In this document: one piece after another, positions 1 through 64,000 of the stretch | How the letters are laid out: each line of letters starts with the position of its first letter | Numbering within the stretch: position 1 is the stretch's first letter | Source: Calditrichaceae bacterium | Lineage (GTDB): Bacteria > Calditrichota > Calditrichia > Calditrichales > JBFXGD01 | Direction of reading: 5' to 3' | Length of the DNA stretch: 64,000 nucleotides | NCBI GenBank assembly: GCA_050173015.1 | Contig: JBFXLE010000011.1 | Location: forward strand, 43,718-107,717 | Translations under genes and position numbers: made by a program | Notes under the pieces: generated by a model | What the model saw: only the letters and a program-made list of their open reading frames with translations | The model's database searches: none | What the model was told of the DNA's origin: nothing

Positions 1-168
1 AAAGAAGGGGTAGCAAAACGGATTGATGTTTTCGCGACAGCTTTACAGCAAAAAATGACAGTGATGGAAATCTCAGAACTGGATTTGAGCTATGCTCCGC
101 CGTATGCTCCGGTATGGGATCCGATACTGATCGCCGCAAATCAGGCAGCTAAGTCATTCGAAAAATAG
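1..168 (+). CDS. C-terminal part of a CoA-disulfide reductase / NADH oxidase family flavoprotein (5'-truncated by the window)
   Basis: Frame 1 reads KEGVAKRIDVFATALQQKMTVMEISELDLSYAPPYAPVWDPILIAANQAAKSFEK*; the KRIDV...LDLSYAPP...DP motif is typical of the dimerisation domain. Confidence 0.85.
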   Translation, partial: KEGVAKRIDVFATALQQKMTVMEISELDLSYAPPYAPVWDPILIAANQAAKSFEK

Positions 169-175
169 ACCGGTC

Positions 176-709
176 TCATCGCTCAATATAATTTTTTAGC
201 GAGGATAGATTCAAATTTATCAGCTCATTGAATGCGGGCCGGACAATTATAAAGTCCATTAGTTTTGACAGTACGGGAGGCGCCATATAAGTGATTTCCC
301 AAATGGCTTCCGTGCTTCCGTCCGGTAGTGCTTCCAGTACAATGGACTGCCGGATATTATGAATTAACGATTTCCTTACCGTATCGATCTGAGTAAAAGT
401 GATCCGGTCAGATGACTCGTAAATTTCTATCCGTTCTTTAATTTTCAGCTCTCTTCCGATGATTGAATAATCTACAACACGCAGGGATTTATTAAGTGAG
501 ACTTCGGGATAAAATTCTATCTGCCGTATAGATTTATACCAATTCGAATATTCATTTGGTCCGGTAACCGCTGCCCAGACAACCGTTTCGGGCGCCTCAA
601 TTGTAATCGATTTCCTTATACTGGTTTCGGGATTTAATATGATCCCGGTTACTAAAATGATAGAAAATAGTACGATAAGAATTGCTGAAACCACAGCTGA
701 AGTTTTCAT
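176..709 (-). CDS. SRPBCC/START-like (polyketide cyclase/dehydrase) protein with N-terminal membrane anchor
   Basis: SITIEAPETVVWAAV...W and C-terminal NLSSLKNYIE; the ATG at 709 overlaps the upstream stop (ATGA), so the ORF-track extension to 814 is probably spurious. Confidence 0.75.
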   Translation of the reverse strand: MKTSAVVSAILIVLFSIILVTGIILNPETSIRKSITIEAPETVVWAAVTGPNEYSNWYKSIRQIEFYPEVSLNKSLRVVDYSIIGRELKIKERIEIYESSDRITFTQIDTVRKSLIHNIRQSIVLEALPDGSTEAIWEITYMAPPVLSKLMDFIIVRPAFNELINLNLSSLKNYIER

Positions 710-1485
710 CTGATTAAGAGCATCTTTTTGGTATGGATTTGTTTTTGTCCCGTCAGACGGTAATAATATAATCCTGACGCGGCCGGGATACCGTTTTCGG
801 ACTGTCCGTCCCATAGAACGGTGTGTCTGCCCGTATTGTATATTCCGTCTGCCAGGCTACGAACTAATCTACCCCGGCTGTCAAAAATTTGCAAACTAAT
901 TTTTTGAGGACGGTCCAGTGAGAATCTGATGGTGGTTTCGGGATTAAAGGGATTGGGAAAATTGTGATTCAGCACAAAACTGATCGGATTTTCGGGACCG
1001 GAATCAACTGATGTTGCCAAAAGTCCGTCGATGGAAGCCCTGATATCGGAGATGTTTACGCCAAATCTTAAATATCTGATAATTCCTTCCTGATCGACCA
1101 CTACACTGTAATCATTAGCAACCTTATATGCAGCGCCGGTTTGTTGTCCGTTAAGCAGCAGAGGGTATTGAATCCCTGTACTGTTTTTAAAACTTTGGAG
1201 CTGTGAAGAGTTTCCGTTATAGTAATCAATTCCAACCGCCTGAAAAACGGTTTCACTATAATTATCCGCGATTTGGGTTTGCGTACTGCCGCCGGCAGCG
1301 AGACAAGACGGTCAATTGTATCCGACAAAAAATAGATAGATTACTTTGCCTTTATAATCACTGAGTTTAAATGTGCCTCCGTCCAGCCGGTTTAAAGTAA
1401 AATCGGGCGCCGGATCGCCTACCCCGGCAGTCAGTCCCGCTGAAAGGAGAAGTACCAATATTAACGGGAGAAACTTCGATTGCAT
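706..1485 (-). CDS. Secreted selenoprotein: AhpC/TlpA-like redoxin with UxxC (U58-P-S-C61) plus FlgD-Ig/T9SS-type C-terminal domain, 259 aa
   Basis: ATG at 1485 with GAGGA upstream; MQSKFLPLILVLLLSAGLTA-GVGDPAPDFTLNRLDGGTFKLSDYKGKVIYLFFVGYN[TGA]PSCLAAGG...IQYPLLLNG...SVVVDQEGIIRY continues in frame into the 706..1101 ORF ending NFPNPFNPETTI...KMLLIR. Confidence 0.85.
1279..1306 (-). promoter_or_regulatory. Candidate bacterial SECIS hairpin
   Basis: After UGA: ccgucUUGUcucGCUGCC-GGC-GGCAGUacGCAA; the G-starting apical loop lies 18 nt downstream of the UGA. Confidence 0.65.
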
Positions 1486-1504
1486 TATATATCCTCATTG
1501 TATG

Positions 1505-3019
1505 TTAAAATAGACTATTTAAGCGAAATTCTAATCCTTCAAACGGCTGCACCTGATAACATATTCCGCCGGTACACGCATTACCCCCGCGCCGTTTCCC
1601 ATAGAATAAGGCGGTAGAATGATTCTGATTAATCTGATAATTCAGGCTGAATCCAAGCCATGATTTGTAAATATCATTTTGAAGCGGATTTAGGGTGTTG
1701 TTTTCTACCGGATCATTTGTCAGTTCAAACGCCAGACCACCCGCCAGATTCGGAGCGCGAGTGAACGACAAGCCAAGGTATCCGTTTTTTGTGGTGTGAT
1801 TTTGCTCCTGATTAAATCGGTAGTTTCTGTCAAATTTTTGCGCCTGAATATCAACGGCAAGGCTCCAGATGCTGAGAAAATCATGCTCCAGGGTGATTCC
1901 CGCTGTCATCCGCTCATAAACATCGATGATCGGATCCTCTGACCAGTTAATAAAAGGTCTGATCAGAAAGTAGTCATTCAGGTAATAATTGATGTCAGCA
2001 TGATATTCCTGAAATGTGCGCTTAAAGCTGCCGAATTCATTAGTGGCTCTGGCGTGGTTTAGCGTTAATGTATTAAGTCCGTTGAGATTTATCAGGCTTT
2101 CGAGCTGAAAACCGCGTTCATCCTGCGGCTCGACCGAATGGGTGCTCCTGTTCAATAAAATGAAGGAATGCTCCCGGACAAGCTGCGGTGGATCATTAAA
2201 ATTGAGAGTAAACTCATGATAATCCTTATATTCGGCTATTATGCTTATACGGTTATAACTAAAACTTACCGATGAATAGAAAGCATGCCGGCTTTCTGTG
2301 CCCAATCTAAAAGGATCATTCGCGTCATCCAAATCCTGGACATATTCCACGTAGTATTGACTTCCGGAGATACCGTTGCCACTCAGGTTGAACCCTCCGA
2401 ATTCGGTGATCTCATTCTGGTAATCCTGACGGAGATACAACAGGCCGGGGGTCATTAAATTCCCTAAAGAAAAATTGATTTCACCTGCCTGAAGCAGGTT
2501 TGGGCGTCGCAAATCACGGTCATTTGTCGGCGGGCGTGTTAAGTCAAGAGGTTTTCCGTATAATACTTTCGCCTGAAAAAAATCTCCGGTATATCCCGCC
2601 GAAACTCCTTCTATATCCTTGAAGAAACCGTAATGTTGTCTTGTACCAATGTCTTCAAAAGTAACACCCGGTATCTCATAAGTGCGCAGCAGGAGACCGC
2701 GTCCGAGAATGTCAAAAAAGTTTCCAAGCCTGATCTGAAAATGGTTGTTTTGGAATTTTATATATTTTTGAGAGATTTGATTATACCGGTGGTCATCATT
2801 GGTGACCTCGAACGATTCAGTACGCAGACCGGCACTGAAATTATTATACCGATAATCCAGATTCATCTGATTGTATAAATTGTAATGCGCGGGCTGGCCA
2901 CTGTCCGGGATGTTTCCCAGTTGATATTCAAGACGGTTGGATACGGAGATTTGGCCTGATGTGATTGCGCCGGTGAATAGAATCAGAACTAAAGGAAGCA
3001 AATAATACTTATTTTTCAA
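1505..3019 (-). CDS. Outer-membrane beta-barrel protein (DUF6029-like) with a C-terminal Cys pair
   Basis: Signal peptide, amphipathic strands, GNFFDILGRGLLLR motif, C-terminal GGNACTGGICYQVQPFEGLEFRLNSLF with terminal Phe. Confidence 0.75.
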   Translation of the reverse strand: MKNKYYLLPLVLILFTGAITSGQISVSNRLEYQLGNIPDSGQPAHYNLYNQMNLDYRYNNFSAGLRTESFEVTNDDHRYNQISQKYIKFQNNHFQIRLGNFFDILGRGLLLRTYEIPGVTFEDIGTRQHYGFFKDIEGVSAGYTGDFFQAKVLYGKPLDLTRPPTNDRDLRRPNLLQAGEINFSLGNLMTPGLLYLRQDYQNEITEFGGFNLSGNGISGSQYYVEYVQDLDDANDPFRLGTESRHAFYSSVSFSYNRISIIAEYKDYHEFTLNFNDPPQLVREHSFILLNRSTHSVEPQDERGFQLESLINLNGLNTLTLNHARATNEFGSFKRTFQEYHADINYYLNDYFLIRPFINWSEDPIIDVYERMTAGITLEHDFLSIWSLAVDIQAQKFDRNYRFNQEQNHTTKNGYLGLSFTRAPNLAGGLAFELTNDPVENNTLNPLQNDIYKSWLGFSLNYQINQNHSTALFYGKRRGGNACTGGICYQVQPFEGLEFRLNSLF

Positions 3020-3515
3020 CTTTACTCTCCGGCGAATTTAATATTTTTAGGATTTCCTCTTCAATGATATTTTCATCTCCGGAACGGTAGCCCTTGTGGA
3101 TATAAATGATTTCACGATCACTGTTGATAATCAGCAGGGTTGGTATGTTGATGATGCCCAGTTCGGAGGCAAAGGAGCTGTTAGGGTCAAGAAGAATGGG
3201 ATAACTTATTTTATAAGTCTTTGCGAAGGGTTTAATTTTGGCGGAATTACGCGGGCTGTCCACATTGATTCCGATAAACGCAACGCCGCTATTTTTAAAT
3301 TGTTCGGAAAGTTTGTTCAATTTTGGAAGCGCTTTCGCACAAGGTTTGCACCAGGTGGCCCAAAAATCAATAACAGTTACATTCCCGCCTTTCAGTTCAG
3401 AAAAATTTGTCCATTTATTGTCGATATTTTTTAATTTAAAATCAGGGATAGTTCTTCCGGCCAAGACGGTTTGCAACAGAATAAGAGTGAAATATATCAT
3501 AAATCTGGAACGCAT
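3009..3515 (-). CDS. TlpA/ResA-family exported thiol:disulfide oxidoreductase
   Basis: Signal peptide; IPDFKL...VIDFWATWCKPC; IPT cis-Pro loop. Confidence 0.92.
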   Translation of the reverse strand: MRSRFMIYFTLILLQTVLAGRTIPDFKLKNIDNKWTNFSELKGGNVTVIDFWATWCKPCAKALPKLNKLSEQFKNSGVAFIGINVDSPRNSAKIKPFAKTYKISYPILLDPNSSFASELGIINIPTLLIINSDREIIYIHKGYRSGDENIIEEEILKILNSPESKVEK

Positions 3516-3667
3516 ATTTGTTACCTCGTTCTATTTTATATATATTATTTACTAAAGAGTCTAAGAAAGACTAACGCAGGTTTTTCCCAAAACATTCTAA
3601 TAACTTGAATTGTTCACGCTTATCATACTAATTTGATGAATCAAAGATATTTAACTTCAGATTGTTC

Positions 3668-4042
3668 ATGAAAAAAAAACTAATCGAACTAAACGAAGGA
3701 TTAGATAATCAGCATGTCAACCTGCTCTGTCTTGAAGTAGGAAGAGATATTCAGGTAATACTCAGCGGTGGTGCGTCCCATATCGGCGCGATCGGATTGG
3801 GTGTGTGTTATGACAGTGATAAGGCAAACTCATCGGTAATTGCCGTTCACGGTCACAAAGAGGACGATCTTGTAAAAAAAGCGGCATACAGGTTAAGCAA
3901 GGCATTAAGAAGAAACGTAGCTGTTTCGGCCGGCATTCATTATGATGATTTAACCGGTAATGATATCTCTGCAATTCTCGCCAATGCGGATCTATTGATT
4001 GACCGGTTAATAGAATTGCTCGAAAAAGACTCTAATCGTTAG
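3668..4042 (+). CDS. LpdD-like small protein (prenylated-flavin chaperone-like family)
   Basis: GRDIQVILSGG..HIGA...GHKEDDL...VSAGIHYDDL pattern. Confidence 0.6.
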   Translation: MKKKLIELNEGLDNQHVNLLCLEVGRDIQVILSGGASHIGAIGLGVCYDSDKANSSVIAVHGHKEDDLVKKAAYRLSKALRRNVAVSAGIHYDDLTGNDISAILANADLLIDRLIELLEKDSNR

Positions 4043-4125
4043 AAAAAATGAAACAAGATGCGTTTTTTTAAGTAAGAGGCTACCACAAGCGCTAAGTCCG
4101 CTATAATATAAAATTAGGAGTAGTC

Positions 4126-4260
4126 ATGTCTGAAAAACAAACCAACAAAACATCGAAATCAAACAAAAAGAAGAACAGTCAGGTTGATGGAATCTGGATA
4201 CTTGTTCTTTTTGCATTTCTTTTGATGGGTATCATCGCCATCGGTCTTTTTATTGAATAA
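4126..4260 (+). CDS. 44-aa single-pass membrane microprotein
   Basis: AGGAG 5 nt before ATG; MSEKQTNKTSKSNKKKNSQVDGIWILVLFAFLLMGIIAIGLFIE*. Confidence 0.7.
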   Translation: MSEKQTNKTSKSNKKKNSQVDGIWILVLFAFLLMGIIAIGLFIE

Positions 4261-4369
4261 AATAGCGCCGGAATATGTTCTAAAATGATCATGGACAGAA
4301 TTCGTAAAATCACGCGTCGGATATTCAAATTATCATAGCGGGAATCCGCAAACTACCGGAAATATAGAT

Positions 4370-6334
4370 ATGGAAATACCGTTTCTTGTTGATATAGTTA
4401 TAATTCTTGGATTATCAGTTCCCGTATCCTTTGTTTGCAGTAAGCTGAAAATACCCACTATTGTTGGATTTTTAATCACGGGAGTCCTCGCCGGACCGGC
4501 AGGGCTTTCGCTTGTGAGCGCGATGCATCAAGTGGAAGTTATGGCGGAGATAGGTGTTATTCTCCTGTTATTTTCCATCGGTCTTGAATTTTCGTTTAAA
4601 CATCTCTTTGAGTTAAGACGCACGGTTTTGGTTGGTGGCGCGATACAAGTCGGTTTAACAATTTTGCTGACAGCGATGATCGCGCAATTATTTGAATTCA
4701 GCTGGGAAAAATCAATTTTTTTCGGATTTCTGGTTGCCTTGAGCAGTACAGCGATTGTATTAAATCAGCTGCAGGCTTCTTCGGCGATTGACGCGCCTCA
4801 TGGCCGGACATCTTTGAGCATACTCATTTTTCAGGATATCGTGATTGTTCCGATGATGATATTGACACCTCTCTTATCCGGCAATAGTCAGCTTAATATT
4901 AGCTATGTTGCATTGCTTCTTGGTAAAGCCACCTTGCTGGTCGTGTTTGTTTTTGTGGGAACCCGCTGGCTGATCCCGAAAATATTTTTTCAGATTGCAA
5001 AAACTCAGCTTCGCGAACTCTTTTTATTAAGCATTGTATTTCTTGCTTTTGCCATTGCATGGCTGACTTCAATGATTGGACTGTCATTGGCACTGGGAGC
5101 TTTTTTAGCCGGTCTGATGATTTCAGAATCAGAATACAGTCATAATGCTATTTCACATATATTGCCGTTTCGTGATATATTTCTGAGTTTCTTCTTTGTA
5201 TCCGTAGGAATGCTGCTCGATATCAGGACGATTCTCAATCATTATGAAATTATAATATTTGTCCTTTTTGCCCTTATCATGTTAAAAATATTTACATCGG
5301 GAGCGGCCGCCTTAATTTTGGGCTATCCCTTGCGAACGGCTGTCTTTGTGGCCCTGGCGCTTGCCCAGATTGGCGAATTTTCGTTTGTACTGGCAAAAGA
5401 AGGCTACAGTCAGGCATTGATGACCGGGGAATTTTATCAGATATTCTTATCGGTTACGATACTGACCATGATATTCACGCCGTTTCTCATTTCAATAGGT
5501 GAATATTCAGACAGAATCGCGAATTTCCTACCCCTTCCTTCCGGAATTAAAAACAGAAGATTTTCAGAATATAACGCGACGAAAACAATTGAGAAACATC
5601 TCATAATCGCCGGATTCGGATTAAGCGGAAGAAATCTGGCTCATACAGCCCGGTCGGCGCAAATTCCATATATCATACTCGAAATGAATCCTGAAACGGT
5701 AAGAACGGAAAGATTTAAAGGTGAGCCGATATATTTTGGGGATGCCTGCCAGATATCTGTTCTGAAGCAGGCGGGAATACATTCCGCCAGGGTAATAGTT
5801 GTCGCGGTGTCAGATATTGCTGCCCTAAGAAGAATTGTATTCCTGGCGAAGCTCGAAAATCCTGAAATTTACGTCATCGCGAGAACCCGTTTTGTCAAGG
5901 AGATCGAACCGCTCCGGGAGCTTGGAGCCGATGAAATTGTGGCTGAAGAATTCGAATCATCCATTGAAATTTTTACACGCGTTCTAAAACGATTTTTGAT
6001 TTCGGATGAACTGATAGACGCGCTTAATTCTGAAGTTCGAGCTGACGGGTATAGCCAACTAAGAAAACCGGATTGGTCAGTTCACGCTCTGGATGATTTA
6101 AAACTGCCCGATGTCCGGGTGAGTCGGATGACGGTGACCGCGGTTTCCGGGCTTGCGGATAAAACTCTCTCAGAGATCGGGCTTCGCAAAAAATACGGTG
6201 TAACCCTGCTGGCTATCATTCGGGCGAAAAATGTGATTTCCAATCCTTCATCCGAAGAGCGAATTGTTGCAAATGATCAACTTATTGTGCTTGGCCACCC
6301 GGATCAGATAAGTGTATTGTTGACAAAGATCTGA
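4370..6334 (+). CDS. CPA2/Kef-family cation:proton antiporter with TrkA-N and TrkA-C domains
   Basis: AEIGVILLLFSIGLE, LIFQD, LAQIGEFSFVL, GFGLSG Rossmann motif, C-terminal RCK-C. Confidence 0.93.
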   Translation: MEIPFLVDIVIILGLSVPVSFVCSKLKIPTIVGFLITGVLAGPAGLSLVSAMHQVEVMAEIGVILLLFSIGLEFSFKHLFELRRTVLVGGAIQVGLTILLTAMIAQLFEFSWEKSIFFGFLVALSSTAIVLNQLQASSAIDAPHGRTSLSILIFQDIVIVPMMILTPLLSGNSQLNISYVALLLGKATLLVVFVFVGTRWLIPKIFFQIAKTQLRELFLLSIVFLAFAIAWLTSMIGLSLALGAFLAGLMISESEYSHNAISHILPFRDIFLSFFFVSVGMLLDIRTILNHYEIIIFVLFALIMLKIFTSGAAALILGYPLRTAVFVALALAQIGEFSFVLAKEGYSQALMTGEFYQIFLSVTILTMIFTPFLISIGEYSDRIANFLPLPSGIKNRRFSEYNATKTIEKHLIIAGFGLSGRNLAHTARSAQIPYIILEMNPETVRTERFKGEPIYFGDACQISVLKQAGIHSARVIVVAVSDIAALRRIVFLAKLENPEIYVIARTRFVKEIEPLRELGADEIVAEEFESSIEIFTRVLKRFLISDELIDALNSEVRADGYSQLRKPDWSVHALDDLKLPDVRVSRMTVTAVSGLADKTLSEIGLRKKYGVTLLAIIRAKNVISNPSSEERIVANDQLIVLGHPDQISVLLTKI

Positions 6335-6593
6335 TGTTGTATCAAATTCTCCCGCCATTTTTAATAAGCCCTAGTCCACTTTCAAACGCATGACAATTTT
6401 TTGTACCTGGCCGGTGATACGTTTAAATTGAACCCTATTTTCTTTGTAATGCGGTTAAAATGGCTGATGGGATAGATTGAAAACAGAAAAAATGGCTTTA
6501 AAATCGGTGTTGAGTCCTTGTATTTATAACTGTTTAGGTTTATATTTTTAGATTAAGTTATGGAATCGATTATCTTTTGACGGGAGGTTTTTC

Positions 6594-7946
6594 TTGTCCA
6601 CGCTTATGGTTTCGATATCGGGCGTACGAGGAGAGATAGGAAGTACCCTTACACCTGAAATTATACAGAAATATACCCTTGCGTACGGAACATATTTAAA
6701 CGGCGGTACAGTTATTGTCGGCCGTGATTCAAGAGTATCGGGACCCTTCGTCCTGTCAATCGTGAAGGGCTGTCTTATGGCAACAGGATGCAAAGTGATT
6801 GATATAGGGATTGTACCGACGCCAACTGTGCAGATGTCCATTGAGCATTACAAAGCGGATGGCGGCATCGCCATCACCGCCAGTCACAATCCGGTTCAAT
6901 GGAACGGATTGAAATTTATGGATTCAAACGGCCGGTTTTTAAGCCCGGAGAAAGCCGGACAGGTTTATGAAATGGCCGATAAGGGTGAATTCAGTCTAAA
7001 GGAATGGCAGTATCTTGGTGATGAAGTAAGTGATGAACGGGCAAATGAACGGCATATCGAAGCAGTGCTTAATCTTCCGTATATTGATTTGCAGAAACTG
7101 CGTGAACGCGGATTCCGGGTTGTGGTAGATACGGTAAACGGCGCGGGCGGACTCATCATCCCTCAGCTGCTGCGCAAAATGGGTTGTGAAGTAATCGCCA
7201 TAAATGATGAAGCAACGGGGCAGTTTTCTCACACCCCTGAACCGCTGCCTGAGAATCTTACCCAGTTGAGCCGGGCGGTAAAAGAAGCGGGAGCGGATCT
7301 CGGTTTTGCCGTCGATCCGGATGTGGATCGTTGCGCCATAGTGGACGAGAACGGTAATCCGATCGGGGAAGAATATACTCTGGCGTTGGCTGTAAAATTA
7401 ATACTTTCAAAAAAAATGGGCCGTGTTGTGGTAAATATGTCCACATCGATGGCCTCGGAAGATATCGCGAAATATTACAATTGCATGTTCCTCCGCAGCA
7501 AAGTCGGGGAGATTAATGTTGCTGAAATGATGGCAGAGTATGACGCGATTATCGGCGGAGAAGGAAACGGAGGGGTCATCCTGCCGGAACTTCATCTTGG
7601 GCGTGACGCGCCTCTGGCGGTGGTTTTGACCCTGCAGCATCTGCTTGAATTTGGAGGGACTTTATCGGAACTGCATCAATCACTGCCGCAATATACCATC
7701 GTGAAAATGAAAGTGGATATTGAAGGTATGAATCCCGAAACGGTTCTTGAGAAGTTAGCTAAAAAATATGCCAGTGAAGATATCAATTTACTGGACGGAG
7801 TCAAAATTGATTTTGACAAAAGTTGGGTGCACCTTCGCAAGTCCAATACCGAGCCAATCGTGCGGGTGATGGCGGAGGCACCGACGGATGATGACGCAAA
7901 GGCACTGGCAAATCGATTTATGGATGAAATTAAACAATTAATGTGA
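6594..7946 (+). CDS. glmM: Phosphoglucosamine mutase (alpha-D-phosphohexomutase)
   Basis: ITASHNP, DPDVDR, GGEGNGG, RKSNTEP; TTG start after GGAGG. Confidence 0.85.
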   Translation: MSTLMVSISGVRGEIGSTLTPEIIQKYTLAYGTYLNGGTVIVGRDSRVSGPFVLSIVKGCLMATGCKVIDIGIVPTPTVQMSIEHYKADGGIAITASHNPVQWNGLKFMDSNGRFLSPEKAGQVYEMADKGEFSLKEWQYLGDEVSDERANERHIEAVLNLPYIDLQKLRERGFRVVVDTVNGAGGLIIPQLLRKMGCEVIAINDEATGQFSHTPEPLPENLTQLSRAVKEAGADLGFAVDPDVDRCAIVDENGNPIGEEYTLALAVKLILSKKMGRVVVNMSTSMASEDIAKYYNCMFLRSKVGEINVAEMMAEYDAIIGGEGNGGVILPELHLGRDAPLAVVLTLQHLLEFGGTLSELHQSLPQYTIVKMKVDIEGMNPETVLEKLAKKYASEDINLLDGVKIDFDKSWVHLRKSNTEPIVRVMAEAPTDDDAKALANRFMDEIKQLM

Positions 7947-7958
7947 TATTGGGAATTT

Positions 7959-8234
7959 ATGATTATCTGCAGAGTGCTCGGTGATATCGTATCTACCGTA
8001 AAAAACAGCCACTTCGAAGGTAAAAAACTGATGATTGTCCAGCCTTTGGATTTGTCTGATCAGGCGGAAGGCAAAGCCTTCATAGCGCTGGATACCGTTC
8101 AGGCGGGCATGGGTGATAAGGTGCTTGTAATGAGAGAGGGCGGCTCGGCGAGGATCATTTTTAACGATAATGAAATTCCCGTACAGGCGGTAATTGTGGG
8201 TGTGGTGGACAATGTGGATATCGTTGAATCCTGA
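7959..8234 (+). CDS. EutN/CcmL bacterial microcompartment pentameric vertex protein (BMC-P)
   Basis: RVLGDIVSTVK...KLMIVQP...ALDTVQAGMGDKVLVMREGGSAR...PVQAVIVGVVD. Confidence 0.92.
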   Translation: MIICRVLGDIVSTVKNSHFEGKKLMIVQPLDLSDQAEGKAFIALDTVQAGMGDKVLVMREGGSARIIFNDNEIPVQAVIVGVVDNVDIVES

Positions 8235-8312
8235 TCCGGGTGAATAATTTGTGTGTGAAGAGAATTTAATATATAATAAAATTAATGGAATCATTTAAAA
8301 TCAGGCTGAATT

Positions 8313-9170
8313 ATGTCAAGTATAACATCTGAAATCATCGAAAGTATTATATCTCAGGTCATTAGCGAATCGAATCTGGAGAGTTGCAGCAATTGCGAAG
8401 AATGTCCAAAAAGCTGCAAGCCATTCACTTATGAAGGAGCGAATGATCTGGTTTCATTTGGAGCGAGCCGTGTAGGTACCGTGGCGCCAAGTTGTCCTCC
8501 CAAATATGAGATGGCCAAATGGATTGATCACACGTTTCTAAAGCCCGACTCCACTAGGGACGACATCGAAAAAATTTGTGACGAAGCGCTTGAAAATAAT
8601 TTTGCTTCTGTATGTATCAATCCTTTTTGGGTATCGCTGGCAAGCAGAAAACTCCGGAATTCAAAGGTTAAGGTATGCACGGTGGTCGGTTTTCCTCTTG
8701 GGGCGACTTTTCCCGAAATTAAAGCGGCGGAAACTCAGGCGGCGGTGGATCGCGGAGCCGAAGAGATTGATATGGTGATTAATGTCGGCGCCCTGAAATC
8801 TGGTGATTATGACACGGTTGAACGTGATATCCGCGCGGTTGTAAGAGCAGCGGGACGGCGTGTTGTAAAAGTGATCATCGAAGCCTGTCTTCTTACCGAC
8901 GAAGAAAAAGTGACCGCCTGCGTGATATCCCAAAGAGCTGGAGCAAACTTTGTTAAAACTTCGACCGGATTCAGTAGCGGCGGCGCGACCGTTAAGGATG
9001 TAGCGTTGATGCGTCAGGTGGTCGGTCCGCGGATGGGTGTTAAGGCAAGCGGTGGTGTTCGTACCTACGATGAGGCCTGCAAAATGGTTGAAGCCGGAGC
9101 CACAAGGATCGGCGCTAGCGCGAGTGTGGCAATCGTAAGCAATGGTCAGGCGAAATCTACAGATTACTGA
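8313..9170 (+). CDS. deoC: Deoxyribose-phosphate aldolase with N-terminal encapsulation-peptide-like and Cys-rich extension
   Basis: [41 protein letters not shown]; ~65-aa N-terminal extension. Confidence 0.95.
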
Positions 9171-9277
9171 TCAATCCTCAAGGCGTGATTTATTAAGTTA
9201 CTCCGGCATATGACCGGGCCGGGAATCCTATTCATCAATCAGACGACGAATATTTATAAAGGAAAGAATTATAGACT

Positions 9278-10594
9278 ATGACGGCATACGAGATTATCAG
9301 CAGGAAACGGGACGGGGGAGAATTGACAGATCAGGAAATCACTTATATGATCGACGGTTATACACGGGGCTCCATTCCCGATTATCAGGTTGCTGCCTGG
9401 CTCATGGCTATTTTCTTTCAGGGAATGAATACAAGGGAAACGCTGGCTATAACAAATACGATGCTTCATTCCGGTGAATCAGCCGATTTAAGTCAGGTAC
9501 CGGGTATTAAGGTTGACAAGCACAGCACCGGCGGAGTGGGTGATAAGGTCTCCATCATTCTTGCTCCAATAGTAGCGGCGGCAGGCGTGCCGGTACCGAT
9601 GATATCGGGTAGAGGGCTTGGGCACACCGGAGGTACTTTGGATAAACTCCAAAGCATCCCGGGTTTCCGTGTGGATTATTCCATTGATGAGTACCGTAAA
9701 AAGATTAAAAAAACCGGAGTGTGTCTGATCGGTCAGACAGCCTCTCTTGCCCCGGCAGATAAAAAGATTTATGCTTTGCGTGACGTGACCGCGACCATTC
9801 AGTCCATTCCGCTGATTTCGGCAAGTATTATGAGCAAAAAACTGGCCGAAGGGATTGACGCGCTGGTACTGGATGTGAAAACCGGAAACGGCGCATTTAT
9901 GCAGTCGTATGAGAAGTCGGTTGAACTGGCGAAAAGCCTGATCGCCATAGGTGAGAAAGCGGGTAAACCGACGGTTGCTTATATCACTAACATGGACGAA
10001 CCATTGGGTAAAACGGTCGGCAACTGGCTGGAGATGGTAGAGTGCTTTGAATGTATGCAGGGCGATGGTCCTGATGATCTGATGGAAGTGACTCACTATC
10101 TTAGCGGAACAATGATTTATTTGGGTAAAAAAGCCGATTCCATTGAAGATGGCATAAAAATCTCACAGGAAATGATCAAATCCGGAAAAGCGTGGGAAAA
10201 GTTTCTGGAAATTGTTGAAGAACAAAATGGTGATGTATCTTTTGTGAAAAAACCGGAGCAATATCCGGCCGCAAGTTTTCAGACCGATGTTCTTGCCGGG
10301 AGTGACGGATTTATTTCGGGGATCAACGCGTTGGAAGTAGGACTGACGGCAATCTCCCTGGGAGCGGGAAGAGAAAAATCAGAAGATGTTATCGATCCTA
10401 AAGCAGGGATTATACTGCATAAAAAAACGGGTGACAAGGTCATAAAAGGTGACAAATTAATGACGGTTTATACTGATAAAGAGCATGTGATTCAATCAGC
10501 TGTTGAGCGGCTTTCAGAGTCGGTATCCTATTCCGATACACCGGTTTCGAGGGAAAAGATGATACTTGATTATCTTGATAAAAAAGACTTATAA
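9278..10594 (+). CDS. pdp: Pyrimidine-nucleoside (thymidine) phosphorylase
   Basis: DKHSTGGVGDK, SGRGLGHTGGTLDKL, ALRDVTAT, SIMSKK. Confidence 0.95.
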   Translation: MTAYEIISRKRDGGELTDQEITYMIDGYTRGSIPDYQVAAWLMAIFFQGMNTRETLAITNTMLHSGESADLSQVPGIKVDKHSTGGVGDKVSIILAPIVAAAGVPVPMISGRGLGHTGGTLDKLQSIPGFRVDYSIDEYRKKIKKTGVCLIGQTASLAPADKKIYALRDVTATIQSIPLISASIMSKKLAEGIDALVLDVKTGNGAFMQSYEKSVELAKSLIAIGEKAGKPTVAYITNMDEPLGKTVGNWLEMVECFECMQGDGPDDLMEVTHYLSGTMIYLGKKADSIEDGIKISQEMIKSGKAWEKFLEIVEEQNGDVSFVKKPEQYPAASFQTDVLAGSDGFISGINALEVGLTAISLGAGREKSEDVIDPKAGIILHKKTGDKVIKGDKLMTVYTDKEHVIQSAVERLSESVSYSDTPVSREKMILDYLDKKDL

Positions 10595-10601
10595 TAGAAA
10601 C

Positions 10602-11393
10602 ATGAAAAATATTACAAAACGTCAGCAAAAGAAGATCAAGTATTATTTAAAGGAGAAACAGGACCGCAAAGAGAAAAAAGATATCATCCACGGAAAAGAC
10701 CTGCCGAAATATCTTGAAAAAAGGATACCTTATATCCGGCATCTGGCGCCAAATTTAGATAGAATTCTGATCGTTTCATCATTTGTGTCCCCTCCGTTTA
10801 AACCCGGCCTGATAGACCGCTTTCTTGTGCTTGCCGAGTTGGAAGAAGTAGAACCGATAATTTGTCTGAACAAGACTGATTTGCTTGAAGACAGGACGGA
10901 AATGGATTCTTTTGTCAGTTTGTACACAAAGATAGGCTATTCGACGATCGCGACATCCGCTGTGACCGGTGAGGGAATTGAAGAACTTCACGGCATGATG
11001 AAAGGGCATCGTTCGGCGTTTGCGGGGCATTCTGGTGTCGGGAAAAGCAGTCTGTTGAATAAAATCTCTCCGGACCTTCAAATCGAAACCGGAGAAGTCA
11101 GCGGCCTGACCAATAAGGGGCGTCATACAACCACCAGCCTAAAAATTTATAAACTTGATACAGACACTGATGTGATCGATCTTCCCGGGATTAAGCTGAT
11201 TGATTTTATTGATATTCACAGGGACGAAGCCCGCTTTTATTTCCGTGAATTCCGCGAATTGGATCAATACTGTAAATTTCGGGATTGTCTTCATCTGACT
11301 GAATTCAAATGCGCTGTTAAACAAGCGGTAAAAGATGGAGAAATTTCCACAATTCGGTACGATTCCTATGTGAATTTTGTCGATTCATTGTAA
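10602..11393 (+). CDS. rsgA: Ribosome small subunit-dependent GTPase A
   Basis: Circularly permuted NKTD, GHSGVGKSS, GRHTTT, DLPG; C-terminal CKFRDCLHxxExxC zinc site; start uncertain (10566 or 10602). Confidence 0.9.
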   Translation: MKNITKRQQKKIKYYLKEKQDRKEKKDIIHGKDLPKYLEKRIPYIRHLAPNLDRILIVSSFVSPPFKPGLIDRFLVLAELEEVEPIICLNKTDLLEDRTEMDSFVSLYTKIGYSTIATSAVTGEGIEELHGMMKGHRSAFAGHSGVGKSSLLNKISPDLQIETGEVSGLTNKGRHTTTSLKIYKLDTDTDVIDLPGIKLIDFIDIHRDEARFYFREFRELDQYCKFRDCLHLTEFKCAVKQAVKDGEISTIRYDSYVNFVDSL

Positions 11394-11458
11394 TATATAC
11401 CATGTATTTATAGAAGCGACAGTTTTAACTCGATTTTCCATTAACACGAGAATTACAA

Positions 11459-12139
11459 ATGGCGTATAAATATATCCTCTTCGATTTAGACGGTACATTG
11501 TTTGACTACGATATGGCGGAAGCCAAAGCCCTGAAAGCGGCGTTTGTAAAATTTGGACTCGCATATAATTCGTCCTGTCTTCAAATTTACAGAAGACTGA
11601 ACTCCGATCTTTGGCGTCAGTATGAAGCGGGTAATGTCACCCAGGATGCGCTTAAAGTGAAAAGGTTCGAACTTTTAGGGGCAGAAATGGGTATCCCCAT
11701 TGACCCGGCAGGTTTCAGTGAGATTTATTTGAATTATCTTGCTCAGGGGACGGATTTGATTGATGGTTCTGAAAATGTATTAAAATATCTTTCTGCCAAA
11801 TATCAGCTTTTTCTAATCACCAACGGTTTGAAAAATGTACAGAGACCGAGAATAGCGAATTCCTCGATTGGTCATTATTTTAACGATGTGATCATTTCCG
11901 AAGAAGTCGGTTACGCTAAACCTGATAGACAAATTTTCGATATTACCTTTAAAATTATGAACTACCCGGGCCGGAAAGATGTTCTGCTGGTGGGCGACAG
12001 TCTGACCTCTGATATGGCCGGAGGGTCAAATTACGGCATCGATACCTGCTGGTTTAATCCTTCCGGTAACGAAAACAATTCAGGGAATTCGGTTAGTTTT
12101 GAAATCAGAAAACTGGATGAATTGATTTCATTGCTTTAA
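11459..12139 (+). CDS. YjjG-family HAD pyrimidine 5'-nucleotidase
   Basis: FDLDGTLFDY, ITNG, KPD, GDSLTSDMAGG. Confidence 0.88.
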   Translation: MAYKYILFDLDGTLFDYDMAEAKALKAAFVKFGLAYNSSCLQIYRRLNSDLWRQYEAGNVTQDALKVKRFELLGAEMGIPIDPAGFSEIYLNYLAQGTDLIDGSENVLKYLSAKYQLFLITNGLKNVQRPRIANSSIGHYFNDVIISEEVGYAKPDRQIFDITFKIMNYPGRKDVLLVGDSLTSDMAGGSNYGIDTCWFNPSGNENNSGNSVSFEIRKLDELISLL

Positions 12140-12180
12140 AATCATCGTTTAACCGCTGTAACAGTGACACATTAGATCTT

Positions 12181-12215
12181 AAAATAAAAACGGCAATCTG
12201 AATGGATTGCCGTTT
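12181..12215. terminator. Intrinsic terminator between convergent genes
   Basis: AAACGGCAATC-tgaatg-GATTGCCGTTT with an upstream A-run (U-tract on the minus strand). Confidence 0.75.
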
Positions 12216-12237
12216 GACATTTATATCAGGTCTCTAA

Positions 12238-14691
12238 TTACTTTATCAGCATCATTTTTCTAATCGAACTTTCGCGGTTATCAACGGACAGTTTATAAAA
12301 ATAAAGCCCGCTTGATAAATTTGAACCGTCAAATTTTACCTGATAGGTTCCGGTGGCCTGATTTCTATCGACCAGGCGCGCCACAGTTTGACCAAGGATA
12401 TTATAAACAAGCACACTTACATGGCCGGGTTTGGAGATAGAATATTTGATGGTCGTTTCCGGATTAAACGGATTCGGATAATTTTGATTTAATTTGAAAT
12501 CCGCTATAATAAAGCCGTCATCATGAACCGCAGTGGGAATTCCAAATTCACTGGCGCCGATATCAATCCGGTTGCCGTAGATCCTGTCCACGCCATTTAT
12601 CGCGTACTGATACAAATTTAAACCGGTTGTATCCGGGGTACCGGCATCGATGCACGCGGAACCCTCCGAAAGGTTGTATAGAAGGGAATCGGCGAATTCC
12701 GGGGCGACGTCCAGACAATTGGAATAAATCCCGCTGTACTCAATTCCGGCTCCGTCACCGCTGAAACCGGAGGAATCACCCTCGATGTCACAGTAATAAA
12801 AATCAGGATCACAGGTAGTTTCCAACCGGATCTGTGTGCTTTCATTGCCATAAATAATGTTATTGTACAACTCATTTACAGAAGTTGCCCGGAAACTAAT
12901 TCCTCCGGATTGATTTTCTACTATCGTATTGTTAATAAAACGAGAATTGGACTGATAGCTGTATATACCATAACTGGAATTATTGAAGATCAAATTGCTG
13001 ACAAAATCCGCCTGATTGGAGTATCCGGTATAAACGCCGGATGATGAATTATTGAATATTTTATTGTTATAGATCCAGGGTTGAGAATCGCTCCCGCCAA
13101 TCAACATACCGTAACCATAATTATCATGAATACCGCAGTTTTCGATCACAGGCGAACTATTATCAATATAAACGGCCGCATTGATCCCGTGATTAAAACG
13201 AATATCTGAATGACGAATAAGCAATTTTGAAAATCCTGTGATGTAAAATGCCCCACCATCTTTGTTGATATTGTTGGGATCCCCGTAAGGATTTCCGTAT
13301 TCTATAACGCAGTAGGAAAAAACCGATGTGTCGTTGGCCGCAGGAGTTTGATTAAATAAAATCCGGTTCCAGCCTTCTTGCTGATCCGCGGCGGTGAACT
13401 TAATAGAATCACTCTCCGCGCCTTCCGCGATAAGAGTCCCCTGCACATCGATATAGAAAAATCCCTGGAATATTATTTCGACACCGGGTTCGATAGTCAG
13501 TGTGGTCCCGTCTTTAATAATGATATTTCCATCGATCAGATAGGGTGAATTTTCTTTCCCCCACACCCCCGCAACGGTATCAGTTTTGACATAATATTCG
13601 TACGCGCCGATATCGATCAATCCATTGCTAAATCGTTGTTTACCGGATAGATCAAGAACAGGTAAGGAAGCGTCATAAATATCGTTATATCCCTTGTCCC
13701 GGCAGGGAGAAAGCTTCTGAAGGGCATAGGGGGCATCTCCGGTATTCATAAAGAGAGGATCACTATCAAGGCAATTGCTATAGATTCCCGTAAATTCTGC
13801 GCCTGCGCCGTCTCCGTTAAAATATTCTTTTCCGCCCATGATATTGCAATTGTAAAAATTAGGATCACAGGTTGTTTCCAACTGAATTTGTGTCCCGGTA
13901 TTAGCATAAATAGTATTATTGTACAAATTATTTACCGAATTCGCGCGGAAAAAAATTCCTCCGTTTTGATTTTCTACTATCGTATTGTTAATAAAACGAG
14001 AATTGGACTGATAGCTGTATATACCATAATTGAAATTATTGAATATAAGATTATTGACAAAATCCGCCTGATTGGAGTATCCGGTATAAACGCCGGATGA
14101 TGAATTGTTGAATATTTTATTATTAAAAATCCCGGGTTGAGAACCGCTCCCGCCAATCAACATACCGTAACCATAATTATCATGAATACCGCAGTTTTCG
14201 ATTACAGGCGAAGCGTTATCAATATAAACGGCCGCATTGGTGCCATGATTCTGACGAATATCGGAATGACGAATGCTCAGTTTTGAAAAGCCAGTGATGT
14301 AAAAAGCGCCGCCGTCCTGACTGTTTGAATAAGGTTTACCGTATTCAATAATACAGTAATCGAACAAGGAACTGTCATTCGTAGCGGGCGTCCCGGAGAA
14401 AAGAATCCGGTTCCACCCCTCCGTTATGTTGGATGCCGTAAACTTGATCGAGTCACCGGCGGTGCCCACTGCCTGAACGGAACCCTTGACATCAATCATG
14501 TAAAATCCTTCTGCAATAACGGTTGTACCGGGATTGACCCGCAGATGAACACCGTCTTCAATTAAAATGTCACCTTTTACAAAAACCGTGTCCGCATCCC
14601 ACGCTGAATCGGTTGAAATCGTTCCGGAAACATCGATAGATGAGGCCAGAGTAAAAGATGTCAGACATAATACCAGTAAAATTTTGTACAT
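12238..14691 (-). CDS. Secreted right-handed beta-helix repeat protein (two tandem modules) with T9SS/FlgD-type C-terminal domain
   Basis: Signal peptide; Asn-rich PbH1-like repeats twice, each module ending IDIGA; C-terminal QNYPNPFNPETTI...KMMLIK. Confidence 0.85.
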   Translation of the reverse strand: MYKILLVLCLTSFTLASSIDVSGTISTDSAWDADTVFVKGDILIEDGVHLRVNPGTTVIAEGFYMIDVKGSVQAVGTAGDSIKFTASNITEGWNRILFSGTPATNDSSLFDYCIIEYGKPYSNSQDGGAFYITGFSKLSIRHSDIRQNHGTNAAVYIDNASPVIENCGIHDNYGYGMLIGGSGSQPGIFNNKIFNNSSSGVYTGYSNQADFVNNLIFNNFNYGIYSYQSNSRFINNTIVENQNGGIFFRANSVNNLYNNTIYANTGTQIQLETTCDPNFYNCNIMGGKEYFNGDGAGAEFTGIYSNCLDSDPLFMNTGDAPYALQKLSPCRDKGYNDIYDASLPVLDLSGKQRFSNGLIDIGAYEYYVKTDTVAGVWGKENSPYLIDGNIIIKDGTTLTIEPGVEIIFQGFFYIDVQGTLIAEGAESDSIKFTAADQQEGWNRILFNQTPAANDTSVFSYCVIEYGNPYGDPNNINKDGGAFYITGFSKLLIRHSDIRFNHGINAAVYIDNSSPVIENCGIHDNYGYGMLIGGSDSQPWIYNNKIFNNSSSGVYTGYSNQADFVSNLIFNNSSYGIYSYQSNSRFINNTIVENQSGGISFRATSVNELYNNIIYGNESTQIRLETTCDPDFYYCDIEGDSSGFSGDGAGIEYSGIYSNCLDVAPEFADSLLYNLSEGSACIDAGTPDTTGLNLYQYAINGVDRIYGNRIDIGASEFGIPTAVHDDGFIIADFKLNQNYPNPFNPETTIKYSISKPGHVSVLVYNILGQTVARLVDRNQATGTYQVKFDGSNLSSGLYFYKLSVDNRESSIRKMMLIK

Positions 14692-15118
14692 GCACTTCTC
14701 CTCGTGATTAAATAGTTCTGCCTTATTTATTTGTATGAATCTATATTAACGATACAACCTTGGTGTCTGGCGTTGATATTGCGCACGATTTCAATTCGGG
14801 TACTGATTTAATTAAATCGGGTTAGGGTCATAAACTTTTTTTTAAACTCGACTTTTAATGAATGAATCTTTAAAAAAAAAACATATTAGTGAAAAAATGA
14901 TCAATTGATGAGAAAAAATAGGATTGTGAAGTTTCGAAAGATGGATTGAAGGAGTGTCGATGATTGAAGAATTCGATCCGGCCATACTGGTTGGGTAAAT
15001 TTTCTGCTTTGTATTTAAGATGTGTAATAGTATATTTCTCAATAGCCTGCTATTTTTTCAATATGCTTATACTCAAAAGATAAAATAAATGAACAGCGCT
15101 TTTTAGTGAGGATAAAAA

Positions 15119-15574
15119 ATGAACTGTAATTTTAAGAAATTGCTTACAGGGAAAGCATTGCTGATTAGTCTGACGATATTCATTTTAATAGTTTCCTGTG
15201 ACAATGATTCTGCGGGGCCATGTGCGCATATCTATGAAGAGCCAATTCTCAGTGTGATTTCCGCTAGTGCTGTCGATACTCAGCAGGGAATTGACAGGAT
15301 TGAGCTTAAATCAATAAAAATTGACGGCATAGACGCTGAACTCAATATTCTATTGGACCAGTCATCAAATATTAATCGGCTGGACAGTACGCTGATCTGC
15401 AATATTCCCTGTGCCTTCGGCACTCAAACGGGGGAATACAGTTTTATGGTCTCCGCGGAAGGCTACAGGGATTCCCTCTATACACTGGATGTGCAATATA
15501 AGTACTCTGAGGGGGGCTGTCCATCCCGGTCATGGGGGAGTCAGGAGATGATGATAGAGTTAGCGCTTCAATAA
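15119..15574 (+). CDS. Hypothetical lipoprotein
   Basis: Lipobox LIVS-C after a hydrophobic stretch; several Cys. Confidence 0.75.
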   Translation: MNCNFKKLLTGKALLISLTIFILIVSCDNDSAGPCAHIYEEPILSVISASAVDTQQGIDRIELKSIKIDGIDAELNILLDQSSNINRLDSTLICNIPCAFGTQTGEYSFMVSAEGYRDSLYTLDVQYKYSEGGCPSRSWGSQEMMIELALQ

Positions 15575-15624
15575 AAGGACATTGATATAATGAGATAAAA
15601 TAAAATTCCATAAACATATTATGA

Positions 15625-15849
15625 TGGGTAAAATTCAATGTTAGCAAGGATGGTTTATTTGCGGGCGCGGCGCTTGGTCCTGGAATTGGCGGGCTTGTGG
15701 GATACATTATGGATTCAGATAGTGAGGACCCTTCTCCCATAGAAGTGCTCGTTGTGTTTCACTCTTTTGCGGGGGGTCTTTTAGGAGGGCTCATTGGTAC
15801 TCCCATAGGTATTATCATCGGTAAACGAGACATCTATTATTTCAAATAG
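15625..15849 (+). pseudogene. Glycine-zipper-like membrane protein remnant without an upstream start codon
   Basis: Reads DGLFAGAALGPGIGGLVG...GGLLGGLIGTPIGIIIGKRDIYYFK*, but an in-frame TGA lies at 15622 with no start before the first zipper. Confidence 0.45.
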
Positions 15850-16055
15850 CAAAATCAACTGAAAACTCTGATTACAATAAACGATGAATCATGAACTCCT
15901 TAAATCAGATGAAGATGGTTCAGATAAATTAAAAATGGGGAATTCACCGGAATTATAATAAAAGTCATGAAAAAAACATGACCCTTATCAGCAAGATATT
16001 ATCCCGGTTTCTTCTCTCCTAAAAGACAGTGTGCAAGGCAGACCCGCCTCCCCGA

Positions 16056-16526
16056 TTATATCTCCGGTCCGAAAGATCCGGTCTGGATTTTGTACTTCTT
16101 CTCGATGTTTTTGTGATGATTAACCTCTTCTTCGGCCAGATTTTTAAAGAGGGTAATCAATTCTGTGTCTTTTGCCGCCTTGGATGCAGCAACAAAGATC
16201 TGGTTCGCCCTGTATTCGCGTTTAAGCGCTAAATTTAGTATTTCTTCTATCGTCCAGTCCTCCTTGAAAGGCTCGTCCTGAACATCATGAGAAGATTTTC
16301 CACTTTGAAAAATGGTGTCATCCTTAACGACCACATCCAGATCGTACAAACCGGTTTCCTTTATATTATAAAGCATTTTTTCGTGCTCTTCTTCTTCCTT
16401 AACCAATTCTTTCAGAAATTTTTGGCTTTCGGGATCTTTAATGACTTTTAATCCTTTTCTGTAAAGATCCTGTGAATTGATCTCCTGCTGGATGGCTACA
16501 TCGAGTAAATCTCTTAAGGTTTTCAT
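16056..16526 (-). CDS. Rubrerythrin/ferritin-like diiron protein
   Basis: Duplicated AIxxE...EEEEH and ALKRE...EEVNH motifs. Confidence 0.85.
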   Translation of the reverse strand: MKTLRDLLDVAIQQEINSQDLYRKGLKVIKDPESQKFLKELVKEEEEHEKMLYNIKETGLYDLDVVVKDDTIFQSGKSSHDVQDEPFKEDWTIEEILNLALKREYRANQIFVAASKAAKDTELITLFKNLAEEEVNHHKNIEKKYKIQTGSFGPEI

Positions 16527-16547
16527 GACTTTTACCCCGTAATTTGA

Positions 16548-17576
16548 TTATTTTAAATTTTCCAGTGATTGAAATATTCGCTCATGAATCGAATCCACAA
16601 GCGGGGATGAATCGAGCGCGACTTGTCGAATGCCCAGATATTCGGTTAACGGTTTGAGAAGTTGAAAAATTTCCGGTTTGACAGATTGAATTTCTTCAGG
16701 AATCCGCGTTCTTTTTTCAATCAGTTCCAGTATTTGTTTTGGTAAAATAGAAAAGTACTCGTCATCTTTAAATGTAAATGAATCAATAAGCATCGAATTA
16801 TGAGCATTCGCCAGGATGAAGATTTTTGTAAAGTAAGGCCGCTCGTCATCATCTTTAACAGGAATCGGTGAAAAAAAGTAGTCAAGAATCCATTTCTCAT
16901 CGGTATGGTGAACAGAGTGTTTGAAGAGTGATAATCGGTCGAAATCGAGTTTAATTTCTGGAACCGGTAATTCGTCGGATTGGGGCACAGAAATCCAGCG
17001 GTCGATCCAATTCAGGTTGGTTTCATTTTTTACAGGCACTTTTACAAAATATTCATCTTCAAACGCAGAGAGAATCGCATCCACGCCGTTTATATGATGA
17101 ATAGCTATTTTTGCCGCCTGTGTGAGGCAAACAGTTATAAATTGCGCCTGTGATTCATTTTCCAGATACCAGGGATAATATCCCGGTAGATAATTTCTGA
17201 ACAACGGCCACGCGTTTCTGCCCCTGAACTTTAACCCGAGTGAATTTATAATTTCTTTATCCGGGGCGGTGATCAGTTGGCTGTTTTCAAAAGAGGTCAT
17301 AAGACATTTCTGGGAATAATAGAGGTCCCTAAAATATGAACCCCGGTTTTGTGAGAGATCTAAAAAACTTTTTAATCCTTCGACTCCCGGATATACGGCA
17401 AGCGCGAAATGTTCACCTTTATTGCCAAGGATTGAGCAAAATCCAATCTGATGATCCAGGGGATTCTGAACACCAAAGATATGTTTTTCCGTAAACCACT
17501 TCCAGGGCGCGAGTTTTTTAAATTCCACAGCCGCCTGATATAATTTTTTCCAGATAATCAAATTAATACCGGGCAT
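16548..17576 (-). CDS. Conserved hypothetical protein
   Basis: 342-aa ORF with AAGGA upstream; no function recognised. Confidence 0.75.
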   Translation of the reverse strand: MPGINLIIWKKLYQAAVEFKKLAPWKWFTEKHIFGVQNPLDHQIGFCSILGNKGEHFALAVYPGVEGLKSFLDLSQNRGSYFRDLYYSQKCLMTSFENSQLITAPDKEIINSLGLKFRGRNAWPLFRNYLPGYYPWYLENESQAQFITVCLTQAAKIAIHHINGVDAILSAFEDEYFVKVPVKNETNLNWIDRWISVPQSDELPVPEIKLDFDRLSLFKHSVHHTDEKWILDYFFSPIPVKDDDERPYFTKIFILANAHNSMLIDSFTFKDDEYFSILPKQILELIEKRTRIPEEIQSVKPEIFQLLKPLTEYLGIRQVALDSSPLVDSIHERIFQSLENLK

Positions 17577-17705
17577 AATACGATCCTTTAAATTACCATA
17601 ACAAATATATTTAATAATGAAATAAAGAGCAATTGCCGTTTTAATTGCGTAAAATAAAAAAAATACCTATAATTCTGGTTTGAATAAACAAAAACGGAAG
17701 ATGAT

Positions 17706-18254
17706 ATGAAAATATTAATCGGAGTAACTTCATCCATTGCCGCTTACAGAATTCCAAACCTTATTTCATCGTTAAAAAAGGAAGACCATGAGATCAAGGT
17801 GATAGTAAGCGAACACGCAAAAGCCTTTGTGGCGCCGCAGGCGATTGCCGTTATGAGTCAGAATCCATGTTTCACGGACCATGATGAGTGGAATAACACC
17901 AATCGTGTACTGCATATTGAACTGGCGAAATGGTGTGATGTTTTTCTGATAGCGCCCCTCTCAGCAAACACTCTGGCAAAAATATCAAATGGTCTGTGTG
18001 ATAATTTGCTGACTTCCGCGGTTAGGGCGTTGGGCGATAAAAAACTGGTCATCGCTCCGGCGATGAATACAAGAATGTGGGAAAACGGGTTCACAAAAAT
18101 TCATATCGATCTGCTCGGGCGGATTTACAATTTGGATATCATCGAACCGGTAAGCAAACGACTTGCCGACGGTGACGAGGGCATTGGCGGACTCGCGGAA
18201 GATGAAACAATCATTCAGGCGATTCGTTTATTGAGTAATTCAGCTAAACAGTAA
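17706..18254 (+). CDS. Stand-alone HFCD flavoprotein (PPC-decarboxylase/CoaC-like)
   Basis: GVTSSIAAY, HIELAKW, APLSANTLAK, APAMNTRMW; no CoaB domain. Confidence 0.85.
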   Translation: MKILIGVTSSIAAYRIPNLISSLKKEDHEIKVIVSEHAKAFVAPQAIAVMSQNPCFTDHDEWNNTNRVLHIELAKWCDVFLIAPLSANTLAKISNGLCDNLLTSAVRALGDKKLVIAPAMNTRMWENGFTKIHIDLLGRIYNLDIIEPVSKRLADGDEGIGGLAEDETIIQAIRLLSNSAKQ

Positions 18255-18351
18255 ATTTTGCAAATCAATTGCATTTTGAGACTTCGAAATATTTGATTCT
18301 AAAATCGACTTTTATGGTCTAAAAGAAATCAGGAAATCAGAAAGGGTACAG

Positions 18352-19905
18352 ATGAGACCGGTTTGTTTAATTGTTAGAGACGGTTGGGGGTATAATGAAA
18401 ATCCCAAAGGCAATGCGGTGATGGCCGCTCATACTCCCAACATTGATTCATATAAAAAGAATTATCCCTGGATGTTGATTAAAACATCCGGCGAAGCGGT
18501 AGGGTTACCGGAAGGTTTTCAGGGTTCCAGTGAAGTCGGACATCTTAATATGGGCGCCGGGAGGATAGTTGTTCAGGAGCTAAAAAGAATCGACGAGGGA
18601 TTTAGAGACGGTTCGATTTTCAGAACCGAAAAATGGACGGCGCTGATCGGGCAGTGGAAAGAGAATAAATCACAACTTCATTTAATGGGACTGCTGCAGG
18701 ATGAAGGAGTCCATGCCCATATGGATCATCTATTTAAGATTATCCGGCAGGCCCGTAGTGAGTACGCGGAAGGGAAAATCGTTATACATCCTTTTCTCGA
18801 TGGCAGGGATACCCCGCCAAGAAGCACGCTCGAGTATATCGCCAAACTGAAATTGGTAATGCAGGAGGCGGGAGGCTGCAAAATCGGTACCGTGATGGGA
18901 CGATACTACAGTATGGACCGTTCCAGGGACTGGAAACTGACGGATAAAGCCTATAACTGTATTGTCAATCTCGATGGCCGCGGGACGGAGACGGCTGAAG
19001 ACGCGGTGAGAGCCTCTTATGAAAATGATAAAACTCCGGATAATGTGGATATGTTTGATGAGTATATCCCACCTTATGTTGTCGCCGGATATGAAGGCGT
19101 GAAGGACGGAGATTGTGTTTTTCATACAAATTACCGTCAGGACCGCGCCATACAGCTTACCATGGCTTTCGTTGATGAGCGTTATCCCGGGAAACTGCAA
19201 AAAAAGGTCCGTGTCCGTTATCTTGGATTTACCCGTTATTATGATGAGTTTAAGGAATATCTCATGGGAGCGATGGGATCCGGCGGGGCCATGAATAAAC
19301 TTCTTGGGGAAGTGATTTCAGAAGCTGGTCTTAAACAGCTGCGCTTGTCCGAGACACAAAAATTTCGACATGTCACAAGCTTCTTTAACGGTAAGTTGAC
19401 AACACCTTATCCGGATGAAGACCAGGTTGAGATTAAAAGCGATATTGATCCCGCGGCATTTGCAAGTCACCCGCAGATGGAAGCGGCTGCTATTACCGAT
19501 GAGCTATTAAAAAGAGTTGAAAATAATCCATATGGTTTCATTCTGATCAATTATCCGAACGGCGATATGGTTGGCCATACAGGCGATTTTAACGCTGCAA
19601 AAAAAGCTGTTGAAATAGTAGATGAAAATATCGGTAAAGTAGTGAAAAGACTTCTGCAACTGGACGCCCATATTCTTATCACAGCCGATCACGGCAATTC
19701 GGAGCAGATGTTGGATTATGAAACCGGCATGATAAAAACAAGTCACACCACTTTTCCGGTGGAATTGATCTATATTGCCAAAGACGCGAATGTGTGGAAG
19801 CTCAAGGATGACGGAAAACTCGCGGATATAGCGCCAACTATTTTGACGTTGCTTGGTCTACCGATCCCAAAAGAAATGACAGCAGACGTGTTGATAAAAA
19901 AATAG
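18352..19905 (+). CDS. gpmI: 2,3-bisphosphoglycerate-independent phosphoglycerate mutase
   Basis: RDGWG, GSSEVGH, DGRDTPP, DMVGHTG, TADHGN. Confidence 0.95.
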   Translation: MRPVCLIVRDGWGYNENPKGNAVMAAHTPNIDSYKKNYPWMLIKTSGEAVGLPEGFQGSSEVGHLNMGAGRIVVQELKRIDEGFRDGSIFRTEKWTALIGQWKENKSQLHLMGLLQDEGVHAHMDHLFKIIRQARSEYAEGKIVIHPFLDGRDTPPRSTLEYIAKLKLVMQEAGGCKIGTVMGRYYSMDRSRDWKLTDKAYNCIVNLDGRGTETAEDAVRASYENDKTPDNVDMFDEYIPPYVVAGYEGVKDGDCVFHTNYRQDRAIQLTMAFVDERYPGKLQKKVRVRYLGFTRYYDEFKEYLMGAMGSGGAMNKLLGEVISEAGLKQLRLSETQKFRHVTSFFNGKLTTPYPDEDQVEIKSDIDPAAFASHPQMEAAAITDELLKRVENNPYGFILINYPNGDMVGHTGDFNAAKKAVEIVDENIGKVVKRLLQLDAHILITADHGNSEQMLDYETGMIKTSHTTFPVELIYIAKDANVWKLKDDGKLADIAPTILTLLGLPIPKEMTADVLIKK

Positions 19906-19930
19906 CCCGGTCGATGGTTTGGGAAAAATT

Positions 19931-21610
19931 GTCCACTGATTTCACGGATTACACAGATTACTTAGAAAAAAAATATATCAATTTAATTCTAATCCGTGAA
20001 AATTAGTGAAATCCGTGGACCATCTTGAAAGGCCATCGAAAAAGAAACAAGCCCGCGAATTACACGAATTACCACTAAAATGAAAAAAAGTAATTATTAA
20101 TTGGTGAAAATTAGTGAAATTAGTGGGCCATCTTAAAAAACCGCAAGAGAAGAAGAATTGTCCACAGATTGCACAGATTATTTAGAAAAATAACTATATA
20201 AATTTAATTCTAATCCGTGAAAATCGGTGAAATCCGTGGACCATCTTGAAAGGCCATCGAAAAAGAAACAAGCCCGCGAATTACACGAATTACCACTAAA
20301 ATGAAAAAAAGTAATTATTAATTGGTGAAAATTAGTGAAATTAGTGGGCCATCTTAAAAAACCGCAAGAGAAGAAGAATTGTCCACAGATTGCACAGATT
20401 ATTTAGAAAAATAACTATATAAATTTAATTCTAATCCGTGAAAATCGGTGAAATCCGTGGACCATCTTGAAAGGCCATCGAAAAAGAAACAAGCCCGCGA
20501 ATTACACGAATTACCACTAAAATGAAAAAAAGTAATTATTAATTGGTGAAAATTAGTGAAATTAGTGGGCTATCTTAAAAAGCCGCAAGAGAAGAAGATT
20601 GTCCACAGATTGCACGGATTACACAGATTATTTAGAAAAATAACTATATAAATTTAATTCTAATCCGTGAAAATCGGTGAAATTCGTGGACCATCTTGAA
20701 GGGCCATCTAAAAAGAAACAAGCCCGCGAATTACACGAATTACCACTAAAATGAAAAAAAGTAATTATTAATTGGTGAAAATTAGTGAAATTAGTGGGCT
20801 ATCTTAAAAAGCCGCAAGAGAAGAAGATTGTCCACAGATTGCACGGATTACACAGATTATTTAGAAAAATAACTATATAAATTTAATTCTAATCCGTGAA
20901 AATCGGTGAAATTCGTGGACCATCTTGAAGGGCCATCTAAAAAGAAACAAGCCCGCGAATTACACGAATTACCACTAAAATGAAAAAAAGTAATTATTAA
21001 TTGGTGAAAATTAGTGAAATTAGTGGGCTATCTTAAAAAGCCGCAAGAGAAGAAGAAATGTCCACAGATTGCACGGATTACACAGATTATTTAGAAAAAT
21101 AACTATATAAATTTAATTCTAATCCGTGAAAATCGGTGAAATCCGTGGACCATCTTGAAAGGCCATCGAAAAAGAAACAAGCCCGCGAATTACACGAATT
21201 ACCACTAAAATGAAAAAAAGTAATTATTAATTGGTGAAAATTAGTGAAATTAGTGGGCTATCTTAAAAAGCCGCAAGAGAAGAAGATTGTCCACAGATTG
21301 CACGGATTACACAGATTATTTAGAAAAATAACTATATAAATTTAATTCTAATCCGTGAAAATCAGTGAAATTCGTGGACCATCTTGAAAGGCCATCGAAA
21401 AAGAAACAAGCCCGCGAATTACGCGAATTACCACTAAAATGAAAAAAAGTAATTATTAATTGGTGAAAATTAGTGAAATTAGTGGGCTATCTTAAAAAGC
21501 CGCAAGAGAAAAAGAATTGTCCTCAGATTGCACGGATTACACAGATTGTTTAGAAAAAAAATATATATAAAATTAATTCTAATCCGTGAAAATCAGTGAA
21601 ATTCGTGGAC
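19931..21610. repeat. Tandem array of 220-230-bp units, each with two long imperfect hairpins (8 type A, 7 type B); REP/BIME-like
   Basis: A hairpins (GTCCAC...GTGGAC) start at 19931, 20160, 20381, 20601, 20830, 21060, 21289, 21519; B hairpins (GCCCGCG...GTGGGC) start at 20051, 20272, 20493, 20722, 20951, 21181, 21410. Confidence 0.97.
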
Positions 21611-21623
21611 GATCTTTGCTTTT

Positions 21624-23090
21624 CTATGGCAATTTTGCCAGTTCGATGATCAGATTTTTATGCATCTGATTCAAATTGGCAAGGGATCCGCTGTAATTAT
21701 TAGCAATAATGGAAAAGGCAATCAACCGCCCCGTCCTGCTTTGCACATAACCGGACAGACTGCGCACCCGGGCGAGTGTGCCTGATTTTAATCTGGCATT
21801 ATTTGCGAGAATGGTGTTGGATCCGAATGAACTAAATGAAGCCGGGTCGGCAGGATCTCCCGCAATGCCGAGTGAGTTGTAAAAATAGTCGAAGTATGGA
21901 TGAGAAGTCATATTTACAAGCAATTGGGTTATGGATTCGGTCGTAATACTGTTTTCCCTGGAAAGACCGGAGCCGTCATACAGATGCATGCCGTCCGTTG
22001 ATATTTTGTTGTTTTCACAAAAATTATAAAGAGAATGGATACCTTGTTTGATTGATGAGTTTCCGGTTTTTTCAAGAGCGATCAGGCGCAGGAGCTGCTC
22101 GGCGTAGAGATTCATACTGCGTTTATTTGTGTAATATACGATTTCCTTTATGGGTGATGACATCGTTTTGTGTATTAATTTTGCAGAATTATAGCTTATG
22201 GTCTGATTCTGTTTTTTCGGAATTCCGCTTATGGCTATACCCATCTTTTTAAGTTGATCGGAAAAATATTGGGCAGTGAACAAAGCGGGGTCAGGGATCG
22301 AACCCTTAATGGCGAACTCACTCACACCCGCGGGAACGGTTCCCCGCAGAGTTGCCGTATATTGCCCGGGAGCGCAATATATATAACCGCGATCACCGGA
22401 GCCTCTGCGTCCGGTTAACATATGATTGTCGAAGCTGAGTCCGGGAATAACCGGTTCTGTTCTAAGTGTGTTGGCGGGTTGACCGTTGAATTTGCCCGGT
22501 TTGAAATAAAGAAAATAAAGATTGTCATGGATTGATAAAGCATTGGTGCCTGCGCCGTAGTAATTTCCAATATCACCCCAGGTCCAGTTATCGGGTACGG
22601 CGTTACCGCTAAAAAGCAAATCATCAGCGATAATCGCGCCGCGGATTTCCCTGATGCCCTTTTTCCCGACAGCAACAGCCCACTCAGCCATCAGATTATT
22701 TAGCGAAGCGGAACTGTCTATTCTGTCCGAGCCGAGTGCCGGATCTCCTCCGCCTTTAATGTAGATATTTCCGGTTAGAATACCATCAGGTCCTATATTT
22801 CCGTCATAATAGAGGTGTGTTTCGATTCGATGATCAGGGCCGAGCAGATCCAGAGCGGCCGCGGTGGTTAGTAATTTTAGGCCCGAAGCTGGGGCCAGAC
22901 TGGCGTTGCCGTTAAAATCGATAATAACTTCAGAATTATCCGTGTATTGAGCATAAATACTCCATTGCGCATGACGGAGGCTGTAATAATTCTGATAAGA
23001 GTCAATCAGTTTTTGGAGCTGGTTTTGCGCAAAGAGCAGTGCGGGTATTATCAATATTAATATCAAAGTCGTTATTATTCTATTTCGCAT
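21624..23090 (-). CDS. dacB: D-Ala-D-Ala carboxypeptidase/endopeptidase PBP4 (peptidase S13)
   Basis: PASGLK (SxxK), SMN, DGSGLSR, KSGT. Confidence 0.93.
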   Translation of the reverse strand: MRNRIITTLILILIIPALLFAQNQLQKLIDSYQNYYSLRHAQWSIYAQYTDNSEVIIDFNGNASLAPASGLKLLTTAAALDLLGPDHRIETHLYYDGNIGPDGILTGNIYIKGGGDPALGSDRIDSSASLNNLMAEWAVAVGKKGIREIRGAIIADDLLFSGNAVPDNWTWGDIGNYYGAGTNALSIHDNLYFLYFKPGKFNGQPANTLRTEPVIPGLSFDNHMLTGRRGSGDRGYIYCAPGQYTATLRGTVPAGVSEFAIKGSIPDPALFTAQYFSDQLKKMGIAISGIPKKQNQTISYNSAKLIHKTMSSPIKEIVYYTNKRSMNLYAEQLLRLIALEKTGNSSIKQGIHSLYNFCENNKISTDGMHLYDGSGLSRENSITTESITQLLVNMTSHPYFDYFYNSLGIAGDPADPASFSSFGSNTILANNARLKSGTLARVRSLSGYVQSRTGRLIAFSIIANNYSGSLANLNQMHKNLIIELAKLP

Positions 23091-23156
23091 AATCGGGTTC
23101 CGGAATTTATAATTGAAAAAAGGTTCAGATCTGAATTTTAATCGCGCTGATTTGAT

Positions 23157-24299
23157 CTAATCCATAAAAATAAATTTTATATTCCTCTTTTCCAGCTCTT
23201 CCATAAATGTCATTGTCGGAACGGAAATCTCCTGTTTAAGTACTCCATGATCTTTGATTTGACCTGATAAGAGCATCTGAAGAACGATGGCAGCCGGAAA
23301 AGCGGTGGTGCGCATCATAGCAGACAAGCCTGAAGACGGATCACCGTATTCAATCGCCTGATATTGGATGATTTTATTGCTGCCCGCTTTTTGTCCCTTT
23401 GCGGTAACCCGGATGAGTACAACATCATCATCCTCATGGGTGAGAGCTGCTCCCAGCAACTTTTCAAAAATATCCCGCGTTTTGTACTTCCGTCCATCCA
23501 GGTCCAGTTCGGCTGTCCCGGTAAATCCGAGATCAATCATTGCCTTCATAATGTGGGCATGTCCGGGATAGCGGATGGTCTTGTAGTCAAGACGCTTGAT
23601 TTTTCCCTCATATGTCTGAGGCAGCGTTGACGTTCCGCCCGATGTATAGAAAGCTTCGAGCAGACCGAAAGGTTTTGGGAATTCAAGTTCTTCAACATCG
23701 GTCATGCTCGGGACTGTCCTGATTTCCCCGTCTTCGATAATCACCGCCGGTTCGATATATTCATTGATAAGGCCGTGGACAGAAAATACAAGCATATAAT
23801 TCAATGGTGGTTTGGGATTAACCGGGAGGCCTCCGACGCGGATTTTTACAGAATCTATTCTCGCGAGTTCGCTGATCGCATGGGCAGTAACAATAGACAC
23901 CATCCCAGGGGCAAGACCGCAGTCCGGTACAATGCCGATCCCTTTGGCTTTAGCCTTATCATGCAGGCCGAACTGTTTTTCGACGACAGAATTATTGCCG
24001 CCCAGATCGACAAAATGAGTCGCGGTATCGACGGCTAACTGCGAAAGTCCGAAATTGAAATCATATGGCACGGCGCTCACGGCACCGTCTGCCTGTTCGA
24101 AGAGCGGGCGAAGGATCGCATAATCATCCGCGCCTGCCAGCGTTGTTCGAATCCGGCTGTCTTTGTATTTTTTTTCAATAATATCCAAGGCGTCTTTGGA
24201 TTGATCCACTATCCATATATCGGTAATATTACGATTATTTAAAAAATCAAAGACAAGGCCGCGCGCCATTTTTCCGGCCCCAAGAACAATAACTTTCAT
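23157..24299 (-). CDS. Saccharopine dehydrogenase / lysine 6-dehydrogenase family protein
   Basis: GAGKM Rossmann motif, DCGLAPG, KTIRYPGH, AMMRTT. Confidence 0.88.
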   Translation of the reverse strand: MKVIVLGAGKMARGLVFDFLNNRNITDIWIVDQSKDALDIIEKKYKDSRIRTTLAGADDYAILRPLFEQADGAVSAVPYDFNFGLSQLAVDTATHFVDLGGNNSVVEKQFGLHDKAKAKGIGIVPDCGLAPGMVSIVTAHAISELARIDSVKIRVGGLPVNPKPPLNYMLVFSVHGLINEYIEPAVIIEDGEIRTVPSMTDVEELEFPKPFGLLEAFYTSGGTSTLPQTYEGKIKRLDYKTIRYPGHAHIMKAMIDLGFTGTAELDLDGRKYKTRDIFEKLLGAALTHEDDDVVLIRVTAKGQKAGSNKIIQYQAIEYGDPSSGLSAMMRTTAFPAAIVLQMLLSGQIKDHGVLKQEISVPTMTFMEELEKRNIKFIFMD

Positions 24300-24416
24300 T
24301 TAAAATCTCCATTTTTTTAACTTTTACTCATAAGCTAAGAACTGAAATTAAGAAAATAAATACTTGATGAAAATTTAGCTTTCCGTATCCCGGTTACCCA
24401 TTGAACATTTTTTTTA

Positions 24417-24992
24417 TTACGTCCACTTCTGAACGGCCTCCGGTGGTACATAAGAAGAAAAATAATCAAAAATTTCTTCTACGGATTCACTGACAAAATA
24501 AAGATCGCGATAGGCGTTTTTGGAAAAATTCAGATTGTAGAATCTATCAAACTGATCAAGCAAGCAGTCATAAAAATTACGGGTATTGAGAATCGCGACC
24601 GGTTTATTATGCAGTCCAAGCTGTTTTGCGGTAATAATTTCCATCAGCTCTTCGAGGGTGCCGAATCCTCCCGGGAGGGCGATAAACGCATCCGAAAGTT
24701 CCTCCATTTTTGCCTTTCTGGAACGCATATCTTTTGTAATGTAAAATTGACTGGCGTTTGTATATTGAACACCTTTATTGACGAGGACCTCCGGCATTAC
24801 ACCAATAACATTTTTGTTTCCGTCCAAAATGACATCGGCCAGGTGACGCATCAAACCGACATTGGCTCCGCCGAATACGAGTTCCTTATCATGTTTTACA
24901 AACGCCTTCCCCAGCTCCACAGCGGAAATGATGAATTGCGAATCGATTGTATTGCTTGAAGACGCGAAAACGGCGATGCGGTTGAGAACCAT
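24417..24992 (-). CDS. LOG-family nucleotide phosphoribohydrolase (TIGR00730-like)
   Basis: GGANVGLM, PGGFGTLEE; ATG at 24992 follows GAAAGGGA. Confidence 0.9.
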   Translation of the reverse strand: MVLNRIAVFASSSNTIDSQFIISAVELGKAFVKHDKELVFGGANVGLMRHLADVILDGNKNVIGVMPEVLVNKGVQYTNASQFYITKDMRSRKAKMEELSDAFIALPGGFGTLEELMEIITAKQLGLHNKPVAILNTRNFYDCLLDQFDRFYNLNFSKNAYRDLYFVSESVEEIFDYFSSYVPPEAVQKWT

Positions 24993-25230
24993 GGACTTCC
25001 CTTTCTGTGAGATTGGATGTCCGGTAAATTTAAGATGTTTTGACCTGACCGACAACCCTAAATAAGTTACCCGATCAATCCATCCTCTGTCAAATTGGAT
25101 GAAGGCGCGCAATATTGGCGTATATATCTGACAGAACGACCGACGATTGATGTTGTGAAATTGTATTTATAATTTTCTCATTTTATATAAATATAGAAAA
25201 AATAATATGATATGAGAATAAAAAAGGTTT

Positions 25231-25245
25231 TGGCACGATGATTGT
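25231..25245 (+). promoter_or_regulatory. Candidate sigma-54 (-24/-12) promoter of hsp20
   Basis: TGGCAC-GATGA-TTGT versus consensus TGGCAC-N5-TTGC. Confidence 0.5.
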
Positions 25246-25295
25246 TTTATTTGTAAGCAAAGATCATGTAACAATAAAAAATAGGAGGATTTAAA

Positions 25296-25739
25296 ATGAC
25301 TATAGTAAGATGGGCCCCAAAAAGAGGGATGATGAATTTGAAAGATGATATGGATCGCATGTTTGAAGATTTCTTTGGATCTGATGTAAGTCCGGTTGAA
25401 AATTACAACAGCGTTACGCCGATTGTAAATGTTGAGGAAACCGAAAATGACTTTATGGTTTCCGCTGAACTGCCCGGGATGACAAAGGATGATATTAAAA
25501 TTACTTTTCAGAATAACAGCCTGACCATCAGCGGTGAAAAGAAATCAGAAAAGGATTTCAAAGATGCCAATTATCATCGCTACGAGCGTCGTTACGGTAA
25601 ATTTTGCCGTTCGATATCCATACCCAGTTCGATCGTCGCGGACAAAATTGAAGCAGATTACAAAAATGGTGTTCTAATGGTTAATTTACCGAAAGCGGAA
25701 GAAGTTAAACCAAAGTTAATCGACATCAAAGTGAAGTAA
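25296..25739 (+). CDS. Hsp20/alpha-crystallin small heat-shock protein
   Basis: AELPG, ERRYGKFCRS, ADYKNGVL; AGGAGG RBS. Confidence 0.95.
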   Translation: MTIVRWAPKRGMMNLKDDMDRMFEDFFGSDVSPVENYNSVTPIVNVEETENDFMVSAELPGMTKDDIKITFQNNSLTISGEKKSEKDFKDANYHRYERRYGKFCRSISIPSSIVADKIEADYKNGVLMVNLPKAEEVKPKLIDIKVK

Positions 25740-25754
25740 GAGTCACGCATCCGG

Positions 25755-25781
25755 AAAAGCAGGCTTCGGCCTGCTTTTTTT
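25755..25781 (+). terminator. Rho-independent terminator
   Basis: AAAAGCAGGC-TTCG-GCCTGCTTTT followed by a T-run. Confidence 0.9.
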
Positions 25782-25886
25782 ATTTTAGCGGGATCAAATA
25801 AATGATGCTCAAAGTTTAGAGATATAATTCATGTGATGCGGATGGTGTCACAGGCGATCAGGATATTGAACTAAGGATAATTGAAT

Positions 25887-27197
25887 ATGTCACATCATGT
25901 CGTCATTATCGGCGGAGGATTTGCAGGTTTATATGCCGCGAGATCTCTCGGCAAAGCCGGGGTAAAAGTAACACTGGTCGACAGAAGAAATTTTCATTTG
26001 TTTCAGCCGTTGTTATATCAGGTAGCGACAGGAGGTTTGTCACCGGGTGATATTGCATCGCCATTGAGAGGAGTTCTTAACCGCCATAAAAATGTTGAGG
26101 TTTTGATTGGTGATATGAAGGGTCTTGATGCTAAGACCAGAACTGTCATACTTGAAAACGGGTTTATAAGTTACGATACACTCATTCTGGCCACCGGGGT
26201 GAAACATCATTATTTCGGGCGGGATGATTGGGCCGAAACTGCCCCGGGACTCAAAACGGTTGAGGACGCGATAGATATAAGACACCGCGTCATGTTTGCG
26301 TTCGAAGCGGCTGAATTGGAAACAAATCCGGTAGCGCGGAAGCAATGGCTAACATTTGTCATTGTAGGCGGGGGGCCTACAGGTGTTGAACTTGCCGGCA
26401 GCCTGGGGGAATTGGCTCATTTTACATTAAAAAATGATTTCAGACGGATTAATCCCGAGGAGGCGAAGATTGTGTTGCTGGAAGGGACAGATCGTTTGCT
26501 GCCCACGTTTCCGGAACAATTATCAGCCACCGCCGAGAGGGCGTTAACAAAACTGGGTGTCACGGTACAAACCCGAACGCTTCTGACAGAATTAAACGGG
26601 ACTCAGCTCTCGCTTAAAAGCGAAAACGGTGATGAAAAAATCGATGCAAAAACAGTATTGTGGGCGGCCGGTGTAAAAGCGTCATCCATCGGTCAAATTG
26701 TATCCGATTCAACCGGAGTTGCACTTGATAAAGCAGGAAGAGTAAATGTTGAGCCTGATTTAACGGTTCCGAATCACCCGGAAATCCTAATCGCGGGAGA
26801 TCTGGCGAATCTGGATGACGGTAAGGGAAAAAGTCTGCCGGGAGTAGCGCCCGTGGCGATTCAGCAGGGACGGTATGTGGCCGATATAATTAAGAATCGC
26901 CTAAAAGGAATAGAATCAAAGCCGTTTCGGTATCGTGACAAAGGAAGCCTCGCGGTAATCGGGCGAAATTGCGCGGTCGCGTATTTTGGTAGATTTAAAT
27001 TTTCAGGATTTTCCGCATGGATATTATGGGTATTTGTGCATATCGGCTATTTGATTGAATTTGATAATAAGATTATTGTTATGTTCGAATGGGCCTGGAA
27101 TTATCTCACACGAAACAGGGGCGCGAGATTGATTACAGGCGCTGAAGTTCAAGATCAAAATATAAAGAAGGAAAAAGAAAAGGAGTTAATCGCTTAA
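25887..27197 (+). CDS. ndh: Type II NADH:quinone oxidoreductase
   Basis: GGGFAG, FQPLLYQVATG, GGGPTGVE, WAAGV, APVAIQQG. Confidence 0.92.
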   Translation: MSHHVVIIGGGFAGLYAARSLGKAGVKVTLVDRRNFHLFQPLLYQVATGGLSPGDIASPLRGVLNRHKNVEVLIGDMKGLDAKTRTVILENGFISYDTLILATGVKHHYFGRDDWAETAPGLKTVEDAIDIRHRVMFAFEAAELETNPVARKQWLTFVIVGGGPTGVELAGSLGELAHFTLKNDFRRINPEEAKIVLLEGTDRLLPTFPEQLSATAERALTKLGVTVQTRTLLTELNGTQLSLKSENGDEKIDAKTVLWAAGVKASSIGQIVSDSTGVALDKAGRVNVEPDLTVPNHPEILIAGDLANLDDGKGKSLPGVAPVAIQQGRYVADIIKNRLKGIESKPFRYRDKGSLAVIGRNCAVAYFGRFKFSGFSAWILWVFVHIGYLIEFDNKIIVMFEWAWNYLTRNRGARLITGAEVQDQNIKKEKEKELIA

Positions 27198-27227
27198 AAA
27201 TTTTCAGGCGATCAACTCCTGATTTTG

Positions 27228-29876
27228 TTATATATTTAGCCAATAACTGACTTTAATCATCAAAATGTTATCAGAATCGGCGTCAGCGAGCCGGCTCAGA
27301 GAACGCGAGAAACGAAATTCCCCAATGTCTTCAAAGTCGGACCTGTTTTGTGTCCAGACCAGATAAAATGTTGATCCGGGCATATATTCCCAACGAAGCA
27401 CGGCATTTCCGCGCAGAGATTTAAAGTTAAAATCCGGCTGGTTCCAGGATATTTCTCTGGCGAGCCCGCTCCCGTCAGGATCAACTGTGTATGAGTCCCC
27501 GTTATAATTAAGGCCAGATTCTCCCTTTTCGTATTCAATAAAATCATAGCTCTTCGAACGGGTCAGCTCTTTAAAATGATGATAATCACCGGAGGAAATT
27601 AATGGCTGCGCGTAAATCTGTAAGCTTAATTTGGGTGTGAATGTCCAGTTCACACGAACGCTGGCGGAGGCGGTGAGCTGGTCCATCTCAGCAAATACGT
27701 ATCGCCGGCCAAAGGTATGTGACGCATAAATATCATCAAATGAATCAACCCATTGCGCGTCAACGTGATTCCATTCAATTTCGGGGGATACCGTCACGCT
27801 CAAGTTCGCGGCGGGTTTCCATTCGGTTTCCAGTTCCACGCCACGGTTCCATGAACCTGATTCACTTATGTACCCGTACGTTCCGAAACCGAATACCCAA
27901 TCTTTTCTCTCATCAGAATTGGCAAAAGCGTTTACTTCATATCCGGGACGATTGATGGTCAAAGGTCCGCCTCTCGTTCTGCGGTTACTGATAGATTCAG
28001 GATTATAGGCGGAAGAAATCTCCATTTCATAGTAGTTTGGAAACTGCAGGTAAACATTTGACCAAATCCCGCTCCAAATCGTATTCCCGTCAAAATCTTT
28101 AGACCCGAATAGCGCGCCGAGTACTTTCGCGTACCTGGTGTAGCGGCCGGGTTTTACCCATTTATATCCGCCGCCGATATGAGCATTGATGATATTGGTT
28201 CTCCACATGTAGCCCATATCGTTTACATCAAATTCGGGATCTACAAATCCTATGGCGGAATTAAAAATGATATTGCCTTTCTGTTTATTCAGCAGCACTC
28301 TGCCGGAAAAGCCAGTCATCGAAGTCGCGCTGCTGTCCACGCTCAGATGCTTGGAGTCAGGCATTTGAAAATAGTGCAGCGGATTAGTCTGAAGGTCGGT
28401 AATTCGCGCTTCGCTCCCATGAACATTGCTCATGCCTCCCCAGGCGGTAATGACCCATACTTTATCCTGATCCAGGAATGTCCAGCCATCAAGGCCGAAA
28501 GTGAAGGCATCACTGTTCATTTCATCTTCGAGATAATTTTCTTTAAAATATCGGTGTGTCAGAGTTGAAATAAATCCCAATCCCTGTTTGCCTTTATTAA
28601 ATTCTTTCTGGGCCCTCATGATTCCGTAATATGTCAATGGTTCCACTTCATAAGAAGAGCGATGACCGGAGCTGTCAAGATCCGCATATTCACGAGCGGT
28701 GATGGCGTGAATGGTCCCAATGTTCCAGTTATTACCAATTTTCCCTGTGATCTTTGCGGCACTGATAATGGTGGTGCCGTCGGGTACATCGGCAAAATCA
28801 TGATCCGGCAAATCAGCCCGGGGAGCGCGGCCTATTCTCCGGCTGTAAAAGAAATTGGGGTTGCCCCAGTTAAATCCCCAGTTGCTGTTGGATCCACCGT
28901 ATCCAAAATCAAAAATGGATGATCCTTCAATAAAAAACGGTCGTTTTTCGCTAAAAAAAGTTTCCACATCGCTTAAGTTTACCACTGCGGGATCCACTTC
29001 CACTTGTCCAAAATCAGGGTTAACAGTGAGATCAAGGGTAACATTGCTGCTCAGACCAACTTTTACGTCGCCGCCAACCGCGGGGGAATATGTGGATCCG
29101 TCATTGAAAGGATCGCCCACCTCAGGATGAGTAAATGCCGCTTTATTTCTAAAATAAGGCAATATTTCTAAATTCCTCGGCGGTTCTATATTTTCAATAC
29201 CGACTAGATCATAAAACCGGGAAACAAATCCGCTTCCGTTTTTTGGCGTAAATACTAAAAAGTCTTCCTCGTTTTTTCGGGCGATGTCTCTTCTAAAATT
29301 TACACCCCACACATAATGATCTTTTTTCTTAAAACGGAGCTGTGAAAAAGGAACTTTGAATTCGGCGACCCAACAGTCCTGTTCAATGCGGGCTTTGCCT
29401 TCCCATACACCGTCCCACGAATCGTCATCCCAGTCGTCGTTATAACAGACACCGTCGTACAATGTCCCGGCGGCATTGACCGCAAAGTAAAATCCGCTTC
29501 GTCTGTCATAGTATGGATCAATATAAAAACCGAAAACATCGGAAGTCATCCAGTCATCCCGTCTGCCCAGCCTGGCGATGATTGAATCGGGATTTGAATC
29601 AAACATACGCGCGGCAACATAGATCGCCTCGTCATCATAGGTCATGTAAACAATGGTTTTTTCCGTGGGGGGCGAGCCTTCGTTGGGATTTTTTTGAATA
29701 AATTCAGAAATGCCGGTGGAATTCTGCCATGCAGATTCATTAAGAAATCCGTCAATCTTTATGCCGGAATCGGAACGATTAATCTGAATTTTATTATTTT
29801 CTGTTTCATTGGTAATTGATGCAAATGTGGATCCGGATACCAGGACAATCAAGAGAATAGTCGTATAAAATTTCAT
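27228..29876 (-). CDS. CBM9-like plus DUF5916-type outer-membrane protein
   Basis: Signal peptide; IDGFLNESAW, NPDFGQVEVD, EKRPFFIEG, FYSRRIG; barrel-like C-terminus. Confidence 0.8.
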   Translation of the reverse strand: MKFYTTILLIVLVSGSTFASITNETENNKIQINRSDSGIKIDGFLNESAWQNSTGISEFIQKNPNEGSPPTEKTIVYMTYDDEAIYVAARMFDSNPDSIIARLGRRDDWMTSDVFGFYIDPYYDRRSGFYFAVNAAGTLYDGVCYNDDWDDDSWDGVWEGKARIEQDCWVAEFKVPFSQLRFKKKDHYVWGVNFRRDIARKNEEDFLVFTPKNGSGFVSRFYDLVGIENIEPPRNLEILPYFRNKAAFTHPEVGDPFNDGSTYSPAVGGDVKVGLSSNVTLDLTVNPDFGQVEVDPAVVNLSDVETFFSEKRPFFIEGSSIFDFGYGGSNSNWGFNWGNPNFFYSRRIGRAPRADLPDHDFADVPDGTTIISAAKITGKIGNNWNIGTIHAITAREYADLDSSGHRSSYEVEPLTYYGIMRAQKEFNKGKQGLGFISTLTHRYFKENYLEDEMNSDAFTFGLDGWTFLDQDKVWVITAWGGMSNVHGSEARITDLQTNPLHYFQMPDSKHLSVDSSATSMTGFSGRVLLNKQKGNIIFNSAIGFVDPEFDVNDMGYMWRTNIINAHIGGGYKWVKPGRYTRYAKVLGALFGSKDFDGNTIWSGIWSNVYLQFPNYYEMEISSAYNPESISNRRTRGGPLTINRPGYEVNAFANSDERKDWVFGFGTYGYISESGSWNRGVELETEWKPAANLSVTVSPEIEWNHVDAQWVDSFDDIYASHTFGRRYVFAEMDQLTASASVRVNWTFTPKLSLQIYAQPLISSGDYHHFKELTRSKSYDFIEYEKGESGLNYNGDSYTVDPDGSGLAREISWNQPDFNFKSLRGNAVLRWEYMPGSTFYLVWTQNRSDFEDIGEFRFSRSLSRLADADSDNILMIKVSYWLNI

Positions 29877-30011
29877 ATATTCCCACCTTTAAATTTTTTA
29901 CTTTTTTATTACAGACGTCGGTTGTTGCGAAAAGTTTGCATTCGGGGTATATTTTTTTAAAAATTAGTCAGAATTGATTTGTTTCCTAATTTTAGTTTAA
30001 AAAAGAGTTTC

Positions 30012-30761
30012 ATGACAAGCATAATAAAAACGCGTGGGATTGTTCTTAGCTCCATACGATGGCATGAATCAAGTAAGATAGTTACGCTGTACACCGAGAA
30101 ACTCGGTAAAATAAAAGTAATAGCCCGCGGCGCGTTAAAAGATAAAAGCTCATTCAGAGGGGATTTAGAGGCATTAAACGAACTTGATGTAATAATCTCG
30201 GTTAAACAGGCGCGTTCGCTGCAGATACTGACTGAGACCGAGTTAGAGGAGACTTTTAATGCTGTTAAGGCGGACTGGAATCGTCTGCCGATTGCTTTGG
30301 CGATATTGGAGTTAATAAACGAGGTATTCGATGAAGGGCACGCGGATCAAATTTTTTACAATTTTACAGTTTCGGTACTTCGGCAGACGGGAGAATTAAA
30401 AACTCCATTCACCGCGTTCTGGTACTTTCTGCTTAAGTTGTCATCTTTCCTGGGGTTTAAGCCGAATTTAAATAACTGTCAGACATGCGGCGCTGACCGG
30501 TTTGATTCGGATGTGTTCTTTTCAGTTGAGCAGGGGGCCGTATATTGTGATAATTGCGCAAGAGGCGCGGGTCTTTCAATAAAGATCAACCCTAATAATT
30601 TCGATTTTTTACGAAAATTGCAGGACTATCATCATCGACAACTCAAAAAATTTGAAGAGCAATCTAAATCGTCATATGATTTCACAAATATACTTATTGA
30701 TTACCTGAACCACCATATTGACCGCAAAATAGTATTGAACTCGTTGAGCATGTTTTCATGA
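30012..30761 (+). CDS. recO: DNA repair protein RecO
   Basis: GIVL...ESSKIVTLYT..GKI..IARGA; CxxC...CxxC zinc finger. Confidence 0.92.
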   Translation: MTSIIKTRGIVLSSIRWHESSKIVTLYTEKLGKIKVIARGALKDKSSFRGDLEALNELDVIISVKQARSLQILTETELEETFNAVKADWNRLPIALAILELINEVFDEGHADQIFYNFTVSVLRQTGELKTPFTAFWYFLLKLSSFLGFKPNLNNCQTCGADRFDSDVFFSVEQGAVYCDNCARGAGLSIKINPNNFDFLRKLQDYHHRQLKKFEEQSKSSYDFTNILIDYLNHHIDRKIVLNSLSMFS

Positions 30762-30904
30762 TATAAAAATCCGGTTTTTTAAGATTCGGGATAACAGATA
30801 AATCTTGATTCTATAACGATTTCCGTAACTAAATTTATTATGAAATTTGTGTTTAATATTTTATATTGTTGTTCTGTTTAAACAAAAAACATAGGAGGCG
30901 ATGA

Positions 30905-32215
30905 GTGGCCACTCAACCTGATAATAAAATAATGGAAAAGATTGTATCTCTTGCCAAACGCAGGGGATTCATATTTCAGAGCAGTGAAATTTATGGTGGA
31001 ATCAATTCTTGTTATGATTACGGCCCGCTTGGCATTGAAATGAAGAAAAATATAAAAGAGTTATGGTGGAAAAGCATGGTTTATGAGCGGGATGATATTG
31101 AGGGCATAGATGCAAGTATTCTGATGCACCCGAAAGTGTGGGAAGCATCCGGCCATGTGGAAGGATTTACTGATCCCCTGATCGACTGTAAAATCTGTAA
31201 ATCACGTTTTCGCGAAGATCAGATAGATACTTCAAAGCCATGTCCGGTATGCGGTAACCGGGAATCATTCACAGAATCCCGTCAGTTTAACCTTATGTTC
31301 AAGACATTTATGGGACCATTGGAAGATTCCGCAAATGTCATTTTTCTGCGTCCCGAAACAGCGCAGGGTATTTATGTTAATTTCCACAATGTCCGTGAAG
31401 CCGCTCGGCAAAAACTGCCGTTCGGGATTGCTCAAATTGGAAAAGCATTCAGGAATGAAATCACACCCGGTAACTTTACTTTCAGAACCCGTGAATTTGA
31501 ACAAATGGAGATGCAGTTTTTTGTATATCCCGGGGAAGATGACAAGTGGTTTGAATATTGGAAAGAAAAAAGGATGGGATGGTATGAAAGGCTCGGTTTA
31601 CCGTCCAAAAAACTAAGGTTCCATCCCCATGGTGATAATGAGCTGGCGCATTACGCGAAAAGCGCGGCTGATATTGAATATGAATTCCCGTTCGGATGGC
31701 AGGAAATCGAGGGTGTCCATAATCGGACAGATTTCGATCTTGGCCGGCATAAAGAATATTCAGGTAAAGATTTAAGATATTATGACGATCAATTAAAGGA
31801 AAAGTTTATTCCTTATGTAATTGAGACGTCGATTGGTTGCGATCGTACATTGCTGACTTGTTTAATCGATGCCTATACTGAAGAAGAGGAGCGGGTGGTT
31901 CTGAAATTAGCTCCGTCAATCGCACCAATAAAAGTGGCTGTGTTTCCCTTAGTGAACAGGGACGGGATGCCTGAGATCGCGAAGAATATATGTAGCGAGT
32001 TAAGGGGAGATTACAGGGTGTTTTATGACAGCAGCGGCTCCATCGGACGGAGATACCGCAGACAGGATGAAGCAGGTACGCCGTTTTGTCTGACCGTAGA
32101 TACCGAGACTCTTGAAAATAAAACAGTTACGGTGCGGTACAGGGACAGCATGGAACAAAAGAGAGTTGATATAAATAATCTGAAGTCATTTTTGGCTACA
32201 GAATTAAAGTTTTAA
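30905..32215 (+). CDS. glyQS: Glycine--tRNA ligase (dimeric alpha2 type)
   Basis: LRPETAQG, FRNEITP, REFEQME, GSIGRRYRRQDE. Confidence 0.96.
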   Translation: MATQPDNKIMEKIVSLAKRRGFIFQSSEIYGGINSCYDYGPLGIEMKKNIKELWWKSMVYERDDIEGIDASILMHPKVWEASGHVEGFTDPLIDCKICKSRFREDQIDTSKPCPVCGNRESFTESRQFNLMFKTFMGPLEDSANVIFLRPETAQGIYVNFHNVREAARQKLPFGIAQIGKAFRNEITPGNFTFRTREFEQMEMQFFVYPGEDDKWFEYWKEKRMGWYERLGLPSKKLRFHPHGDNELAHYAKSAADIEYEFPFGWQEIEGVHNRTDFDLGRHKEYSGKDLRYYDDQLKEKFIPYVIETSIGCDRTLLTCLIDAYTEEEERVVLKLAPSIAPIKVAVFPLVNRDGMPEIAKNICSELRGDYRVFYDSSGSIGRRYRRQDEAGTPFCLTVDTETLENKTVTVRYRDSMEQKRVDINNLKSFLATELKF

Positions 32216-32281
32216 AATAATGCCATACAGGTTCACGGCTGAACCTGTATGGCCTGTTTAATAGAATGAAAAGAGTACTTA

Positions 32282-33370
32282 ATGGGCAAAGGATTCCTAA
32301 AGTCTTTAGGGAAGCTGATAGTCATTGAAATTTTGTATCTGTTGTTCTTTGGGATAATATTTTCTGTTATTCCACACCGGACGGTGGAAGTAATTACGTT
32401 TTTAAACTTCAATTTGTACTTTCTTATTTTTATAGTCATATGGTTATCGCTTCCGTTCACGGTGGCAAATAAACCATTGGTGAAATTGTTTCTTTTGCAA
32501 TTCCTTTTATATGCGTTCGGACCGTTATTTCTGGTTTTTGTCGGTGATGAGGCCGGTTTCCTTTCAGACAATATGGCGAACATCCTGTACATTTATCAGT
32601 ATATTTTTCTAAACGGGTTCAATCTGCTGGTTACCATGTTTATATTTATCTATGCTGTTTTGCCGGGTAAGGAATCCAAAATAATTTTACGCAGAGCTGT
32701 TATTTTAAGCATGATCATTACGACCGGAATATATTTCAATATCATTTTCTCCGGACAGTCGTTAGGATATGAAAATTATTATGATTATTATCAGAAGTTT
32801 TTTACAAATAATTACTATATCAATATTTTGAATTTTTCCTTTTTATTTATTGTCTGGGTTTATTACCAACAGGGAAGATTCATATTTTCTGATTATCTGA
32901 CGTCGATACTTTCTCTCTTTACTCTGGTCATTATTTTAGAGATTTTCCATTCGTTTAATTTAACGAGCGGCAGTCATTATTTTACATATGGCCAATATTT
33001 TAACGTCATTTTAAATTCAGGCCTATTGATGCTTTGGTTAATAAGATTAAGATATTTGATGACGCCCGATGCAAAAGAGAATGAAAGATATGTAATAAAT
33101 TATGAATTGCTTCACGGTTATGTTGAGAAGCCGCGAAGAGGATATCTTACAAATCTGGCTCTCAAAATAGGGAGAAGAAACCTGTTCATTAGCGCCTTGG
33201 TCCTCGTGTTGATTCTGGTCATACCGGTAATCGCGTTGGACAAACAAAACAGTTTTGTAAGGTTAAATATTTTGATACTGACGATATCATTACTTGTTCT
33301 GATCATTTTCGGTTTTTTATACTTGCAGAGTCGATGGTTTAAGTCCATAGGTTTTCTGTTTAAAAAATAG
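32282..33370 (+). CDS. Multi-pass membrane protein of unknown function
   Basis: 362 aa with many hydrophobic segments; ends 11 nt before the kinase gene. Confidence 0.75.
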   Translation: MGKGFLKSLGKLIVIEILYLLFFGIIFSVIPHRTVEVITFLNFNLYFLIFIVIWLSLPFTVANKPLVKLFLLQFLLYAFGPLFLVFVGDEAGFLSDNMANILYIYQYIFLNGFNLLVTMFIFIYAVLPGKESKIILRRAVILSMIITTGIYFNIIFSGQSLGYENYYDYYQKFFTNNYYINILNFSFLFIVWVYYQQGRFIFSDYLTSILSLFTLVIILEIFHSFNLTSGSHYFTYGQYFNVILNSGLLMLWLIRLRYLMTPDAKENERYVINYELLHGYVEKPRRGYLTNLALKIGRRNLFISALVLVLILVIPVIALDKQNSFVRLNILILTISLLVLIIFGFLYLQSRWFKSIGFLFKK

Positions 33371-33381
33371 GTCCCTGGGTA

Positions 33382-34908
33382 ATGTTTCTTAGGAAAAAAA
33401 GTCAGCCCCACAATACGAGGCTCACCACTTTGGTTGATGAACTCCAGGATGGATTTTGTACAATTCGTCTTAACGGGGATTTTATTTACATGAACAGAGC
33501 CGCCAGAGACCTTTTTGTTTTTAATGAAGATCCGTATGACTATAATTTTTTTCGCGACTGCATCCGCAATGAAATCATTATCAACAAAATGAAGATAAAT
33601 TTTGTTGAAAAAGATTACCTGAAAGATATTGAAATAGATCTGTACAATACAAAGAACCAAAAATTCCCAACGATACTGACCTTAAATCTTATTCGTGATC
33701 TAAGAGGCAATACCATTGGGATGGCGGCTTTGATTAAGGATATGACAGCTTTTAAGACCATGCAAACCCAGCTTCTGCAGGCGCAAAAAATGGAAAGTAT
33801 TGGTCTCCTCGCCAGCGGTATTGCTCATGAGTTCAATAATATTTTATCCGGAATCATGCCGAATGCGGAGCTGATTAAGATGACAACGGATAAGGACAGC
33901 CAAAATCACGCGCGCGCAGAATCCATTGAAAAGTCAGCGCAGAGAGCCGCAAACATTGTAAAACAACTATTGAGTTTTGCCAGAAGCGATAAGTTTGACG
34001 ATGATGTTTCACTGGATTTAAAACAGGCGGTGACAGAAACCCTTGAAATAATGGGAAAATTGTTCAGCAAAAACATCACAATCGAGAATAAACTGCCGAT
34101 GGATTTGTACCCGGTTAAAGCCGATCCTACACGGGTTCAGCAAATTGTGATGAATCTTGCTATTAATGCAAAAGACGCGATTAAGGATGTAAGTGGTTTT
34201 ATCACTTTCAACGCGGAAAATATTATTATTAAAGAAAATTACACTGAGAATATAAAGCTGTCCAGTGGAAAATATGTCAAATTGATTGTTTCGGATACGG
34301 GAGGCGGAATTCCTACTCATGTAATAGATAAAATTTTTGATCCGTTTTTTACGACAAAGAGTCCGGGAAAAGGTACAGGTTTGGGTTTGTCAACCGTATA
34401 TGGAATAGTTAAAAATATTAATGGTGAAATTAAGGTGTTTAGTGAATTGAATAAAGGTACACGATTTGAGATTTACCTGCCGGCAAGCGAGAAAGCGGCA
34501 GTTAAAGATGATACAAGTATTGAAATGACAGTTTTGGATGACATAAAGACGGTTCTGGTAGTCGATGATGAAGATATGATCAGAGAAATGACAAAAGATA
34601 TGCTGAATTATTTTGGCTATGAAGTTCTTATAGCAAAAAATGGTATGGAAGCATTAAATGTTTTTGATGATCATAAAGAAAAAATTGATATAGTTTTACT
34701 CGATCTGATCATGCCGAAAATGAACGGAGTTGCATGTTTTGAAAAAATTCGCGAGTTAAAAAATGATGTACCGGTGATCATCACCTCTGGTGTAGGAGAG
34801 GCCGACAAAAAAGATGATTTAATGAGAATGGGGGTGACGGCTTATCTGGAAAAACCGTATACGATTAAAGTTCTCGCGGATAAATTTAAGGAAATTTTTA
34901 AAGCATAA
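33382..34908 (+). CDS. Cytoplasmic hybrid histidine kinase (PAS-HisKA-HATPase-REC)
   Basis: GIAHEFNN, NLAINAKDA, DTGGG, FFTTK, GTGLGL, VVDDE/DLIMP receiver. Confidence 0.94.
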   Translation: MFLRKKSQPHNTRLTTLVDELQDGFCTIRLNGDFIYMNRAARDLFVFNEDPYDYNFFRDCIRNEIIINKMKINFVEKDYLKDIEIDLYNTKNQKFPTILTLNLIRDLRGNTIGMAALIKDMTAFKTMQTQLLQAQKMESIGLLASGIAHEFNNILSGIMPNAELIKMTTDKDSQNHARAESIEKSAQRAANIVKQLLSFARSDKFDDDVSLDLKQAVTETLEIMGKLFSKNITIENKLPMDLYPVKADPTRVQQIVMNLAINAKDAIKDVSGFITFNAENIIIKENYTENIKLSSGKYVKLIVSDTGGGIPTHVIDKIFDPFFTTKSPGKGTGLGLSTVYGIVKNINGEIKVFSELNKGTRFEIYLPASEKAAVKDDTSIEMTVLDDIKTVLVVDDEDMIREMTKDMLNYFGYEVLIAKNGMEALNVFDDHKEKIDIVLLDLIMPKMNGVACFEKIRELKNDVPVIITSGVGEADKKDDLMRMGVTAYLEKPYTIKVLADKFKEIFKA

Positions 34909-34940
34909 AAAACAGGTATAAGGCGAAAGCCCTATACCCG
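34907..34940 (-). terminator. Hairpin terminator between convergent genes
   Basis: GGTATAaGGC-GAAA-GCCcTATACC with an adjacent A-run. Confidence 0.6.
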
Positions 34941-34957
34941 TCGTTTTAGTATTGCTC

Positions 34958-36085
34958 TCAGGAATAAAATTCCGAAATACTGTCCATCACATAGTCTTTT
35001 TGCGCATCCGTCAACTCAGGATATATGGGAATCGCCAATGAAGACCCAGCGATTTTTTCCGCGACCGGGAATTCGCCATTTTTATATCCAAGGTAATTAA
35101 AACACTCCTGTTCATGGAAGCAAACCGGATAATATATTTCACAACCGATATTCTTACTTTGAAGAAATTTCAGTAATTCATCACGATTTTCGACCAGTAT
35201 AATATACTGATTGAAAATATGTCTGTATCCTTCAACTCTCACAGGTATTTTTACCTTACTCTGCAAATTGCGCTTTTTTATTCCGGCATCATAATAATCG
35301 GCATTTTTCTGTCTTCCGGCAGTCCATCCGTCTAGATATTTAAGTTTTACATCCAGAACGACGGCCTGGAGCGAATCCAGCCTGAAGTTGCCACCTATCA
35401 TCTTGTGGTAATATTTAGGGTGGGCGCCATGATTTCTTAAATAAGCCAGTTTATTAAACAGGTTTTCATCGTCGGTCGTCACAAGGCCGCCGTCACCGAA
35501 ACCACCGAGGTTCTTACTGGGGAAGAACGAGAAACATCCGATGTGACCAATTGAACCGGCTCTTCTTCCGTCTTTGTATTCAGAACCGATTGCCTGAGCT
35601 GCATCTTCGATGACATACAGACTGTTTTTCTTTGCGATATCCATTATTGGATCCATGTCCGCAAGCTGACCATAAAGATGAACAGGAATAATGGCTTTCG
35701 TTTTCTTTGTTATGGCGGCTTCAATTTTTGATGGATCAATATTATAACTTTCCGGATCAACATCCACAAATACCGGAACAGCATTCATTCGTGATATGCA
35801 TCCGGCAGTTGCAAAAAATGAATAAGTTGTGGTGATAACTTCATCTCCGGGCTGCAGGTCGATTGCCATTAAAGCGATTAATAGCGCGTCTGTCCCGGAT
35901 GAAACACCAAGCGCGTATTTTGATTGACAATAAGAAGCTACATTATCTTCAAAGGCTTTTACTTTAGGCCCCAATATGAAGTACTGCGATTCGATGACAT
36001 CCTTTACCACCGGCTCAATTTCATCACGGATAGCACTGTATTGCGCTTTCAGATCCAGTAACGGAACATTTGTGACTTTTTCCAA
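34958..36085 (-). CDS. DegT/DnrJ/EryC1/StrS sugar aminotransferase
   Basis: SSGTDAL, VHLYGQ, EDAAQ, SFFPSKNLG. Confidence 0.95.
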   Translation of the reverse strand: MEKVTNVPLLDLKAQYSAIRDEIEPVVKDVIESQYFILGPKVKAFEDNVASYCQSKYALGVSSGTDALLIALMAIDLQPGDEVITTTYSFFATAGCISRMNAVPVFVDVDPESYNIDPSKIEAAITKKTKAIIPVHLYGQLADMDPIMDIAKKNSLYVIEDAAQAIGSEYKDGRRAGSIGHIGCFSFFPSKNLGGFGDGGLVTTDDENLFNKLAYLRNHGAHPKYYHKMIGGNFRLDSLQAVVLDVKLKYLDGWTAGRQKNADYYDAGIKKRNLQSKVKIPVRVEGYRHIFNQYIILVENRDELLKFLQSKNIGCEIYYPVCFHEQECFNYLGYKNGEFPVAEKIAGSSLAIPIYPELTDAQKDYVMDSISEFYS

Positions 36086-36183
36086 AATTTATTCTCCTGA
36101 TTTAATTCTTAAGTATAATATTTTATCATCTTAAAATAAGTTTAAATTTACATACAAATTATTGTAATTAAAACGCTTTCTTC

Positions 36184-37668
36184 TTAAAAGTATTTTTTTA
36201 TTCCGGGGATTAGTCTCAAAAACTGCACTGAAATGGATTTTATGCGATCCAATTCGATTTGTTCGTAAAAATTGAGTAATAACAGGGTGAACGGGAATAA
36301 TACGAGTAATGAAAGTTTGAAACTATAATTGATAAGTTCCGACATTGGAGAATATAAAAAAGTAAAAAAATAGAAGATGACTCCCAGGGAAAGAACCTTC
36401 AATAATTTCAAATTTTCAAATGGTATTTTGTAAAGTTTAATCGAAAAATAATATGAACAAACATAGAGTATAATGTATGAAATCAGCGTGGCATATGCCG
36501 CGCCCATCATACGGTATTTTGGAATAAGGTATAAATTGATTCCCACATTTGCGATAAAAGCGATAAGATAAATTAAAGCATAATAGCCGGTTTTTCTCTT
36601 CAGAATAATACTAATAGACGCAACGGAACTCGCGCCACTGAAAATGTAAGCCAGAATTATTATCGGCACAACCGTGGCCGCGGGCCAATAACTCGAGTCG
36701 TTTGCAAAAAATTTGATAAGATCTTGACTAAAAAATGCTAATCCCAGCCCTGCCCAGGTCAGGATAAAAATAAAATATGTCATGATCTTGCTATAATAAC
36801 GCAGATCTCCCTGTTTTCCGTATTTTTTAAACGCGAGAGGCATGATGCCAAGCATAAAGGATTGAATTAAGAAAACATTCAAAATTCCGGCGATTTTATA
36901 CCCTAAGTTATAAAGGCCGACTTCCTCATAATTCACAAGAAGCTTTAGCAGATATCGATCACCCATACTCAGGAGCATTGATGCAAGTGATGAAAAAATT
37001 AATGGTAAACCGAAATAAAACGATTCTTTCCAGATAGACAGATCTATTTTAAACTTCATGTTTGAGATAGATGGAAACAGGAGGATCAGCGTCAGTAAAA
37101 TTTCTCCAATCAGATAGGCATAAAGGATTCCGCTGATGCCGATTTTCAGATATGCCACAAAATATATATTTAAAGCTAATATTACTGTTAATTGCGTGAT
37201 ATTTGATGCCGCGTAGATAACCGATTTTTCTCTGGCCCGCAGATCATTTAATAAGAGGTTGTTCATGACTCTGAAAAAGATGATGCCTGAAGAAATTTGA
37301 AAGTAAAGTTTAAATAAAGATGGCGTCTCAAAAAACGACGATAATGGGCCTGATAAAGAAAAGAACATCATCGTTACTGAAAATGTGGACAAACCCAGCA
37401 TCATAAAAATAGAGAAAAATACTATTTTTCTTTTATTCTCAAAACCCTCTCTGTGGTAATAGCTCAAAAGAGATGTACTTTGGCCAAAAATTAATACCTG
37501 GGACGCGATTAAGAATGTAATCTCTAATACACCCAGAATTCCATATTCGGTAACCGAGATGTGCGCGGTGTATAAGGGAAGGAGTACAATACCGATCAAT
37601 TTTGTCGCGAATGATCCAATACTATAAATTGCGGTATGCTTTAATGTCTCTTTTATGTTCTTAATCAT
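36184..37668 (-). CDS. Wzx-like oligosaccharide flippase
   Basis: Multi-pass membrane protein; LLPLYT..EYG, DRYLL, VGLY, GAAYAT. Confidence 0.88.
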   Translation of the reverse strand: MIKNIKETLKHTAIYSIGSFATKLIGIVLLPLYTAHISVTEYGILGVLEITFLIASQVLIFGQSTSLLSYYHREGFENKRKIVFFSIFMMLGLSTFSVTMMFFSLSGPLSSFFETPSLFKLYFQISSGIIFFRVMNNLLLNDLRAREKSVIYAASNITQLTVILALNIYFVAYLKIGISGILYAYLIGEILLTLILLFPSISNMKFKIDLSIWKESFYFGLPLIFSSLASMLLSMGDRYLLKLLVNYEEVGLYNLGYKIAGILNVFLIQSFMLGIMPLAFKKYGKQGDLRYYSKIMTYFIFILTWAGLGLAFFSQDLIKFFANDSSYWPAATVVPIIILAYIFSGASSVASISIILKRKTGYYALIYLIAFIANVGINLYLIPKYRMMGAAYATLISYIILYVCSYYFSIKLYKIPFENLKLLKVLSLGVIFYFFTFLYSPMSELINYSFKLSLLVLFPFTLLLLNFYEQIELDRIKSISVQFLRLIPGIKKYF

Positions 37669-37747
37669 GCCTTGTTCGTTTTACCCGTCATTGTGGTTCT
37701 TTAACTAATTTGTTAAGCTTACTATGTAATCAGAATGATGATTCTTT

Positions 37748-38530
37748 TTATATCATGGATTTCCTTCTCAGTAGCACAAACAACTGATATGGTTTCTTTG
37801 GAGATAATAATATATTTAATAAATCACATATAAAAGCAACAGCATGGATTTTTGGAGTTATTAAAAATTTTTTGTTGCAGTTCGGACAAAGCGTGCCTGC
37901 TTGTGTAGTCTTGATCCATCTTTTGGGGATCCATGATTCTGGCGGTGCAATGGCATGTTTAATCACGGCCAATAATCCATTGTACCGCCTTATTTTTGTG
38001 CCAAATTCAAAAGACTTGATCACATCAAAATCACTAAATAATTCTTTAATAATTTTCAGATTTAATTTACGCATATGATAAGATCGATTAAATATAAATG
38101 CGCATTGAGGACATTTAATATAATTTTTTTCAACATTTTCATTGTTTGGAAATGTCAGATATATATATTTCCTGCTCAATCTTTTGATTTCAGATATAGT
38201 GGATTCAAAAACTTCATCAGGCAAATGTTCCAGAACTTCACTGGAAAAAACCAAATCGAACTTATTCGTAGCCGCGCCTATCTTGTCCGATGACGCTCTC
38301 AGCCGTTTAGTTGTTACAAAATTTAAGGCGTTTCTGCTTCTGTCAACCGCGATGACATTAAATTTATTACCTAGTTGGTTCGTGATTGTACCATCACCAC
38401 AACCAATGTCAATAAGATTTTGAACATCATGGGGGATGGTCAGTAAAATTTGTTTGATTTTATCTTTTAAATGATTATCAAGATTAGCTGCTGTCCAATC
38501 AAATGATTCGTAATAACTTTTATTATCCAT
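37748..38530 (-). CDS. Class I SAM-dependent methyltransferase
   Basis: LIDIGCGDG, SSEVLEHL; two CxxC motifs. Confidence 0.88.
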   Translation of the reverse strand: MDNKSYYESFDWTAANLDNHLKDKIKQILLTIPHDVQNLIDIGCGDGTITNQLGNKFNVIAVDRSRNALNFVTTKRLRASSDKIGAATNKFDLVFSSEVLEHLPDEVFESTISEIKRLSRKYIYLTFPNNENVEKNYIKCPQCAFIFNRSYHMRKLNLKIIKELFSDFDVIKSFEFGTKIRRYNGLLAVIKHAIAPPESWIPKRWIKTTQAGTLCPNCNKKFLITPKIHAVAFICDLLNILLSPKKPYQLFVLLRRKSMI

Positions 38531-38564
38531 AAATTATAAATCTCAAATATCTTTATTAAAAAAC

Positions 38565-39764
38565 TTAACCTTTAGACTTTACGTCTTGGTAGACTTTAAT
38601 TAAGTTTTTTTCTATTTTTTCCCACCGATACTCTGACTTAATAGCATCAAAGGAGTTTTTTCCCATTTGCACCGCTATATCAGGGTTTTGATACAGGTGA
38701 TAGATTTTATCTGCCAGATCAACCTCATTGGAAGGCTCGTGAATCAATCCACATCCTAATTCTTCTATCAGATTGGCCTGGGCCTCACAATTACTCACGA
38801 TTATGGGTTTTGAGAAGGCCATATATTGAAAAAGTTTGTTGGCGTATGTAGTCTCATGATGTCTGTTTTTTAATAATGGTGAAATGCATACATTACTTGC
38901 TTTTATATAAGAAGGGAATAATTTCATATCCTTCCACCCTACTAAGTCAATCTGTTTTTCTAAATGTAAATCAGCGGTCAAAGTTTTTAAATAGTTGTCA
39001 TCACGGCTATTTCCAACAATGACTAATTTGATATTTTTTATTTTGTGTTTCAAAAGGTTTATAGATTTTATTGCCGATTCTAATCCCCTTCTTACGCCCG
39101 TAGAACCTAAATATAATATGACAAAGTTATATTCGTACTTTTTGGTGATATCCGAATAGACCGGATAACTTAAAAACTTATTTAGTCGTACAGAATTAGG
39201 TACAACATATATGTCATTTTTCCGTTTTTTGCTCTTCTTAAGAATGTCCTTTTTTGCCTCGGCTGTAACAACAATAATTTTATCTACGCGTTCAATAAAA
39301 AAAAACTGTTTTTCCACCCATTTATCAAGGTTAATCAATATATTTCCGGGAAAACTCCTGACGTGAGAATATAATTTCATAATCTCTGGACGATTTTCGT
39401 GTAAATCCAATATGATGGGGATGGTATCATTTTTCCATAATTTTAAAATAGGCTCAATTGCTACCATATCGTGAACGTGAATTACATCGATTGAAACCGT
39501 TTTAAAAAACTGTTGAAGTTTTTTTCTTAATAATTGGTGATAAAATGGTACGGTGTAGGCAAGAGGTGATAACTTCTCATGGAGTAACTTACTGAATTTA
39601 TAGCGATAGACGTTTATATTGTTTATCAATTCAAATGAAGCTTTATTATCAAAATCAAGACAGAACAAGTGCACTTCATGCCCGGCATTTATCAGTGATA
39701 TGGCCTCGTTCTCAACCCGGTTATCAGGCGGGAATTCCTGATCGAGGATCATAGCAATTTTCAA
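38565..39764 (-). CDS. Glycosyltransferase family 4
   Basis: FPPDNRVENEA, HVHD, NKLFQYMA; TTG at 39764 follows GAGGAG. Confidence 0.9.
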   Translation of the reverse strand: MKIAMILDQEFPPDNRVENEAISLINAGHEVHLFCLDFDNKASFELINNINVYRYKFSKLLHEKLSPLAYTVPFYHQLLRKKLQQFFKTVSIDVIHVHDMVAIEPILKLWKNDTIPIILDLHENRPEIMKLYSHVRSFPGNILINLDKWVEKQFFFIERVDKIIVVTAEAKKDILKKSKKRKNDIYVVPNSVRLNKFLSYPVYSDITKKYEYNFVILYLGSTGVRRGLESAIKSINLLKHKIKNIKLVIVGNSRDDNYLKTLTADLHLEKQIDLVGWKDMKLFPSYIKASNVCISPLLKNRHHETTYANKLFQYMAFSKPIIVSNCEAQANLIEELGCGLIHEPSNEVDLADKIYHLYQNPDIAVQMGKNSFDAIKSEYRWEKIEKNLIKVYQDVKSKG

Positions 39765-39824
39765 AATTTCTCCTCTTAACAAAAAATTTTCATTATTTTT
39801 AAATGAAAACAACTTTTCTGAAAA

Positions 39825-41759
39825 CTAAAGGTAATAAGTTTCCAGATCAAAAGCCTTGTCTTTAAATTTATCAGACTGAATAAACATCTTTTCCCAGATC
39901 GCGATTCCAAGGACAATCCATAGGTAATTATAATGCCATCTGAGTCTTGGATGAGGGGGATAATCCATTATGCGCCGCAAATACGCATAATTAAAAATAC
40001 CCTGTTCATCTATAAATTCTTTTGTCAAAATCTTCTCGGCGATCAGCTTTAAATCCTTCTTAAACTGAAGATAAGGATTGACCGTAAATCCCCATTTCTT
40101 CTTTTGGAGAATCTCATCCGGAAGGCGGGAGCGCATTGCTTCCCTGAACAGGTGTTTTGTGACATTTCTCCGGATTTTCATTTCTCCGGGGACCGTGTAC
40201 ATAAACTCAACCAGATCCTTGTCAAGAAACGGCACACGCAATTCAACTGAATGGGCCATTGACATTCTGTCATCAACCAGTAGATAATCATTCACCATTT
40301 TTGAATGAAATTCAGCGTAGGCGACCCGGTCAATGGGTGATAGATTCCCATTCGGCGCGAACAATTGGTCAAAATATTGATGAACTGGTTTTAATTTTGT
40401 CGATAAGAAATCAGGTTGATAAATTTCATGATAGAAGCCCGAATCATATTCCCACACGTTCCGGATAATTAAATAAAACTTTTGCAAATTACCCGTGGAC
40501 AACAACATTTGGAGCCCGCGCCTATATTCATCAAAACGCAGGGTTCCTGATTTGTTCTGAAGCATGAAGAGTAATTGACTGAATGGCTCAAGAAAGGTTT
40601 TTTGAAAACCGGGTGAAAGTTTTTTTAATAATGCTCCTGCCGAATTGATATATTTATAGATATCGTATCCGATAAACAGCTCATCTCCCCCAAGCCCTCC
40701 GAGAATGACTTTATATTCCGGTGAAACAAATCGCGACATATTAAATCCCTGCAGGAGATTTATTTTCGGTTCCTCCGCGTGCCAGATTACCTCAGGAAAT
40801 TGTCTGAGAGGATCAAAGGCCAGTGAGGTTGTATAATGATTCGTATCAAAATGTTTTGCAATTTTTTCAGCGTCCGGGAACTCATCTGTGTCTTCATTAA
40901 ACCCAAGGGTAAATGTATTGATTTCAGGGACATTAAGCTCATGCATCATGGCCACAATGGCAGATGAATCCATGCCGCCGGAGAGATAGACACCTATGGG
41001 AACATCACTTAACAGCTGTTTGCGAATGGCCTCCCTGAGATGAGAATGAATACTCTCAATTACATCCCTTTCGGAAAGTCCGTAATCCGGATTCATCGGC
41101 AGAGTATAATATGGTTTAATACTTATCTTATTATTTTCATAAATTAAGAAGTGGGCGGGAGGAACACGGAAAATGTCCTTGAATAGCGTCTCATCTCCCT
41201 GTGTATATCTTAAATTTATCTGGCTGTGAAGCGCGTCATAATTAATACCGCGTTTGACATCCGGATGAAGAAGGATTGATTTCTGTTCTGATGAGAAAAT
41301 AAATTTATTGTCTTTGCGCCAATAATGAAGAGGTTTAACACCAAAATGATCTCTGACCAGAATTAATCTTTTTTTCTTCACATCATAAAGCGCAAATGCA
41401 AAAATACCGTTTAGATCCTTTATAAAATCCAACCCGTATTCTTCATAACAGTGAACCAGCGTTTCAGTGTCGCTCGTGGTTAAAAATTTATGTCCTTTTT
41501 CTATGAGCCGGTCTTTGATTGATTGAAAATTATAGATTTCTCCGTTAAATACAATGACAACTGATTTATCTTCATTAAATATCGGCTGGTCACCGGTATT
41601 CAGATCGATAATTGATAAGCGCCGGTGTCCGAGTGTGACAGCTCCATTATTGTAATAGCCGGAATTGTCGGGACCGCGATGCGCCATCATATCGCACATA
41701 TCGGTTATCAGCTGCCTGTTATCTTTACCGTTCTCAATGATTCCGCAGATTCCGCACAT
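39825..41759 (-). CDS. asnB: Asparagine-synthase-like glutamine amidotransferase (glycan-associated)
   Basis: MCGICG, HRGPD, FNGEIYN, LSGGMDSS, GGDELF, ELRVPFLD. Confidence 0.92.
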   Translation of the reverse strand: MCGICGIIENGKDNRQLITDMCDMMAHRGPDNSGYYNNGAVTLGHRRLSIIDLNTGDQPIFNEDKSVVIVFNGEIYNFQSIKDRLIEKGHKFLTTSDTETLVHCYEEYGLDFIKDLNGIFAFALYDVKKKRLILVRDHFGVKPLHYWRKDNKFIFSSEQKSILLHPDVKRGINYDALHSQINLRYTQGDETLFKDIFRVPPAHFLIYENNKISIKPYYTLPMNPDYGLSERDVIESIHSHLREAIRKQLLSDVPIGVYLSGGMDSSAIVAMMHELNVPEINTFTLGFNEDTDEFPDAEKIAKHFDTNHYTTSLAFDPLRQFPEVIWHAEEPKINLLQGFNMSRFVSPEYKVILGGLGGDELFIGYDIYKYINSAGALLKKLSPGFQKTFLEPFSQLLFMLQNKSGTLRFDEYRRGLQMLLSTGNLQKFYLIIRNVWEYDSGFYHEIYQPDFLSTKLKPVHQYFDQLFAPNGNLSPIDRVAYAEFHSKMVNDYLLVDDRMSMAHSVELRVPFLDKDLVEFMYTVPGEMKIRRNVTKHLFREAMRSRLPDEILQKKKWGFTVNPYLQFKKDLKLIAEKILTKEFIDEQGIFNYAYLRRIMDYPPHPRLRWHYNYLWIVLGIAIWEKMFIQSDKFKDKAFDLETYYL

Positions 41760-41762
41760 GGG

Positions 41763-42767
41763 TTAAATCCGGTTTAGTTTTTTTAAAGCTTTAAATTTTA
41801 CGGGATACATTCTTGCAATATTATAAATACGATCATATTTTTCAATTTTAAATTGAAATTGACTTAAAAAATCATTTTCCGAGAGTCTGGATAGTATTTT
41901 TAGTTGAGTATTTATTAAACGAAGATATCCAATGGTACATGGATCGGTCTCGGGATAATGATCCATCCTGCAAAGATTAAATCTCAGCCAATATTTCATG
42001 TCAAATTCGGGCAGCCAGTGGGTTAAGCTCTCTATCCCGGCGTTGAAAAGGTTTTTCGCTAACAAATGTGATTCGGCGTCACTTGATTCGGGCACAGCTC
42101 TTACAAAATCATACAGGCCGAAAAGGGAAAAGAGATGTCCGTCCAGCACCATGGTCGGTTCGTCGGCAACATACTCCTCATAAAATGGAAAACCATTTCT
42201 TAGATTCGCCGATACACCGCCGTCGCGAATATCGACAGTGAAGGGAATCAGGGCTTTTTTACAAACGTCGAAATATTCTTTTCGACCGGTCATTTGCCAG
42301 GCCCGGAGCAGGATCGATAAACCGCGGCTCTGGGCGAAGGCCGATTTCCAGGGGCGGGATATTTTGTATTCAGGTTTTGGGATATCCGTCAGCCAGTAAC
42401 TTCCCAGTTTAGAATCATCTACGCGGTTCTCATAAAACCAGTCTGCTAGTCTCAGGAAATATTGTTTTTTATCGATGCTATTTGATTTTTTAAACGAGGC
42501 AAACACAGCCAAACCGTACTGGCCTATTGAAATCGGATAATAATGGAGCCGGGGCTCCTCAACATCAATATAAGATGAGTTCAAAGGAATTCCGTTATCA
42601 TCAAATGTCGAAATAAGCCGGTTCAGGCGGGCCGGATCTTCATCAAATATTAAATAATATTCTCCCAAATCCTCCGAGTGTAATTTTTCTGAAATGGCAA
42701 AGGAATTCCGGTTGGTGATATCGGTCTTTAGTTTTTTAATCATGAACAGGATTTTTTTTATATTCAA
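41763..42767 (-). CDS. D-glucuronyl C5-epimerase family protein
   Basis: PISIGQYGL, WKSAFAQSRGLSILLRA, FYEEY, VLDGHLFSLFGLYD. Confidence 0.85.
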   Translation of the reverse strand: MNIKKILFMIKKLKTDITNRNSFAISEKLHSEDLGEYYLIFDEDPARLNRLISTFDDNGIPLNSSYIDVEEPRLHYYPISIGQYGLAVFASFKKSNSIDKKQYFLRLADWFYENRVDDSKLGSYWLTDIPKPEYKISRPWKSAFAQSRGLSILLRAWQMTGRKEYFDVCKKALIPFTVDIRDGGVSANLRNGFPFYEEYVADEPTMVLDGHLFSLFGLYDFVRAVPESSDAESHLLAKNLFNAGIESLTHWLPEFDMKYWLRFNLCRMDHYPETDPCTIGYLRLINTQLKILSRLSENDFLSQFQFKIEKYDRIYNIARMYPVKFKALKKLNRI

Positions 42768-44050
42768 TGAGAATCTCCCGCAAGAATCTCAGCTAATTTC
42801 TTTGACAATTCTTTTCTGGAGTACTTGCTTGTCTCTGTCTTGTCTGCTTTATTCCACCGGTCGTTTTTCCAGTTTTGGAAATATGATAACAGCGTATCAT
42901 TAAGCGATTGATTATGTGCGTACATTTTCCCGCTTCCGGTCTGTTCCAGAATCATCGCTGCGTCACCATCAACGGGCCCTATTCCCAGAATATAATTTCC
43001 GGAGGCCATATACTCAAAAATTTTGCCTGTTACGATTCCCCTGTTCTCCGGAATATCCGGAATAACGAGTAACAGTAGGTCCGAATCGATCATCTGAACG
43101 AGCATCTTATCATGAGAAATATAAGGATTGAAATTAATATATGATTCTAAATTATATTCCTTGACGGTCATCTCGATTGTTTTATGGACACTGCCGAAGA
43201 ATGTAATTTCCATCTTGTTAAGAATAGCCGGATCAAAGCTTGTAAGTGATTTAAAAAAAGCGTGAATATTCTGGTCCTTTCCCAAATGGCCAAAATATTT
43301 TATTCTGAACTTACGGCTTTGTTTTTTCTCCACATTACCAAAATCATCCGGATCGTATCCATTGGAAATTAAATGATAGTTATTATTTGCTTTATGGCTG
43401 AAAAGGCTGATTAAAGATGGACTGATTGTTACAATTTCGTCAGCCGCGCCGAGAGTTTCTTTCTCCATTTTAAGGTCACGGTTCCGGGCATAGTTTGTGC
43501 GTGTAAGATCACTTTGCCAGAACGCGTCCACCCACGGATCTCTGTAATCGGCGATCCACCTTAGTCCTGATTTTTTGGCCAGGCGCCGTGCGATTAGCTG
43601 AACGGAGTGCGGCGGAGAGGATGACAAAATGACATCAATGTTTTCATTCTCTATAATTTTCATCCCGGTTCTTACGGCAAATGGAATCCAGCCTATTTTG
43701 GCATCCGGGATAAATACATTAGAGCGAATCCAGCGGGAGATTCGTTCCTTAATATTTTCATCGTGTTTTTTGTTCAATACAAACGTTGGAAGTTTCTCGT
43801 TTTTTTTCCTTCCGGTAAATCTTTTGTAAAGCGTAACCGGTTCCAGACTGCTGGTTTTATATACCTTACAACCTTCCGGAATGTCTTTGAGCAGGCTCTC
43901 ATCAATAGCAGGATATTCACCGCTCTCTACCGTCAGTATCACCGGTTGCCAGCCGAACTCCGGAAGATATTTCGCGAATTTTAATACCCGCTGAACCCCG
44001 GGTCCGCCTGCCGGCGGCCAGTAATAGGTAATGATCAGGACTTTTTTCAT
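42764..44050 (-). CDS. Glycosyltransferase family 4
   Basis: YYWPPAGGPGVQR, DYRDPW, GKIFEY. Confidence 0.92.
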   Translation of the reverse strand: MKKVLIITYYWPPAGGPGVQRVLKFAKYLPEFGWQPVILTVESGEYPAIDESLLKDIPEGCKVYKTSSLEPVTLYKRFTGRKKNEKLPTFVLNKKHDENIKERISRWIRSNVFIPDAKIGWIPFAVRTGMKIIENENIDVILSSSPPHSVQLIARRLAKKSGLRWIADYRDPWVDAFWQSDLTRTNYARNRDLKMEKETLGAADEIVTISPSLISLFSHKANNNYHLISNGYDPDDFGNVEKKQSRKFRIKYFGHLGKDQNIHAFFKSLTSFDPAILNKMEITFFGSVHKTIEMTVKEYNLESYINFNPYISHDKMLVQMIDSDLLLLVIPDIPENRGIVTGKIFEYMASGNYILGIGPVDGDAAMILEQTGSGKMYAHNQSLNDTLLSYFQNWKNDRWNKADKTETSKYSRKELSKKLAEILAGDSH

Positions 44051-44060
44051 TTTTTTTATA

Positions 44061-46547
44061 TTATTTCTTTCCTGATTTACTTTTGTATTGGAACGCCAGA
44101 GACAAAAGAATCGTCAGATATAAGATTCCAACAGAAAAGGAAGCCATTTTGACATACCGGTGATACGAATCGGGTTCGAACCGCAAATCAACGCTGTGAT
44201 TTCCTTTTTCTACGATGATTGACTGAATGGCATGATCCGTTTTATAAATCTGTTTTACCGGCTGGTCATCAATCAATACTTTCCAGCCCGGAGGGTAATA
44301 CAATTCGGAAATCACTAATAGAGAAGTTTTGTCGGTGAATACATCAAGCCGGACATGGTTGGGATTAAACTCGGTTACCCTGCTGAAACTGCTGTCAGGC
44401 ATCGAGATATCCGTAGATATGCTTTCTTCAAGTAACGCGGTAACCGCGGGATCAAAATCCGGACTGTTCAAACGCTGCAGACGCGTGTATTCATCATCAA
44501 CGACTTCCGCTGATTCAACAAAAAAAGCCCTTGGCAGCCTGGAATTATAAATATATGTAAATAATTTATTTGTATCATCTTTGTTTACCAGGGTCAGTTC
44601 CGGATGTGACAGCATCCCTTCCAAAATAACATATTTGACATTCAGGATTTTTAATATATTCCAGTTCAGGGGAAAATCGGGTTCCCAGCCTTTGTAAAGA
44701 TTGTTTTCGATTATTTCTTCGATAGTGTACATCTTGATGGGACTGTATCCACCGATAGTCTGGTGATAATAGGCCCACCGGTTGTCGCCAAATTGTTTGC
44801 CAACCGGAAGAATCCGGGCAATTTCTTTGTCATTATTCAGAAACCTGTCGGTCGCGGTTTCCGCAAAATAAGTTCTTTCAATTTTATCAATATCCATATA
44901 ATCTTTATGAACCCGCTCCTGGATATTGAGTAAATCCAGAGCCATAAGGATCGTGAACAAAATGCCGAGAACAGGAAACGAAATTTTACTTTTCAAATAA
45001 CCAATGATCAGACCCGCGCCGAATAATAAGAGAATCATATATCTAATCAGATCCTGTGTAAAAAATTCCTTTCTGATGGATGTTATCATGGCCAGGATTT
45101 GCGGTTCGTATGTCTCACCGGGTTTAACAAAACTCATCATCTGACCGGCGAGCCACATTACGATGCCGAGACCAAAAAATCCGCCAAGAATCAACAATAA
45201 ATTTTTATGTTTTTTTAGATTATCACCAGTAATATCTATTTCGGATAAATACTTTAATCCAAAGGCGGCGAGAAAACTCATTATGAACATAGTTACTGTA
45301 ACACTCATCATCGGGGCGCGAAATTTATTAAAAAACGGGACATCATAGTAGAAGATACTGTAAAAGGACTGGAAATGCCGCCCGAAAGAAAGCAGCACAA
45401 GAAACAGAGCAAAAAATGAAAGACTCACAATCATCCGGTTTTTCCTGTAGGCGAATAATCCAAGGAAAGCGAGCAAAATGCTTAGTACCCCCATATACTC
45501 GTAACTCTGGGTGAACGGCATAGAACCCCAATAGCCCGGGACCGTTCGATTACGTAATTGCGGTACGGCGTTGCCTGTATATTGCTCACCCGACATACCA
45601 CCATAAAATCTCGGTACAATCCAGGTGAGAATTTCAGAAGGTTGGGTTGACCACTGTGTGGCATATTCCAGGGTGACGCCATCTGAATTTGATTTTTTTG
45701 TTGTTTCATTGAGCGAAATCGTTGTTTTCCCGCGTTTTGAATATGGAAGATATTCTCTGGCCAAAAACAACGGCTGCGCGGACATGGTAATGCTCAGTAC
45801 GATTGCGGCGGTCAATAGACCGGCAGATTTCAGGAAAAGAGTATATTTCTTTTCCATTATATCCTTTATAAAGGGATAGATGCCAATCGCAAAAACCATA
45901 AGGCCGGTATAAAATACAATCTGATAGTGTTGTGTGCGTATCTGAGTACCAAACGCGAGGGCAAACAAAGCAGCCGAAAGAAAATTTCTTTTATCCAGAA
46001 AATGCAGAAAAGTTAAGGTCACCCAGGGAAGTAACATGAGCGCTCTGAACTTTGTGAAATGGCCTTCGAGATAAAGCGATTTATAATGCGGCATGAGAAT
46101 AAAAATTAATGTGGCGGCAAGACTGATCAGGGGGGACATTTTCAGATACCTGAAAAGCAGATATGACCCCAGCGCCGCGAATAAGTAATATATAAATACG
46201 GTGTTAAAAATTCTGCTGAGTATGTTCAGGAGATTGTCAACCGAAAACGCGACAGGATTGGAACGGTGATACGTCGGCATTCCTGAAAAAATAAAAGGAT
46301 TCCATAATGCCTTCTCGCCGGTTTTTTCGGCAAATTCGGTTAATTGATGGGTTTGACCAACGGAAGCGATGACATCCACGCCCTGAGGACTCAGACCGTC
46401 TATCACAAGCGGTTTTAACATAAATATCAGAAAAATAGTGATCAGAACAGTAAATAAAATGTCCTGGTTCCGGTCAGACAATTTAAATCTTTTGTTTGCC
46501 TTTTTAGCGAGAGGTGGCTGTTTTTGTTTTTTTCTTCCCTTAGCCAT
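44061..46547 (-). CDS. YfhO-family polytopic membrane glycosyltransferase (GT-C-like)
   Basis: LWNPFIFSGMP, HYQIVFY, PFFNKFRAP, SELYYPPGW. Confidence 0.88.
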   Translation of the reverse strand: MAKGRKKQKQPPLAKKANKRFKLSDRNQDILFTVLITIFLIFMLKPLVIDGLSPQGVDVIASVGQTHQLTEFAEKTGEKALWNPFIFSGMPTYHRSNPVAFSVDNLLNILSRIFNTVFIYYLFAALGSYLLFRYLKMSPLISLAATLIFILMPHYKSLYLEGHFTKFRALMLLPWVTLTFLHFLDKRNFLSAALFALAFGTQIRTQHYQIVFYTGLMVFAIGIYPFIKDIMEKKYTLFLKSAGLLTAAIVLSITMSAQPLFLAREYLPYSKRGKTTISLNETTKKSNSDGVTLEYATQWSTQPSEILTWIVPRFYGGMSGEQYTGNAVPQLRNRTVPGYWGSMPFTQSYEYMGVLSILLAFLGLFAYRKNRMIVSLSFFALFLVLLSFGRHFQSFYSIFYYDVPFFNKFRAPMMSVTVTMFIMSFLAAFGLKYLSEIDITGDNLKKHKNLLLILGGFFGLGIVMWLAGQMMSFVKPGETYEPQILAMITSIRKEFFTQDLIRYMILLLFGAGLIIGYLKSKISFPVLGILFTILMALDLLNIQERVHKDYMDIDKIERTYFAETATDRFLNNDKEIARILPVGKQFGDNRWAYYHQTIGGYSPIKMYTIEEIIENNLYKGWEPDFPLNWNILKILNVKYVILEGMLSHPELTLVNKDDTNKLFTYIYNSRLPRAFFVESAEVVDDEYTRLQRLNSPDFDPAVTALLEESISTDISMPDSSFSRVTEFNPNHVRLDVFTDKTSLLVISELYYPPGWKVLIDDQPVKQIYKTDHAIQSIIVEKGNHSVDLRFEPDSYHRYVKMASFSVGILYLTILLSLAFQYKSKSGKK

Positions 46548-46616
46548 AAAATCTCCTTGTCTGGAATTTAATTTTGCCGGAGGTGATAATTTCTGATCTA
46601 AATTAACAAATGCAGG

Positions 46617-47660
46617 TCATTTGTAATAATTTTTTTTGAATCCGGTTTTTTCTTCTTTCCCGAACCAAACGCGGCGGATATAATTATAGATAAATCCAAG
46701 TCCATATCCGTAAATCTGAGCCGGCATGACCAGCGGTAAAAGAAACACGGGAGCAAGCGAACGATATTTACGCGCCGCGTCGATCATCGAAAAAAGAAGA
46801 ATGAGCGCGCCAGAAAAAACACCCGCCACTAAAAATAATCTTGAAATCAGCAAGAAGGGGGCGCTGATCAAAACCAAAGCCGATATAAAAGTGCCGGCGG
46901 CCGGTAAAGCGTGGAGCGGCTCCAGCATCGTTGCGTCTATTTTATATAAATTAATCCGGGCGACACCCCAATTGAAAACCTGTCTGTAAAAACGGCGGAG
47001 ATTCGTGCGCCGTTTGTGGTACACGGGCGCGTCTTCGATGAAAACCACCTTCGCTCCGCTTTTGATGATCCGATGACTGAATTCGATATCCTGCCCATGT
47101 CTTAATGATCCAAATCCGCCTATTTTGTCCCACAACAGAGGGCTGATCCCCATATTAAATGACCTGGGATAAAATTTCGCCAGTTTTTTACCCTTTCGCC
47201 CCCGAAGACCGCCTGTGGTGATAAACGAAGTCATAGAATAATCGATCGCTTTAAGCAATGCCGGGAAATCATCACGATAAGTGTCGGGTCCGCCAAAAGC
47301 ATCAGCATTCTCGCTATTAACAATTTCAGCGATATTCTTAAGCCAGCTGTCCGGAACAGTCACATCAGAATCAATAAATATAAAGAAATCGCCTTTGGCG
47401 TTTTTAACAGCCAAATTTCTCGCGGCTCCGGGGCCCTGATTTTTCTGGCTGACGTATTTAAGTGAATAAGCCGTGTTCCGCGTAAAGGAATCAACAATTT
47501 CCCGTGTGCGGTCGGTAGAACCGTCATCAGCAATAATTAATTCGAATTGATCCGGGGAAAAGTCAATATGCCTGAATGATTCGAGCAATTCAAAAATCTC
47601 ATCAGCGCGATTATACGAAGGAATAAGAACAGAGAAAAATCGGTAAGGTGTATCAGCCAT
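46617..47660 (-). CDS. Glycosyltransferase family 2
   Basis: SVLIPSYN, DDGSTD, FIDSD, GQD. Confidence 0.92.
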   Translation of the reverse strand: MADTPYRFFSVLIPSYNRADEIFELLESFRHIDFSPDQFELIIADDGSTDRTREIVDSFTRNTAYSLKYVSQKNQGPGAARNLAVKNAKGDFFIFIDSDVTVPDSWLKNIAEIVNSENADAFGGPDTYRDDFPALLKAIDYSMTSFITTGGLRGRKGKKLAKFYPRSFNMGISPLLWDKIGGFGSLRHGQDIEFSHRIIKSGAKVVFIEDAPVYHKRRTNLRRFYRQVFNWGVARINLYKIDATMLEPLHALPAAGTFISALVLISAPFLLISRLFLVAGVFSGALILLFSMIDAARKYRSLAPVFLLPLVMPAQIYGYGLGFIYNYIRRVWFGKEEKTGFKKNYYK

Positions 47661-47684
47661 GAAAGTGTTATCTCGGTTAGAAGG

Positions 47685-48608
47685 TTAGTTTATCTCCTGT
47701 TTGATAGAATAGTCGATGGAGTCGTCCCGCGTGCTGGTCAGCATCTCACCTATCAGCCCTAAAGAAAACGACTGGACACCCACAATCAACATCAAAACAC
47801 CAAGGAACAAGAGCGGTCGCTGACCGATACTGTTTCCCTGAAACCAAAGAATGGTCAGATACAATGAGATTAATAAGCCGATGAACATTGAGACAAGTCC
47901 GAAAAAACCAAACAAATGCAGTGGTTTTTGCCGGAAACGGGTAATAAACATAACCGTAAGCAGATCAAAAAAACCGTTAAAAAACCGGCTGATTCCAAAT
48001 TTGGTTTTTCCAAATTTTCTGGCGTGATGGGTGACGATGATTTCTCCGACCCGGAATCCCTGCCAATGAGCGAGAACGGGTAAATACCGGTGAAGCTCAC
48101 CATATACAGGAATCGATTTTATGACATCGTTACGGTACGCTTTCAGGCCGCAGTTAAAATCATGGATTTTTATCCCGGTAATTAGCCGTGTAGTTGCATT
48201 AAATAATTTTGACGGGATCGTTTTGGTGATCGGATCATGTCGCCTTTTTTTCCATCCGGAGACAAGATCAAGCCCGTTCTCAATTTTTTCAATAAGTTTT
48301 GGAATCTCGGCCGGATCATCCTGAAGGTCCGCATCCATCGTGATCACAATTTCACCGTTGGCCCTTTTAAATCCTTCGGAGAGCGCGGCGCTTTTTCCGT
48401 AATTTTTCCGGAACCGGATAATTCTGATTTCAGGATACCCTTTTTTTAATTTCATCAGCTCCTCAAATGAACCGTCGGAGCTGCCGTCATCAATAAATAT
48501 AATCTCAAATTTTTTAGCCAGGCTATTGATCTGGGAGACAATTCCTTCAGTCAGCAATGCTAATGAATCTACTTCGTTATATAAGGGTATGACGATCGAT
48601 AAATCCAT
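47685..48608 (-). CDS. GT2 polyprenyl-phosphate glycosyltransferase (DPM1/ArnC/GtrB-like)
   Basis: DDGSSD, NYGKSAAL, MDADLQDDP, two C-terminal TM helices. Confidence 0.92.
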   Translation of the reverse strand: MDLSIVIPLYNEVDSLALLTEGIVSQINSLAKKFEIIFIDDGSSDGSFEELMKLKKGYPEIRIIRFRKNYGKSAALSEGFKRANGEIVITMDADLQDDPAEIPKLIEKIENGLDLVSGWKKRRHDPITKTIPSKLFNATTRLITGIKIHDFNCGLKAYRNDVIKSIPVYGELHRYLPVLAHWQGFRVGEIIVTHHARKFGKTKFGISRFFNGFFDLLTVMFITRFRQKPLHLFGFFGLVSMFIGLLISLYLTILWFQGNSIGQRPLLFLGVLMLIVGVQSFSLGLIGEMLTSTRDDSIDYSIKQEIN

Positions 48609-48625
48609 ATAAATTCCCGGTTTCC

Positions 48626-49402
48626 TTAGTTCTCAAGTGAAAGGTCTATCTGACTGGCATTATCAGATATTTTAATGTCAAACAGTTTATGATCAACAGG
48701 TTTGTTGATGTCAAGACTGGAAAAATAAATAGATATCCCCTGTTTTTCATCCGGTCTTACAAAGTTAATTGCCATTGGAAAATAAGTATTGTTTATTCTG
48801 TTGAATTTATCATATTCTTTATAATATATAAGTTGTCCTTCCTGGAAAAACTCAACTCTCCTGATCAGATTGGTTTTGGCGTCGAACCAAATATGGTAAG
48901 TCGCTTCGCCATTGGCCGCCTCCAGATAGTAGGCATTGTCGCGAATTTCAAACAGTTTCTTTTCAAGAACGTCAAATTTATCCTGCGCGACAAATACAGA
49001 CTGTAATTCAGTGATCTCGAGCGGAAATTGTAAAAAATTACGCCCTTCAAAGTCAATTTTCGAACCGGTATAAAATTGGTTCATTACCTGATTATAAAAA
49101 ACAAATCGATTTTTAGCCAGAAAAACTTTTCCTAGATTCATCCCGAACGGCCCGGTTACGGCGATCAGAAGCGAATCACTTCCGGTCTGCGCTATACGCG
49201 CGGAAAAATTACCCGAATACTGAGGAGAATCCAGAGTGATGCGTGTTTCTCCCGATAAAGAGGTAATTGAATTTTGCCAGGCGACATTGTTCTGCAGTAA
49301 TTCTCTGTATGTAATTTTATTAAGATCCGGTTTTATATTGGTTTGAACTGAGGAACATCCAACGGCGAATATGGTAACCGTTAATATTAAAAATTTATAC
49401 AT
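48626..49402 (-). CDS. DUF4292/LolB-like lipoprotein
   Basis: Lipobox AVG-C; beta-rich LolA/LolB-like pattern; directly follows a TPR lipoprotein. Confidence 0.7.
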   Translation of the reverse strand: MYKFLILTVTIFAVGCSSVQTNIKPDLNKITYRELLQNNVAWQNSITSLSGETRITLDSPQYSGNFSARIAQTGSDSLLIAVTGPFGMNLGKVFLAKNRFVFYNQVMNQFYTGSKIDFEGRNFLQFPLEITELQSVFVAQDKFDVLEKKLFEIRDNAYYLEAANGEATYHIWFDAKTNLIRRVEFFQEGQLIYYKEYDKFNRINNTYFPMAINFVRPDEKQGISIYFSSLDINKPVDHKLFDIKISDNASQIDLSLEN

Positions 49403-51087
49403 TATTTGTTTTTATCCATTTTAGATTTAACGTTTTCGTTGTCAGGTTCAATCTCGAGCGCTTTTTCCCAAAGGATATTCGCGTCTATCAACTTTCCCAT
49501 TTCATAGTAAATATCTCCGAGATGATCCAGCACTATCGATGAAGTTTCCCTTATCTGAACGGATCTTTCGATATTTCTGGCCGCTTCTTCAAGATTACCC
49601 AGCTTAAAATAAATCCATCCCACGGTATCCAGATAGGCGGGATTATCCGGTTGAGCTTCAATCGCTTTCTTAGCCATGGCAAGGGCTTCATCCATGCGGA
49701 TATTTCGTTCGGACAAGCTATAACCGTAATTATTGAGCAAAAGATGATTATCCGGAAATCGTTTCAATCCATCTTCATAAACACTGTCTGACTGAGCGTA
49801 CATTTTTAGCGATTCATATACCACCGGCAGGGTCGACAACGCATTAAAATTCATCGGTTCAAGTTCAAGCGCTTTTCGCAAAGGAGGTATAGCTTCTCTG
49901 TATTTTTTTAATTCCTGAAGAGTGATTCCATAAAAAGTCCACAGTGAAGCGTCTTCCGGGAGTTCTTTAATGGCATCGGAATAGATTTGCGCGGCCTTAT
50001 TCAGGCTGTCCATGTCGCTGTAAGTGAATCCCAGATAAAGCCAGCCGAAACGATTCTTTCTGTCTCCCTTAATGATTTTGCTGAAATATCCGATGGCCGC
50101 GGGGTAGTTTTTTTCATTCAGTTCAATGCGGCCGATAATATCATAGGCGCCCCAGGGTATCCCGGGACTATTGATAACCGGTAATAACAGTTTCTTCGCT
50201 TCGTCAAGATCTTCAAGATAAAATTTAGATTCGGCAATCATAATTCTGGATGAAAGATCTGTGGAGTCTCTTTTAAAAAGCGGCTGATAAAGATCAATGA
50301 CTTTTTGCCATTCCTGTTCCCGCCGGTAAAGCATGGCAAGATGTTCTATCGCGTCGATAAAATCACTTTTATAAGTGACCGCTTTACTGTAATAATTTCT
50401 GGCCTTATCAAAATCCTGCCGATTCTCTTCAATTCTACCGAGCATATACCAGATTCCTGCATCTGTTGAATCTGATTTTAAGATCTCATTATAATAATAA
50501 ATCGCTTTATCGTGCTGCATGTTTCTCAAATATATGTTTGCGATCTGTTCAAGGATTTTTCTGTCACTGCCATACAAATCAATCAGTTGTTCGTAAAGTT
50601 CTGCCTTTGCTATCTCGTCCTGATTCTTTTCATAAAGAAAAAGCAAAAAATTACGGGCATCCTCGTTATATGGATCTAATTTGAGCAGTTTTTTATAAGT
50701 GGTGACGGCCTGGTCATCCTGTTTCAACCTGAAATAACATTCCGCTTTTAACTGAAGGGTTTCTTCGTTTAGAGAATCAAGCCTGGCTGCTTTCTCAAGA
50801 TAGTAGAGGGCAGTATCGTAATTACCGAGTTTCATTCGCGTATAGGCAAGGCTGTTGTGAATGGTCGCGGAGGTGGAATCATACAAGAGCGCCTGATCAA
50901 ATTGAACAAATGCTTCATCAAAGCGTTCTTCCATCTGAAGAAACAAGCCCTGTAGATAGTGGTCGCGCGCCTTCAACGAGACTGTTTCCGTTTTAGCATC
51001 CGCGGGAACCAGCTTTCTGGATGAAGTACAGCCTATGACTGTTACTGATAGAATGACGGCTGTTGTTATGTAGATAATCTTTTTCAT
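49402..51087 (-). CDS. Tetratricopeptide-repeat lipoprotein
   Basis: Lipobox VIG-C; many TPRs; LNNYGY...YLDTVGW...DHLGD. Confidence 0.9.
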   Translation of the reverse strand: MKKIIYITTAVILSVTVIGCTSSRKLVPADAKTETVSLKARDHYLQGLFLQMEERFDEAFVQFDQALLYDSTSATIHNSLAYTRMKLGNYDTALYYLEKAARLDSLNEETLQLKAECYFRLKQDDQAVTTYKKLLKLDPYNEDARNFLLFLYEKNQDEIAKAELYEQLIDLYGSDRKILEQIANIYLRNMQHDKAIYYYNEILKSDSTDAGIWYMLGRIEENRQDFDKARNYYSKAVTYKSDFIDAIEHLAMLYRREQEWQKVIDLYQPLFKRDSTDLSSRIMIAESKFYLEDLDEAKKLLLPVINSPGIPWGAYDIIGRIELNEKNYPAAIGYFSKIIKGDRKNRFGWLYLGFTYSDMDSLNKAAQIYSDAIKELPEDASLWTFYGITLQELKKYREAIPPLRKALELEPMNFNALSTLPVVYESLKMYAQSDSVYEDGLKRFPDNHLLLNNYGYSLSERNIRMDEALAMAKKAIEAQPDNPAYLDTVGWIYFKLGNLEEAARNIERSVQIRETSSIVLDHLGDIYYEMGKLIDANILWEKALEIEPDNENVKSKMDKNK

Positions 51088-51275
51088 AATAAGTCGCTAA
51101 ATTTATGGGTTAATAACTGAAATAACAAGATTTAATTGATCTCTTTACAGGGAATATACCTTGATTTGAAAAATTTAATTAATTAAGTTCAAAAATTATA
51201 ACAACTCTTTGAATAAATTTTTTATTGAATAGATCGCCTGTTAAAGTAAATTTAAAATCAAAAAGTTCCTGTCTT

Positions 51276-53432
51276 ATGAAGAGAAAAAAACGCGGTACAC
51301 AAACAGTGACTAAAATAATGAAAAATCAGAACCAATCTTCAATGATTGCCACAGCGAGGCAAAACAATGGTTCAAAAAAGAAAACGCTGATTCTGGCCGG
51401 AATTCTTGCCATGTTTATATTTGGTGGAATCGGCTATTTATACTATCTGAGCAAAGATTTGCCTTCTCTTACAAAACTTGAAAGAATTGATCCCGCCATA
51501 GCGAGTCAGGTCTATTCATCTGATGGTGAAGTCATTCATTCATTCTTTACATATAACCGAACATATACACCCTTCGATAAAATTCCGGAGTCAGTGCTTG
51601 ATGCATTGCTTTCAACGGAAGACCGTGATTTTTATTCACACTGGGGAATAAATTTAACCGGCATTATGAGGGCGATTGCGGTTGATATTGCCCATATGGG
51701 ATTTAAGCAGGGCGCGAGTACGATTACTATGCAGTTGGCAAGAAACCTGTATTTCGGACTTGAACAGACCTGGGCGCGAAAACTAAAAGAAGCGATGACG
51801 GCCATACAGATCGAACGCTCATATTCCAAGAATGAAATCATCGAGATGTATCTGAATGTTAACTCATTCGGAAATAACGCTTTTGGTATTCAGGCCGCGG
51901 CGCGCAGATATTTTGACAAAAACGTTGAAGAGCTGAATGTTGAGGAGTCCGCTCTCTTGATTGGATTGCTGAAAGGACCGAGCCGGTATTCACCCATACG
52001 GCACCCGGAACGAGCTCTCCAGAGACGGAATGTTGTGTTGAGTACCATCATGGATAATGGAAATCTGACCCAGGCGGAATTTGATAGTCTGAAAGAAATT
52101 CCTTTGAACATGACTCTAAATGATCCTCACGAAATGAAAGTTGCGCCTTATTTTACAGAGTATATCCGGCGTCAGTTAAATATGCTTCAGGATTCACTCA
52201 ATGTTAATGTCTATGAAGACGGTTTGCGTGTTTATACATCCCTTAATATCCGCATGCAGAAATTAATGGAAGAGGCGATAATTAAGCATATAGATGGCCT
52301 TCAGGAACGGGTAAGAAATCAATCCGCATTTGATGAAATGCGAAAGACGATGACCGACTCCGCCTTTAACGAATTGACAACCATGCAAATCGCTTTTACC
52401 GCCATTAATCCTCATACCGGACAAATTCTGGCTATGGTAGGCGGCAGGGATTTTGAAAAATCAAAGTTTAATCGGGTTACTCAGGCAAAACGGCAGCCGG
52501 GTTCGGCCTTCAAACCATTTTTATACACAGCTGCCATTGATAATGGTTATACCCCGGCGGACGAATACCTGAACCAGCCTACCGTTGAAATTAACCCCGA
52601 CGGCACACGCTGGACTCCCGAAAATTATGAAGGGACTGTCAGCGGTTTGATGACGATCAGGGAAGCGCTATATCGCTCCGTTAACCTGGTAGCCGTCCGT
52701 TTGATTGCGGATATAACGCCGGCTCTGGTGGCACAGTACGCGCACCGAATGGGAATTACCACCGATATCAGGGCTTTTTCTTCCCTTGCGCTGGGAAGTT
52801 CAGATGTGATCCCACTTGAGCTGATCTCGGCTTATGGTACGTTTGCCAATAACGGTGTTCATGTCACTCCGATTTCAATTCTCAAAATCGAAGACAAAAA
52901 CGGAAATACTATTTATCAGGCTAAAACCGAAAGAAAAGAAGTTCTCTCTCCGGAAACCGTATATATAATGAACGATATGATGCAGGATGTAATAAGGCGG
53001 GGTACAGGATATGGCGTCCGCAGGGATTACAATTTTTATGTTCCGGCCGGTGGAAAAACAGGAACCACCAATGACAATACCAATGCCTGGTTTGTCGGGT
53101 TTACACCGGATATCGTAGCCGGTGTATGGGTTGGACTTGATGATTTCAAGCTGACATTAGGGAAAAAAATGACCGGCGCGGTCGCGGCTTTGCCATTCTG
53201 GGGTGAATTTATGAAATCGGTATATGATTCGGTTCAATTTACACACGGAAGTTTTGCCGAAGCCCCGGGGGTTATCCGGCTTGAGATCTGCAATGAGAGT
53301 AAGCAACTGGCGGGTCCGTATTGTCCGGAACGTTATGAAGAATTATTTAATGCCAGCTATAAACCGAAAGAACAGTGTTCGATTCACACCGGTGATCAAT
53401 CCGTTCGGGACGGAAGAAGAAAACGTTTTTAG
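51276..53432 (+). CDS. Class A penicillin-binding protein (PBP1A family)
   Basis: EDRDF, GASTITMQLARN, GSAFK, SVN, KTGT; start uncertain. Confidence 0.93.
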   Translation: MKRKKRGTQTVTKIMKNQNQSSMIATARQNNGSKKKTLILAGILAMFIFGGIGYLYYLSKDLPSLTKLERIDPAIASQVYSSDGEVIHSFFTYNRTYTPFDKIPESVLDALLSTEDRDFYSHWGINLTGIMRAIAVDIAHMGFKQGASTITMQLARNLYFGLEQTWARKLKEAMTAIQIERSYSKNEIIEMYLNVNSFGNNAFGIQAAARRYFDKNVEELNVEESALLIGLLKGPSRYSPIRHPERALQRRNVVLSTIMDNGNLTQAEFDSLKEIPLNMTLNDPHEMKVAPYFTEYIRRQLNMLQDSLNVNVYEDGLRVYTSLNIRMQKLMEEAIIKHIDGLQERVRNQSAFDEMRKTMTDSAFNELTTMQIAFTAINPHTGQILAMVGGRDFEKSKFNRVTQAKRQPGSAFKPFLYTAAIDNGYTPADEYLNQPTVEINPDGTRWTPENYEGTVSGLMTIREALYRSVNLVAVRLIADITPALVAQYAHRMGITTDIRAFSSLALGSSDVIPLELISAYGTFANNGVHVTPISILKIEDKNGNTIYQAKTERKEVLSPETVYIMNDMMQDVIRRGTGYGVRRDYNFYVPAGGKTGTTNDNTNAWFVGFTPDIVAGVWVGLDDFKLTLGKKMTGAVAALPFWGEFMKSVYDSVQFTHGSFAEAPGVIRLEICNESKQLAGPYCPERYEELFNASYKPKEQCSIHTGDQSVRDGRRKRF

Positions 53433-53436
53433 ATTG

Positions 53437-54618
53437 TTATTGCAGCCACGATTCAGGGTTGTAAGTAATCTGCTTACCATAAATCTCAAAATGCAGTTTC
53501 GTACCGGATAACGATCCTGAATCACCAACGGTTGCCAGTGTCTGACCGGTTTGAAGAACATCCCCCTTTTCAACATATATTTCATCAAGATGGGAATAGA
53601 CGGTGTAATAGCCATTGCCATGATCAATAATCACCGTATTGCCGTAACCGGACATATAGGTAATCATCCTTACAACACCTGTAAACACGCATCTTACAGG
53701 GGTTCCCAAAGAACTTTCAATTTCAATTCCCGTGTTGTTGACATATGTTTTTAAATACGGATCACGCTGTTTTCCATATTTTGTCAATATTTTTCCCTTA
53801 ACCGGCCAGGGAAGCCGACCTTTTGCTTTACCAAAATCATCAAAATCAATTTCAGGGATATCGTCCGCGGCTTTATTGTTTTCCTTCAGACGTCTTTGAC
53901 GTTCAAGCGCCAGGATAAAGGAATTCAATTGTTGTCGTTCCTGCTCTTTTGTGTCGAGCTGCTTCTGATAGAGCGATTGATTCCAGCGGATTTTTTTCAG
54001 AAAGACGGCTTTTTCGGATTTACGGCTGAGATAGTGAGATTCTTCCTTTTCCTTTGCCCGGATGGTCAGTTTCATATGCTCGAGATCTTCATTTAGTTTG
54101 TTTTTTAGATTCTCAATTTGCCGTTTTTTTCTTTCAATGCCAGCCAGTGTGCGTTCATCCTGTTCGGCAATCAGTTTAAGGTAACGGTAACGGATGAACG
54201 CCTGATTCAATGACGCTGAAGTCAGAATGAGCTCAATGTTTCTGATTTTCCCGTATTTATAAAAATACACCATTCTCTCGGCATATAGTTTCTTTGATTC
54301 AGCAAGTTGCGCTTGAGTTGATTTTATTTGTCTGTTTGTTGCCGAGATCTGATTGTCAATAATACGACGCTGTGTCTCGAGAAGACCCTTTGCCTGAGAA
54401 ATAAGAGCGACTTCCTTATCGATCAGCTGAATCTGACTGGTTATGGAAGATTCTTCAATTTTGGATTTGGAGATTTGATTTCTTAAATTTTGAATTTCCT
54501 GTTTAATATTTACCAATTTTGATTTGTTGGCAGATAGTTCACGGTCATAATTGTTCTGCGCTGAAATAATCGATGGAGATATAAATAAAAGGATATATAA
54601 TAAGAATTTACAATTCAT
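53437..54618 (-). CDS. EnvC-like murein hydrolase activator (coiled coil plus M23 domain)
   Basis: Long coiled coil; LPWPVKG, YSHL, LHFEI; degenerate first zinc motif (NTGIEI). Confidence 0.88.
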   Translation of the reverse strand: MNCKFLLYILLFISPSIISAQNNYDRELSANKSKLVNIKQEIQNLRNQISKSKIEESSITSQIQLIDKEVALISQAKGLLETQRRIIDNQISATNRQIKSTQAQLAESKKLYAERMVYFYKYGKIRNIELILTSASLNQAFIRYRYLKLIAEQDERTLAGIERKKRQIENLKNKLNEDLEHMKLTIRAKEKEESHYLSRKSEKAVFLKKIRWNQSLYQKQLDTKEQERQQLNSFILALERQRRLKENNKAADDIPEIDFDDFGKAKGRLPWPVKGKILTKYGKQRDPYLKTYVNNTGIEIESSLGTPVRCVFTGVVRMITYMSGYGNTVIIDHGNGYYTVYSHLDEIYVEKGDVLQTGQTLATVGDSGSLSGTKLHFEIYGKQITYNPESWLQ

Positions 54619-55417
54619 AACCAAAACTGATTGTGTTGCTGCTGCCAAGTTCCGGGTGATATTCAAGCGCGTAACCAATGTTTATGTGATTCTTTTTCAT
54701 CAGGATGCCGCCCGAATAACTATGGACAACCTGTCTGAATCCGGTCAGCAATTGAACTGACCGGAATAAGTTGTAATGTAAACCAAAACGATAATCAAAG
54801 TCAAACTCATTGTCTTTTACGAGATCAATATTTAGATTAAGTTCATTGGTCGGGTTGTAGCTCAAGCCGAAACTAAAACAGGATGGCAGTTTTTCCCGGG
54901 CCCGGCCGATTTCCGGTTCGTTCAGATTTGAGACGATGAAAGCGGCAGAAAATTGGCGGCTAATTTGATAAAATCCGGAGATATCGAAGCCCAATGATTG
55001 GGCCTGACCATAATTGTCGATATCCAGGTGGTACCAGTTCAGGCTGACGCCGATGGAGATGGCGTCGGCAAATTCTTTAGCCAACGCGACACGGGTTTCG
55101 GTTTCAGCATATAGAGAATTGCCAAATCGGTTGATTCCGAAGCCAACCGGAACATTTAGAACTTTAAATGATGAGCCGAGTGTAATCTGATTCAGTCCGC
55201 TGATGCCGTAAAAATTACGGTAGAATAAATCGAATGATGCGGTCTGTGTCAGAGAAAGTTTCGCCGGATTCAAAAAAACATCGAAGGCGAGGTCCGCTGA
55301 CGCAATACCGGTCATGCCGCTGCCGGTGTAATTTGTGCCGTACCCTTTGGGTTCAAACGCGCCGTTTGAGGGAGTAAACCAAAAAAAGACCAGAATGAGA
55401 AAAAGAAGCTTTTTCAT
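54608..55417 (-). CDS. Outer-membrane beta-barrel, PorV/PorQ-like
   Basis: Signal peptide, FLNPAKL, alternating strands, HPELGSSNTISFGYEL. Confidence 0.6.
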   Translation of the reverse strand: MKKLLFLILVFFWFTPSNGAFEPKGYGTNYTGSGMTGIASADLAFDVFLNPAKLSLTQTASFDLFYRNFYGISGLNQITLGSSFKVLNVPVGFGINRFGNSLYAETETRVALAKEFADAISIGVSLNWYHLDIDNYGQAQSLGFDISGFYQISRQFSAAFIVSNLNEPEIGRAREKLPSCFSFGLSYNPTNELNLNIDLVKDNEFDFDYRFGLHYNLFRSVQLLTGFRQVVHSYSGGILMKKNHINIGYALEYHPELGSSNTISFGYEL

Positions 55418-55568
55418 TTTGCCGCCTTTGTTGATTTAAAAAAATAGAATGTCAATGCAATAAAAAATCAAAGCAAAAAGTTTAAAAGAGGTTGTTAATC
55501 AGTTAACAGTTAGAATTTACGTCCGGAAGAGACTGATGACAACATAAAAAAAAATGGTTAAAAATTTT

Positions 55569-56705
55569 ATGGAAGTATATCTGGATTACAGCGCGACTAC
55601 GCCGGTCGAAAAAAATGTTCTAAACGCAATGCTCGAATGGACAAAATCCAACTGGGGAAATCCATCAAGTATTCACCGCTTCGGTCAGGCCGCAAAAATT
55701 AAACTTGAAGAATCAAGGGATTTAATCGCTGCCCGGCTGGGGTGTATGTCAAAGGAGATAATTTTTACCAGTGGCGGCACAGAGGCAAATAATATGGCGC
55801 TGATCGGAGCGGCCAGAGCCGTAAAATCCAAAGGCCGGCATATCATCATTTCGGCGGTAGAGCATCCTTCTGTTATCGAATCCGTGAAAGTCCTCGAAAG
55901 GGAAGGGTTTGAAATTACATTTGTTCCTCCGGGAAAGAGCGATGCTGTGGAGGCGGAAAATATTTTTCAGTTTTTAACGGACAGTACAATCCTGGTATCG
56001 GTAATGTATGTAAACAATGAAACCGGAATTATCAATCAGGTCGATAAAATTGCCGATCTGTGCCAGGAAAAAAATATCATGTTTCACACAGACGCGGTAC
56101 AGGCGTTTGGCAAAATTCCATTTTCACTAAAAAATCTGAAGGCCGATTTTCTGACGATCTCGGCGCATAAAATCTATGGGCCCAAAGGTATAGGCGCGCT
56201 TTTCGCGCGAAGCGGCGCCATGATCGATTCCATTTCCTTCGGGGGCGGGCAGGAGGCAAACCGCAGAGCCGGAACTGAAAATATGACCGGGATCGCTGGA
56301 TTCGGCGAAGCGGTAAAATTGCTGGAACACGCGGAAGATGACGCAAAAAAAGCTCTTGGTCTGAGAACTTATTTTGAGACAGAACTTAGAAGAAGGATTG
56401 ATAATTGTTATATTGTGGGCGAAACTTCGGATCGTTCGCCGTATATCTGCAATATTGCCTTTAAGGGAATCGCGAATGAGAGCTTTCTGTTGAATCTCGA
56501 TATGGCGGGGATCGCCGCGTCTGTCGGATCGGCTTGCAGTTCCGGCAGCATCCGGCAGTCACATGTTCTGGAGGCCATGTCGCTGCCTGCTGATATTTTA
56601 AACAGCGCGCTGCGGTTCAGTTTTGGTAAGTTTACCACCAAAGAAGAAATTGATTACACATTGGACAAAATAGAAGAGATCAGCCTGCGGCTGCGAAAAC
56701 AATAA
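55569..56705 (+). CDS. iscS: Cysteine desulfurase (IscS/NifS group I)
   Basis: YLDYSATTP, SGGTEANN, SAHKIYGPKG, GSACSSG. Confidence 0.9.
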   Translation: MEVYLDYSATTPVEKNVLNAMLEWTKSNWGNPSSIHRFGQAAKIKLEESRDLIAARLGCMSKEIIFTSGGTEANNMALIGAARAVKSKGRHIIISAVEHPSVIESVKVLEREGFEITFVPPGKSDAVEAENIFQFLTDSTILVSVMYVNNETGIINQVDKIADLCQEKNIMFHTDAVQAFGKIPFSLKNLKADFLTISAHKIYGPKGIGALFARSGAMIDSISFGGGQEANRRAGTENMTGIAGFGEAVKLLEHAEDDAKKALGLRTYFETELRRRIDNCYIVGETSDRSPYICNIAFKGIANESFLLNLDMAGIAASVGSACSSGSIRQSHVLEAMSLPADILNSALRFSFGKFTTKEEIDYTLDKIEEISLRLRKQ

Positions 56706-56773
56706 AATCACTGAAACGGATCAATAATTAACGAAAAAGCATTGAATCATTTCGGAAGATTGGACAAGAACAA

Positions 56774-58552
56774 ATGATGCATGATGATGAATTGAGCGGC
56801 AAGGTATATGACTCCAAATTGTTTAAAAGAATGTTTATGTACACACGTCCGTATAAACATCTTGTCTTGGGTGGAGTACTGCTGATCATTATCGCGTCGT
56901 TTCTGCAGCTGGCCGGACCATATCTCACAAAGCTGGCAATCGATACGTATATCAAAGAAGGCGACTTGAACGGGTTATTTAAGATACTCGGGATTTACGT
57001 CATGGTTTTGGTTGCCATTTTTGGCGTTCAATATTTTCAGATTTATATAACTCAGTATCTTGGTCAGAAACTTATGTTTGATCTGCGCTCGCAGATTTTC
57101 ACTCATCTTCAAAAATTATCTCTGAGCTTTTTTGACAAAAATCCGGTCGGCAGATTAATGACACGCGTAACCTCGGATGTGGAATCCTTAAATCAGATGT
57201 TTACAGAAGGCGTGGTAAGCATATTCGGGGATATTTTTTTGCTATCCGGAATCGTTGTGGTTATGCTTTCAATGAATGTGGAGCTGGCGTTATGGACATT
57301 CGCCGTTATTCCGCTACTTTTTGTTATCACGGCAATTTTCCAGAAAAAAGTGCGTATCGCGTTTCGAAATATTCGTAAATGGGTTGCGCAGATAAACACA
57401 TATTTGCAGGAAAATATTACCGGGATGAACATCGTCCAGGTGTTCAACCGTGAAAGAAAAAACTATGAATCTTTTGCCGATATAAACCAAAAACATACTG
57501 ACGCGCAGGTGAAAACAGTTTCTTATTACGCCATTTTTTATCCGGCTATTGAGCTTGTCAGCTCCATTGCCCTGGCCATTGTTATCTGGCGCGGAGGATT
57601 GCTGAAAATGTCTGATCTGGTGACTTACGGCGCCCTTGTCGCGTTTATCCAGTACGCGCAGATGTTTTTCCGGCCCATAAGTGATCTGTCGGAAAAATAT
57701 AACATTTTACAGGCGGCTATGGCGTCATCGGAACGGATTTTTAAACTTTTAGATACACCGCCAAGAATCCGTTCACTGGAACAACCGGTCGTCAAACATT
57801 CGGTCCTGGGTAAAATTGAATTTAAGGATGTATGGTTTGCCTATTCAGAAGAAGATTATGTTCTGAAAGATATTTCATTTACGATTGAACCCGGTGAACG
57901 GATAGCGGTCGTGGGACATACCGGGGCGGGGAAAACCAGTCTTATTAATCTCATGGGGCGTCAGTACGAAATTCAAAAAGGACAGATTTTACTGGATGGA
58001 ACAGATATCCGGGAATGGGATTTAAGAAACCTGCGTTCAACCATGGCCGTGGTATTACAGGATGTCTTCCTGTTCTCAGGGACCATCCTTGAAAATATCC
58101 GGTTGGGAAATGAAAGGATAACCGAAAAACAGGTAATGCAGGCCTGCGAACGGGTGAACGCGCATCATTTCATCCTGCGGTTACCAAAAAAATATCATAC
58201 CGTTCTGAATGAGCGCGGTACATCTTTGTCAATGGGGCAGCGCCAACTGCTCTCATTTGCCAGGGCTCTGGTTATGGAACCGCAAATTTTAATACTGGAT
58301 GAGGCGACTTCGAATATCGATACAGAAACCGAAATTCTGATCCAGAACGCGCTTGAGTATTTAATGCAGGGGCGAACATCAATCATTATCGCGCACCGTC
58401 TTTCGACGATAAAACACGTGGACCGGATTCTGGTATTCCACAAAGGTCATCTAAAGGAGACCGGATCACACCAGGAACTCATGCAATTGCAGGGGCTGTA
58501 TCATCAATTATACCAGCTCCAATACAGAGAGCAGGAAGTTTTTATCGGTTAG
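56774..58552 (+). CDS. ABC exporter, fused permease/ATPase (MsbA/MdlB-like)
   Basis: TM domain; GHTGAGKT, LSMGQRQ, ILDEAT, IAHRLST. Confidence 0.94.
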   Translation: MMHDDELSGKVYDSKLFKRMFMYTRPYKHLVLGGVLLIIIASFLQLAGPYLTKLAIDTYIKEGDLNGLFKILGIYVMVLVAIFGVQYFQIYITQYLGQKLMFDLRSQIFTHLQKLSLSFFDKNPVGRLMTRVTSDVESLNQMFTEGVVSIFGDIFLLSGIVVVMLSMNVELALWTFAVIPLLFVITAIFQKKVRIAFRNIRKWVAQINTYLQENITGMNIVQVFNRERKNYESFADINQKHTDAQVKTVSYYAIFYPAIELVSSIALAIVIWRGGLLKMSDLVTYGALVAFIQYAQMFFRPISDLSEKYNILQAAMASSERIFKLLDTPPRIRSLEQPVVKHSVLGKIEFKDVWFAYSEEDYVLKDISFTIEPGERIAVVGHTGAGKTSLINLMGRQYEIQKGQILLDGTDIREWDLRNLRSTMAVVLQDVFLFSGTILENIRLGNERITEKQVMQACERVNAHHFILRLPKKYHTVLNERGTSLSMGQRQLLSFARALVMEPQILILDEATSNIDTETEILIQNALEYLMQGRTSIIIAHRLSTIKHVDRILVFHKGHLKETGSHQELMQLQGLYHQLYQLQYREQEVFIG

Positions 58553-58766
58553 CGGATGTGTTAAGATCTAATTTTTAAAGTTTAAATTGTTCAGCTTTTT
58601 ACAAATCCTTATTTTTGTTTAAATTGATTCAAAATTACTGGTATGTTTTTTGCCAGAGTCAAACCAATAAGTTCATTGAGAATTTCCTGTAATTCACGCT
58701 TTTCATTGAAACAGATTTATTTGCTGATCGTAAAAGATTCTAAATTAATTTTATAAAGGGGTCGAT

Positions 58767-61130
58767 ATGTACAGAAAGTTTGTGGCTTTCATCCTGATTA
58801 TTATTCTTTCCGGCTGCGCGGCATATAAGCAGCTTAAACCAAAACCCGAAATATCATTCGCGGAAAGCGGCTACATTGAGCTCAAAAAGGGGGATAAATA
58901 TTTTGAGATAAAAAAAGACAAGAAATATTTTATCCAGTTTCCTTCCACTCAGCAGGAAAATTTTTATCTCGTCCTGAATATCTCAAATAAAGACTGGCTT
59001 AGCACCTATCTTACCACCGCCTTTGATGACGGAAAAGGTACCATCATTAAAATGGAAGACGAGGGACAGGCAGGCAGCGGAACAAGCCTGTACCGTGCCG
59101 ATAAAAGTGTGCAAATATTTTACTGGGTGATAGAGTCAGTACGTCAGGATATGAATCTGGAAATGGAATACCGCTACACGCCGATCTGGAGATACAAATT
59201 TGAAACAAAGTACGCGGAGTTTCAGGAGACACTTAAAAACAATTCAATTGACAGAACCGCGTATAATGAAATGGGACCGGGATTTGATTTCAACCGGTTT
59301 AAATATTCGGAAGAAATCAACAAATTAAACACAAAAAACGCCGCGCTGAAGGGACTGAAAAAAGAACTGGCGGCGATCGAGAGCATATTTCCGGTGACAA
59401 TCAAAAACACCAATGATGAAGCCTATTTAAATTACATTGATTTAAATCAGCGTGTGAATGATGAGCTTCTGTTTCATGAAAAATACTCCCTTCTGTTAAA
59501 TACCTTCAAAAAAGAAGTGGATTCCCAATCCGATCAGGCCAAATTCATCGGTTATATTCCGGATTTTTTAAAATTTATGGAAAAGAAAAATAGTTTCCCG
59601 CCAAATATAATGACGGCGGCGAATGATATCTTTAAAGCCAGGCTCGCTGAAGTGGGCCCATATTTCGAAGAGGTGATTAACAGCAAGAATGACGCGTCGC
59701 GAATGGGACTTGATGTTGATAATGTGGAAGCGTTATACGCCGCCGTCGGCCAAAAAATCCCCGCCGAGGTAAAAGCCAGTTCCGGATATGTTCGCGCGTA
59801 TAATCAGAAGTATGACGACATGAAAGCGGCGGAGTCGAAAATAAATGACCTGAAAATGTCGGTTAAAAACCATACAAGCTGGCCGGCAAATACGTATTTT
59901 CAGGAGAAGAGCGAGGCATTATCTAAAATTATCTATCAACTGCCTGCAACAGGATTTTATTCAGCGGGAAAATTCGCCAATACAAGCGGAGCGCGGCAGC
60001 TGGACGATAAAGTGCGGGATTTGCGCAATCAGGCGGCATCGCTTGATAACGGATACAAGCGCGCTGCCGGCATTGTGCCGCAGATAAACCGCCTTGGAGA
60101 CGAAAAGGCATATAGCCAAATGATTCGTCTTTTGAAACAAAACAGCGATCTGGGATTCCTCGCGGATATGTACTCCAATCTCGATCAGCTTTCCCTCAAT
60201 ACACAGTCAGCCTCCATCAAAGCCGCGTTAAACCGCGCTGACTGGCTGCAGGCGGAATCAGGTTTGAAATCATTACACTATGATACAGACTTTTTAAACT
60301 CGTCCGTGATTCTTCCCAAAAAACAGTTGTTGGTTAAAAGTATGGAAGATACCCTTCTCTATAAAGTTGAAACCATTTCAAAACAGCGCGCCGAAGCGCT
60401 TGTGACGGAGAGTATCATGACTCTTGACGGACTCGAGGAAATCTATAACAGCCCGGTTTTTCTGCCGGCGCACGATATTACATTCACTTCAGGAAGTCAG
60501 CAGGAACTGCAAACCCGGAAAAAAGCATTGATGGAAAGACTGCTCTATTTCAAGGAACAGGTGTTCCCCGCTCAGGCAATCGAAAAATTATACAAAGAGT
60601 TCTCACGGGATCCGGGAGATAACGGGGTATTGAAAGCGCGGGCAATTGTCATTCACGGCAGCCATTATAAAGGGGCAGATCGTAAAATCAAAAATCTGGT
60701 CGCTGAATGTGATCCCTGGGCGTCAAAATGGATTACCAGCCCGAAAGATTACCGGAAGATTTATGTTCTGCCGGTTTCATCCAACAAACTGGGAGAAAAC
60801 GAGTACGTTTTCAGGGTAAATTTGAGACTGCCTTCAGACGCGAGATTCCCCGTCTTTGATGTCAATATTAAGTTGCCAAAAGAAATCGCCAAAAACGCCG
60901 GAGAGCGTCAATGGTATGACCAAATGACCATGAACAAAAACCCGCTAAAAAATGAGGGCCGGTTCACCATCACCGCTCCGGGCCCGCAAAATGATTATGA
61001 ATGCCAGATCTCTCCGCTTCAGATGGTTAAGGACGGGGACAATGTACTGGAAGTAAGGTTTAAGCATCCATCATTTAAAGTGCTGGAAGTGAGTTTGATG
61101 GCCCAGAAGCCAATCATTAAAAAGAATTAA
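58767..61130 (+). CDS. Large hypothetical lipoprotein
   Basis: Lipobox LSG-C; helical centre with beta-rich ends; 787 aa. Confidence 0.8.
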   Translation: MYRKFVAFILIIILSGCAAYKQLKPKPEISFAESGYIELKKGDKYFEIKKDKKYFIQFPSTQQENFYLVLNISNKDWLSTYLTTAFDDGKGTIIKMEDEGQAGSGTSLYRADKSVQIFYWVIESVRQDMNLEMEYRYTPIWRYKFETKYAEFQETLKNNSIDRTAYNEMGPGFDFNRFKYSEEINKLNTKNAALKGLKKELAAIESIFPVTIKNTNDEAYLNYIDLNQRVNDELLFHEKYSLLLNTFKKEVDSQSDQAKFIGYIPDFLKFMEKKNSFPPNIMTAANDIFKARLAEVGPYFEEVINSKNDASRMGLDVDNVEALYAAVGQKIPAEVKASSGYVRAYNQKYDDMKAAESKINDLKMSVKNHTSWPANTYFQEKSEALSKIIYQLPATGFYSAGKFANTSGARQLDDKVRDLRNQAASLDNGYKRAAGIVPQINRLGDEKAYSQMIRLLKQNSDLGFLADMYSNLDQLSLNTQSASIKAALNRADWLQAESGLKSLHYDTDFLNSSVILPKKQLLVKSMEDTLLYKVETISKQRAEALVTESIMTLDGLEEIYNSPVFLPAHDITFTSGSQQELQTRKKALMERLLYFKEQVFPAQAIEKLYKEFSRDPGDNGVLKARAIVIHGSHYKGADRKIKNLVAECDPWASKWITSPKDYRKIYVLPVSSNKLGENEYVFRVNLRLPSDARFPVFDVNIKLPKEIAKNAGERQWYDQMTMNKNPLKNEGRFTITAPGPQNDYECQISPLQMVKDGDNVLEVRFKHPSFKVLEVSLMAQKPIIKKN

Positions 61131-61217
61131 ACAGGACGATGCGGAGATAAAGAATATTCAGAACATTATTCTCTCTGATATAATCCATCTAATATTGGTT
61201 TGAAGAAAGGAAGTTTT

Positions 61218-62945
61218 ATGAAAAAACCATTGATAATCGGCGCGGGAGTAGTTGTCCTGGCAGTGGCGGTGTTTTTCCTGTGGCCGCGTGAAAACCTGAA
61301 AGATAAAATTGTCATCCCATACATCGCGCATCAAAAACCGGTGGTTGATCCGCATTTGCCAAACTCCGTCCCGCTCTCTGATAAACTGGATGAAGTGTTA
61401 TTTGACGGCCTGTTTAATGTGTCGGCTAATCCATCGGGTATCACCTATGAAGACGGTTTGGGTGAGTTCATTGATATCAATCAGAATAATGTGGTGACTG
61501 TGAGGCTAAAGCCGAATAAAAAATGGCACGACAGTTATCTGGTGACCGTGGAAGACGAAAAAATATCGGTAAGTGAAACCGCGGATAATTTTTTCTCGGC
61601 GAAAGATCTTAATTTCACTCTGAGAAGGATTCAGAGACTTGGAAGTCTTTCCCCGGATTATATTCTTGTTTCGCAGGCTTTGGATCGAATGGAGTTTTCC
61701 GGACCCGATGAAAACAATGAAATTCGTTTTCAGTTCAAAGGCGACAGAATATGGACCGAACCGGATATCAAAGAAGTTTTATCATTTAAAATATTGCCTG
61801 CTCAAAGTGAATTGAGCGCCCCCATGTATTCAGACGGTACCGGACCGTATATGGCTATCGCGCCTCGGGCGGATGTGACGGATTATTACAAAAATCCGAA
61901 TGGCAACGCGAACCTGACAAATGTGATTCTGAAACCGTACATCGATAACAGCACTTACACCACTGAACTGAAAAACGGTAAAATTAATGTTTTATTAAGC
62001 ACGCCGTTTGGAAGCCTTTCTCCGGTTTTGAGTGATTCACAGGATTTTTTTGTCAAATCAAATATCAGTACCACCTACTTTGCTCTCCTGTTTAATACGG
62101 AACGGTTAACAGTAAGCCAGCGCCATGAGTTAAGAAAACTGCTGGATAACCGAAAGATTATGAATCGCTTTTTCAAGTCGGGGACAGAGCAGCAGAGACA
62201 TATTGTTGACTATAAAGGCAACCGTGACAACTATAATGATTATCTGAATTTTAGTATGTTTCCATCCAGCTCCTATTATGTGGAAGAACAGATTGTCATG
62301 CCGCTTAAAGACACAGAAGCGCCCGATCTATCTGTTCTGCCGGATACGATAAAGATTCAGGCCTCGTTAAACTACGGATTCCGTGAGGAATATACCGAAC
62401 TGATTGAAATCCTGAATGACCCGACTCTGTTTAAAGGACGCATAAAGGCGACCGCCGTTCAGAATGAAGAAATCCGCATGGGAAATTATGACGCGCTGCT
62501 AGTGGCTGTCAGCGGATACAAAAGTAATTTCCTGTTTGATTTGTACGATCTGTTTTTGAGAGAGCCGGATTTATCCATGTACAAAATAAATCTGATCACC
62601 GATTCCGATGGAATGGGAAACCGGGTCGTGAATTTAAGCTCCTTTGAAAGTAATAAAAACTTTTTCAGGCTTGATCTGACCAGACAAACTGCGGAAAATG
62701 AAAATGTCGCCAAACTGCTCGACTATATATACGGATTTATGTCAACCCGTGAAATCGGCGATAAGCAGGCTTACGCCAAATTTATCGATGAAATAGATCA
62801 GGATATGGCTTTAGGCGCGTGGTTGTTTTCGCTGCCGTCAACCGCTTATTTCAGAACTCAGTTTGACAGTTCCAGCATCGATCTGTACGGAGTGGCTTCA
62901 CAGCTATCGACAATTGAAAAATGGAAAGAACAGCCCAAAAAATAG
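61218..62945 (+). CDS. Divergent family-5 (OppA-like) solute-binding protein
   Basis: N-terminal anchor; LFDGLF, FSAKDLNFT, GTGPY. Confidence 0.65.
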   Translation: MKKPLIIGAGVVVLAVAVFFLWPRENLKDKIVIPYIAHQKPVVDPHLPNSVPLSDKLDEVLFDGLFNVSANPSGITYEDGLGEFIDINQNNVVTVRLKPNKKWHDSYLVTVEDEKISVSETADNFFSAKDLNFTLRRIQRLGSLSPDYILVSQALDRMEFSGPDENNEIRFQFKGDRIWTEPDIKEVLSFKILPAQSELSAPMYSDGTGPYMAIAPRADVTDYYKNPNGNANLTNVILKPYIDNSTYTTELKNGKINVLLSTPFGSLSPVLSDSQDFFVKSNISTTYFALLFNTERLTVSQRHELRKLLDNRKIMNRFFKSGTEQQRHIVDYKGNRDNYNDYLNFSMFPSSSYYVEEQIVMPLKDTEAPDLSVLPDTIKIQASLNYGFREEYTELIEILNDPTLFKGRIKATAVQNEEIRMGNYDALLVAVSGYKSNFLFDLYDLFLREPDLSMYKINLITDSDGMGNRVVNLSSFESNKNFFRLDLTRQTAENENVAKLLDYIYGFMSTREIGDKQAYAKFIDEIDQDMALGAWLFSLPSTAYFRTQFDSSSIDLYGVASQLSTIEKWKEQPKK

Positions 62946-62953
62946 CGGATAAA

Positions 62954-63841
62954 ATGAAATTCTTACTGATTCTGTTTTTTACCCTTATAATCAGCCGCCT
63001 TCCGTCCGACGCGCAAACATCGATCGGGAAGGCGGATTTTTTTGTTTGTGAAAATCCGCGCGCGCTCATCATCAAAAACCGATTTCAGCAAAACTTATCG
63101 GAATCAGAACTGAATGCGCTGAGTCCATTCGCGCCATGGCGTATTGTTGATGAAAATACCCTGCTGAGTGATCAGTTTACCGAAGCGATGAAAGTGTCGT
63201 TTAAAAACCAAATCTATTATATATTGAAAAATGAAACCGGCGGTCTGATTAATCTCGGGGACGCTGGAAAATCAGATATATATAAAGATTGTGTTCTTGT
63301 CCACGATACAATCGAAATCACGCGCGACCGGGTTATTTCGTTTGCGAAGCACTATTCGGGTGATGGATTCATCAGATATTTAAGCAGCGGTGAACGGTTG
63401 TCACGTCTGTTTAAATACCGCTCCGCGTATTTTTCGGAATCAGCCTCCGCCGGGCCTGAATTCGGCTGGATTCGCTTGTCGGGCGGAAGAGGATGGCAGC
63501 CGTTTTCAAAACCGCAATCGGTTCGAACTTCAAATATCCCTGAACATCTGCGTGAAAGGATTATCGCCAAATTTGCTGAAGCCAATCAGACCTATAGCGA
63601 ATATTTTTCTTATTTTAACAAGAAGTATGATCATGAAAAAAAAATACCGCACTGGGTTGTTGTGATCACCGATGAAAAAATCACCGCGGGACTGGAGCCG
63701 TCGGAATACGCCTCGCCGTTAAGCGAGAGTACAAAATATCTGCTGAATGAACTGGAGAATATCTTGTTGGGAACGGAGTTTGGAGTGAGTTTTGAGATGG
63801 GAAAAGTGGAAGTAAAGATGAAAGTAAGAAGTAAGAAGTAG
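62954..63841 (+). CDS. Hypothetical exported protein
   Basis: Signal peptide MKFLLILFFTLII...SDA-Q; 295 aa. Confidence 0.7.
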   Translation: MKFLLILFFTLIISRLPSDAQTSIGKADFFVCENPRALIIKNRFQQNLSESELNALSPFAPWRIVDENTLLSDQFTEAMKVSFKNQIYYILKNETGGLINLGDAGKSDIYKDCVLVHDTIEITRDRVISFAKHYSGDGFIRYLSSGERLSRLFKYRSAYFSESASAGPEFGWIRLSGGRGWQPFSKPQSVRTSNIPEHLRERIIAKFAEANQTYSEYFSYFNKKYDHEKKIPHWVVVITDEKITAGLEPSEYASPLSESTKYLLNELENILLGTEFGVSFEMGKVEVKMKVRSKK

Positions 63842-63897
63842 GGAGGTTAAGAAAAAAGAAAAAAGATAAAAGAAAAAAGTGACTTGTCCTGAATAAA

Positions 63898-63926
63898 TTG
63901 ACAAAAAAGTGTTAATTTATTACCCT
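63898..63926 (+). promoter_or_regulatory. Candidate sigma-70 promoter
   Basis: TTGACA-17 nt-TACCCT upstream of an RBS and ATG at 63967. Confidence 0.45.
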
Positions 63927-63966
63927 TGCCCAAAGGGTGCTACTCTAAACAAAGAAAGGGATCTTT

Positions 63967-64000
63967 ATGGAAGGACAAGATGTATGTCTGCGTTATAGCG
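63967..64000 (+). CDS. Start of a gene running off the window
   Basis: GAAAGGGA then ATG GAA GGA CAA GAT...; too short to assign. Confidence 0.4.
   Translation, partial: MEGQDVCLRYS

Follow-up and report, generated by a model that had tools for sequence, protein, structure and literature searches.

A conserved operon of two exported redoxins and a cysteine-bearing DUF6029 barrel: a candidate thiol/selenol relay across the outer membrane

A compact minus-strand operon in a 64,000-nucleotide stretch of DNA from a Calditrichaceae bacterium (the whole stretch analyzed here, hereafter the window) has at its core three genes, which encode a TlpA-like redoxin, a DUF6029 outer-membrane β-barrel with a single pair of cysteines, and a second redoxin (Rdx2) with a predicted selenocysteine in its active site and a sorting domain at its C-terminus (Table 1). 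Comparison with related loci identifies this core as an obligate envelope redox module of three proteins, whose genes always occur together and which is distributed across the FCB superphylum, and no description of such a cassette was found in the literature. We propose, as a tentative reading to which we give somewhat less than an even chance, that the three proteins form a line of thiol/selenol exchange across the outer membrane, with a layout like that of MtrCAB.

Layout and conservation of the cassette

The four genes of the operon are as tightly coupled as the original prediction had claimed: the barrel start overlaps the TlpA stop by 11 nt, Rdx2 starts 19 nt downstream of the barrel stop, and the start of the fourth gene and the stop of Rdx2 share an ATGA overlap. 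Pfam assigns both redoxins to AhpC-TSA/Redoxin, the barrel to DUF6029 and the fourth gene product to Polyketide_cyc2. Each of the three core proteins holds one pair of Cys or Sec residues (C56/C59 in the TlpA-like protein, C482/C487 in the barrel and U58/C61 in Rdx2) and no further cysteine.

Table 1. Features of the redoxin–barrel operon, in window coordinates.
Feature	Position (nt)	Strand	Remarks
TlpA-like redoxin gene	3515..3009	-	168 aa; cleavable signal peptide; WCKPC at residues 55-59
TlpA active-site codons	C56, 3350-3348; C59, 3341-3339	-	
DUF6029 outer-membrane β-barrel gene	3019..1505	-	504 aa; TTG start; signal peptide
Barrel Cys loop	1556..1594	-	R476-R477-G-G-N-A-C482-T-G-G-I-C487-Y488
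Second redoxin (Rdx2) gene	1485..706	-	259 aa; signal peptide; thioredoxin fold with U58-P-S-C61; C-terminal T9SS sorting domain
In-frame TGA of Rdx2	1314..1312	-	residue 58, motif UPSC
SECIS-like hairpin	1285..1299	-	GCUGCC-GGC-GGCAGU; begins 12 nt past the TGA
Rdx2 T9SS sorting domain	709-966	-	residues about 174-259
SRPBCC (Polyketide_cyc2) gene	709..176	-	177 aa; N-terminal membrane anchor

In a neighborhood survey of 80 related barrel loci with 771 neighboring ORFs, 76 loci have a TlpA gene immediately upstream of the barrel, the other four offering less than 140 nt of upstream DNA, and 74 have an Rdx2 homolog in the cassette, the end of the contig truncating the other six on one side. 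Only two clusters recur widely among these ORFs, namely the barrel (76 loci) and thioredoxin-fold proteins (74 loci), while the next one reaches 9 loci. A lack of co-occurrence between barrel homologs and redoxins, which had been named beforehand as an outcome that would speak against the prediction, was thus not found. With the cysteine motif of the barrel in all 119 of 119 full-length homologs and the trio in 74–76 of 80 loci, their recurrence across several phyla is, on these comparative grounds, more than chance. Cassettes were found in Bacteroidota, Calditrichota, Balneolota, Fibrobacterota and candidate phyla, and cultured carriers include Flavobacterium glaciei, Gracilimonas mengyeensis and Reichenbachiella agariperforans. 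Genes for a histidine kinase and a response regulator lie directly upstream in 8–9 Bacteroidota loci and one for an AraC-type regulator in 8 others, which suggests that the cassette may be induced by a signal from outside.

The distance from the TlpA stop to the barrel start has a median of -4 nt, the two genes overlapping in 51 of 72 loci and lying no more than 40 nt apart in 71 of the 72. Natural fusions of both proteins also exist, forming an Atlas cluster of 59 members (642 aa) with PF00578 and PF19494 in 100% of them; in the fused proteins P0260, P0261 and P0263 a signal peptide is followed by the TlpA domain, which a linker of at most about 10 residues connects to the barrel, and the CX4C motif is retained. 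Judging from these arrangements, translation of TlpA is coupled to that of the barrel, and some lineages have TlpA fused to the periplasmic N-terminus of the latter.

The two redoxins and the in-frame TGA codon

The TlpA-like protein (Pfam AhpC-TSA 6.5e-27 and Redoxin 8.7e-26, with Thioredoxin_8 also above cut-off) combines a signal peptide with the W-C-x-x-C motif of exported thioredoxin-fold proteins, here WCKPC, in agreement with the exported WCKPC thioredoxin that had been predicted beside the barrel. Residues D50, F51, W52, C56, P58 and C59 are invariant across 56 orthologs, CKPC is found in 59 of 74, and a lipobox is absent from 55 of 57 ortholog N-termini. The best solved relatives are ResA, DsbE, StoA and TlpA, and the protein scores below every NCBIfam equivalog cut-off (ResA subfamily 97.5 versus 170 bits, DsbE 52.8 versus 123, TlpA 48.5 versus 230).

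Rdx2 matches Pfam AhpC-TSA (8.2e-16) and FlgD_ig/Por_Secre_tail, the window protein staying just under the cut-off of the Por_Secre_tail model (25.8 versus 27). With 37.3 bits against a cut-off of 23 it is recognized by TIGR04183 as carrying a T9SS type A sorting domain, and the same model matches 31 of 31 orthologs in the Rdx2 alignment. Among 73 genes with evaluable export signals, 41 encode a T9SS sorting domain and 30 a lipobox; in 22 of these 30 at least two Asp/Glu residues directly follow the lipid Cys, similar to the K-(D/E)2 signal that the available part of one study describes for the surface export of lipoproteins (PMC5080379). The original prediction had placed this redoxin at the surface, and the signals point the same way: Rdx2 is predicted to be directed there by two unrelated routes, either the T9SS domain or a lipoprotein export signal. 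T9SS machinery genes were not seen within the 64-kb window.

The active-site dipeptide of Rdx2 varies among homologs (CPHC, CPSC, CPPC, UPTC and USSC), and CPHC, the motif of the oxidant DsbA, occurs in 14 genes. An assignment as peroxiredoxin (AhpC/TSA sensu stricto) was rejected. The peroxidatic Cys of peroxiredoxins stands in the context P-x-x-x-T/S-x-x-C, whereas the site of Rdx2 reads F-V-G-Y-N-U-P-S-C (consensus F-G-Y-x-C-P-x-C), with no T/S three residues before and with a second Cys of the CxxC type. PDB matches of Rdx2 include 2yp6, 4hqz and 4hqs, which we take to be Etrx chains.

That the TGA of Rdx2 encodes selenocysteine, as the UxxC reading of the original prediction implied, is well supported by the alignment of its homologs. 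One and the same column contains TGA in the window gene and in 21 further genes from 20 loci, and Cys in 59–60 genes, the frame remains open for 201 more codons past the TGA through the conserved domain and the sorting domain, and at least 5–6 switches between Sec and Cys are placed on the family tree; an in-frame UGA aligned with Cys and followed by a conserved frame is what characterizes bacterial selenoproteins. Sec forms occur chiefly in Calditrichota, in KSB1-type lineages and in others that are uncultured. We regard it as extremely improbable that the TGA is a true stop, which would make Rdx2 a split or dead gene consisting of a 57-aa fragment and a downstream fragment. It is true that under table 11 the frame ends at 1312-1314, that neither tRNA-Sec nor sel genes were found within the 64-kb window, and that the window hairpin is thermodynamically ordinary when folded alone (z only 0.33) and has no Rfam match. 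But a true stop would hardly fall exactly at the position of the first active-site Cys in 21 genes of 20 loci while 59–60 others encode Cys there, nor would conservation be expected to run across it into the sorting domain. Covariation of the hairpin stands out in just one hand-picked subgroup (10 of 22), where all 50 of 50 cells of a 5-bp stem are paired and 4 of its 5 pairs show compensatory changes; Sec genes moreover fold more stably past the codon than Cys genes, with a local folding energy of -9.0 in 21 of the former versus -4.8 in 60 of the latter (p 4.8e-7, a value not corrected for phylogeny or GC). UxxC thioredoxin-fold selenoproteins likewise have Sec in place of the first Cys of CxxC and Cys orthologs in other lineages, but Rdx2 stays below their curated family cut-offs, its weak NCBIfam matches being WAxxUGC, SelL-related, PrxU and TsoB.

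The DUF6029 barrel and its cysteine pair

With 84.9 bits (cut-off 27, E 6.7e-24) the barrel belongs to Pfam DUF6029 (PF19494), as do 120 of 120 among the matches listed for its 128 close homologs; the wider relatives comprise 1600 cluster representatives at 50% identity (E<=1e-3). It fits no NCBIfam family, and its profile found no PDB match by sequence at E<=10, Wzi included. According to the accessible part of one report, HHpred links DUF6029 to the 18-stranded Wzi barrel without plug, through plug-less homologs encoded near OPX genes (PMC9603273). The N-terminal helical plug and polysaccharide locus that mark Wzi in capsule assembly are not seen together with our barrel, which begins right after the signal peptide.

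The barrel contains exactly two cysteines, C482 (codon 1576-1574) and C487 (codon 1561-1559), both within the Gly-rich GGNACTGGIC, just as the original prediction had it. They are invariant in 47 of 47 sequences together with F472, G474, R476, G479 and G485, the motif G..C..G.C is found in 119 of 119 full-length homologs, and 100 of 119 homologs have exactly two Cys after residue 25. The pair is thus conserved, its non-conservation having been named in advance as a reason to abandon the prediction; one full-length homolog, P0183, has neither Cys. Other invariant residues are polar (E68, D135, E225, K265, N290, R291, T293, H294, E301, Q305 and E307). Approaches differ as to which face of the membrane bears the Cys loop: judged by how short turns and gapped loops alternate, it is outside provided that residues 486-504 are a single strand, and a crude dynamic-programming model assigns it to the periplasmic end with 74 of its 108 parameter sets and to the outside with the remaining 34.

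A possible relay and its alternatives

Diderm bacteria bring reducing power into the periplasm via DsbD/CcdA, and the only routes across the outer membrane that we know of are heme wires such as MtrCAB. In the relay proposed here, a DsbD/CcdA-type transporter encoded elsewhere would be the source of electrons, and a soluble periplasmic dithiol reductase of the TlpA type would dock at the periplasmic mouth of the barrel, whose invariant CX4C would act as a redox-active pair. Exchange of the thiol-disulfide or selenosulfide type would then hand reducing equivalents on from the periplasm to Rdx2 at the surface ([Cys/Sec]-x-x-Cys), which would reduce extracellular disulfides or oxidized sulfur or selenium compounds, so that three dithiol pairs would take the place of the MtrCAB hemes. 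The conserved trio, the coupling of TlpA and barrel, the fusions, the invariant Cys pair, the two surface routes of Rdx2 and its use of Sec all argue for such a relay. Geometry speaks against it: about 25 Å is too far for a single Cys pair sitting at one mouth to bridge, and a barrel of 18 strands should be too narrow for a thioredoxin domain of 150 residues to go through. Furthermore, no DsbD/CcdA gene recurs near the cassette in the 80 loci or is found within the window, P0183 lacks both cysteines in spite of its full length, and the variety of Rdx2 dipeptides, with CPHC resembling DsbA, does not fix the direction of electron flow. In an unlikely variant, the TlpA domain would sit at the periplasmic mouth as a cap or plug, in parallel to MtrA within MtrB and to the N-terminal helical plug of Wzi. 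The three dithiol/selenothiol pairs of TlpA, of the CX4C and of the surface redoxin ([Sec/Cys]xxC) would then be connected in series as a wire that needs no cofactor. If true, this would be the first case of an electron conduit without heme that crosses a bacterial outer membrane, and it would supply a selenoenzyme at the surface.

Alternatively, the barrel might be a reactive import channel for a small cargo that reacts with thiols; examples would be selenium, disulfide nutrients (cystine among them) and the sulfane sulfur of polysulfide or elemental sulfur. Rdx2 would capture the cargo, the Cys pair of the barrel would carry or gate it and TlpA would release it by reduction, so that the redox centers would act on the cargo and not on each other. 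Sec is the better nucleophile for attack on such cargo, its concentration in Calditrichota, KSB1-type and other uncultured lineages would fit, as would the surface/periplasm split of the conserved trio and the upstream regulators, and the accessible literature has long proposed thiol-bearing outer-membrane proteins as activators of extracellular sulfur. We nevertheless hold this to be unlikely: no sulfur- or selenium-metabolism genes recur beside the cassette in the 80 loci, the carriers include aerobic heterotrophs (Flavobacterium, Gracilimonas, Reichenbachiella), any net reduction outside the cell would require Rdx2 to be reduced anew, and the present data identify no cargo. Slightly less likely is that C482 and C487 form a structural or regulatory disulfide that stabilizes the fold or gates a channel of other function, with TlpA as dedicated maturation factor or redox switch and Rdx2 as a co-regulated surface antioxidant or oxidase that exchanges no electrons with the barrel. 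The joint loss of both cysteines in P0183 is what one expects of a disulfide pair, cysteines spaced as CX4C could well close a small disulfide loop, a function beyond the Cys pair is indicated by the many invariant polar residues, and the 14 CPHC forms of Rdx2 resemble an oxidant; yet it would leave unexplained why two redoxins are kept with the barrel in 74–76 of 80 loci across several phyla, why TlpA is in places permanently fused to it, and why the surface partner bears the cost of a Sec active site. A role as plug-less, Wzi-like polysaccharide export porin, which the literature has suggested for DUF6029, with the redoxins as unrelated neighbors appears very improbable, in spite of the HHpred similarity mentioned above and of a polysaccharide synthesis cluster in the window (about 34958-51087). 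Over 30 kb separate this cluster from the barrel, and whereas redoxins accompany 74–76 of the 80 barrels, the 771 ORFs around them include no recurrent family for the synthesis or export of polysaccharides. Sequence searches with the barrel profile also gave no match among solved structures, Wzi included.

Returning to the relay, its closest parallel in layout is MtrCAB, the three parts having the same predicted placement. The mtr genes are ordered mtrC-mtrA-mtrB, and this order is matched by the lipoprotein-type cassettes (surface protein, periplasmic protein, barrel). In the part of the structural account available, MtrCAB is a three-part wire from periplasm through barrel to surface, in which the barrel holds the periplasmic redox protein and the surface redox protein is docked outside (PMC7198977). 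The cassette differs in having neither hemes nor CxxCH motifs, which sets it apart from multiheme systems, in its one Cys/Sec pair per protein and in the lack of homology; MtrB has 26 strands and sheathes MtrA, whereas the DUF6029 barrel with its about 480 residues resembles an 18-stranded one, and thiol exchange needs direct contact, unlike heme-to-heme hopping. A single Cys pair in a membrane protein relays electrons in CcdA, by alternating access as far as the available text describes it (PMC12288474). The pathways from DsbD/CcdA to TlpA/ResA/CcmG share with the cassette a signal-peptide-bearing thioredoxin fold with WCxPC, but the TlpA described here is linked to an outer-membrane barrel and not to cytochrome c or Cu-center maturation genes (none in the window and none recurring in the 80 loci), and the membrane to be crossed would be the outer one, with a β-barrel as carrier. 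Thioredoxin folds displayed outside the cell, like that of Rdx2, are found, in the sections available, in HBP35 of P. gingivalis, a T9SS cargo with thioredoxin activity (PMC4674972), and in the CcdA-Etrx1/2-MsrAB2 pathway of S. pneumoniae, which carries electrons outward (PMC3914529). Pneumococcal Etrx, however, has no outer membrane to cross, the accessible literature gives no recycling route for HBP35, and neither is a selenoprotein or tied to a Cys-bearing barrel. With respect to Wzi, the TlpA domain of the fusions holds the N-terminal position of the helical plug, but the cassette has no polysaccharide context, and an invariant CX4C and redoxin partners are absent from the Wzi descriptions available to us.

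The cassette therewith represents a concrete and widespread candidate for the recycling of outer-surface thiol enzymes, a problem that applies to HBP35-type surface thioredoxins as well as to the long-proposed thiol-bearing outer-membrane proteins that mobilize elemental sulfur. A relay would give DUF6029 a function, and Rdx2 would add to the known selenoproteome a surface-anchored, T9SS-exported selenoprotein, a type of which we found no description in the literature. The cultured carriers make the cassette directly testable.

The SRPBCC protein encoded by the fourth gene (Pfam Polyketide_cyc2, 3.2e-9) contains no cysteine at all. Of the 80 loci only 5, each from Calditrichota, have its gene beside the cassette, to which it is thus a lineage-specific addition. 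At 12238-14691 the window encodes another protein that bears a sorting domain.

Gene layout and neighbourhood of the cassette

Reading of the minus strand of nucleotides 1-3720, with open reading frames listed both under table 11 and with TGA as selenocysteine (Sec), confirmed the four-gene layout of the original prediction: a TlpA-like periplasmic redoxin (TlpA), a DUF6029 outer-membrane barrel, a second redoxin (Rdx2) and an SRPBCC protein. The TlpA and barrel genes overlap by 11 nt, a gap of 19 nt separates the barrel from Rdx2, and the Rdx2 stop and SRPBCC start share an ATGA overlap. The TlpA-like gene stays below all NCBIfam equivalog cut-offs for ResA, DsbE and TlpA and no NCBIfam family matches the barrel, while the C-terminal domain of Rdx2 passes the NCBIfam T9SS type A sorting-domain model (37.3 bits, cut-off 23). 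As had been claimed, C482 and C487, both within GGNACTGGIC, are the barrel's only two cysteines. TlpA contains only C56/C59, Rdx2 only C61 and U58 (the residue encoded by the in-frame TGA), and the SRPBCC protein none, so that the operon comprises three dithiol-type pairs, one each in TlpA, barrel and Rdx2, and no further cysteine. A scan of the window returned 18 promoter-like sites (11.6 ± 3.0 expected) and 0 terminators.

Features of the window discussed in the text
Feature	Position	Strand	Description
TlpA-like gene	3515..3009	-	168 aa, signal peptide and thioredoxin fold, WCKPC; Pfam AhpC-TSA/Redoxin 6.5e-27
Barrel gene	3019..1505	-	504 aa, TTG start; Pfam DUF6029, 84.9 bits (cut-off 27)
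Rdx2 gene	1485..706	-	259 codons; Pfam AhpC-TSA/Redoxin and C-terminal FlgD_ig/Por_Secre_tail
In-frame TGA of Rdx2	1314..1312	-	yields U-P-S-C
SRPBCC gene	709..176	-	177 aa; Pfam Polyketide_cyc2
PAC_bac gene	3662-4042	+	126 aa, bacterial proteasome-assembly-chaperone-like (2e-28); divergent, 146 nt upstream of the operon
Beta-helix protein gene	12238-14691	-	817 aa, right-handed beta-helix/NosD-like; Por_Secre_tail 3.2e-11
Tandem array	19923-21616		229-nt unit, 7.5 copies, 96% matches
Polysaccharide synthesis run	34958-51087	-	DegT aminotransferase, flippase, glycosyltransferases, asparagine synthase, C5-epimerase-like, TPR and DUF4292 proteins

A one-genome-per-species scan returned 90 relatives, from which 80 loci were retained, spanning Calditrichota, KSB1, Bacteroidota, Balneolota, Eisenbacteria, Fibrobacterota and unclassified MAGs. 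Cultured, non-pathogenic carriers include Flavobacterium glaciei, Gracilimonas mengyeensis and Reichenbachiella agariperforans. In 76 of the 80 loci the gene directly upstream of the barrel, on the same strand, is a TlpA ortholog (DFWATWCxPC), the remaining four having less than 140 nt before the barrel, and an Rdx2 homolog is found within the cassette in 74, a contig end truncating each of the other six on one side. The co-occurrence of barrel and redoxins on which the original prediction depended thus holds throughout the survey, every exception falling at a contig end or short upstream DNA. With the barrel start taken as that of the longest ORF, the median spacing between the TlpA stop and the barrel start is -4 nt, the genes overlapping in 51 of 72 loci and lying at most 40 nt apart in 71 of 72. 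When the 771 ORFs of the 80 loci were clustered, only the barrel (76 loci) and thioredoxin folds (74 loci) recurred widely, followed by a histidine kinase (9 loci), a response regulator (8), an AraC-type regulator (8) and an ABC ATPase (7); the SRPBCC cluster was confined to 5 loci, all in Calditrichota. None of DsbD/CcdA, polysaccharide export or sulfur-metabolism genes recurred among these ORFs, and the PAC_bac gene forms no widely recurring neighbour cluster across the loci.

Directly upstream of the cassette and on the same strand, 8-9 Bacteroidota loci carry a histidine kinase and an OmpR-type response regulator, and 8 other loci an AraC-type regulator directly upstream (examples of upstream regulators are L070:3374-4837, L037:2632-3333, L041:3414-4259 and relatives), which suggests that the cassette is inducible in these lineages.

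TlpA and the barrel also occur as a single polypeptide. A structural neighbour of the Atlas model for the barrel homolog P0090 is a cluster with 59 members (642 aa; commonest phylum Krumholzibacteriota), in which AhpC-TSA and DUF6029 are both present in 100% of members, and a query with the TlpA of the window against longer proteins yielded three fusions of this kind, P0260 (661 aa), P0261 (650 aa) and P0263 (669 aa). A barrel query for longer fused proteins (883-2520 aa) gave none, the fusions of 642-669 aa having come via the Atlas and the TlpA query. Their layout is a signal peptide, a TlpA domain (DFWATWCVPC or NFWATWCKPC), a linker of about 10 residues or less and the barrel, with the CX4C pair retained. 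The N-terminus of an outer-membrane barrel is periplasmic, and the fused TlpA domain is therefore tethered at the periplasmic rim next to the first strand, the neighbour of the last. P0260, P0261 and P0263 have a third conserved cysteine about 56-86 residues upstream of CX4C that is absent from the window barrel.

A lipobox is absent in 55 of 57 TlpA orthologs. The folds of TlpA and Rdx2 are paralogous (hhalign probability 99.1%, 22% identity). PDB 2M72, an uncharacterised thioredoxin-like structure, is a far closer match to the cassette TlpA profile than ResA is (1.8e-34 vs 3.8e-30) and has in common with it the CKPC site and a C-terminal H-x-G-Y-x-x-G-x-E, a stretch missing from ResA in the alignment; for these reasons 2M72 may be an ortholog of the cassette TlpA.

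Conservation and position of the barrel cysteine pair

The barrel has 128 homologs at E<=1e-5, the closest named ones being from Calditrichaceae (83% identity). An alignment of 47 sequences (27-83% identity) shows no variation at C482 and C487, nor at F472, G474, R476, G479, G485, G495 and E497. Among the matches listed (120 of 128), G..C..G.C occurs in the final 45 residues of all 119 full-length sequences, 100 of which have exactly two cysteines beyond residue 25. The possibility that the pair is a local peculiarity, which would have spoken against the original prediction, is thereby answered by 47/47 aligned sequences and by 119/119 full-length ones among the matches listed. A profile search of 1.84 billion cluster representatives extended the family to 1600 proteins at E<=1e-3 (910 at <=1e-10, 318 at <=1e-30), and CxxxxC was found within the last 50 residues of 122 of 139 new representatives. 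Sixteen of the 17 others resemble fragments or bear foreign tails. The remaining one, P0183 (492 aa), is the sole full-length barrel homolog seen without the pair; both cysteines are replaced and the GKRRG...FEG...F frame is retained.

On which side of the membrane the cysteine loop lies, our two approaches disagree. In a strand map drawn by eye, turns that are short and of fixed length alternate regularly with long loops rich in indels; on this map the cysteine loop lies outside if residues 486-504 make up a single strand, and in the periplasm if P-F-E-G (492-495) makes a tight turn. With a crude dynamic-programming topology model, 74 of 108 parameter sets put it at the periplasmic end and 34 in an extracellular loop. 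The barrel profile matched no solved structure at E<=10, the Atlas contains no model for the window barrel, and mean-field covariation over 255-290 barrels (effective number about 200-245) produced gap and noise artefacts alone, owing to too little depth.

Export and selenocysteine codon of the second redoxin

Rdx2 comes in two architectures. The form with an ordinary signal peptide plus a T9SS sorting domain occurs in Calditrichota, KSB1, Balneolota and part of Bacteroidota, where its gene mostly follows that of the barrel. Flavobacterium, Paludibacter, Saprospiraceae and other Bacteroidota encode Rdx2 upstream of TlpA, as a lipoprotein that is either short or tandem-duplicated. Among 73 evaluable gene models, 41 have the sorting domain (37 by alignment coverage, 4 more by Pfam), 30 a lipobox, and two, L008 and L043 (start uncertain), neither; TIGR04183 was matched by 31 of 31 orthologs tested. 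At least two Asp/Glu are found in the seven residues past the lipid cysteine in 22 of the 30 lipoproteins, often as S-K-D-E-D/E, in agreement with the K-(D/E)2 export signal of Bacteroidetes surface lipoproteins as given in an excerpt of PMC5080379. That two unrelated predicted export signals share one destination argues for the importance of a surface location for Rdx2.

A peroxiredoxin reading of Rdx2 was ruled out by the active-site context. Eleven of 31 orthologs in the Rdx2 alignment match the NCBIfam "deiodinase family protein" (best E 3.2e-8), a model not listed for the window protein; the deiodinases are another Sec-using thioredoxin-fold family. With the beta-helix protein the window encodes a second T9SS cargo, consistent with an organism using this secretion system.

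At the U58 column, 21 genes from 20 loci have TGA and the others Cys, and conservation in the Rdx2 alignment runs on past the TGA, over both fold and sorting domain. At least 6 label changes, 5 of them forced by well-supported branches, are needed on a quick maximum-likelihood tree of 81 domains (22 Sec, 59 Cys); the mean under shuffling is 19.6. In the window gene a hairpin, GCUGCC-GGC-GGCAGU, begins 12 nt past the TGA, with ordinary energy (z 0.33). The 36 nt from position 7 past the codon fold with a mean of -9.0 kcal/mol in 21 Sec genes vs -4.8 in 60 Cys genes (Mann-Whitney p 4.8e-7, kinship ignored; GC 0.56 vs 0.49). Among 10 of the 22 Sec segments, selected by eye for a common register, all 50 cells of a 5-bp stem are paired, with compensatory change at 4 of 5 pairs, slid controls being paired in 18-42% only. 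No tRNA, Rfam family or sel genes were found within the 64-kb window, and none of its other in-frame TGAs is Sec-like.

Possible roles of the barrel

The data show, on the evidence of homology and gene order, a self-contained module: a periplasmic reductase-type protein with an outer-membrane barrel, an accompanying surface redox protein and one invariant cysteine pair. Its parts belong to known superfamilies; the assembly is unlike any described system, its mechanism being hypothetical. Literature searches on outer-membrane TlpA of Bacteroidetes, and on Gram-negative surface thiol-disulfide oxidoreductases or reducing equivalents, found no barrel-linked redoxin module in the titles and abstract openings covered, mostly outside subscription journals. 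A search on PF19494 returned nothing, one on DUF6029 polysaccharide export, and one on selenocysteine together with type IX secretion an incidental mention only.

The simplest reading of the data is the thiol/selenol relay originally predicted, in which periplasm and surface would be linked by thiol-disulfide exchange with the barrel pair as the middle element; we adopt it tentatively, as a reading with a reasonable though less than even claim. Its layout parallels that of MtrCAB, in which MtrA sits inside the 26-strand MtrB in contact with the surface MtrC (from the accessible part of PMC7198977). Part of PMC12288474 describes how in CcdA a single cysteine pair carries electrons through a membrane by alternating access. 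Against the relay stand the geometry, with a single cysteine pair at one mouth of a rigid barrel, a missing electron source, a variable Rdx2 dipeptide (CPHC included) and the existence of P0183. Two other explanations remain serious. The barrel might be a channel that imports thiol-reactive cargo, for example sulfane sulfur or selenium, a role we consider somewhat improbable; if true, it would answer an old proposal, still unconfirmed according to an excerpt of PMC10045233, that thiol-bearing outer-membrane proteins activate sulfur. It is unlikely, again as a serious rival to the relay, that C482-C487 forms a disulfide of structural or gating function and that TlpA is dedicated to it.

DUF6029 has also been suggested to be a polysaccharide porin (in the available portion of PMC9603273); we rejected this for the barrel, as gene context (771 ORFs, 80 loci) gives it no support. 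Over 30 kb separate the polysaccharide synthesis run of the window from the barrel, to which it is unlinked in other genomes. The 229-nt tandem array sits in a 1.7-kb stretch without long ORF, between phosphoglycerate mutase and D-Ala-D-Ala carboxypeptidase genes.

Follow-up and report, generated by a model that had tools for sequence, protein, structure and literature searches.

The minus-strand frame 1485–706 of the 64-kb stretch of DNA analysed here (the window) very probably encodes a selenoprotein. The gene is most likely a single one, mis-annotated as two, and specifies a thiol-disulfide oxidoreductase that contains selenocysteine (Sec), begins with a signal peptide and ends in a type IX secretion system (T9SS) tail. 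That the product is a genuine exported Sec redoxin combining all three elements, signal peptide, redoxin domain and T9SS tail, is probable; its T9SS-dependent export to the cell surface, a prediction from sequence, is modestly favoured.

One reading frame across an internal TGA

A sequence-only reading of this DNA had described a single frame with an RBS-preceded ATG, broken only by a TGA at the place of the first Cys of a CxxC motif, and the present analysis agrees on each point. The 259-codon frame runs from ATG 1485–1483, preceded by GAGGA at 1496–1492, to the stop TGA at 708–706. It contains exactly one internal stop, TGA 1314–1312 (codon 58), which is directly followed by CCG TCT TGT to give the motif GYN-U-P-S-C and has 201 open codons 3' of it. 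The terminal stop is likewise TGA, so that one codon would have two readings in the same gene. The ORF list (translation table 11) cuts the frame into a 57-aa ORF (1312–1485) and a 131-aa ORF with a GTG start (706–1101), the latter being the fragment that the earlier reading had noted as all that the ORF track recovered. An assembly slip was set aside because the exact 57-aa ORF is present on five contigs. A recoded genome in which TGA is a sense codon was also considered and rejected: TGA ends 9 of 42 long ORFs in the window, and no other gene there is interrupted by it.

Read through the TGA, the product matches Pfam AhpC-TSA (PF00578; residues 22–138, E 8.3e-16, 58.5 bits, gathering score 26) and Redoxin (PF08534; residues 22–146, E 1.1e-12, 48.4 bits, above cut-off). 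Because one AhpC-TSA/Redoxin domain spans the TGA and a FlgD_ig domain follows it, the frame is more than a chance arrangement, and the earlier claim of intact redoxin sequence on both sides of the codon is borne out. The AF2 model of the read-through product has a mean pLDDT of 92.8; its structured domain begins near residue 24, and U58 opens helix 59–75 (helix 1). Foldseek of the model retrieved ResA (1su9, TMt 0.87) and 2ls5 (E 4.4e-11), while phmmer matched 3kcm (E 1.9e-10). With the CxxC position at the N-terminus of helix 1 and a TMt of up to 0.88 to ResA, the product has the ResA/TlpA/DsbE fold, and it joins PF00578 to a UxxC motif (U-P-S-C) in the manner of the Prx-like thiol:disulfide oxidoreductase selenoproteins. 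Models of narrower groups scored below their thresholds (40.1 bits against a cut-off of 170 for the NCBIfam ResA subfamily NF002854, 21.1 against 140 for the BCP equivalog), and DsbE TIGR00385 was absent among the NCBIfam matches of the 259-residue product. The peroxidatic Pxxx(T/S)xxC motif of typical peroxiredoxins (AhpC/Prx/BCP) is absent as well: FFVGYN-U-PSC offers no T/S-x-x-C context, and Prx-type loci among the control Trx-fold genes described below read ...TPG*T instead. A hydrophobic N-terminus is common to family members; that of the present product was assigned to the signal type by eye. The layout of the gene and its neighbours is given in Table 1.

Table 1. Coordinates of the candidate selenoprotein gene, its elements and its neighbours in the window
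Feature	Position	Strand	Basis or remark
Shine-Dalgarno-like GAGGA	1492..1496	-	6 nt ahead of start codon; read from sequence
ATG 1485–1483 and predicted Sec-type signal peptide, residues 1–20 MQSKFLPLILVLLLSAGLTA	1426..1485	-	cleavage site judged by eye
ResA/TlpA-like thioredoxin-fold redoxin domain, residues 22–158	1012..1422	-	Pfam, Foldseek, phmmer
In-frame TGA, codon 58, proposed Sec, first position of U-P-S-C	1312..1314	-	aligned to Cys in 91/91 full-length homologs
TGT, Cys61, resolving Cys of UxxC	1303..1305	-	column invariant in full-length alignment
SECIS-like hairpin	1279..1306	-	MFE -10.0 kcal/mol over 45 nt
Flexible linker, residues 159–169	979..1011	-	pLDDT <50 at residues 160–165
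C-terminal beta-sandwich, FlgD_ig-like / T9SS type A sorting domain, residues 170–259, no Cys	709..978	-	Pfam, NCBIfam, pLDDT
True stop TGA	706..708	-	overlaps ATG 709–707 of next ORF (ATGA)
TlpA/ResA-like CxxC redoxin (WCKPC), hydrophobic N-terminus; upstream cassette gene 1	3009..3515	-	also in L001, same position
DUF6029 protein, 504 aa; upstream cassette gene 2	1505..3019	-	signal-peptide-like N-terminus, C-terminal ...RLNSLF
SRPBCC (Polyketide_cyc2) protein, 177 aa, N-terminal hydrophobic helix; downstream gene	176..709	-	likely start 709

Sorting tail, gene neighbourhood and a proposed route of export

The C-terminal region had earlier been assigned to the FlgD-Ig/T9SS-type domains, and the profile searches uphold this: residues 184–247 match Pfam FlgD_ig (PF13860; E 1e-9, 38.6 bits, GA 27), and with TIGR04183, the NCBIfam model of the T9SS type A sorting domain, the product reaches 37.3 bits (curated cut-off 23). 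Pfam Por_Secre_tail (PF18962), at 25.7 bits, falls just under its GA of 27. The strands of the tail (residues 170–257) are modelled with high pLDDT, and the tail matches the C-terminal region of PorU (6za2, E 0.001). The sequence-only reading had regarded a surface-exported Sec enzyme as unusual. This stands for the tail; it does not stand for the Sec redoxin, since UxxC Prx-like selenoproteins are an established class.

The gene closes a cassette, TlpA-like redoxin, DUF6029 protein, selenoprotein gene, whose order is the same at a Bacteroidales MAG locus (L001), where the DUF6029 homolog at the corresponding position is 34% identical. The DUF6029 gene ends 19 nt ahead of the selenoprotein start, and the likely start of the downstream SRPBCC gene, at 709, overlaps the selenoprotein stop. 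The neighbouring TlpA-like gene weakly matches NF041054 (ResA-like WAxxUGC motif-containing protein). We infer that the DUF6029 protein may be an outer-membrane barrel; its fold from a two-sequence alignment had a pLDDT of 29.9 and was unusable, and an Atlas search returned only DUF6029 clusters.

These elements have led us to propose a route for the product. SelB and Sec-tRNA(Sec) would decode UGA58 as Sec under the direction of the hairpin at 1306–1279, and the terminal UGA, having no such hairpin, would terminate translation. The 259-residue precursor that the gene encodes begins with a hydrophobic signal-type segment, and a short linker joins its ResA/TlpA-like thioredoxin-fold domain to the T9SS type A sorting domain; its redox centre, Sec58-Pro-Ser-Cys61 on this reading, lies at the N-terminus of helix 1. 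The precursor would pass the inner membrane via the Sec translocon and fold in the periplasm, whereupon the type IX secretion system would recognise the tail and move the protein through the outer membrane, leaving it surface-attached or released. The expected activity is that of a selenol/thiol-disulfide oxidoreductase, which might reduce or isomerise disulfides or oxidised substrates outside the cytoplasm. Its candidate partners are the products of the genes presumed to be transcribed with it: the TlpA-like CxxC redoxin, the DUF6029 protein and the SRPBCC protein, the last presumably anchored in the membrane. A surface enzyme would have no evident reductant outside the cell.

The last step of this route, for which the signal peptide and the tail are the grounds, is only a little more probable than not. 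The protein could instead be a true selenoprotein retained in the periplasm, where it would act as a ResA/TlpA-like enzyme re-reduced via CcdA/DsbD and the FlgD_ig-like tail would be a structural or binding module. Its nearest solved relatives (ResA, TlpA-like) are indeed membrane-side reductases outside the cytoplasm, the cassette supplies a TlpA-like partner in the periplasm, and a reductant is at hand in the periplasm, not outside the cell; moreover, Por_Secre_tail is under its gathering score, and a scan of 47 window ORFs recognised no T9SS component (PorV, SprA/Sov, PorU, GldKLMN). Periplasmic retention is nonetheless rather unlikely, as TIGR04183 exceeds its curated cut-off, the tail is retained to the last residues across the family, and the window holds both a second protein with the same tail (12238–14691) and LolB1_Flavo, which typically marks envelopes of the Bacteroidota-like kind.

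Reading of the stop at codon 58

The family alignment comprised 131 sequences of 140–300 aa, the window's own included. Column 58 holds Cys in 108 of the 130 others and Tyr in one (P0164), and 21 of the 131 representatives are apparent C-terminal fragments with the sorting tail that start 1–28 residues after the CxxC (two at ~59). Among full-length homologs the column is Cys in 91 of 91, and the 92 aligned full-length sequences are invariant at just two columns, C58 and C61. Homologs of the 259-residue product also share its C-terminal end column. Short relatives were taken as the best 120 proteins of 30–111 aa from an N-terminal profile search, again including the window's own; 107 of them stop exactly at column 57, the residue before the TGA column, and 88 of these 107 carry the family-like ending xG[YFHWAC]x, these stops being known at the protein level. 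Three other ORFs of 57–59 aa (58–84% identical by BLASTP) end at GYN or GYS just ahead of the column, and the 107 include an 84%-identical 57-aa ORF of a Calditrichaceae MAG. That these short ORFs are contig-end artefacts was ruled out by the common end point. The Cys/stop pairing at position 58, which the earlier reading had proposed to look for in homologs, is therefore found at the protein level. As far as protein sequences can tell, a stop at codon 58 is conserved over many diverged relatives, with Cys in the rest.

Controls came from a profile scan of genome contigs with a four-sequence alignment and generic patterns, which returned 80 loci. The only close relative among them was L001, a Cys form with 41% identity; the remaining 79, general Trx-fold genes, served only as controls. 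Where such control genes, more distant than the family, have a stop at the redox site in other genomes, the codon is TGA in 22 of 22.

A hairpin lies immediately downstream of UGA58. Its GC-rich upper stem (GCUGCC/GGCAGU, 1299–1285) has 6 bp and is closed by the apical loop GGC (1293–1291), which begins 18 nt 3' of the UGA; the lower stem adds 4 bp (1306–1303 with 1282–1279). The bacterial SECIS rule of Zhang & Gladyshev 2005 reportedly calls for an apical loop of 3–14 nt with a G among its first two bases, an upper stem of at least 4 bp, and a loop 16–37 nt from the UGA. The hairpin conforms to this rule, as do 14.2% of 3186 coding sites in the window taken as background; 2.7% of those sites pass with equal or better energy, and an energy of -10 kcal/mol or better is reached at 15.3% of the window's coding sites. 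The 71-nt fold is unremarkable against shuffles (z = +0.33), and Rfam, searched at gathering score and at E <= 10, gave no SECIS and no credible match. The hairpin is thus statistically modest, not exceptional. Fourteen of the 22 TGA-at-redox-site genes from other genomes pass the rule, and L001, the sole Cys-form relative compared at the DNA level, has no such hairpin (-5.7 kcal/mol).

The modest hairpin bears on the possibility that UGA58 is read through without Sec, by near-cognate Trp or Cys, or mostly terminates, in a genome without Sec machinery. Within the 64-kb window there is no selA, selB, selD or tRNA-Sec, nor any other selenoprotein gene, as this explanation would also have it; for phylum context, a SelD-NifS fusion has been reported from Caldithrix abyssi in the accessible text of PMC3916229. 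Read-through of this kind is nevertheless improbable. A stop at the catalytic codon in 107 of the best 120 short relatives would be hard to maintain without dedicated decoding, all 22 control loci use TGA, most with a hairpin at the same place, and the UxxC Prx-like class is an established one in the portion of PMC13188914 available.

Relaxed selection downstream of the TGA, which the earlier reading had named as the mark of a simple nonsense mutant, was looked for and not found: from column 58 onward, 20 columns reach 80% conservation or more, and the window sequence keeps 19 of them. Mean identity by segment was 0.54, 0.34 and 0.30 for the window sequence vs 0.48, 0.32 and 0.29 for a Cys control, and two strain variants of the C-terminal ORF (95% and 99% identical) are both intact. 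The sequence after codon 58 thus appears to be under the same constraint as the Cys forms. A pseudogene, arisen in this lineage by mutation of a TGY Cys codon to TGA, would need a single base change from TGT or TGC, and annotation pipelines do split the gene; but ORFs 58–84% identical and many more distant relatives end at the same codon, and no decay is seen in the 201 open codons that follow or in the strain variants. A nonsense mutation is set aside because of the Cys/stop pairing, the intact downstream conservation, the SECIS-like hairpin and the otherwise normal use of TGA as a stop, and the pseudogene reading is strongly disfavoured. The gene-caller output would fit a pair of genes, one for a secreted peptide of 57 residues and another for a stand-alone protein of 131–200 residues. 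This can be dismissed, as the split severs the thioredoxin fold after strand 3, ahead of the active-site helix, leaves the second piece with an export tail and no signal peptide, and places the first in-frame start listed after the TGA at a GTG at codon 129.

Significance and relation to known systems

Public annotation lists the gene in two pieces, a 'redoxin domain-containing protein' of 57 aa and a fragment without a name. The same split pattern occurs in well over 100 sequence clusters, and the selenoproteomes of these uncultured phyla are therefore under-counted; the signature 'ends at GYx, restarts after CxxC' could recover missed members. Display or release by the T9SS, if true, would extend selenium-based redox chemistry to the cell exterior and bear on how sediment bacteria handle oxidants, disulfides, metals and polysulfides. 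The conserved cassette gives DUF6029 a first functional context. On a bolder and less likely reading, the protein would represent a family of T9SS-delivered surface selenoenzymes, spread widely through Calditrichota, KSB1, Bacteroidota and related uncultured lineages, that takes the outermost place in a conserved redox module of the envelope (periplasmic TlpA-like CxxC protein, DUF6029 outer-membrane protein, surface Sec redoxin), with Sec in roughly one-sixth of the family lineages, all invisible to standard annotation.

Literature searches for selenoproteins or selenocysteine with type IX secretion found nothing relevant, as judged in part from titles and abstracts; those for extracellular, secreted or periplasmic selenoproteins gave, among the matches listed, animal proteins only. 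Searches for bacterial selenoproteins with a signal peptide and a thioredoxin-like domain, and for Calditrichaeota with selenocysteine or with T9SS, found none. Two papers on prokaryotic selenoproteins do not mention secretion in their accessible text (PMC13188914, PMC2398784). The Sec redoxin class (UxxC Prx-like/ResA-like) is thus a known one, and it is the T9SS-tailed architecture for which these searches found no description.

The closest described selenoproteins are the Prx-like thiol:disulfide oxidoreductases (PF00578, UxxC/UxxU), 'predicted with high confidence' in the available part of PMC13188914, and 'Prx-like 1/3' of the GOS selenoproteome, as that entry stands in the available part of PMC2398784. 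The present protein shares their PF00578/PF08534 matches, Sec at the first position of UxxC and Cys homologs in the majority; it differs in its signal peptide and T9SS sorting domain, neither of which is mentioned in what could be consulted of the two papers. For the GOS fusion 'Prx-like 3/Unknown_3' three conserved Cys are described, a CxxC among them, whereas the present tail has none; this comparison with the GOS proteins rests on their descriptions, and the present protein may itself be among the supplementary sequences of PMC2398784. NF041054 is a ResA-like family with U in its motif name, but the 259-residue product gave no match to this 354-position model at E <= 0.001, and motif and length differ.

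In fold, the protein resembles ResA of B. subtilis (1su9/1st9), TlpA, DsbE and pneumococcal Etrx2 (4hqz/2yp6), with TMt 0.78–0.88 and rmsd 1.8–3.0 Å, and shares with ResA, TlpA and DsbE an extracytoplasmic location (predicted here) and a CxxC at the start of helix 1. It departs from them in having Sec for the first Cys, N-U-P-S-C as opposed to W-C-x-x-C, and in its predicted anchoring by a T9SS tail and not by a membrane helix or lipid. Like T9SS type A cargo, it has a functional domain placed between an N-terminal signal peptide and a C-terminal beta-sandwich, the latter of ~80 residues and matching TIGR04183. The named T9SS-dependent families of NCBIfam are metallopeptidases, whereas here the putative cargo is a small redox selenoenzyme and the host a Calditrichaceae-like bacterium, closely related to a MAG of that family. 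For a surface-displayed bacterial redoxin, Etrx2 provides a precedent, going by the title of its PDB entry.

Reading frame, fold and sorting tail

The selenoprotein gene opens with an ATG preceded by GAGGA and ends at a TGA that coincides with the C-terminal end of homologs. Its sole internal stop, likewise TGA, is codon 58 (U58), directly followed by CCG TCT TGT, which gives the motif GYN-U-P-S-C. Re-reading of the sequence agreed with the sequence-only reading, which had described a single frame with a ribosome-binding site broken only here, and of which the ORF track had recovered a 131-aa C-terminal piece; the ORF list, following the standard code, splits the 259-residue read-through product into this piece, with a GTG start, and one of 57 aa. 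Use of TGA as a sense codon in the organism is ruled out, since, of 42 stop-to-stop frames in the window with 200 codons or more, 9 end at TGA (TAA 24, TAG 9) and the window holds no other TGA-interrupted gene.

Pfam matches to AhpC-TSA (E 8.3e-16, residues 22–138) and Redoxin (E 1.1e-12) both extend across the TGA. The predicted fold of the read-through protein (mean pLDDT 92.8) places residue 58 at the N-terminal start of helix 59–75 and joins the redoxin domain through a low-confidence linker (160–165) to a beta-sandwich (170–257). By sequence (3kcm, E 1.9e-10) and fold (ResA 1su9, TMt 0.87; 2ls5; the surface-exposed pneumococcal Etrx2), the redoxin domain is closest to extracytoplasmic ResA/TlpA-type thiol-disulfide oxidoreductases. 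The curated ResA and BCP cut-offs are not reached, and, unlike peroxiredoxins, the protein lacks a T/S-x-x-C context.

The N-terminus, MQSKFLPLILVLLLSAGLTA, looks by eye like a Sec-type signal peptide. The C-terminal tail, earlier assigned to the FlgD-Ig/T9SS type, matches FlgD_ig (E 1e-9, residues 184–247) and passes TIGR04183, the NCBIfam T9SS type A sorting domain (37.3 bits, cut-off 23), while falling slightly below the Por_Secre_tail gathering score (25.7 versus 27); it resembles the PorU C-terminus and contains no Cys. The Sec translocon would export the precursor, which may then pass through the T9SS for display on the surface, an outcome that we favour slightly. A genuine selenoprotein that stays in the periplasm would fit the ResA-like domain and the Por_Secre_tail shortfall, but not the TIGR04183 match, and is a real though less likely alternative.

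Probable selenocysteine at a cysteine position

A first protein search returned six full-length homologs (34–46% identity), all with Cys at the U58 column and three residues on. A profile search over 1.84 billion representatives gave 579 proteins at E <= 1e-30, and the family alignment (131 sequences of 140–300 aa, the window's among them) has C at this column in 109, namely 108 others and the window's own U entered as C; the TGA thus sits, as first noticed, at the first Cys of a CxxC. C58 and C61 are the sole invariant columns among 92 aligned full-length members. Members labelled KSB1 and Caldithrix also occur. One full-length protein (P0164, GYN-Y-PPC) has Tyr where all others have Cys or a stop; either its redox centre is truly lost or a base was miscalled.

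The remaining 21 are C-terminal fragments starting past the U58 column, 19 flagged by script and two (P0238, P0270) tallied as full-like and gapped at the motif. The first residue of each of the 19 is M, V or L; 17 of them start 1–28 residues past Cys61 and two (P0008, P0009) about 59 residues past U58; the tabulated fragments reach the end of the sorting tail.

Immediately 3' of the UGA lies a hairpin (stem GCUGCC/GGCAGU, loop GGC beginning 18 nt past the UGA, 4-bp lower stem; MFE -10.0 kcal/mol over 45 nt). It satisfies the bacterial SECIS rule reportedly set out by Zhang & Gladyshev in 2005. The same is true of 14.2% of the window's 3186 coding sites, and 2.7% satisfy it with an energy as good or better. 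Against shuffled sequences the 71-nt fold shows no advantage (z = +0.33), and Rfam gave no match. Among the 22 redox-site TGA genes at other loci, taken as positive controls, 14 satisfy the rule, their loops lying mostly 17–23 nt from the UGA; the GGC loop recurs in one UxxC gene (L060). In the DNA of one Cys-form relative, the Bacteroidales MAG locus L001, a comparable hairpin is absent (-5.7 kcal/mol). The hairpin is modest support for a SECIS.

A genome scan with a generic redoxin pattern gave 80 loci. In 21 of these a Trx-fold gene carries an in-frame TGA at its redox-active position, giving 22 sites (two in L045): UxxC type in L018, L028, L029 and L060, and Prx type in L013, L016, L022-L025, L033, L035, L044, L045, L049, L053, L062, L073 and L076-L078. 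In these more distant genes the in-frame stop is TGA at 22/22 sites. They come from Chloroflexota, Acidobacteriota, Methylomirabilota, Vulcanimicrobiota, Desulfobacterota and others, and are probably selenoproteins of known classes.

We consider it highly probable that the gene encodes a selenoprotein, in which UGA58 would be decoded by a SelB-dependent route via the hairpin. Read-through that inserts another residue is improbable; the modest hairpin would suit it, and the stop kept at the catalytic codon in 107 of the 120 best short relatives argues against it.

A conserved stop and downstream constraint

A 57-residue N-terminal query retrieved the window's own ORF (on 5 contigs) and three more, of 57, 57 and 59 aa (BLASTP identity 84%, 68% and 58%), the closest, from a Calditrichaceae MAG, being annotated in NCBI as a 'redoxin domain-containing protein'. 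All four stop at GYN or GYS, one residue short of the Cys column in a full-length homolog. A second profile, built from N-terminal pieces and the N-termini of 12 Cys forms, matched 1475 proteins of 30–111 aa at E <= 0.01; among the best 120 (the window's included), 107, read from protein ends, end exactly at column 57, and the other 13 at columns 55, 58, 65 (six), 70, 94, 97, 98 and 100. The family-like ending xG[YFHWAC]x occurs in 88 of the 107, the rest (GHW, KSN, ASW, others) belonging to other Trx-fold subfamilies. Contig breaks would not stack at a single column, and are therefore rejected as the cause. The expected Cys/stop pairs at position 58 are thus present at the protein level.

A pseudogene, which the internal stop alone would permit, is very unlikely: the predicted relaxation of selection was sought, and no decay was found. 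The window keeps 11/13 well-conserved columns before codon 58 and 19/20 at or after it, and, segment by segment, its mean identity to the 91 other members (0.54, 0.34, 0.30) matches that of a Cys-form control (0.48, 0.32, 0.29). Two strain variants of the 131-aa ORF (95% and 99% identical) are intact. Two separate genes, as the split ORFs might suggest, are less credible still given domains that span the TGA.

Gene cassette and comparison with known systems

Features of the window
Feature	Position	Strand	Remarks
TlpA-like redoxin	3515-3009	minus	WCKPC; first of same-strand run of four
DUF6029 protein	3019-1505	minus	second; 504 aa; signal-like N-terminus, C-terminal ...RLNSLF; ends 19 nt before selenoprotein start
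Selenoprotein gene	1485-706	minus	third
GAGGA	1496-1492	minus	
Start ATG	1485-1483	minus	
57-aa ORF	1312-1485	minus	
Internal TGA	1314-1312	minus	codon 58
Hairpin	1306-1279	minus	
131-aa ORF	706-1101	minus	
Terminal TGA	708-706	minus	
ATGA overlap	706-709	minus	
SRPBCC protein	likely ATG 709-707	minus	fourth
Beta-helix protein	12238-14691	minus	817 aa; NosD / choice-of-anchor Q
Tandem array	19929-21616		1.7 kb, no ORF of at least 40 aa

The order TlpA-like protein, DUF6029 protein, tailed redoxin recurs in L001, whose DUF6029 homolog (L001 8238-9890) has a masked run, X in translation. The DUF6029 protein may be an outer-membrane barrel, and the cassette partners may feed the reductase or isomerase chemistry proposed for the selenoprotein. 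The selenoprotein stop overlaps the SRPBCC ATG, which suggests translational coupling and a true SRPBCC start at 709 versus 814 in the ORF list.

Four window proteins cluster at 90% identity with named Calditrichaceae MAG proteins, which makes the host a Calditrichaceae-like bacterium. The beta-helix protein carries the same predicted T9SS type A tail, which shows its apparent use on other cargo in the organism. Between phosphoglycerate mutase and S13 peptidase genes lies a tandem array in which a 221-230-nt unit (69-100% identity) recurs about 7.5 times; every unit contains two related 48-nt sub-repeats at spacings of 108 and 113-123 nt; CRISPR is rejected because the sequence between sub-repeats is itself repeated, and Rfam at gathering score gave no match.

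The sequence-only reading as a whole is supported. Its premise that UxxC thioredoxin-fold proteins are an established selenoprotein class agrees with the relevant passages of a 2026 review, where UxxC 'Prx-like thiol:disulfide oxidoreductase' selenoproteins are predicted with high confidence (PMC13188914), and of the GOS survey, where UxxC Prx-like selenoproteins are abundant (PMC2398784). Our literature search found no bacterial selenoprotein linked to type IX secretion or to secretion generally, and, on Sec in Calditrichota, only a remark, in an excerpt of PMC3916229, on a SelD-NifS fusion in Caldithrix abyssi. The protein is therefore placed in the known UxxC Prx-like/ResA-like selenoprotein class, with an architecture that is new. 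The selenoprotein subfamily to which it belongs is large and systematically mis-annotated, and combines an unprecedented sorting signal with a conserved operon; the kind of system is itself not new.

Follow-up and report, generated by a model that had tools for sequence, protein, structure and literature searches.

The DNA analysed here, a 64-kb stretch that we call the window, carries a block of long hairpins between two convergent housekeeping genes. This raises the question of what these hairpins are and how they came to lie in a single spacer. Most likely, the array is a satellite without cargo, belonging to an element of foldback or REPIN-like type. The features concerned are listed below by window position.

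18352..19905, + strand: gpmI, 2,3-bisphosphoglycerate-independent phosphoglycerate mutase, complete (Pfam; TIGR01307 positions 2-503 of 504)
19923..21616, no strand: array, 7.5 copies of a 229-bp AB dimer (Tandem Repeats Finder, unit starts, unit alignment)
19931..20020, no strand: hairpin A1, edge copy, most diverged together with A8 (unit alignment, folding)
20051..20128, no strand: hairpin B1, unit identical to B2 (unit alignment, folding)
20160..20241, no strand: hairpin A2, left arm one 9-nt module short, unit identical to A3 (unit alignment, folding)
20272..20349, no strand: hairpin B2 (unit alignment, folding)
20381..20462, no strand: hairpin A3, left arm one 9-nt module short (unit alignment, folding)
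20493..20570, no strand: hairpin B3, unit identical to B4 and B6 (unit alignment, folding)
20601..20691, no strand: hairpin A4, unit identical to A5 (unit alignment, folding)
20722..20799, no strand: hairpin B4 (unit alignment, folding)
20830..20920, no strand: hairpin A5 (unit alignment, folding)
20951..21028, no strand: hairpin B5 (unit alignment, folding)
21060..21150, no strand: hairpin A6, the A sequence quoted in the first-pass annotation (unit starts, folding)
21181..21258, no strand: hairpin B6 (unit alignment, folding)
21289..21379, no strand: hairpin A7 (unit alignment, folding)
21410..21487, no strand: hairpin B7 (unit alignment, folding)
21519..21610, no strand: hairpin A8, edge copy, most diverged (unit alignment, folding)
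21624..23090, - strand: PBP4/S13 D-Ala-D-Ala carboxypeptidase (dacB-like), complete (PF02113; TIGR00666)

The array between gpmI and dacB and its growth

Tandem Repeats Finder assigned the array a period of 229, with 96% matches over its 7.5 copies. It consists of eight A and seven B long imperfect hairpins, and successive A hairpins start 229, 221, 220, 229, 230, 229 and 230 bp apart. The array fills the convergent spacer: gpmI stops about 25 nt ahead of A1, and the dacB-like gene stops about 8-14 nt past A8. The 15 alternating hairpins and the periods given in the first-pass annotation were thereby reproduced exactly, and the A and B arm sequences that it quoted were found as written.

The left arm of A reads CCAC-AGATT G CACGGATT A CACAGATT, and its right arm is the imperfect complement with a GTGG end. 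The B hairpin reads CGCGAATT A CACGAATT and has a terminal GTGGGC. The arm modules are CACRGATT and CACGAATT, and the arm mismatches, already described as regularly spaced, fall at module position 4 and at the spacer. In A2 and A3, the units of 221 and 220 bp, the missing 9-nt module is lost from the left arm only. An exact-seed inverted-repeat finder returned 0 pairs in the array, since interruptions every 3-4 bp break up the arms, and the hairpins were assessed by folding instead. A single AB unit folded into two long imperfect hairpins on either strand, with z scores of -4.7 (+) and -5.4 (-), and none of 200 shuffles folded equally well. All 15 units formed hairpins. With at most 1 mismatch allowed, the window contains the two-module motif at 28 places, all of them inside the array, against an expectation of 0.04.

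No ORF of 60 aa or more is present in the array, the longest being 35 aa, in agreement with the absence of ORFs first reported. CRISPR, which had also been dismissed at that stage, was rejected on the same grounds: CRISPR repeats are short and flank unique spacers, usually near cas genes, whereas here the intervening sequences are themselves repeats, at 96% identity, and there is no cas gene among the 48 ORFs of the window. A DnaA-box/oriC reading, prompted by TTGTCCACA, was dropped because the cumulative GC skew climbs across the whole window without a turn. The window contains no tRNA or tmRNA.

Aligned in direct orientation, A and B are identical at 81 of 126 columns (64%) and score 31; shuffled sequences score -1.4 ± 4.3, and alignment to the reverse complement scores -7. 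On this evidence, a single unit of about 115 bp was copied in direct orientation, and its copies have diverged into A and B. Several units are identical to each other (A2 = A3, A4 = A5, B1 = B2 and B3 = B4 = B6), and the most diverged ones are the edge units A1 and A8. Identical neighbours and diverged edges indicate that tandem duplication enlarged the array where it stands. The pattern thus points to local tandem duplication over repeated nuclease-driven insertion, contrary to the amplification by a trans-acting nuclease that had been suggested at first. A single hairpin unit would have arrived in the convergent gpmI-dacB spacer and duplicated there; the two copies would have diverged into A and B, and the AB dimer would then have been amplified about 7.5-fold via unequal recombination or slippage. 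We consider it very probable that the array belongs to the hairpin family described below and was amplified in place.

No array of more than 2-3 units was present among the fetched loci of this family, which makes the 15 units exceptional and could reflect selection or assembly. We considered the possibility that assembly inflated the copy number, or created the array altogether, from one AB hairpin pair. Several units are indeed identical, and such repeats are difficult for short-read assembly. Yet the array carries an ordered series of private and shared variants (the A2/A3 deletion, a substitution pair in A4/A5, B1/B2 against the rest, and the diverged edges), and the family also forms tandem clusters, of smaller size, elsewhere (other genomes: L011, L031, L035, L065, L120). 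An artefact is therefore very unlikely.

The array had also been likened to BIMEs, described in PMC2817692 as regularly spaced REPs in alternating orientation. PMC3733652 defines REPs as 20-40-bp palindromes with a conserved terminal GTAG or CGTC, and it describes tandem reiteration of REP dimers with flanking DNA. A REP/BIME cluster, mobilized by a RAYT (Y1 HUH transposase) encoded elsewhere, would account for repeats that are palindromic, intergenic and clustered. The analogy fails on geometry, however: the homologous units A and B run in the same direction and do not alternate. The hairpins are 78-92 nt long, as against the REP length just cited, and they end in GTCCAC/GTGGAC and GCCCGC/GTGGGC with no GTAG/CGTC tag. 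The RAYT/HUH genes that had been proposed as neighbours to look for were not found either: Y1/HUH domains are absent from the 48 window ORFs and from 300 of 359 ORFs near family members, and the gene that is associated with the arms encodes a PD-(D/E)XK nuclease (see below). A REP/BIME cluster is hardly credible as an explanation.

A modular hairpin family in other genomes

The family was defined by a three-module pattern that matches the array's A left arms. A genome scan found this pattern at no fewer than 127 loci in more than 10 phyla. Among the matches listed, an inverted partner scoring at least 16/21 lay on the correct side in 67 of 162 matches and 51 of 127 loci, and on the wrong side in 4 of 162 matches. 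The family arms are made of CACRRATT-type 8-nt modules every 9-10 nt, with outer ends CCAC...GTGG and a spacer base that is often unpaired. The array has the same build, with at least two tandem 8-nt modules at 9-10-nt spacing, CCAC...GTGG outer ends, an inverted partner arm downstream and mismatches at the inter-module spacer, to which the array adds one at module position 4. The early suggestion of a distinct family of palindromic repeats is thus borne out.

Might the array simply be a set of binding sites for a double-stranded DNA-binding protein (nucleoid, partition or regulatory), with CACNGATT modules at 9-10-bp spacing and the hairpin potential as a by-product? Modules phased at about one helical turn would suit such a role, as would near-identical modules recurring in different phyla and the unconstrained spacer bases, which are mismatched in 26 of 50 and 28 of 50 family hairpins at the two spacer positions. 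But the variable arm positions co-vary: 4.48 of 6 match within a hairpin versus 2.74 across loci, a difference reached in 0 of 2000 permutations, and independent sites would not need covariation. Furthermore, the same arms enclose genes as well as loops of 5-500 nt, and no candidate binding protein is encoded nearby. These observations make binding sites a highly improbable explanation.

Several loci, all in genomes other than that of the window, bear on mobility. Two copies of one element of about 250 bp lie on separate contigs of one MAG (L080 and L086), and their similarity ends with the arms. In Sphingomonas, S. parapaucimobilis has an insertion at the fabD-fabG site, whereas S. paeninsulae has the empty site; no target-site duplication was readable there. 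Family copies are nested at three loci (L041, L102, L126). Blastn searches of the AB unit against plasmids gave no match, and those of window positions 17001-24000 against the 127 family loci listed gave arm-length matches only and no empty gpmI-dacB site. The literature searched yielded no published description of such a selfish hairpin element; on prokaryotic foldback elements it yielded only eukaryotic or unrelated work, and on the array's 8-mers the hits listed were uninformative, being primer or miRNA work by title.

The link between the hairpins and GxxExxY genes

GxxExxY genes are present in thousands of copies across bacteria. Their link with such repeats, mentioned in the first-pass annotation, was observed in both directions. 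From motif to gene, ORFs of PF13366/TIGR04256 lie within or between arms at three loci (L104, L046, L047), and a 38-aa N-terminal remnant lies in the 188-nt loop of a fourth (L124). A GxxExxY gene or remnant was thus present in 4 of 127 motif-selected loci among the matches listed. Pfam identified no other cargo family in 300 of 359 ORFs near family members, indicating that most hairpins stand alone.

From gene to motif, module-built arms or hairpins, judged by eye, were found within about 200 nt of all nine plasmid GxxExxY genes retrieved by tblastn. A gene-enclosing inverted repeat was statistically clear in only three of the nine (L130, score 24; L131, 20; L135, 24), scores of at least 24 and at least 20 being reached by 1 and 6 of 218 controls, respectively. 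At L128, L129 and L133 the scores were within the control range and the arms were judged by eye. A complete hairpin adjoins the gene at L129, L132, L134 and L136; direct arm copies are found near it at L133, and one module on each side at L128. In the 24.8-kb record of Bacteroides finegoldii, four hairpins share the same CACCACAGAGGA... arms; one of them carries the gene and the other three lack it.

Arm type appears to track GxxExxY protein similarity across phyla: among 12 proteins, whose arm classes were assigned by hand and span phyla, identity was 41.4% within a class versus 34.0% between classes (3 of 5000 shuffles). The genes are frameshifted at L046, L047 and L134 and truncated at L124, a decay typical of selfish genes. 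In 8 of 8 assessable cases, they are co-oriented with both neighbours. No GxxExxY gene is present in the 64-kb window; none of its 48 scanned ORFs is a candidate mobilizer, in keeping with the initial idea that this function lies elsewhere. In the literature on GxxExxY, a passage of the myRT preprint proved unrelated to hairpins.

Across 56 GxxExxY homologues, D68 and K80 never vary, and conservation of E28 and of E78 is at least 90%. The structure model (pLDDT 94.6) has as its best PDB neighbours Cas4 SSO0001, lambda exonuclease and the nuclease domains of AdnAB/AddAB, and by this model GxxExxY is predicted to be a minimal nuclease with a Cas4/RecB-like PD-(D/E)XK fold. By sequence, it has no relative in the PDB (best E 0.23, a nitrogenase). 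The nuclease core comprises 122 aa, with no obvious additional DNA-recognition domain. The function of PF13366 was given as 'Unknown' in the entry of a 2012 survey of PD-(D/E)XK proteins (PMC3424549).

Taken as a whole, the explanation towards which we lean is that the array is a tandem set of cargo-less hairpins of foldback type, from a family that a GxxExxY nuclease would spread in trans. Full-size members would carry a GxxExxY gene of about 125 aa, placed either inside the loop or between a pair of hairpins and reading in the direction of the host operon, and the short hairpins would be gene-less relatives with the same arms. The nuclease, encoded elsewhere in the genome, would recognize the arm modules. 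Its role as the mobilizer is a tentative proposal, about which we are distinctly less confident. The hairpins may be tolerated because they lie in transcribed, non-promoter spacers and fold as RNA stems, and those of the array may also block read-through between gpmI and dacB.

A broader proposal, which we find plausible but would not yet count on, is that prokaryotes harbour an undescribed class of foldback cassettes that spans phyla, with GxxExxY genes as its autonomous form and the gene-less hairpins as offshoots. Such a cassette would be a promoter-less Cas4-like nuclease gene, bracketed by arms of lineage-specific 7-10-nt modules and inserted between operon genes. The gene-less hairpins that it sheds would spread and expand, giving satellites such as the 15-hairpin array. 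The nuclease would recognize its own arm modules, resulting in a programmable-looking match between protein subfamily and module.

RNA-level roles and comparison with known systems

We also considered that the hairpins are RNA elements selected by the host, namely 3'-end stabilizers, barriers to convergent read-through or RNase III sites, in transcripts coming from gpmI, dacB or both. GxxExxY cassettes would then merely use the stems, as 23S rRNA intervening sequences (IVS) do. RNase III is known to excise the stems of the latter. The genomic context fits this explanation: among the 80 flanked loci (the other 47 of the 127 listed having 300-bp flanks only), the hairpins avoid divergent, promoter-bearing spacers (3 loci) compared with convergent (13) and co-directional (38) ones, and GxxExxY genes are promoter-less and co-oriented within operons. 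In two Pyrinomonadaceae species an orthologous hairpin is retained, with a flank identity of 79%. Transition mismatches give G·U in the sense RNA more often than in the antisense RNA (13 versus 4 in 17 hairpins), a weak bias from a small sample in which 9 hairpins were sense-biased and 2 antisense. Both observations are compatible with selfish DNA and equally with an RNA function in the host. Finally, a terminator scan gave seven - strand hits, one at the foot of every B hairpin, where the T-rich tail CTTGTTTCTT follows.

The same scan gave no hit on the + strand of the array, where the stems are without a following U-tract, and the stems are long and A+T-rich, unlike the consensus of intrinsic terminators, in which a U-run comes immediately after a G+C-rich stem. 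Folding is stronger in - strand RNA for each of the eight A hairpins and in + strand RNA for each of the seven B hairpins, so that no single transcript is favoured; the folding totals of the array are -320 and -318 kcal/mol. There is no compensatory change within the array, and the module loss of A2/A3 affects one arm. Rfam 15 gave 0 matches at gathering score in the window, and a permissive search of the array (E ≤ 1) only MIR9481, at 24.7 bits against a threshold of 130 bits. A host-selected RNA element therefore appears unlikely, if less so than the readings rejected above.

PMC4990558 describes the 23S rRNA IVS of Coxiella as a selfish element of 428 nt that contains a small ORF, which places it in the same size class as the cassette of about 430 bp at L135. 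Both are inserts of some 430 nt, described as selfish for the IVS and probably so for the cassette, with one small ORF and a long stem; the IVS is tolerated in an essential transcript. They differ in that the IVS encodes an S23p/four-helix-bundle protein and is inserted in rRNA helix 45, whereas the cassettes encode GxxExxY and occupy mRNA spacers. No match to 23S_rRNA_IVP was found by Pfam in 300 of 359 ORFs near family members. No four-helix-bundle gene is annotated in 50 kb of a Bernardetia plasmid or in the B. finegoldii record, and tblastn of phage BPP-1 Avd against plasmids gave no match.

The family resembles the REPIN and REP-RAYT systems, as presented in PMC3116915, PMC3337134 and PMC2817692, in its short intergenic palindromes with many dispersed copies, in gene copies far outnumbered by non-autonomous ones, in dimers that can be reiterated in tandem (PMC3733652), and in having a nuclease-type gene flanked by palindromes (REP-RAYT-REP there; hairpin-GxxExxY-hairpin here, at L046 and L136). 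Unlike RAYT, which is a Y1 HUH transposase, the gene of this family is of the PD-(D/E)XK (Cas4/RecB-like) type; it exists in multiple copies, many of them decayed, and the same module recurs in many phyla. Its arms, too, differ from REPs in their 25-30 nt and 8-nt modules, and the hairpins in their 80-90 nt, or about 450 nt with cargo.

FB transposons, which are eukaryotic, have long terminal inverted repeats made of short tandem subrepeats in variable number. The family shares with them and with MITEs long inverted repeats of short subrepeats, a coding middle that is present in some copies and lacking in many, an internal-deletion derivative (L124) and nested copies. Unlike FB elements, it has no transposase of a known class and no target-site duplication seen (Sphingomonas site), and its members are co-oriented inside operons.

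Integron attC sites are marked by the R''/R' core motif GTTRRRY. As in attC arrays, the cassettes are small, promoter-less and co-oriented with transcription, and the hairpins are imperfect and regularly spaced, with unpaired bases. Unlike in integrons, the cassettes are single and dispersed between housekeeping genes rather than gathered on one platform. For the array itself, an attC reading was rejected: there is no integrase in the window, no ORF above 35 aa between hairpins and no R''/R' core by eye.

The tie between a hairpin family and GxxExxY nuclease genes points to a selfish element of which we found no description. If this is correct, the orphan family PF13366/TIGR04256 would gain a concrete, testable role, and intergenic hairpins of Bacteroidota, Chloroflexota, Acidobacteriota, the PVC group and others would gain an origin. 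Covariation of arm module and protein subfamily would offer a natural system for modular reading of DNA or RNA targets by a minimal PD-(D/E)XK nuclease, and REPIN/MITE-like repeats would have an extra route of spread, neither HUH nor DDE. Within the 64-kb window itself the finding is of modest practical importance, because the array that separates the two housekeeping genes is probably a satellite that is neutral or of slight use. For annotation, the arms would account for many spurious short ORFs and mis-set gene ends, an example being L135, where the annotated CDS runs through the right arm.

The hairpin array and its growth

The array lies at window 19923-21616, where Tandem Repeats Finder gave a period of 229, 7.5 copies and 96% matches. 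It consists of eight A and seven B hairpins (A1-A8, B1-B7), whose unit starts reproduced the periods of 229, 221, 220, 229, 230, 229 and 230 claimed by the first-pass annotation, and the arm sequences quoted there were found in it. It was also right in describing the array as ORF-free, the longest ORF having at most 35 aa. The neighbouring genes are:

Left flank, + strand: gpmI, complete, convergent with the right flank
Right flank, - strand: PBP4/S13 carboxypeptidase gene, complete, convergent with gpmI

On either strand, a single AB unit folded as a pair of long imperfect hairpins (z -4.7 and -5.4; equalled by 0/200 shuffles), and DNA folding parameters led to the same outcome. The arms are built from short subrepeats, hereafter modules, of the 8-nt CACRRATT type. 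A two-module motif (at most 1 mismatch) occurred 28 times in the window, with 0.04 expected, and 28/28 of these occurrences were within the array.

The rest of the window is an ordinary Bacteroidota-type chromosome (T9SS sorting domain, PorV, LolB1), and none of its 48 ORFs was a candidate transposase, integrase, cas or nuclease gene. Membership thus failed for a CRISPR, as already argued from the sequence alone, and for an attC array, no cas and no integrase gene being present. It failed as well for a described Rfam family; neither tRNAs nor Rfam families were detected in the array. Two other tandem repeats were seen in the window, a 30-bp unit in 1.9 copies at 15289-15347, within a gene-poor 427-481-bp stretch (14692-16055), and (AAGAAAA) in 4.4 copies at 63849-63879, close to the window end.

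The A and B units aligned in direct orientation, with 81/126 columns identical and a score of 31; shuffles scored -1.4 ± 4.3 and the reverse complement -7. The array is therefore organised as a higher-order repeat, its one ~115-bp hairpin unit having diverged into two subtypes. The proposed analogy with BIMEs did not survive this homology: the array departs from REP/BIME in size, terminal tag and orientation, as judged by the accessible parts of the published definitions. Several units are identical to one another (A2=A3, A4=A5, B1=B2, B3=B4=B6), and the most diverged are those at both edges, A1 and A8. Such identical neighbours and diverged edges are the usual signature of growth and homogenisation in place, through unequal recombination or slippage, and look unlike 15 separate insertions. 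A 9-nt module is missing from A2 and from A3, in each case just from the left arm. Taking family membership and in-place amplification jointly, we consider it very probable that the array arose by local amplification of two gene-less members of the hairpin family described below.

As RNA, all eight A hairpins were more stable on the - strand (by 3.7-8.2 kcal/mol) and all seven B hairpins on the + strand (by 6.4-8.5 kcal/mol), opposite preferences despite their homology in direct orientation. The summed stabilities were equal (-320 and -318 kcal/mol), so no single transcript is favoured. A T-rich tail follows every B hairpin on the - strand.

A dispersed family of module-built hairpins

Scanning genomes with a three-module pattern yielded at least 127 loci, and all figures on the family rest on the matches listed, which stem from genomes other than the array's own. 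By record title, their hosts are Bacteroidota, Chloroflexota, Acidobacteriota, Planctomycetota, Verrucomicrobiota and Lentisphaerota, together with several proteobacterial classes, candidate phyla and two archaeal MAGs. An inverted partner (≥16/21, no more than 700 nt away and on the correct side) was present for 67/162 matches, corresponding to 51/127 loci; the wrong-side count was 4/162. Loops were mostly 5-100 nt long, with a second group of 310-500 nt.

Over 50 non-redundant hairpins, 4.48/6 variable arm positions agreed within a hairpin versus 2.74/6 across loci, a value reached in 0/2000 permutations. The arms thus co-vary at the level of the family; the compensatory changes considered in the first-pass annotation were absent among the array copies. 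Mismatches peaked at the inter-module spacers (26/50 and 28/50 hairpins), and the regularly spaced mismatches first noticed in the array thus characterise the family. Small clusters with 2-3 tandem units were present at L011, L031, L035, L065 and L120, the one at L031 including an alternating 86/100-bp pair; none among the matches listed came near 15 units.

For the 80 loci with 2-kb flanks, the flanking ORFs were co-directional in 38 cases, convergent in 13 and divergent in 3. Another 15 were within an ORF 100 aa long or longer, a number of these probably being chance matches or spurious ORFs, and 11 were at contig edges. MNT nucleotidyltransferase genes were observed ~1 kb or less from family hairpins in three unrelated MAGs (L005, L022, L037), paired with HepT in L037. 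Other tandem units lie close to family hairpins at L058 533-875 (62/117 bp, CTCCGTC-rich) and L114 367-621 (74 bp).

GxxExxY genes within or beside the hairpins

The first-pass annotation had tentatively raised a link with GxxExxY genes, and this held both from motif to gene and from gene to motif. In L104 and L047, a PF13366/TIGR04256 ORF occupies the 400-500-nt loop between the arms, and in L046 such a gene is flanked by two complete short hairpins. A five-protein GxxExxY profile run on all six-frame segments added L124, whose 188-nt loop encodes only the first 38 residues, ending at the GxxE motif, and which is therefore an internal-deletion derivative. A gene or remnant was thus found in 4/127 loci among the matches listed; Pfam revealed no other recurrent cargo in 300 of 359 ORFs near family hairpins. 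In a deltaproteobacterial MAG, a CACGAATT hairpin (L081 330-700) has a 400-nt loop devoid of a GxxExxY remnant, in which small hairpins with the pattern NNNAAAC-4 nt-GTTTNNN follow one another.

In the other direction, plasmid records searched by tblastn with two GxxExxY proteins yielded nine distinct genes, chosen without any DNA motif.

Plasmid GxxExxY genes and their arms
L128, Treponema: one CACGGATT module per side of the gene; score within controls
L129, L132, L134, L136: complete module-built hairpin adjoins the gene
L130, Bacteroides finegoldii: CACAGAGGA modules enclose the gene; inverted-repeat score 24; controls 1/218
L131, Bernardetia: CACAGAGA modules enclose the gene; inverted-repeat score 20; controls 6/218
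L133: AATCCGTG-type arm, direct copies on both sides of the gene
L135, Sphingomonas: CGCGAAG modules enclose the gene; inverted-repeat score 24

Module-built arms were recognized by eye near 9/9 of these genes, though only 3 passed a simple statistical test. All eight genes with judgeable neighbours were co-oriented with both, with short spacers, as in radA-GxxExxY-FAD protein and fabD-GxxExxY-fabG. The arms probably distort annotated gene ends: the annotated GxxExxY CDS of S. parapaucimobilis (L135 1195-1623) crosses the right arm, which encodes ~20 C-terminal residues, and the start (8731) of a "zinc ribbon" CDS in a B. finegoldii record (L140) overlaps a hairpin.

Evidence for mobility, and the predicted nuclease

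Dispersed copies, a filled/empty site, nesting, decay and arm-class similarity are evidence that the hairpins and the cassettes (GxxExxY gene plus arms) are discrete, moving units. The 24.8-kb B. finegoldii record (L140, NZ_OY725952.1) carries one gene-carrying element and three gene-less hairpins, all with CACCACAGAGGA...GTGG arms:

5402-5585: gene-less hairpin
8746-8895: gene-less hairpin
12838-12907: gene-less hairpin

Separate contigs of one MAG (L080, L086) share a ~250-bp element with 78% identity, the similarity stopping where the arms end. The fabD-fabG gap is 32 nt in S. paeninsulae and contains a ~430-bp arms-plus-gene insert in S. parapaucimobilis; no target duplication was readable there, the flanks being 72% identical. 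Hairpins are nested in L041, L102 and L126; at L041 1770-1920 (Salinisphaera), a CACRGATT-type hairpin harbours in its loop one made of CGCAGAT modules. Broken GxxExxY copies are frequent, with frameshifts in L046, L047 and L134 and truncation in L124.

Protein similarity followed arm class rather than host. CACGRATT-arm proteins from Muribaculaceae (L104), Treponema (L128) and Chloroflexia (L046) were 45-51% identical, and CAGAG(G)A-arm proteins from two Bacteroidota and Gemmatirosa (L130, L131, L134) 42-55%; two Gemmatirosa copies with different arms shared 30%. For this small protein sample, with arm classes assigned by the analyst, identity was 41.4% within and 34.0% between classes, a difference reached by 3/5000 label shuffles.

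A search found 611 homologues at E ≤1e-10. Across an alignment of 56 sequences, D68 and K80 were invariant and E28 and E78 at least 90% conserved, which fits a predicted D...ExK site. No solved relative was detectable by sequence. The PDB folds nearest to the AlphaFold model (pLDDT 94.6) were Cas4 SSO0001 (E 4e-4, TM 0.56-0.62), followed by lambda exonuclease, LHK-Exo, AdnAB/AddAB nuclease domains, Cas4 Pcal_0546 and Hjc; on these structural grounds the protein is predicted to be a minimal RecB/Cas4-type nuclease core. The available part of a 2012 superfamily survey gives PDDEXK_3 as of unknown function, with bacterial and archaeal clades mixed (PMC3424549).

We tentatively propose, as a possibility somewhat short of even odds, that this putative nuclease is the family's mobiliser. 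The family would then be an autonomous/non-autonomous pair, in which gene-carrying cassettes supply the nuclease and foldbacks that lack the gene but have matching arms are propagated or kept in trans. Hairpins would become established in spacers that are transcribed but hold no promoter, and a long stem there would be harmless or mildly useful. In logic, REPIN/REP-RAYT, MITE/foldback elements and IVS cassettes come closest; in the literature covered, mostly outside subscription journals, we found no paper describing the hairpins or their GxxExxY link.

The hairpins may instead have a role at the RNA level. Transition mismatches gave G.U on the sense versus the antisense strand 13 to 4, with hairpins biased 9 versus 2, and an orthologous hairpin is kept in two Pyrinomonadaceae (L039 ~1995-2055; L059, reverse strand, same place; flanks 79% identical). 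It is bordered by a LigD 3'-phosphoesterase gene on one side and a DUF488 gene on the other, with 3 modules in the left arm and 2 in the right in both genomes. The cassette also resembles, in size and layout, the 23S rRNA intervening sequence portrayed in the abstract of PMC4990558.

Three further sites were observed. In L137 (26117-26146), a right arm of the Bernardetia type stands alone upstream of purQ, adjoining an IS4 transposase gene; the IS may have split a hairpin here. At L070 1875-1980 (Flavobacterium), a different long palindrome (GTCATCCTGAGCGAAGTCGAAGGAC ... complement) lies within the loop of a CACGAATT hairpin, seemingly one repeat family inside another. Finally, a cofactor-independent phosphoglycerate mutase gene in L140 is overlapped at its 3' end by a CACRGATT-type hairpin (22229-22307), and the window array too comes after such a gene (gpmI); this may be due to chance or reflect a preferred site.
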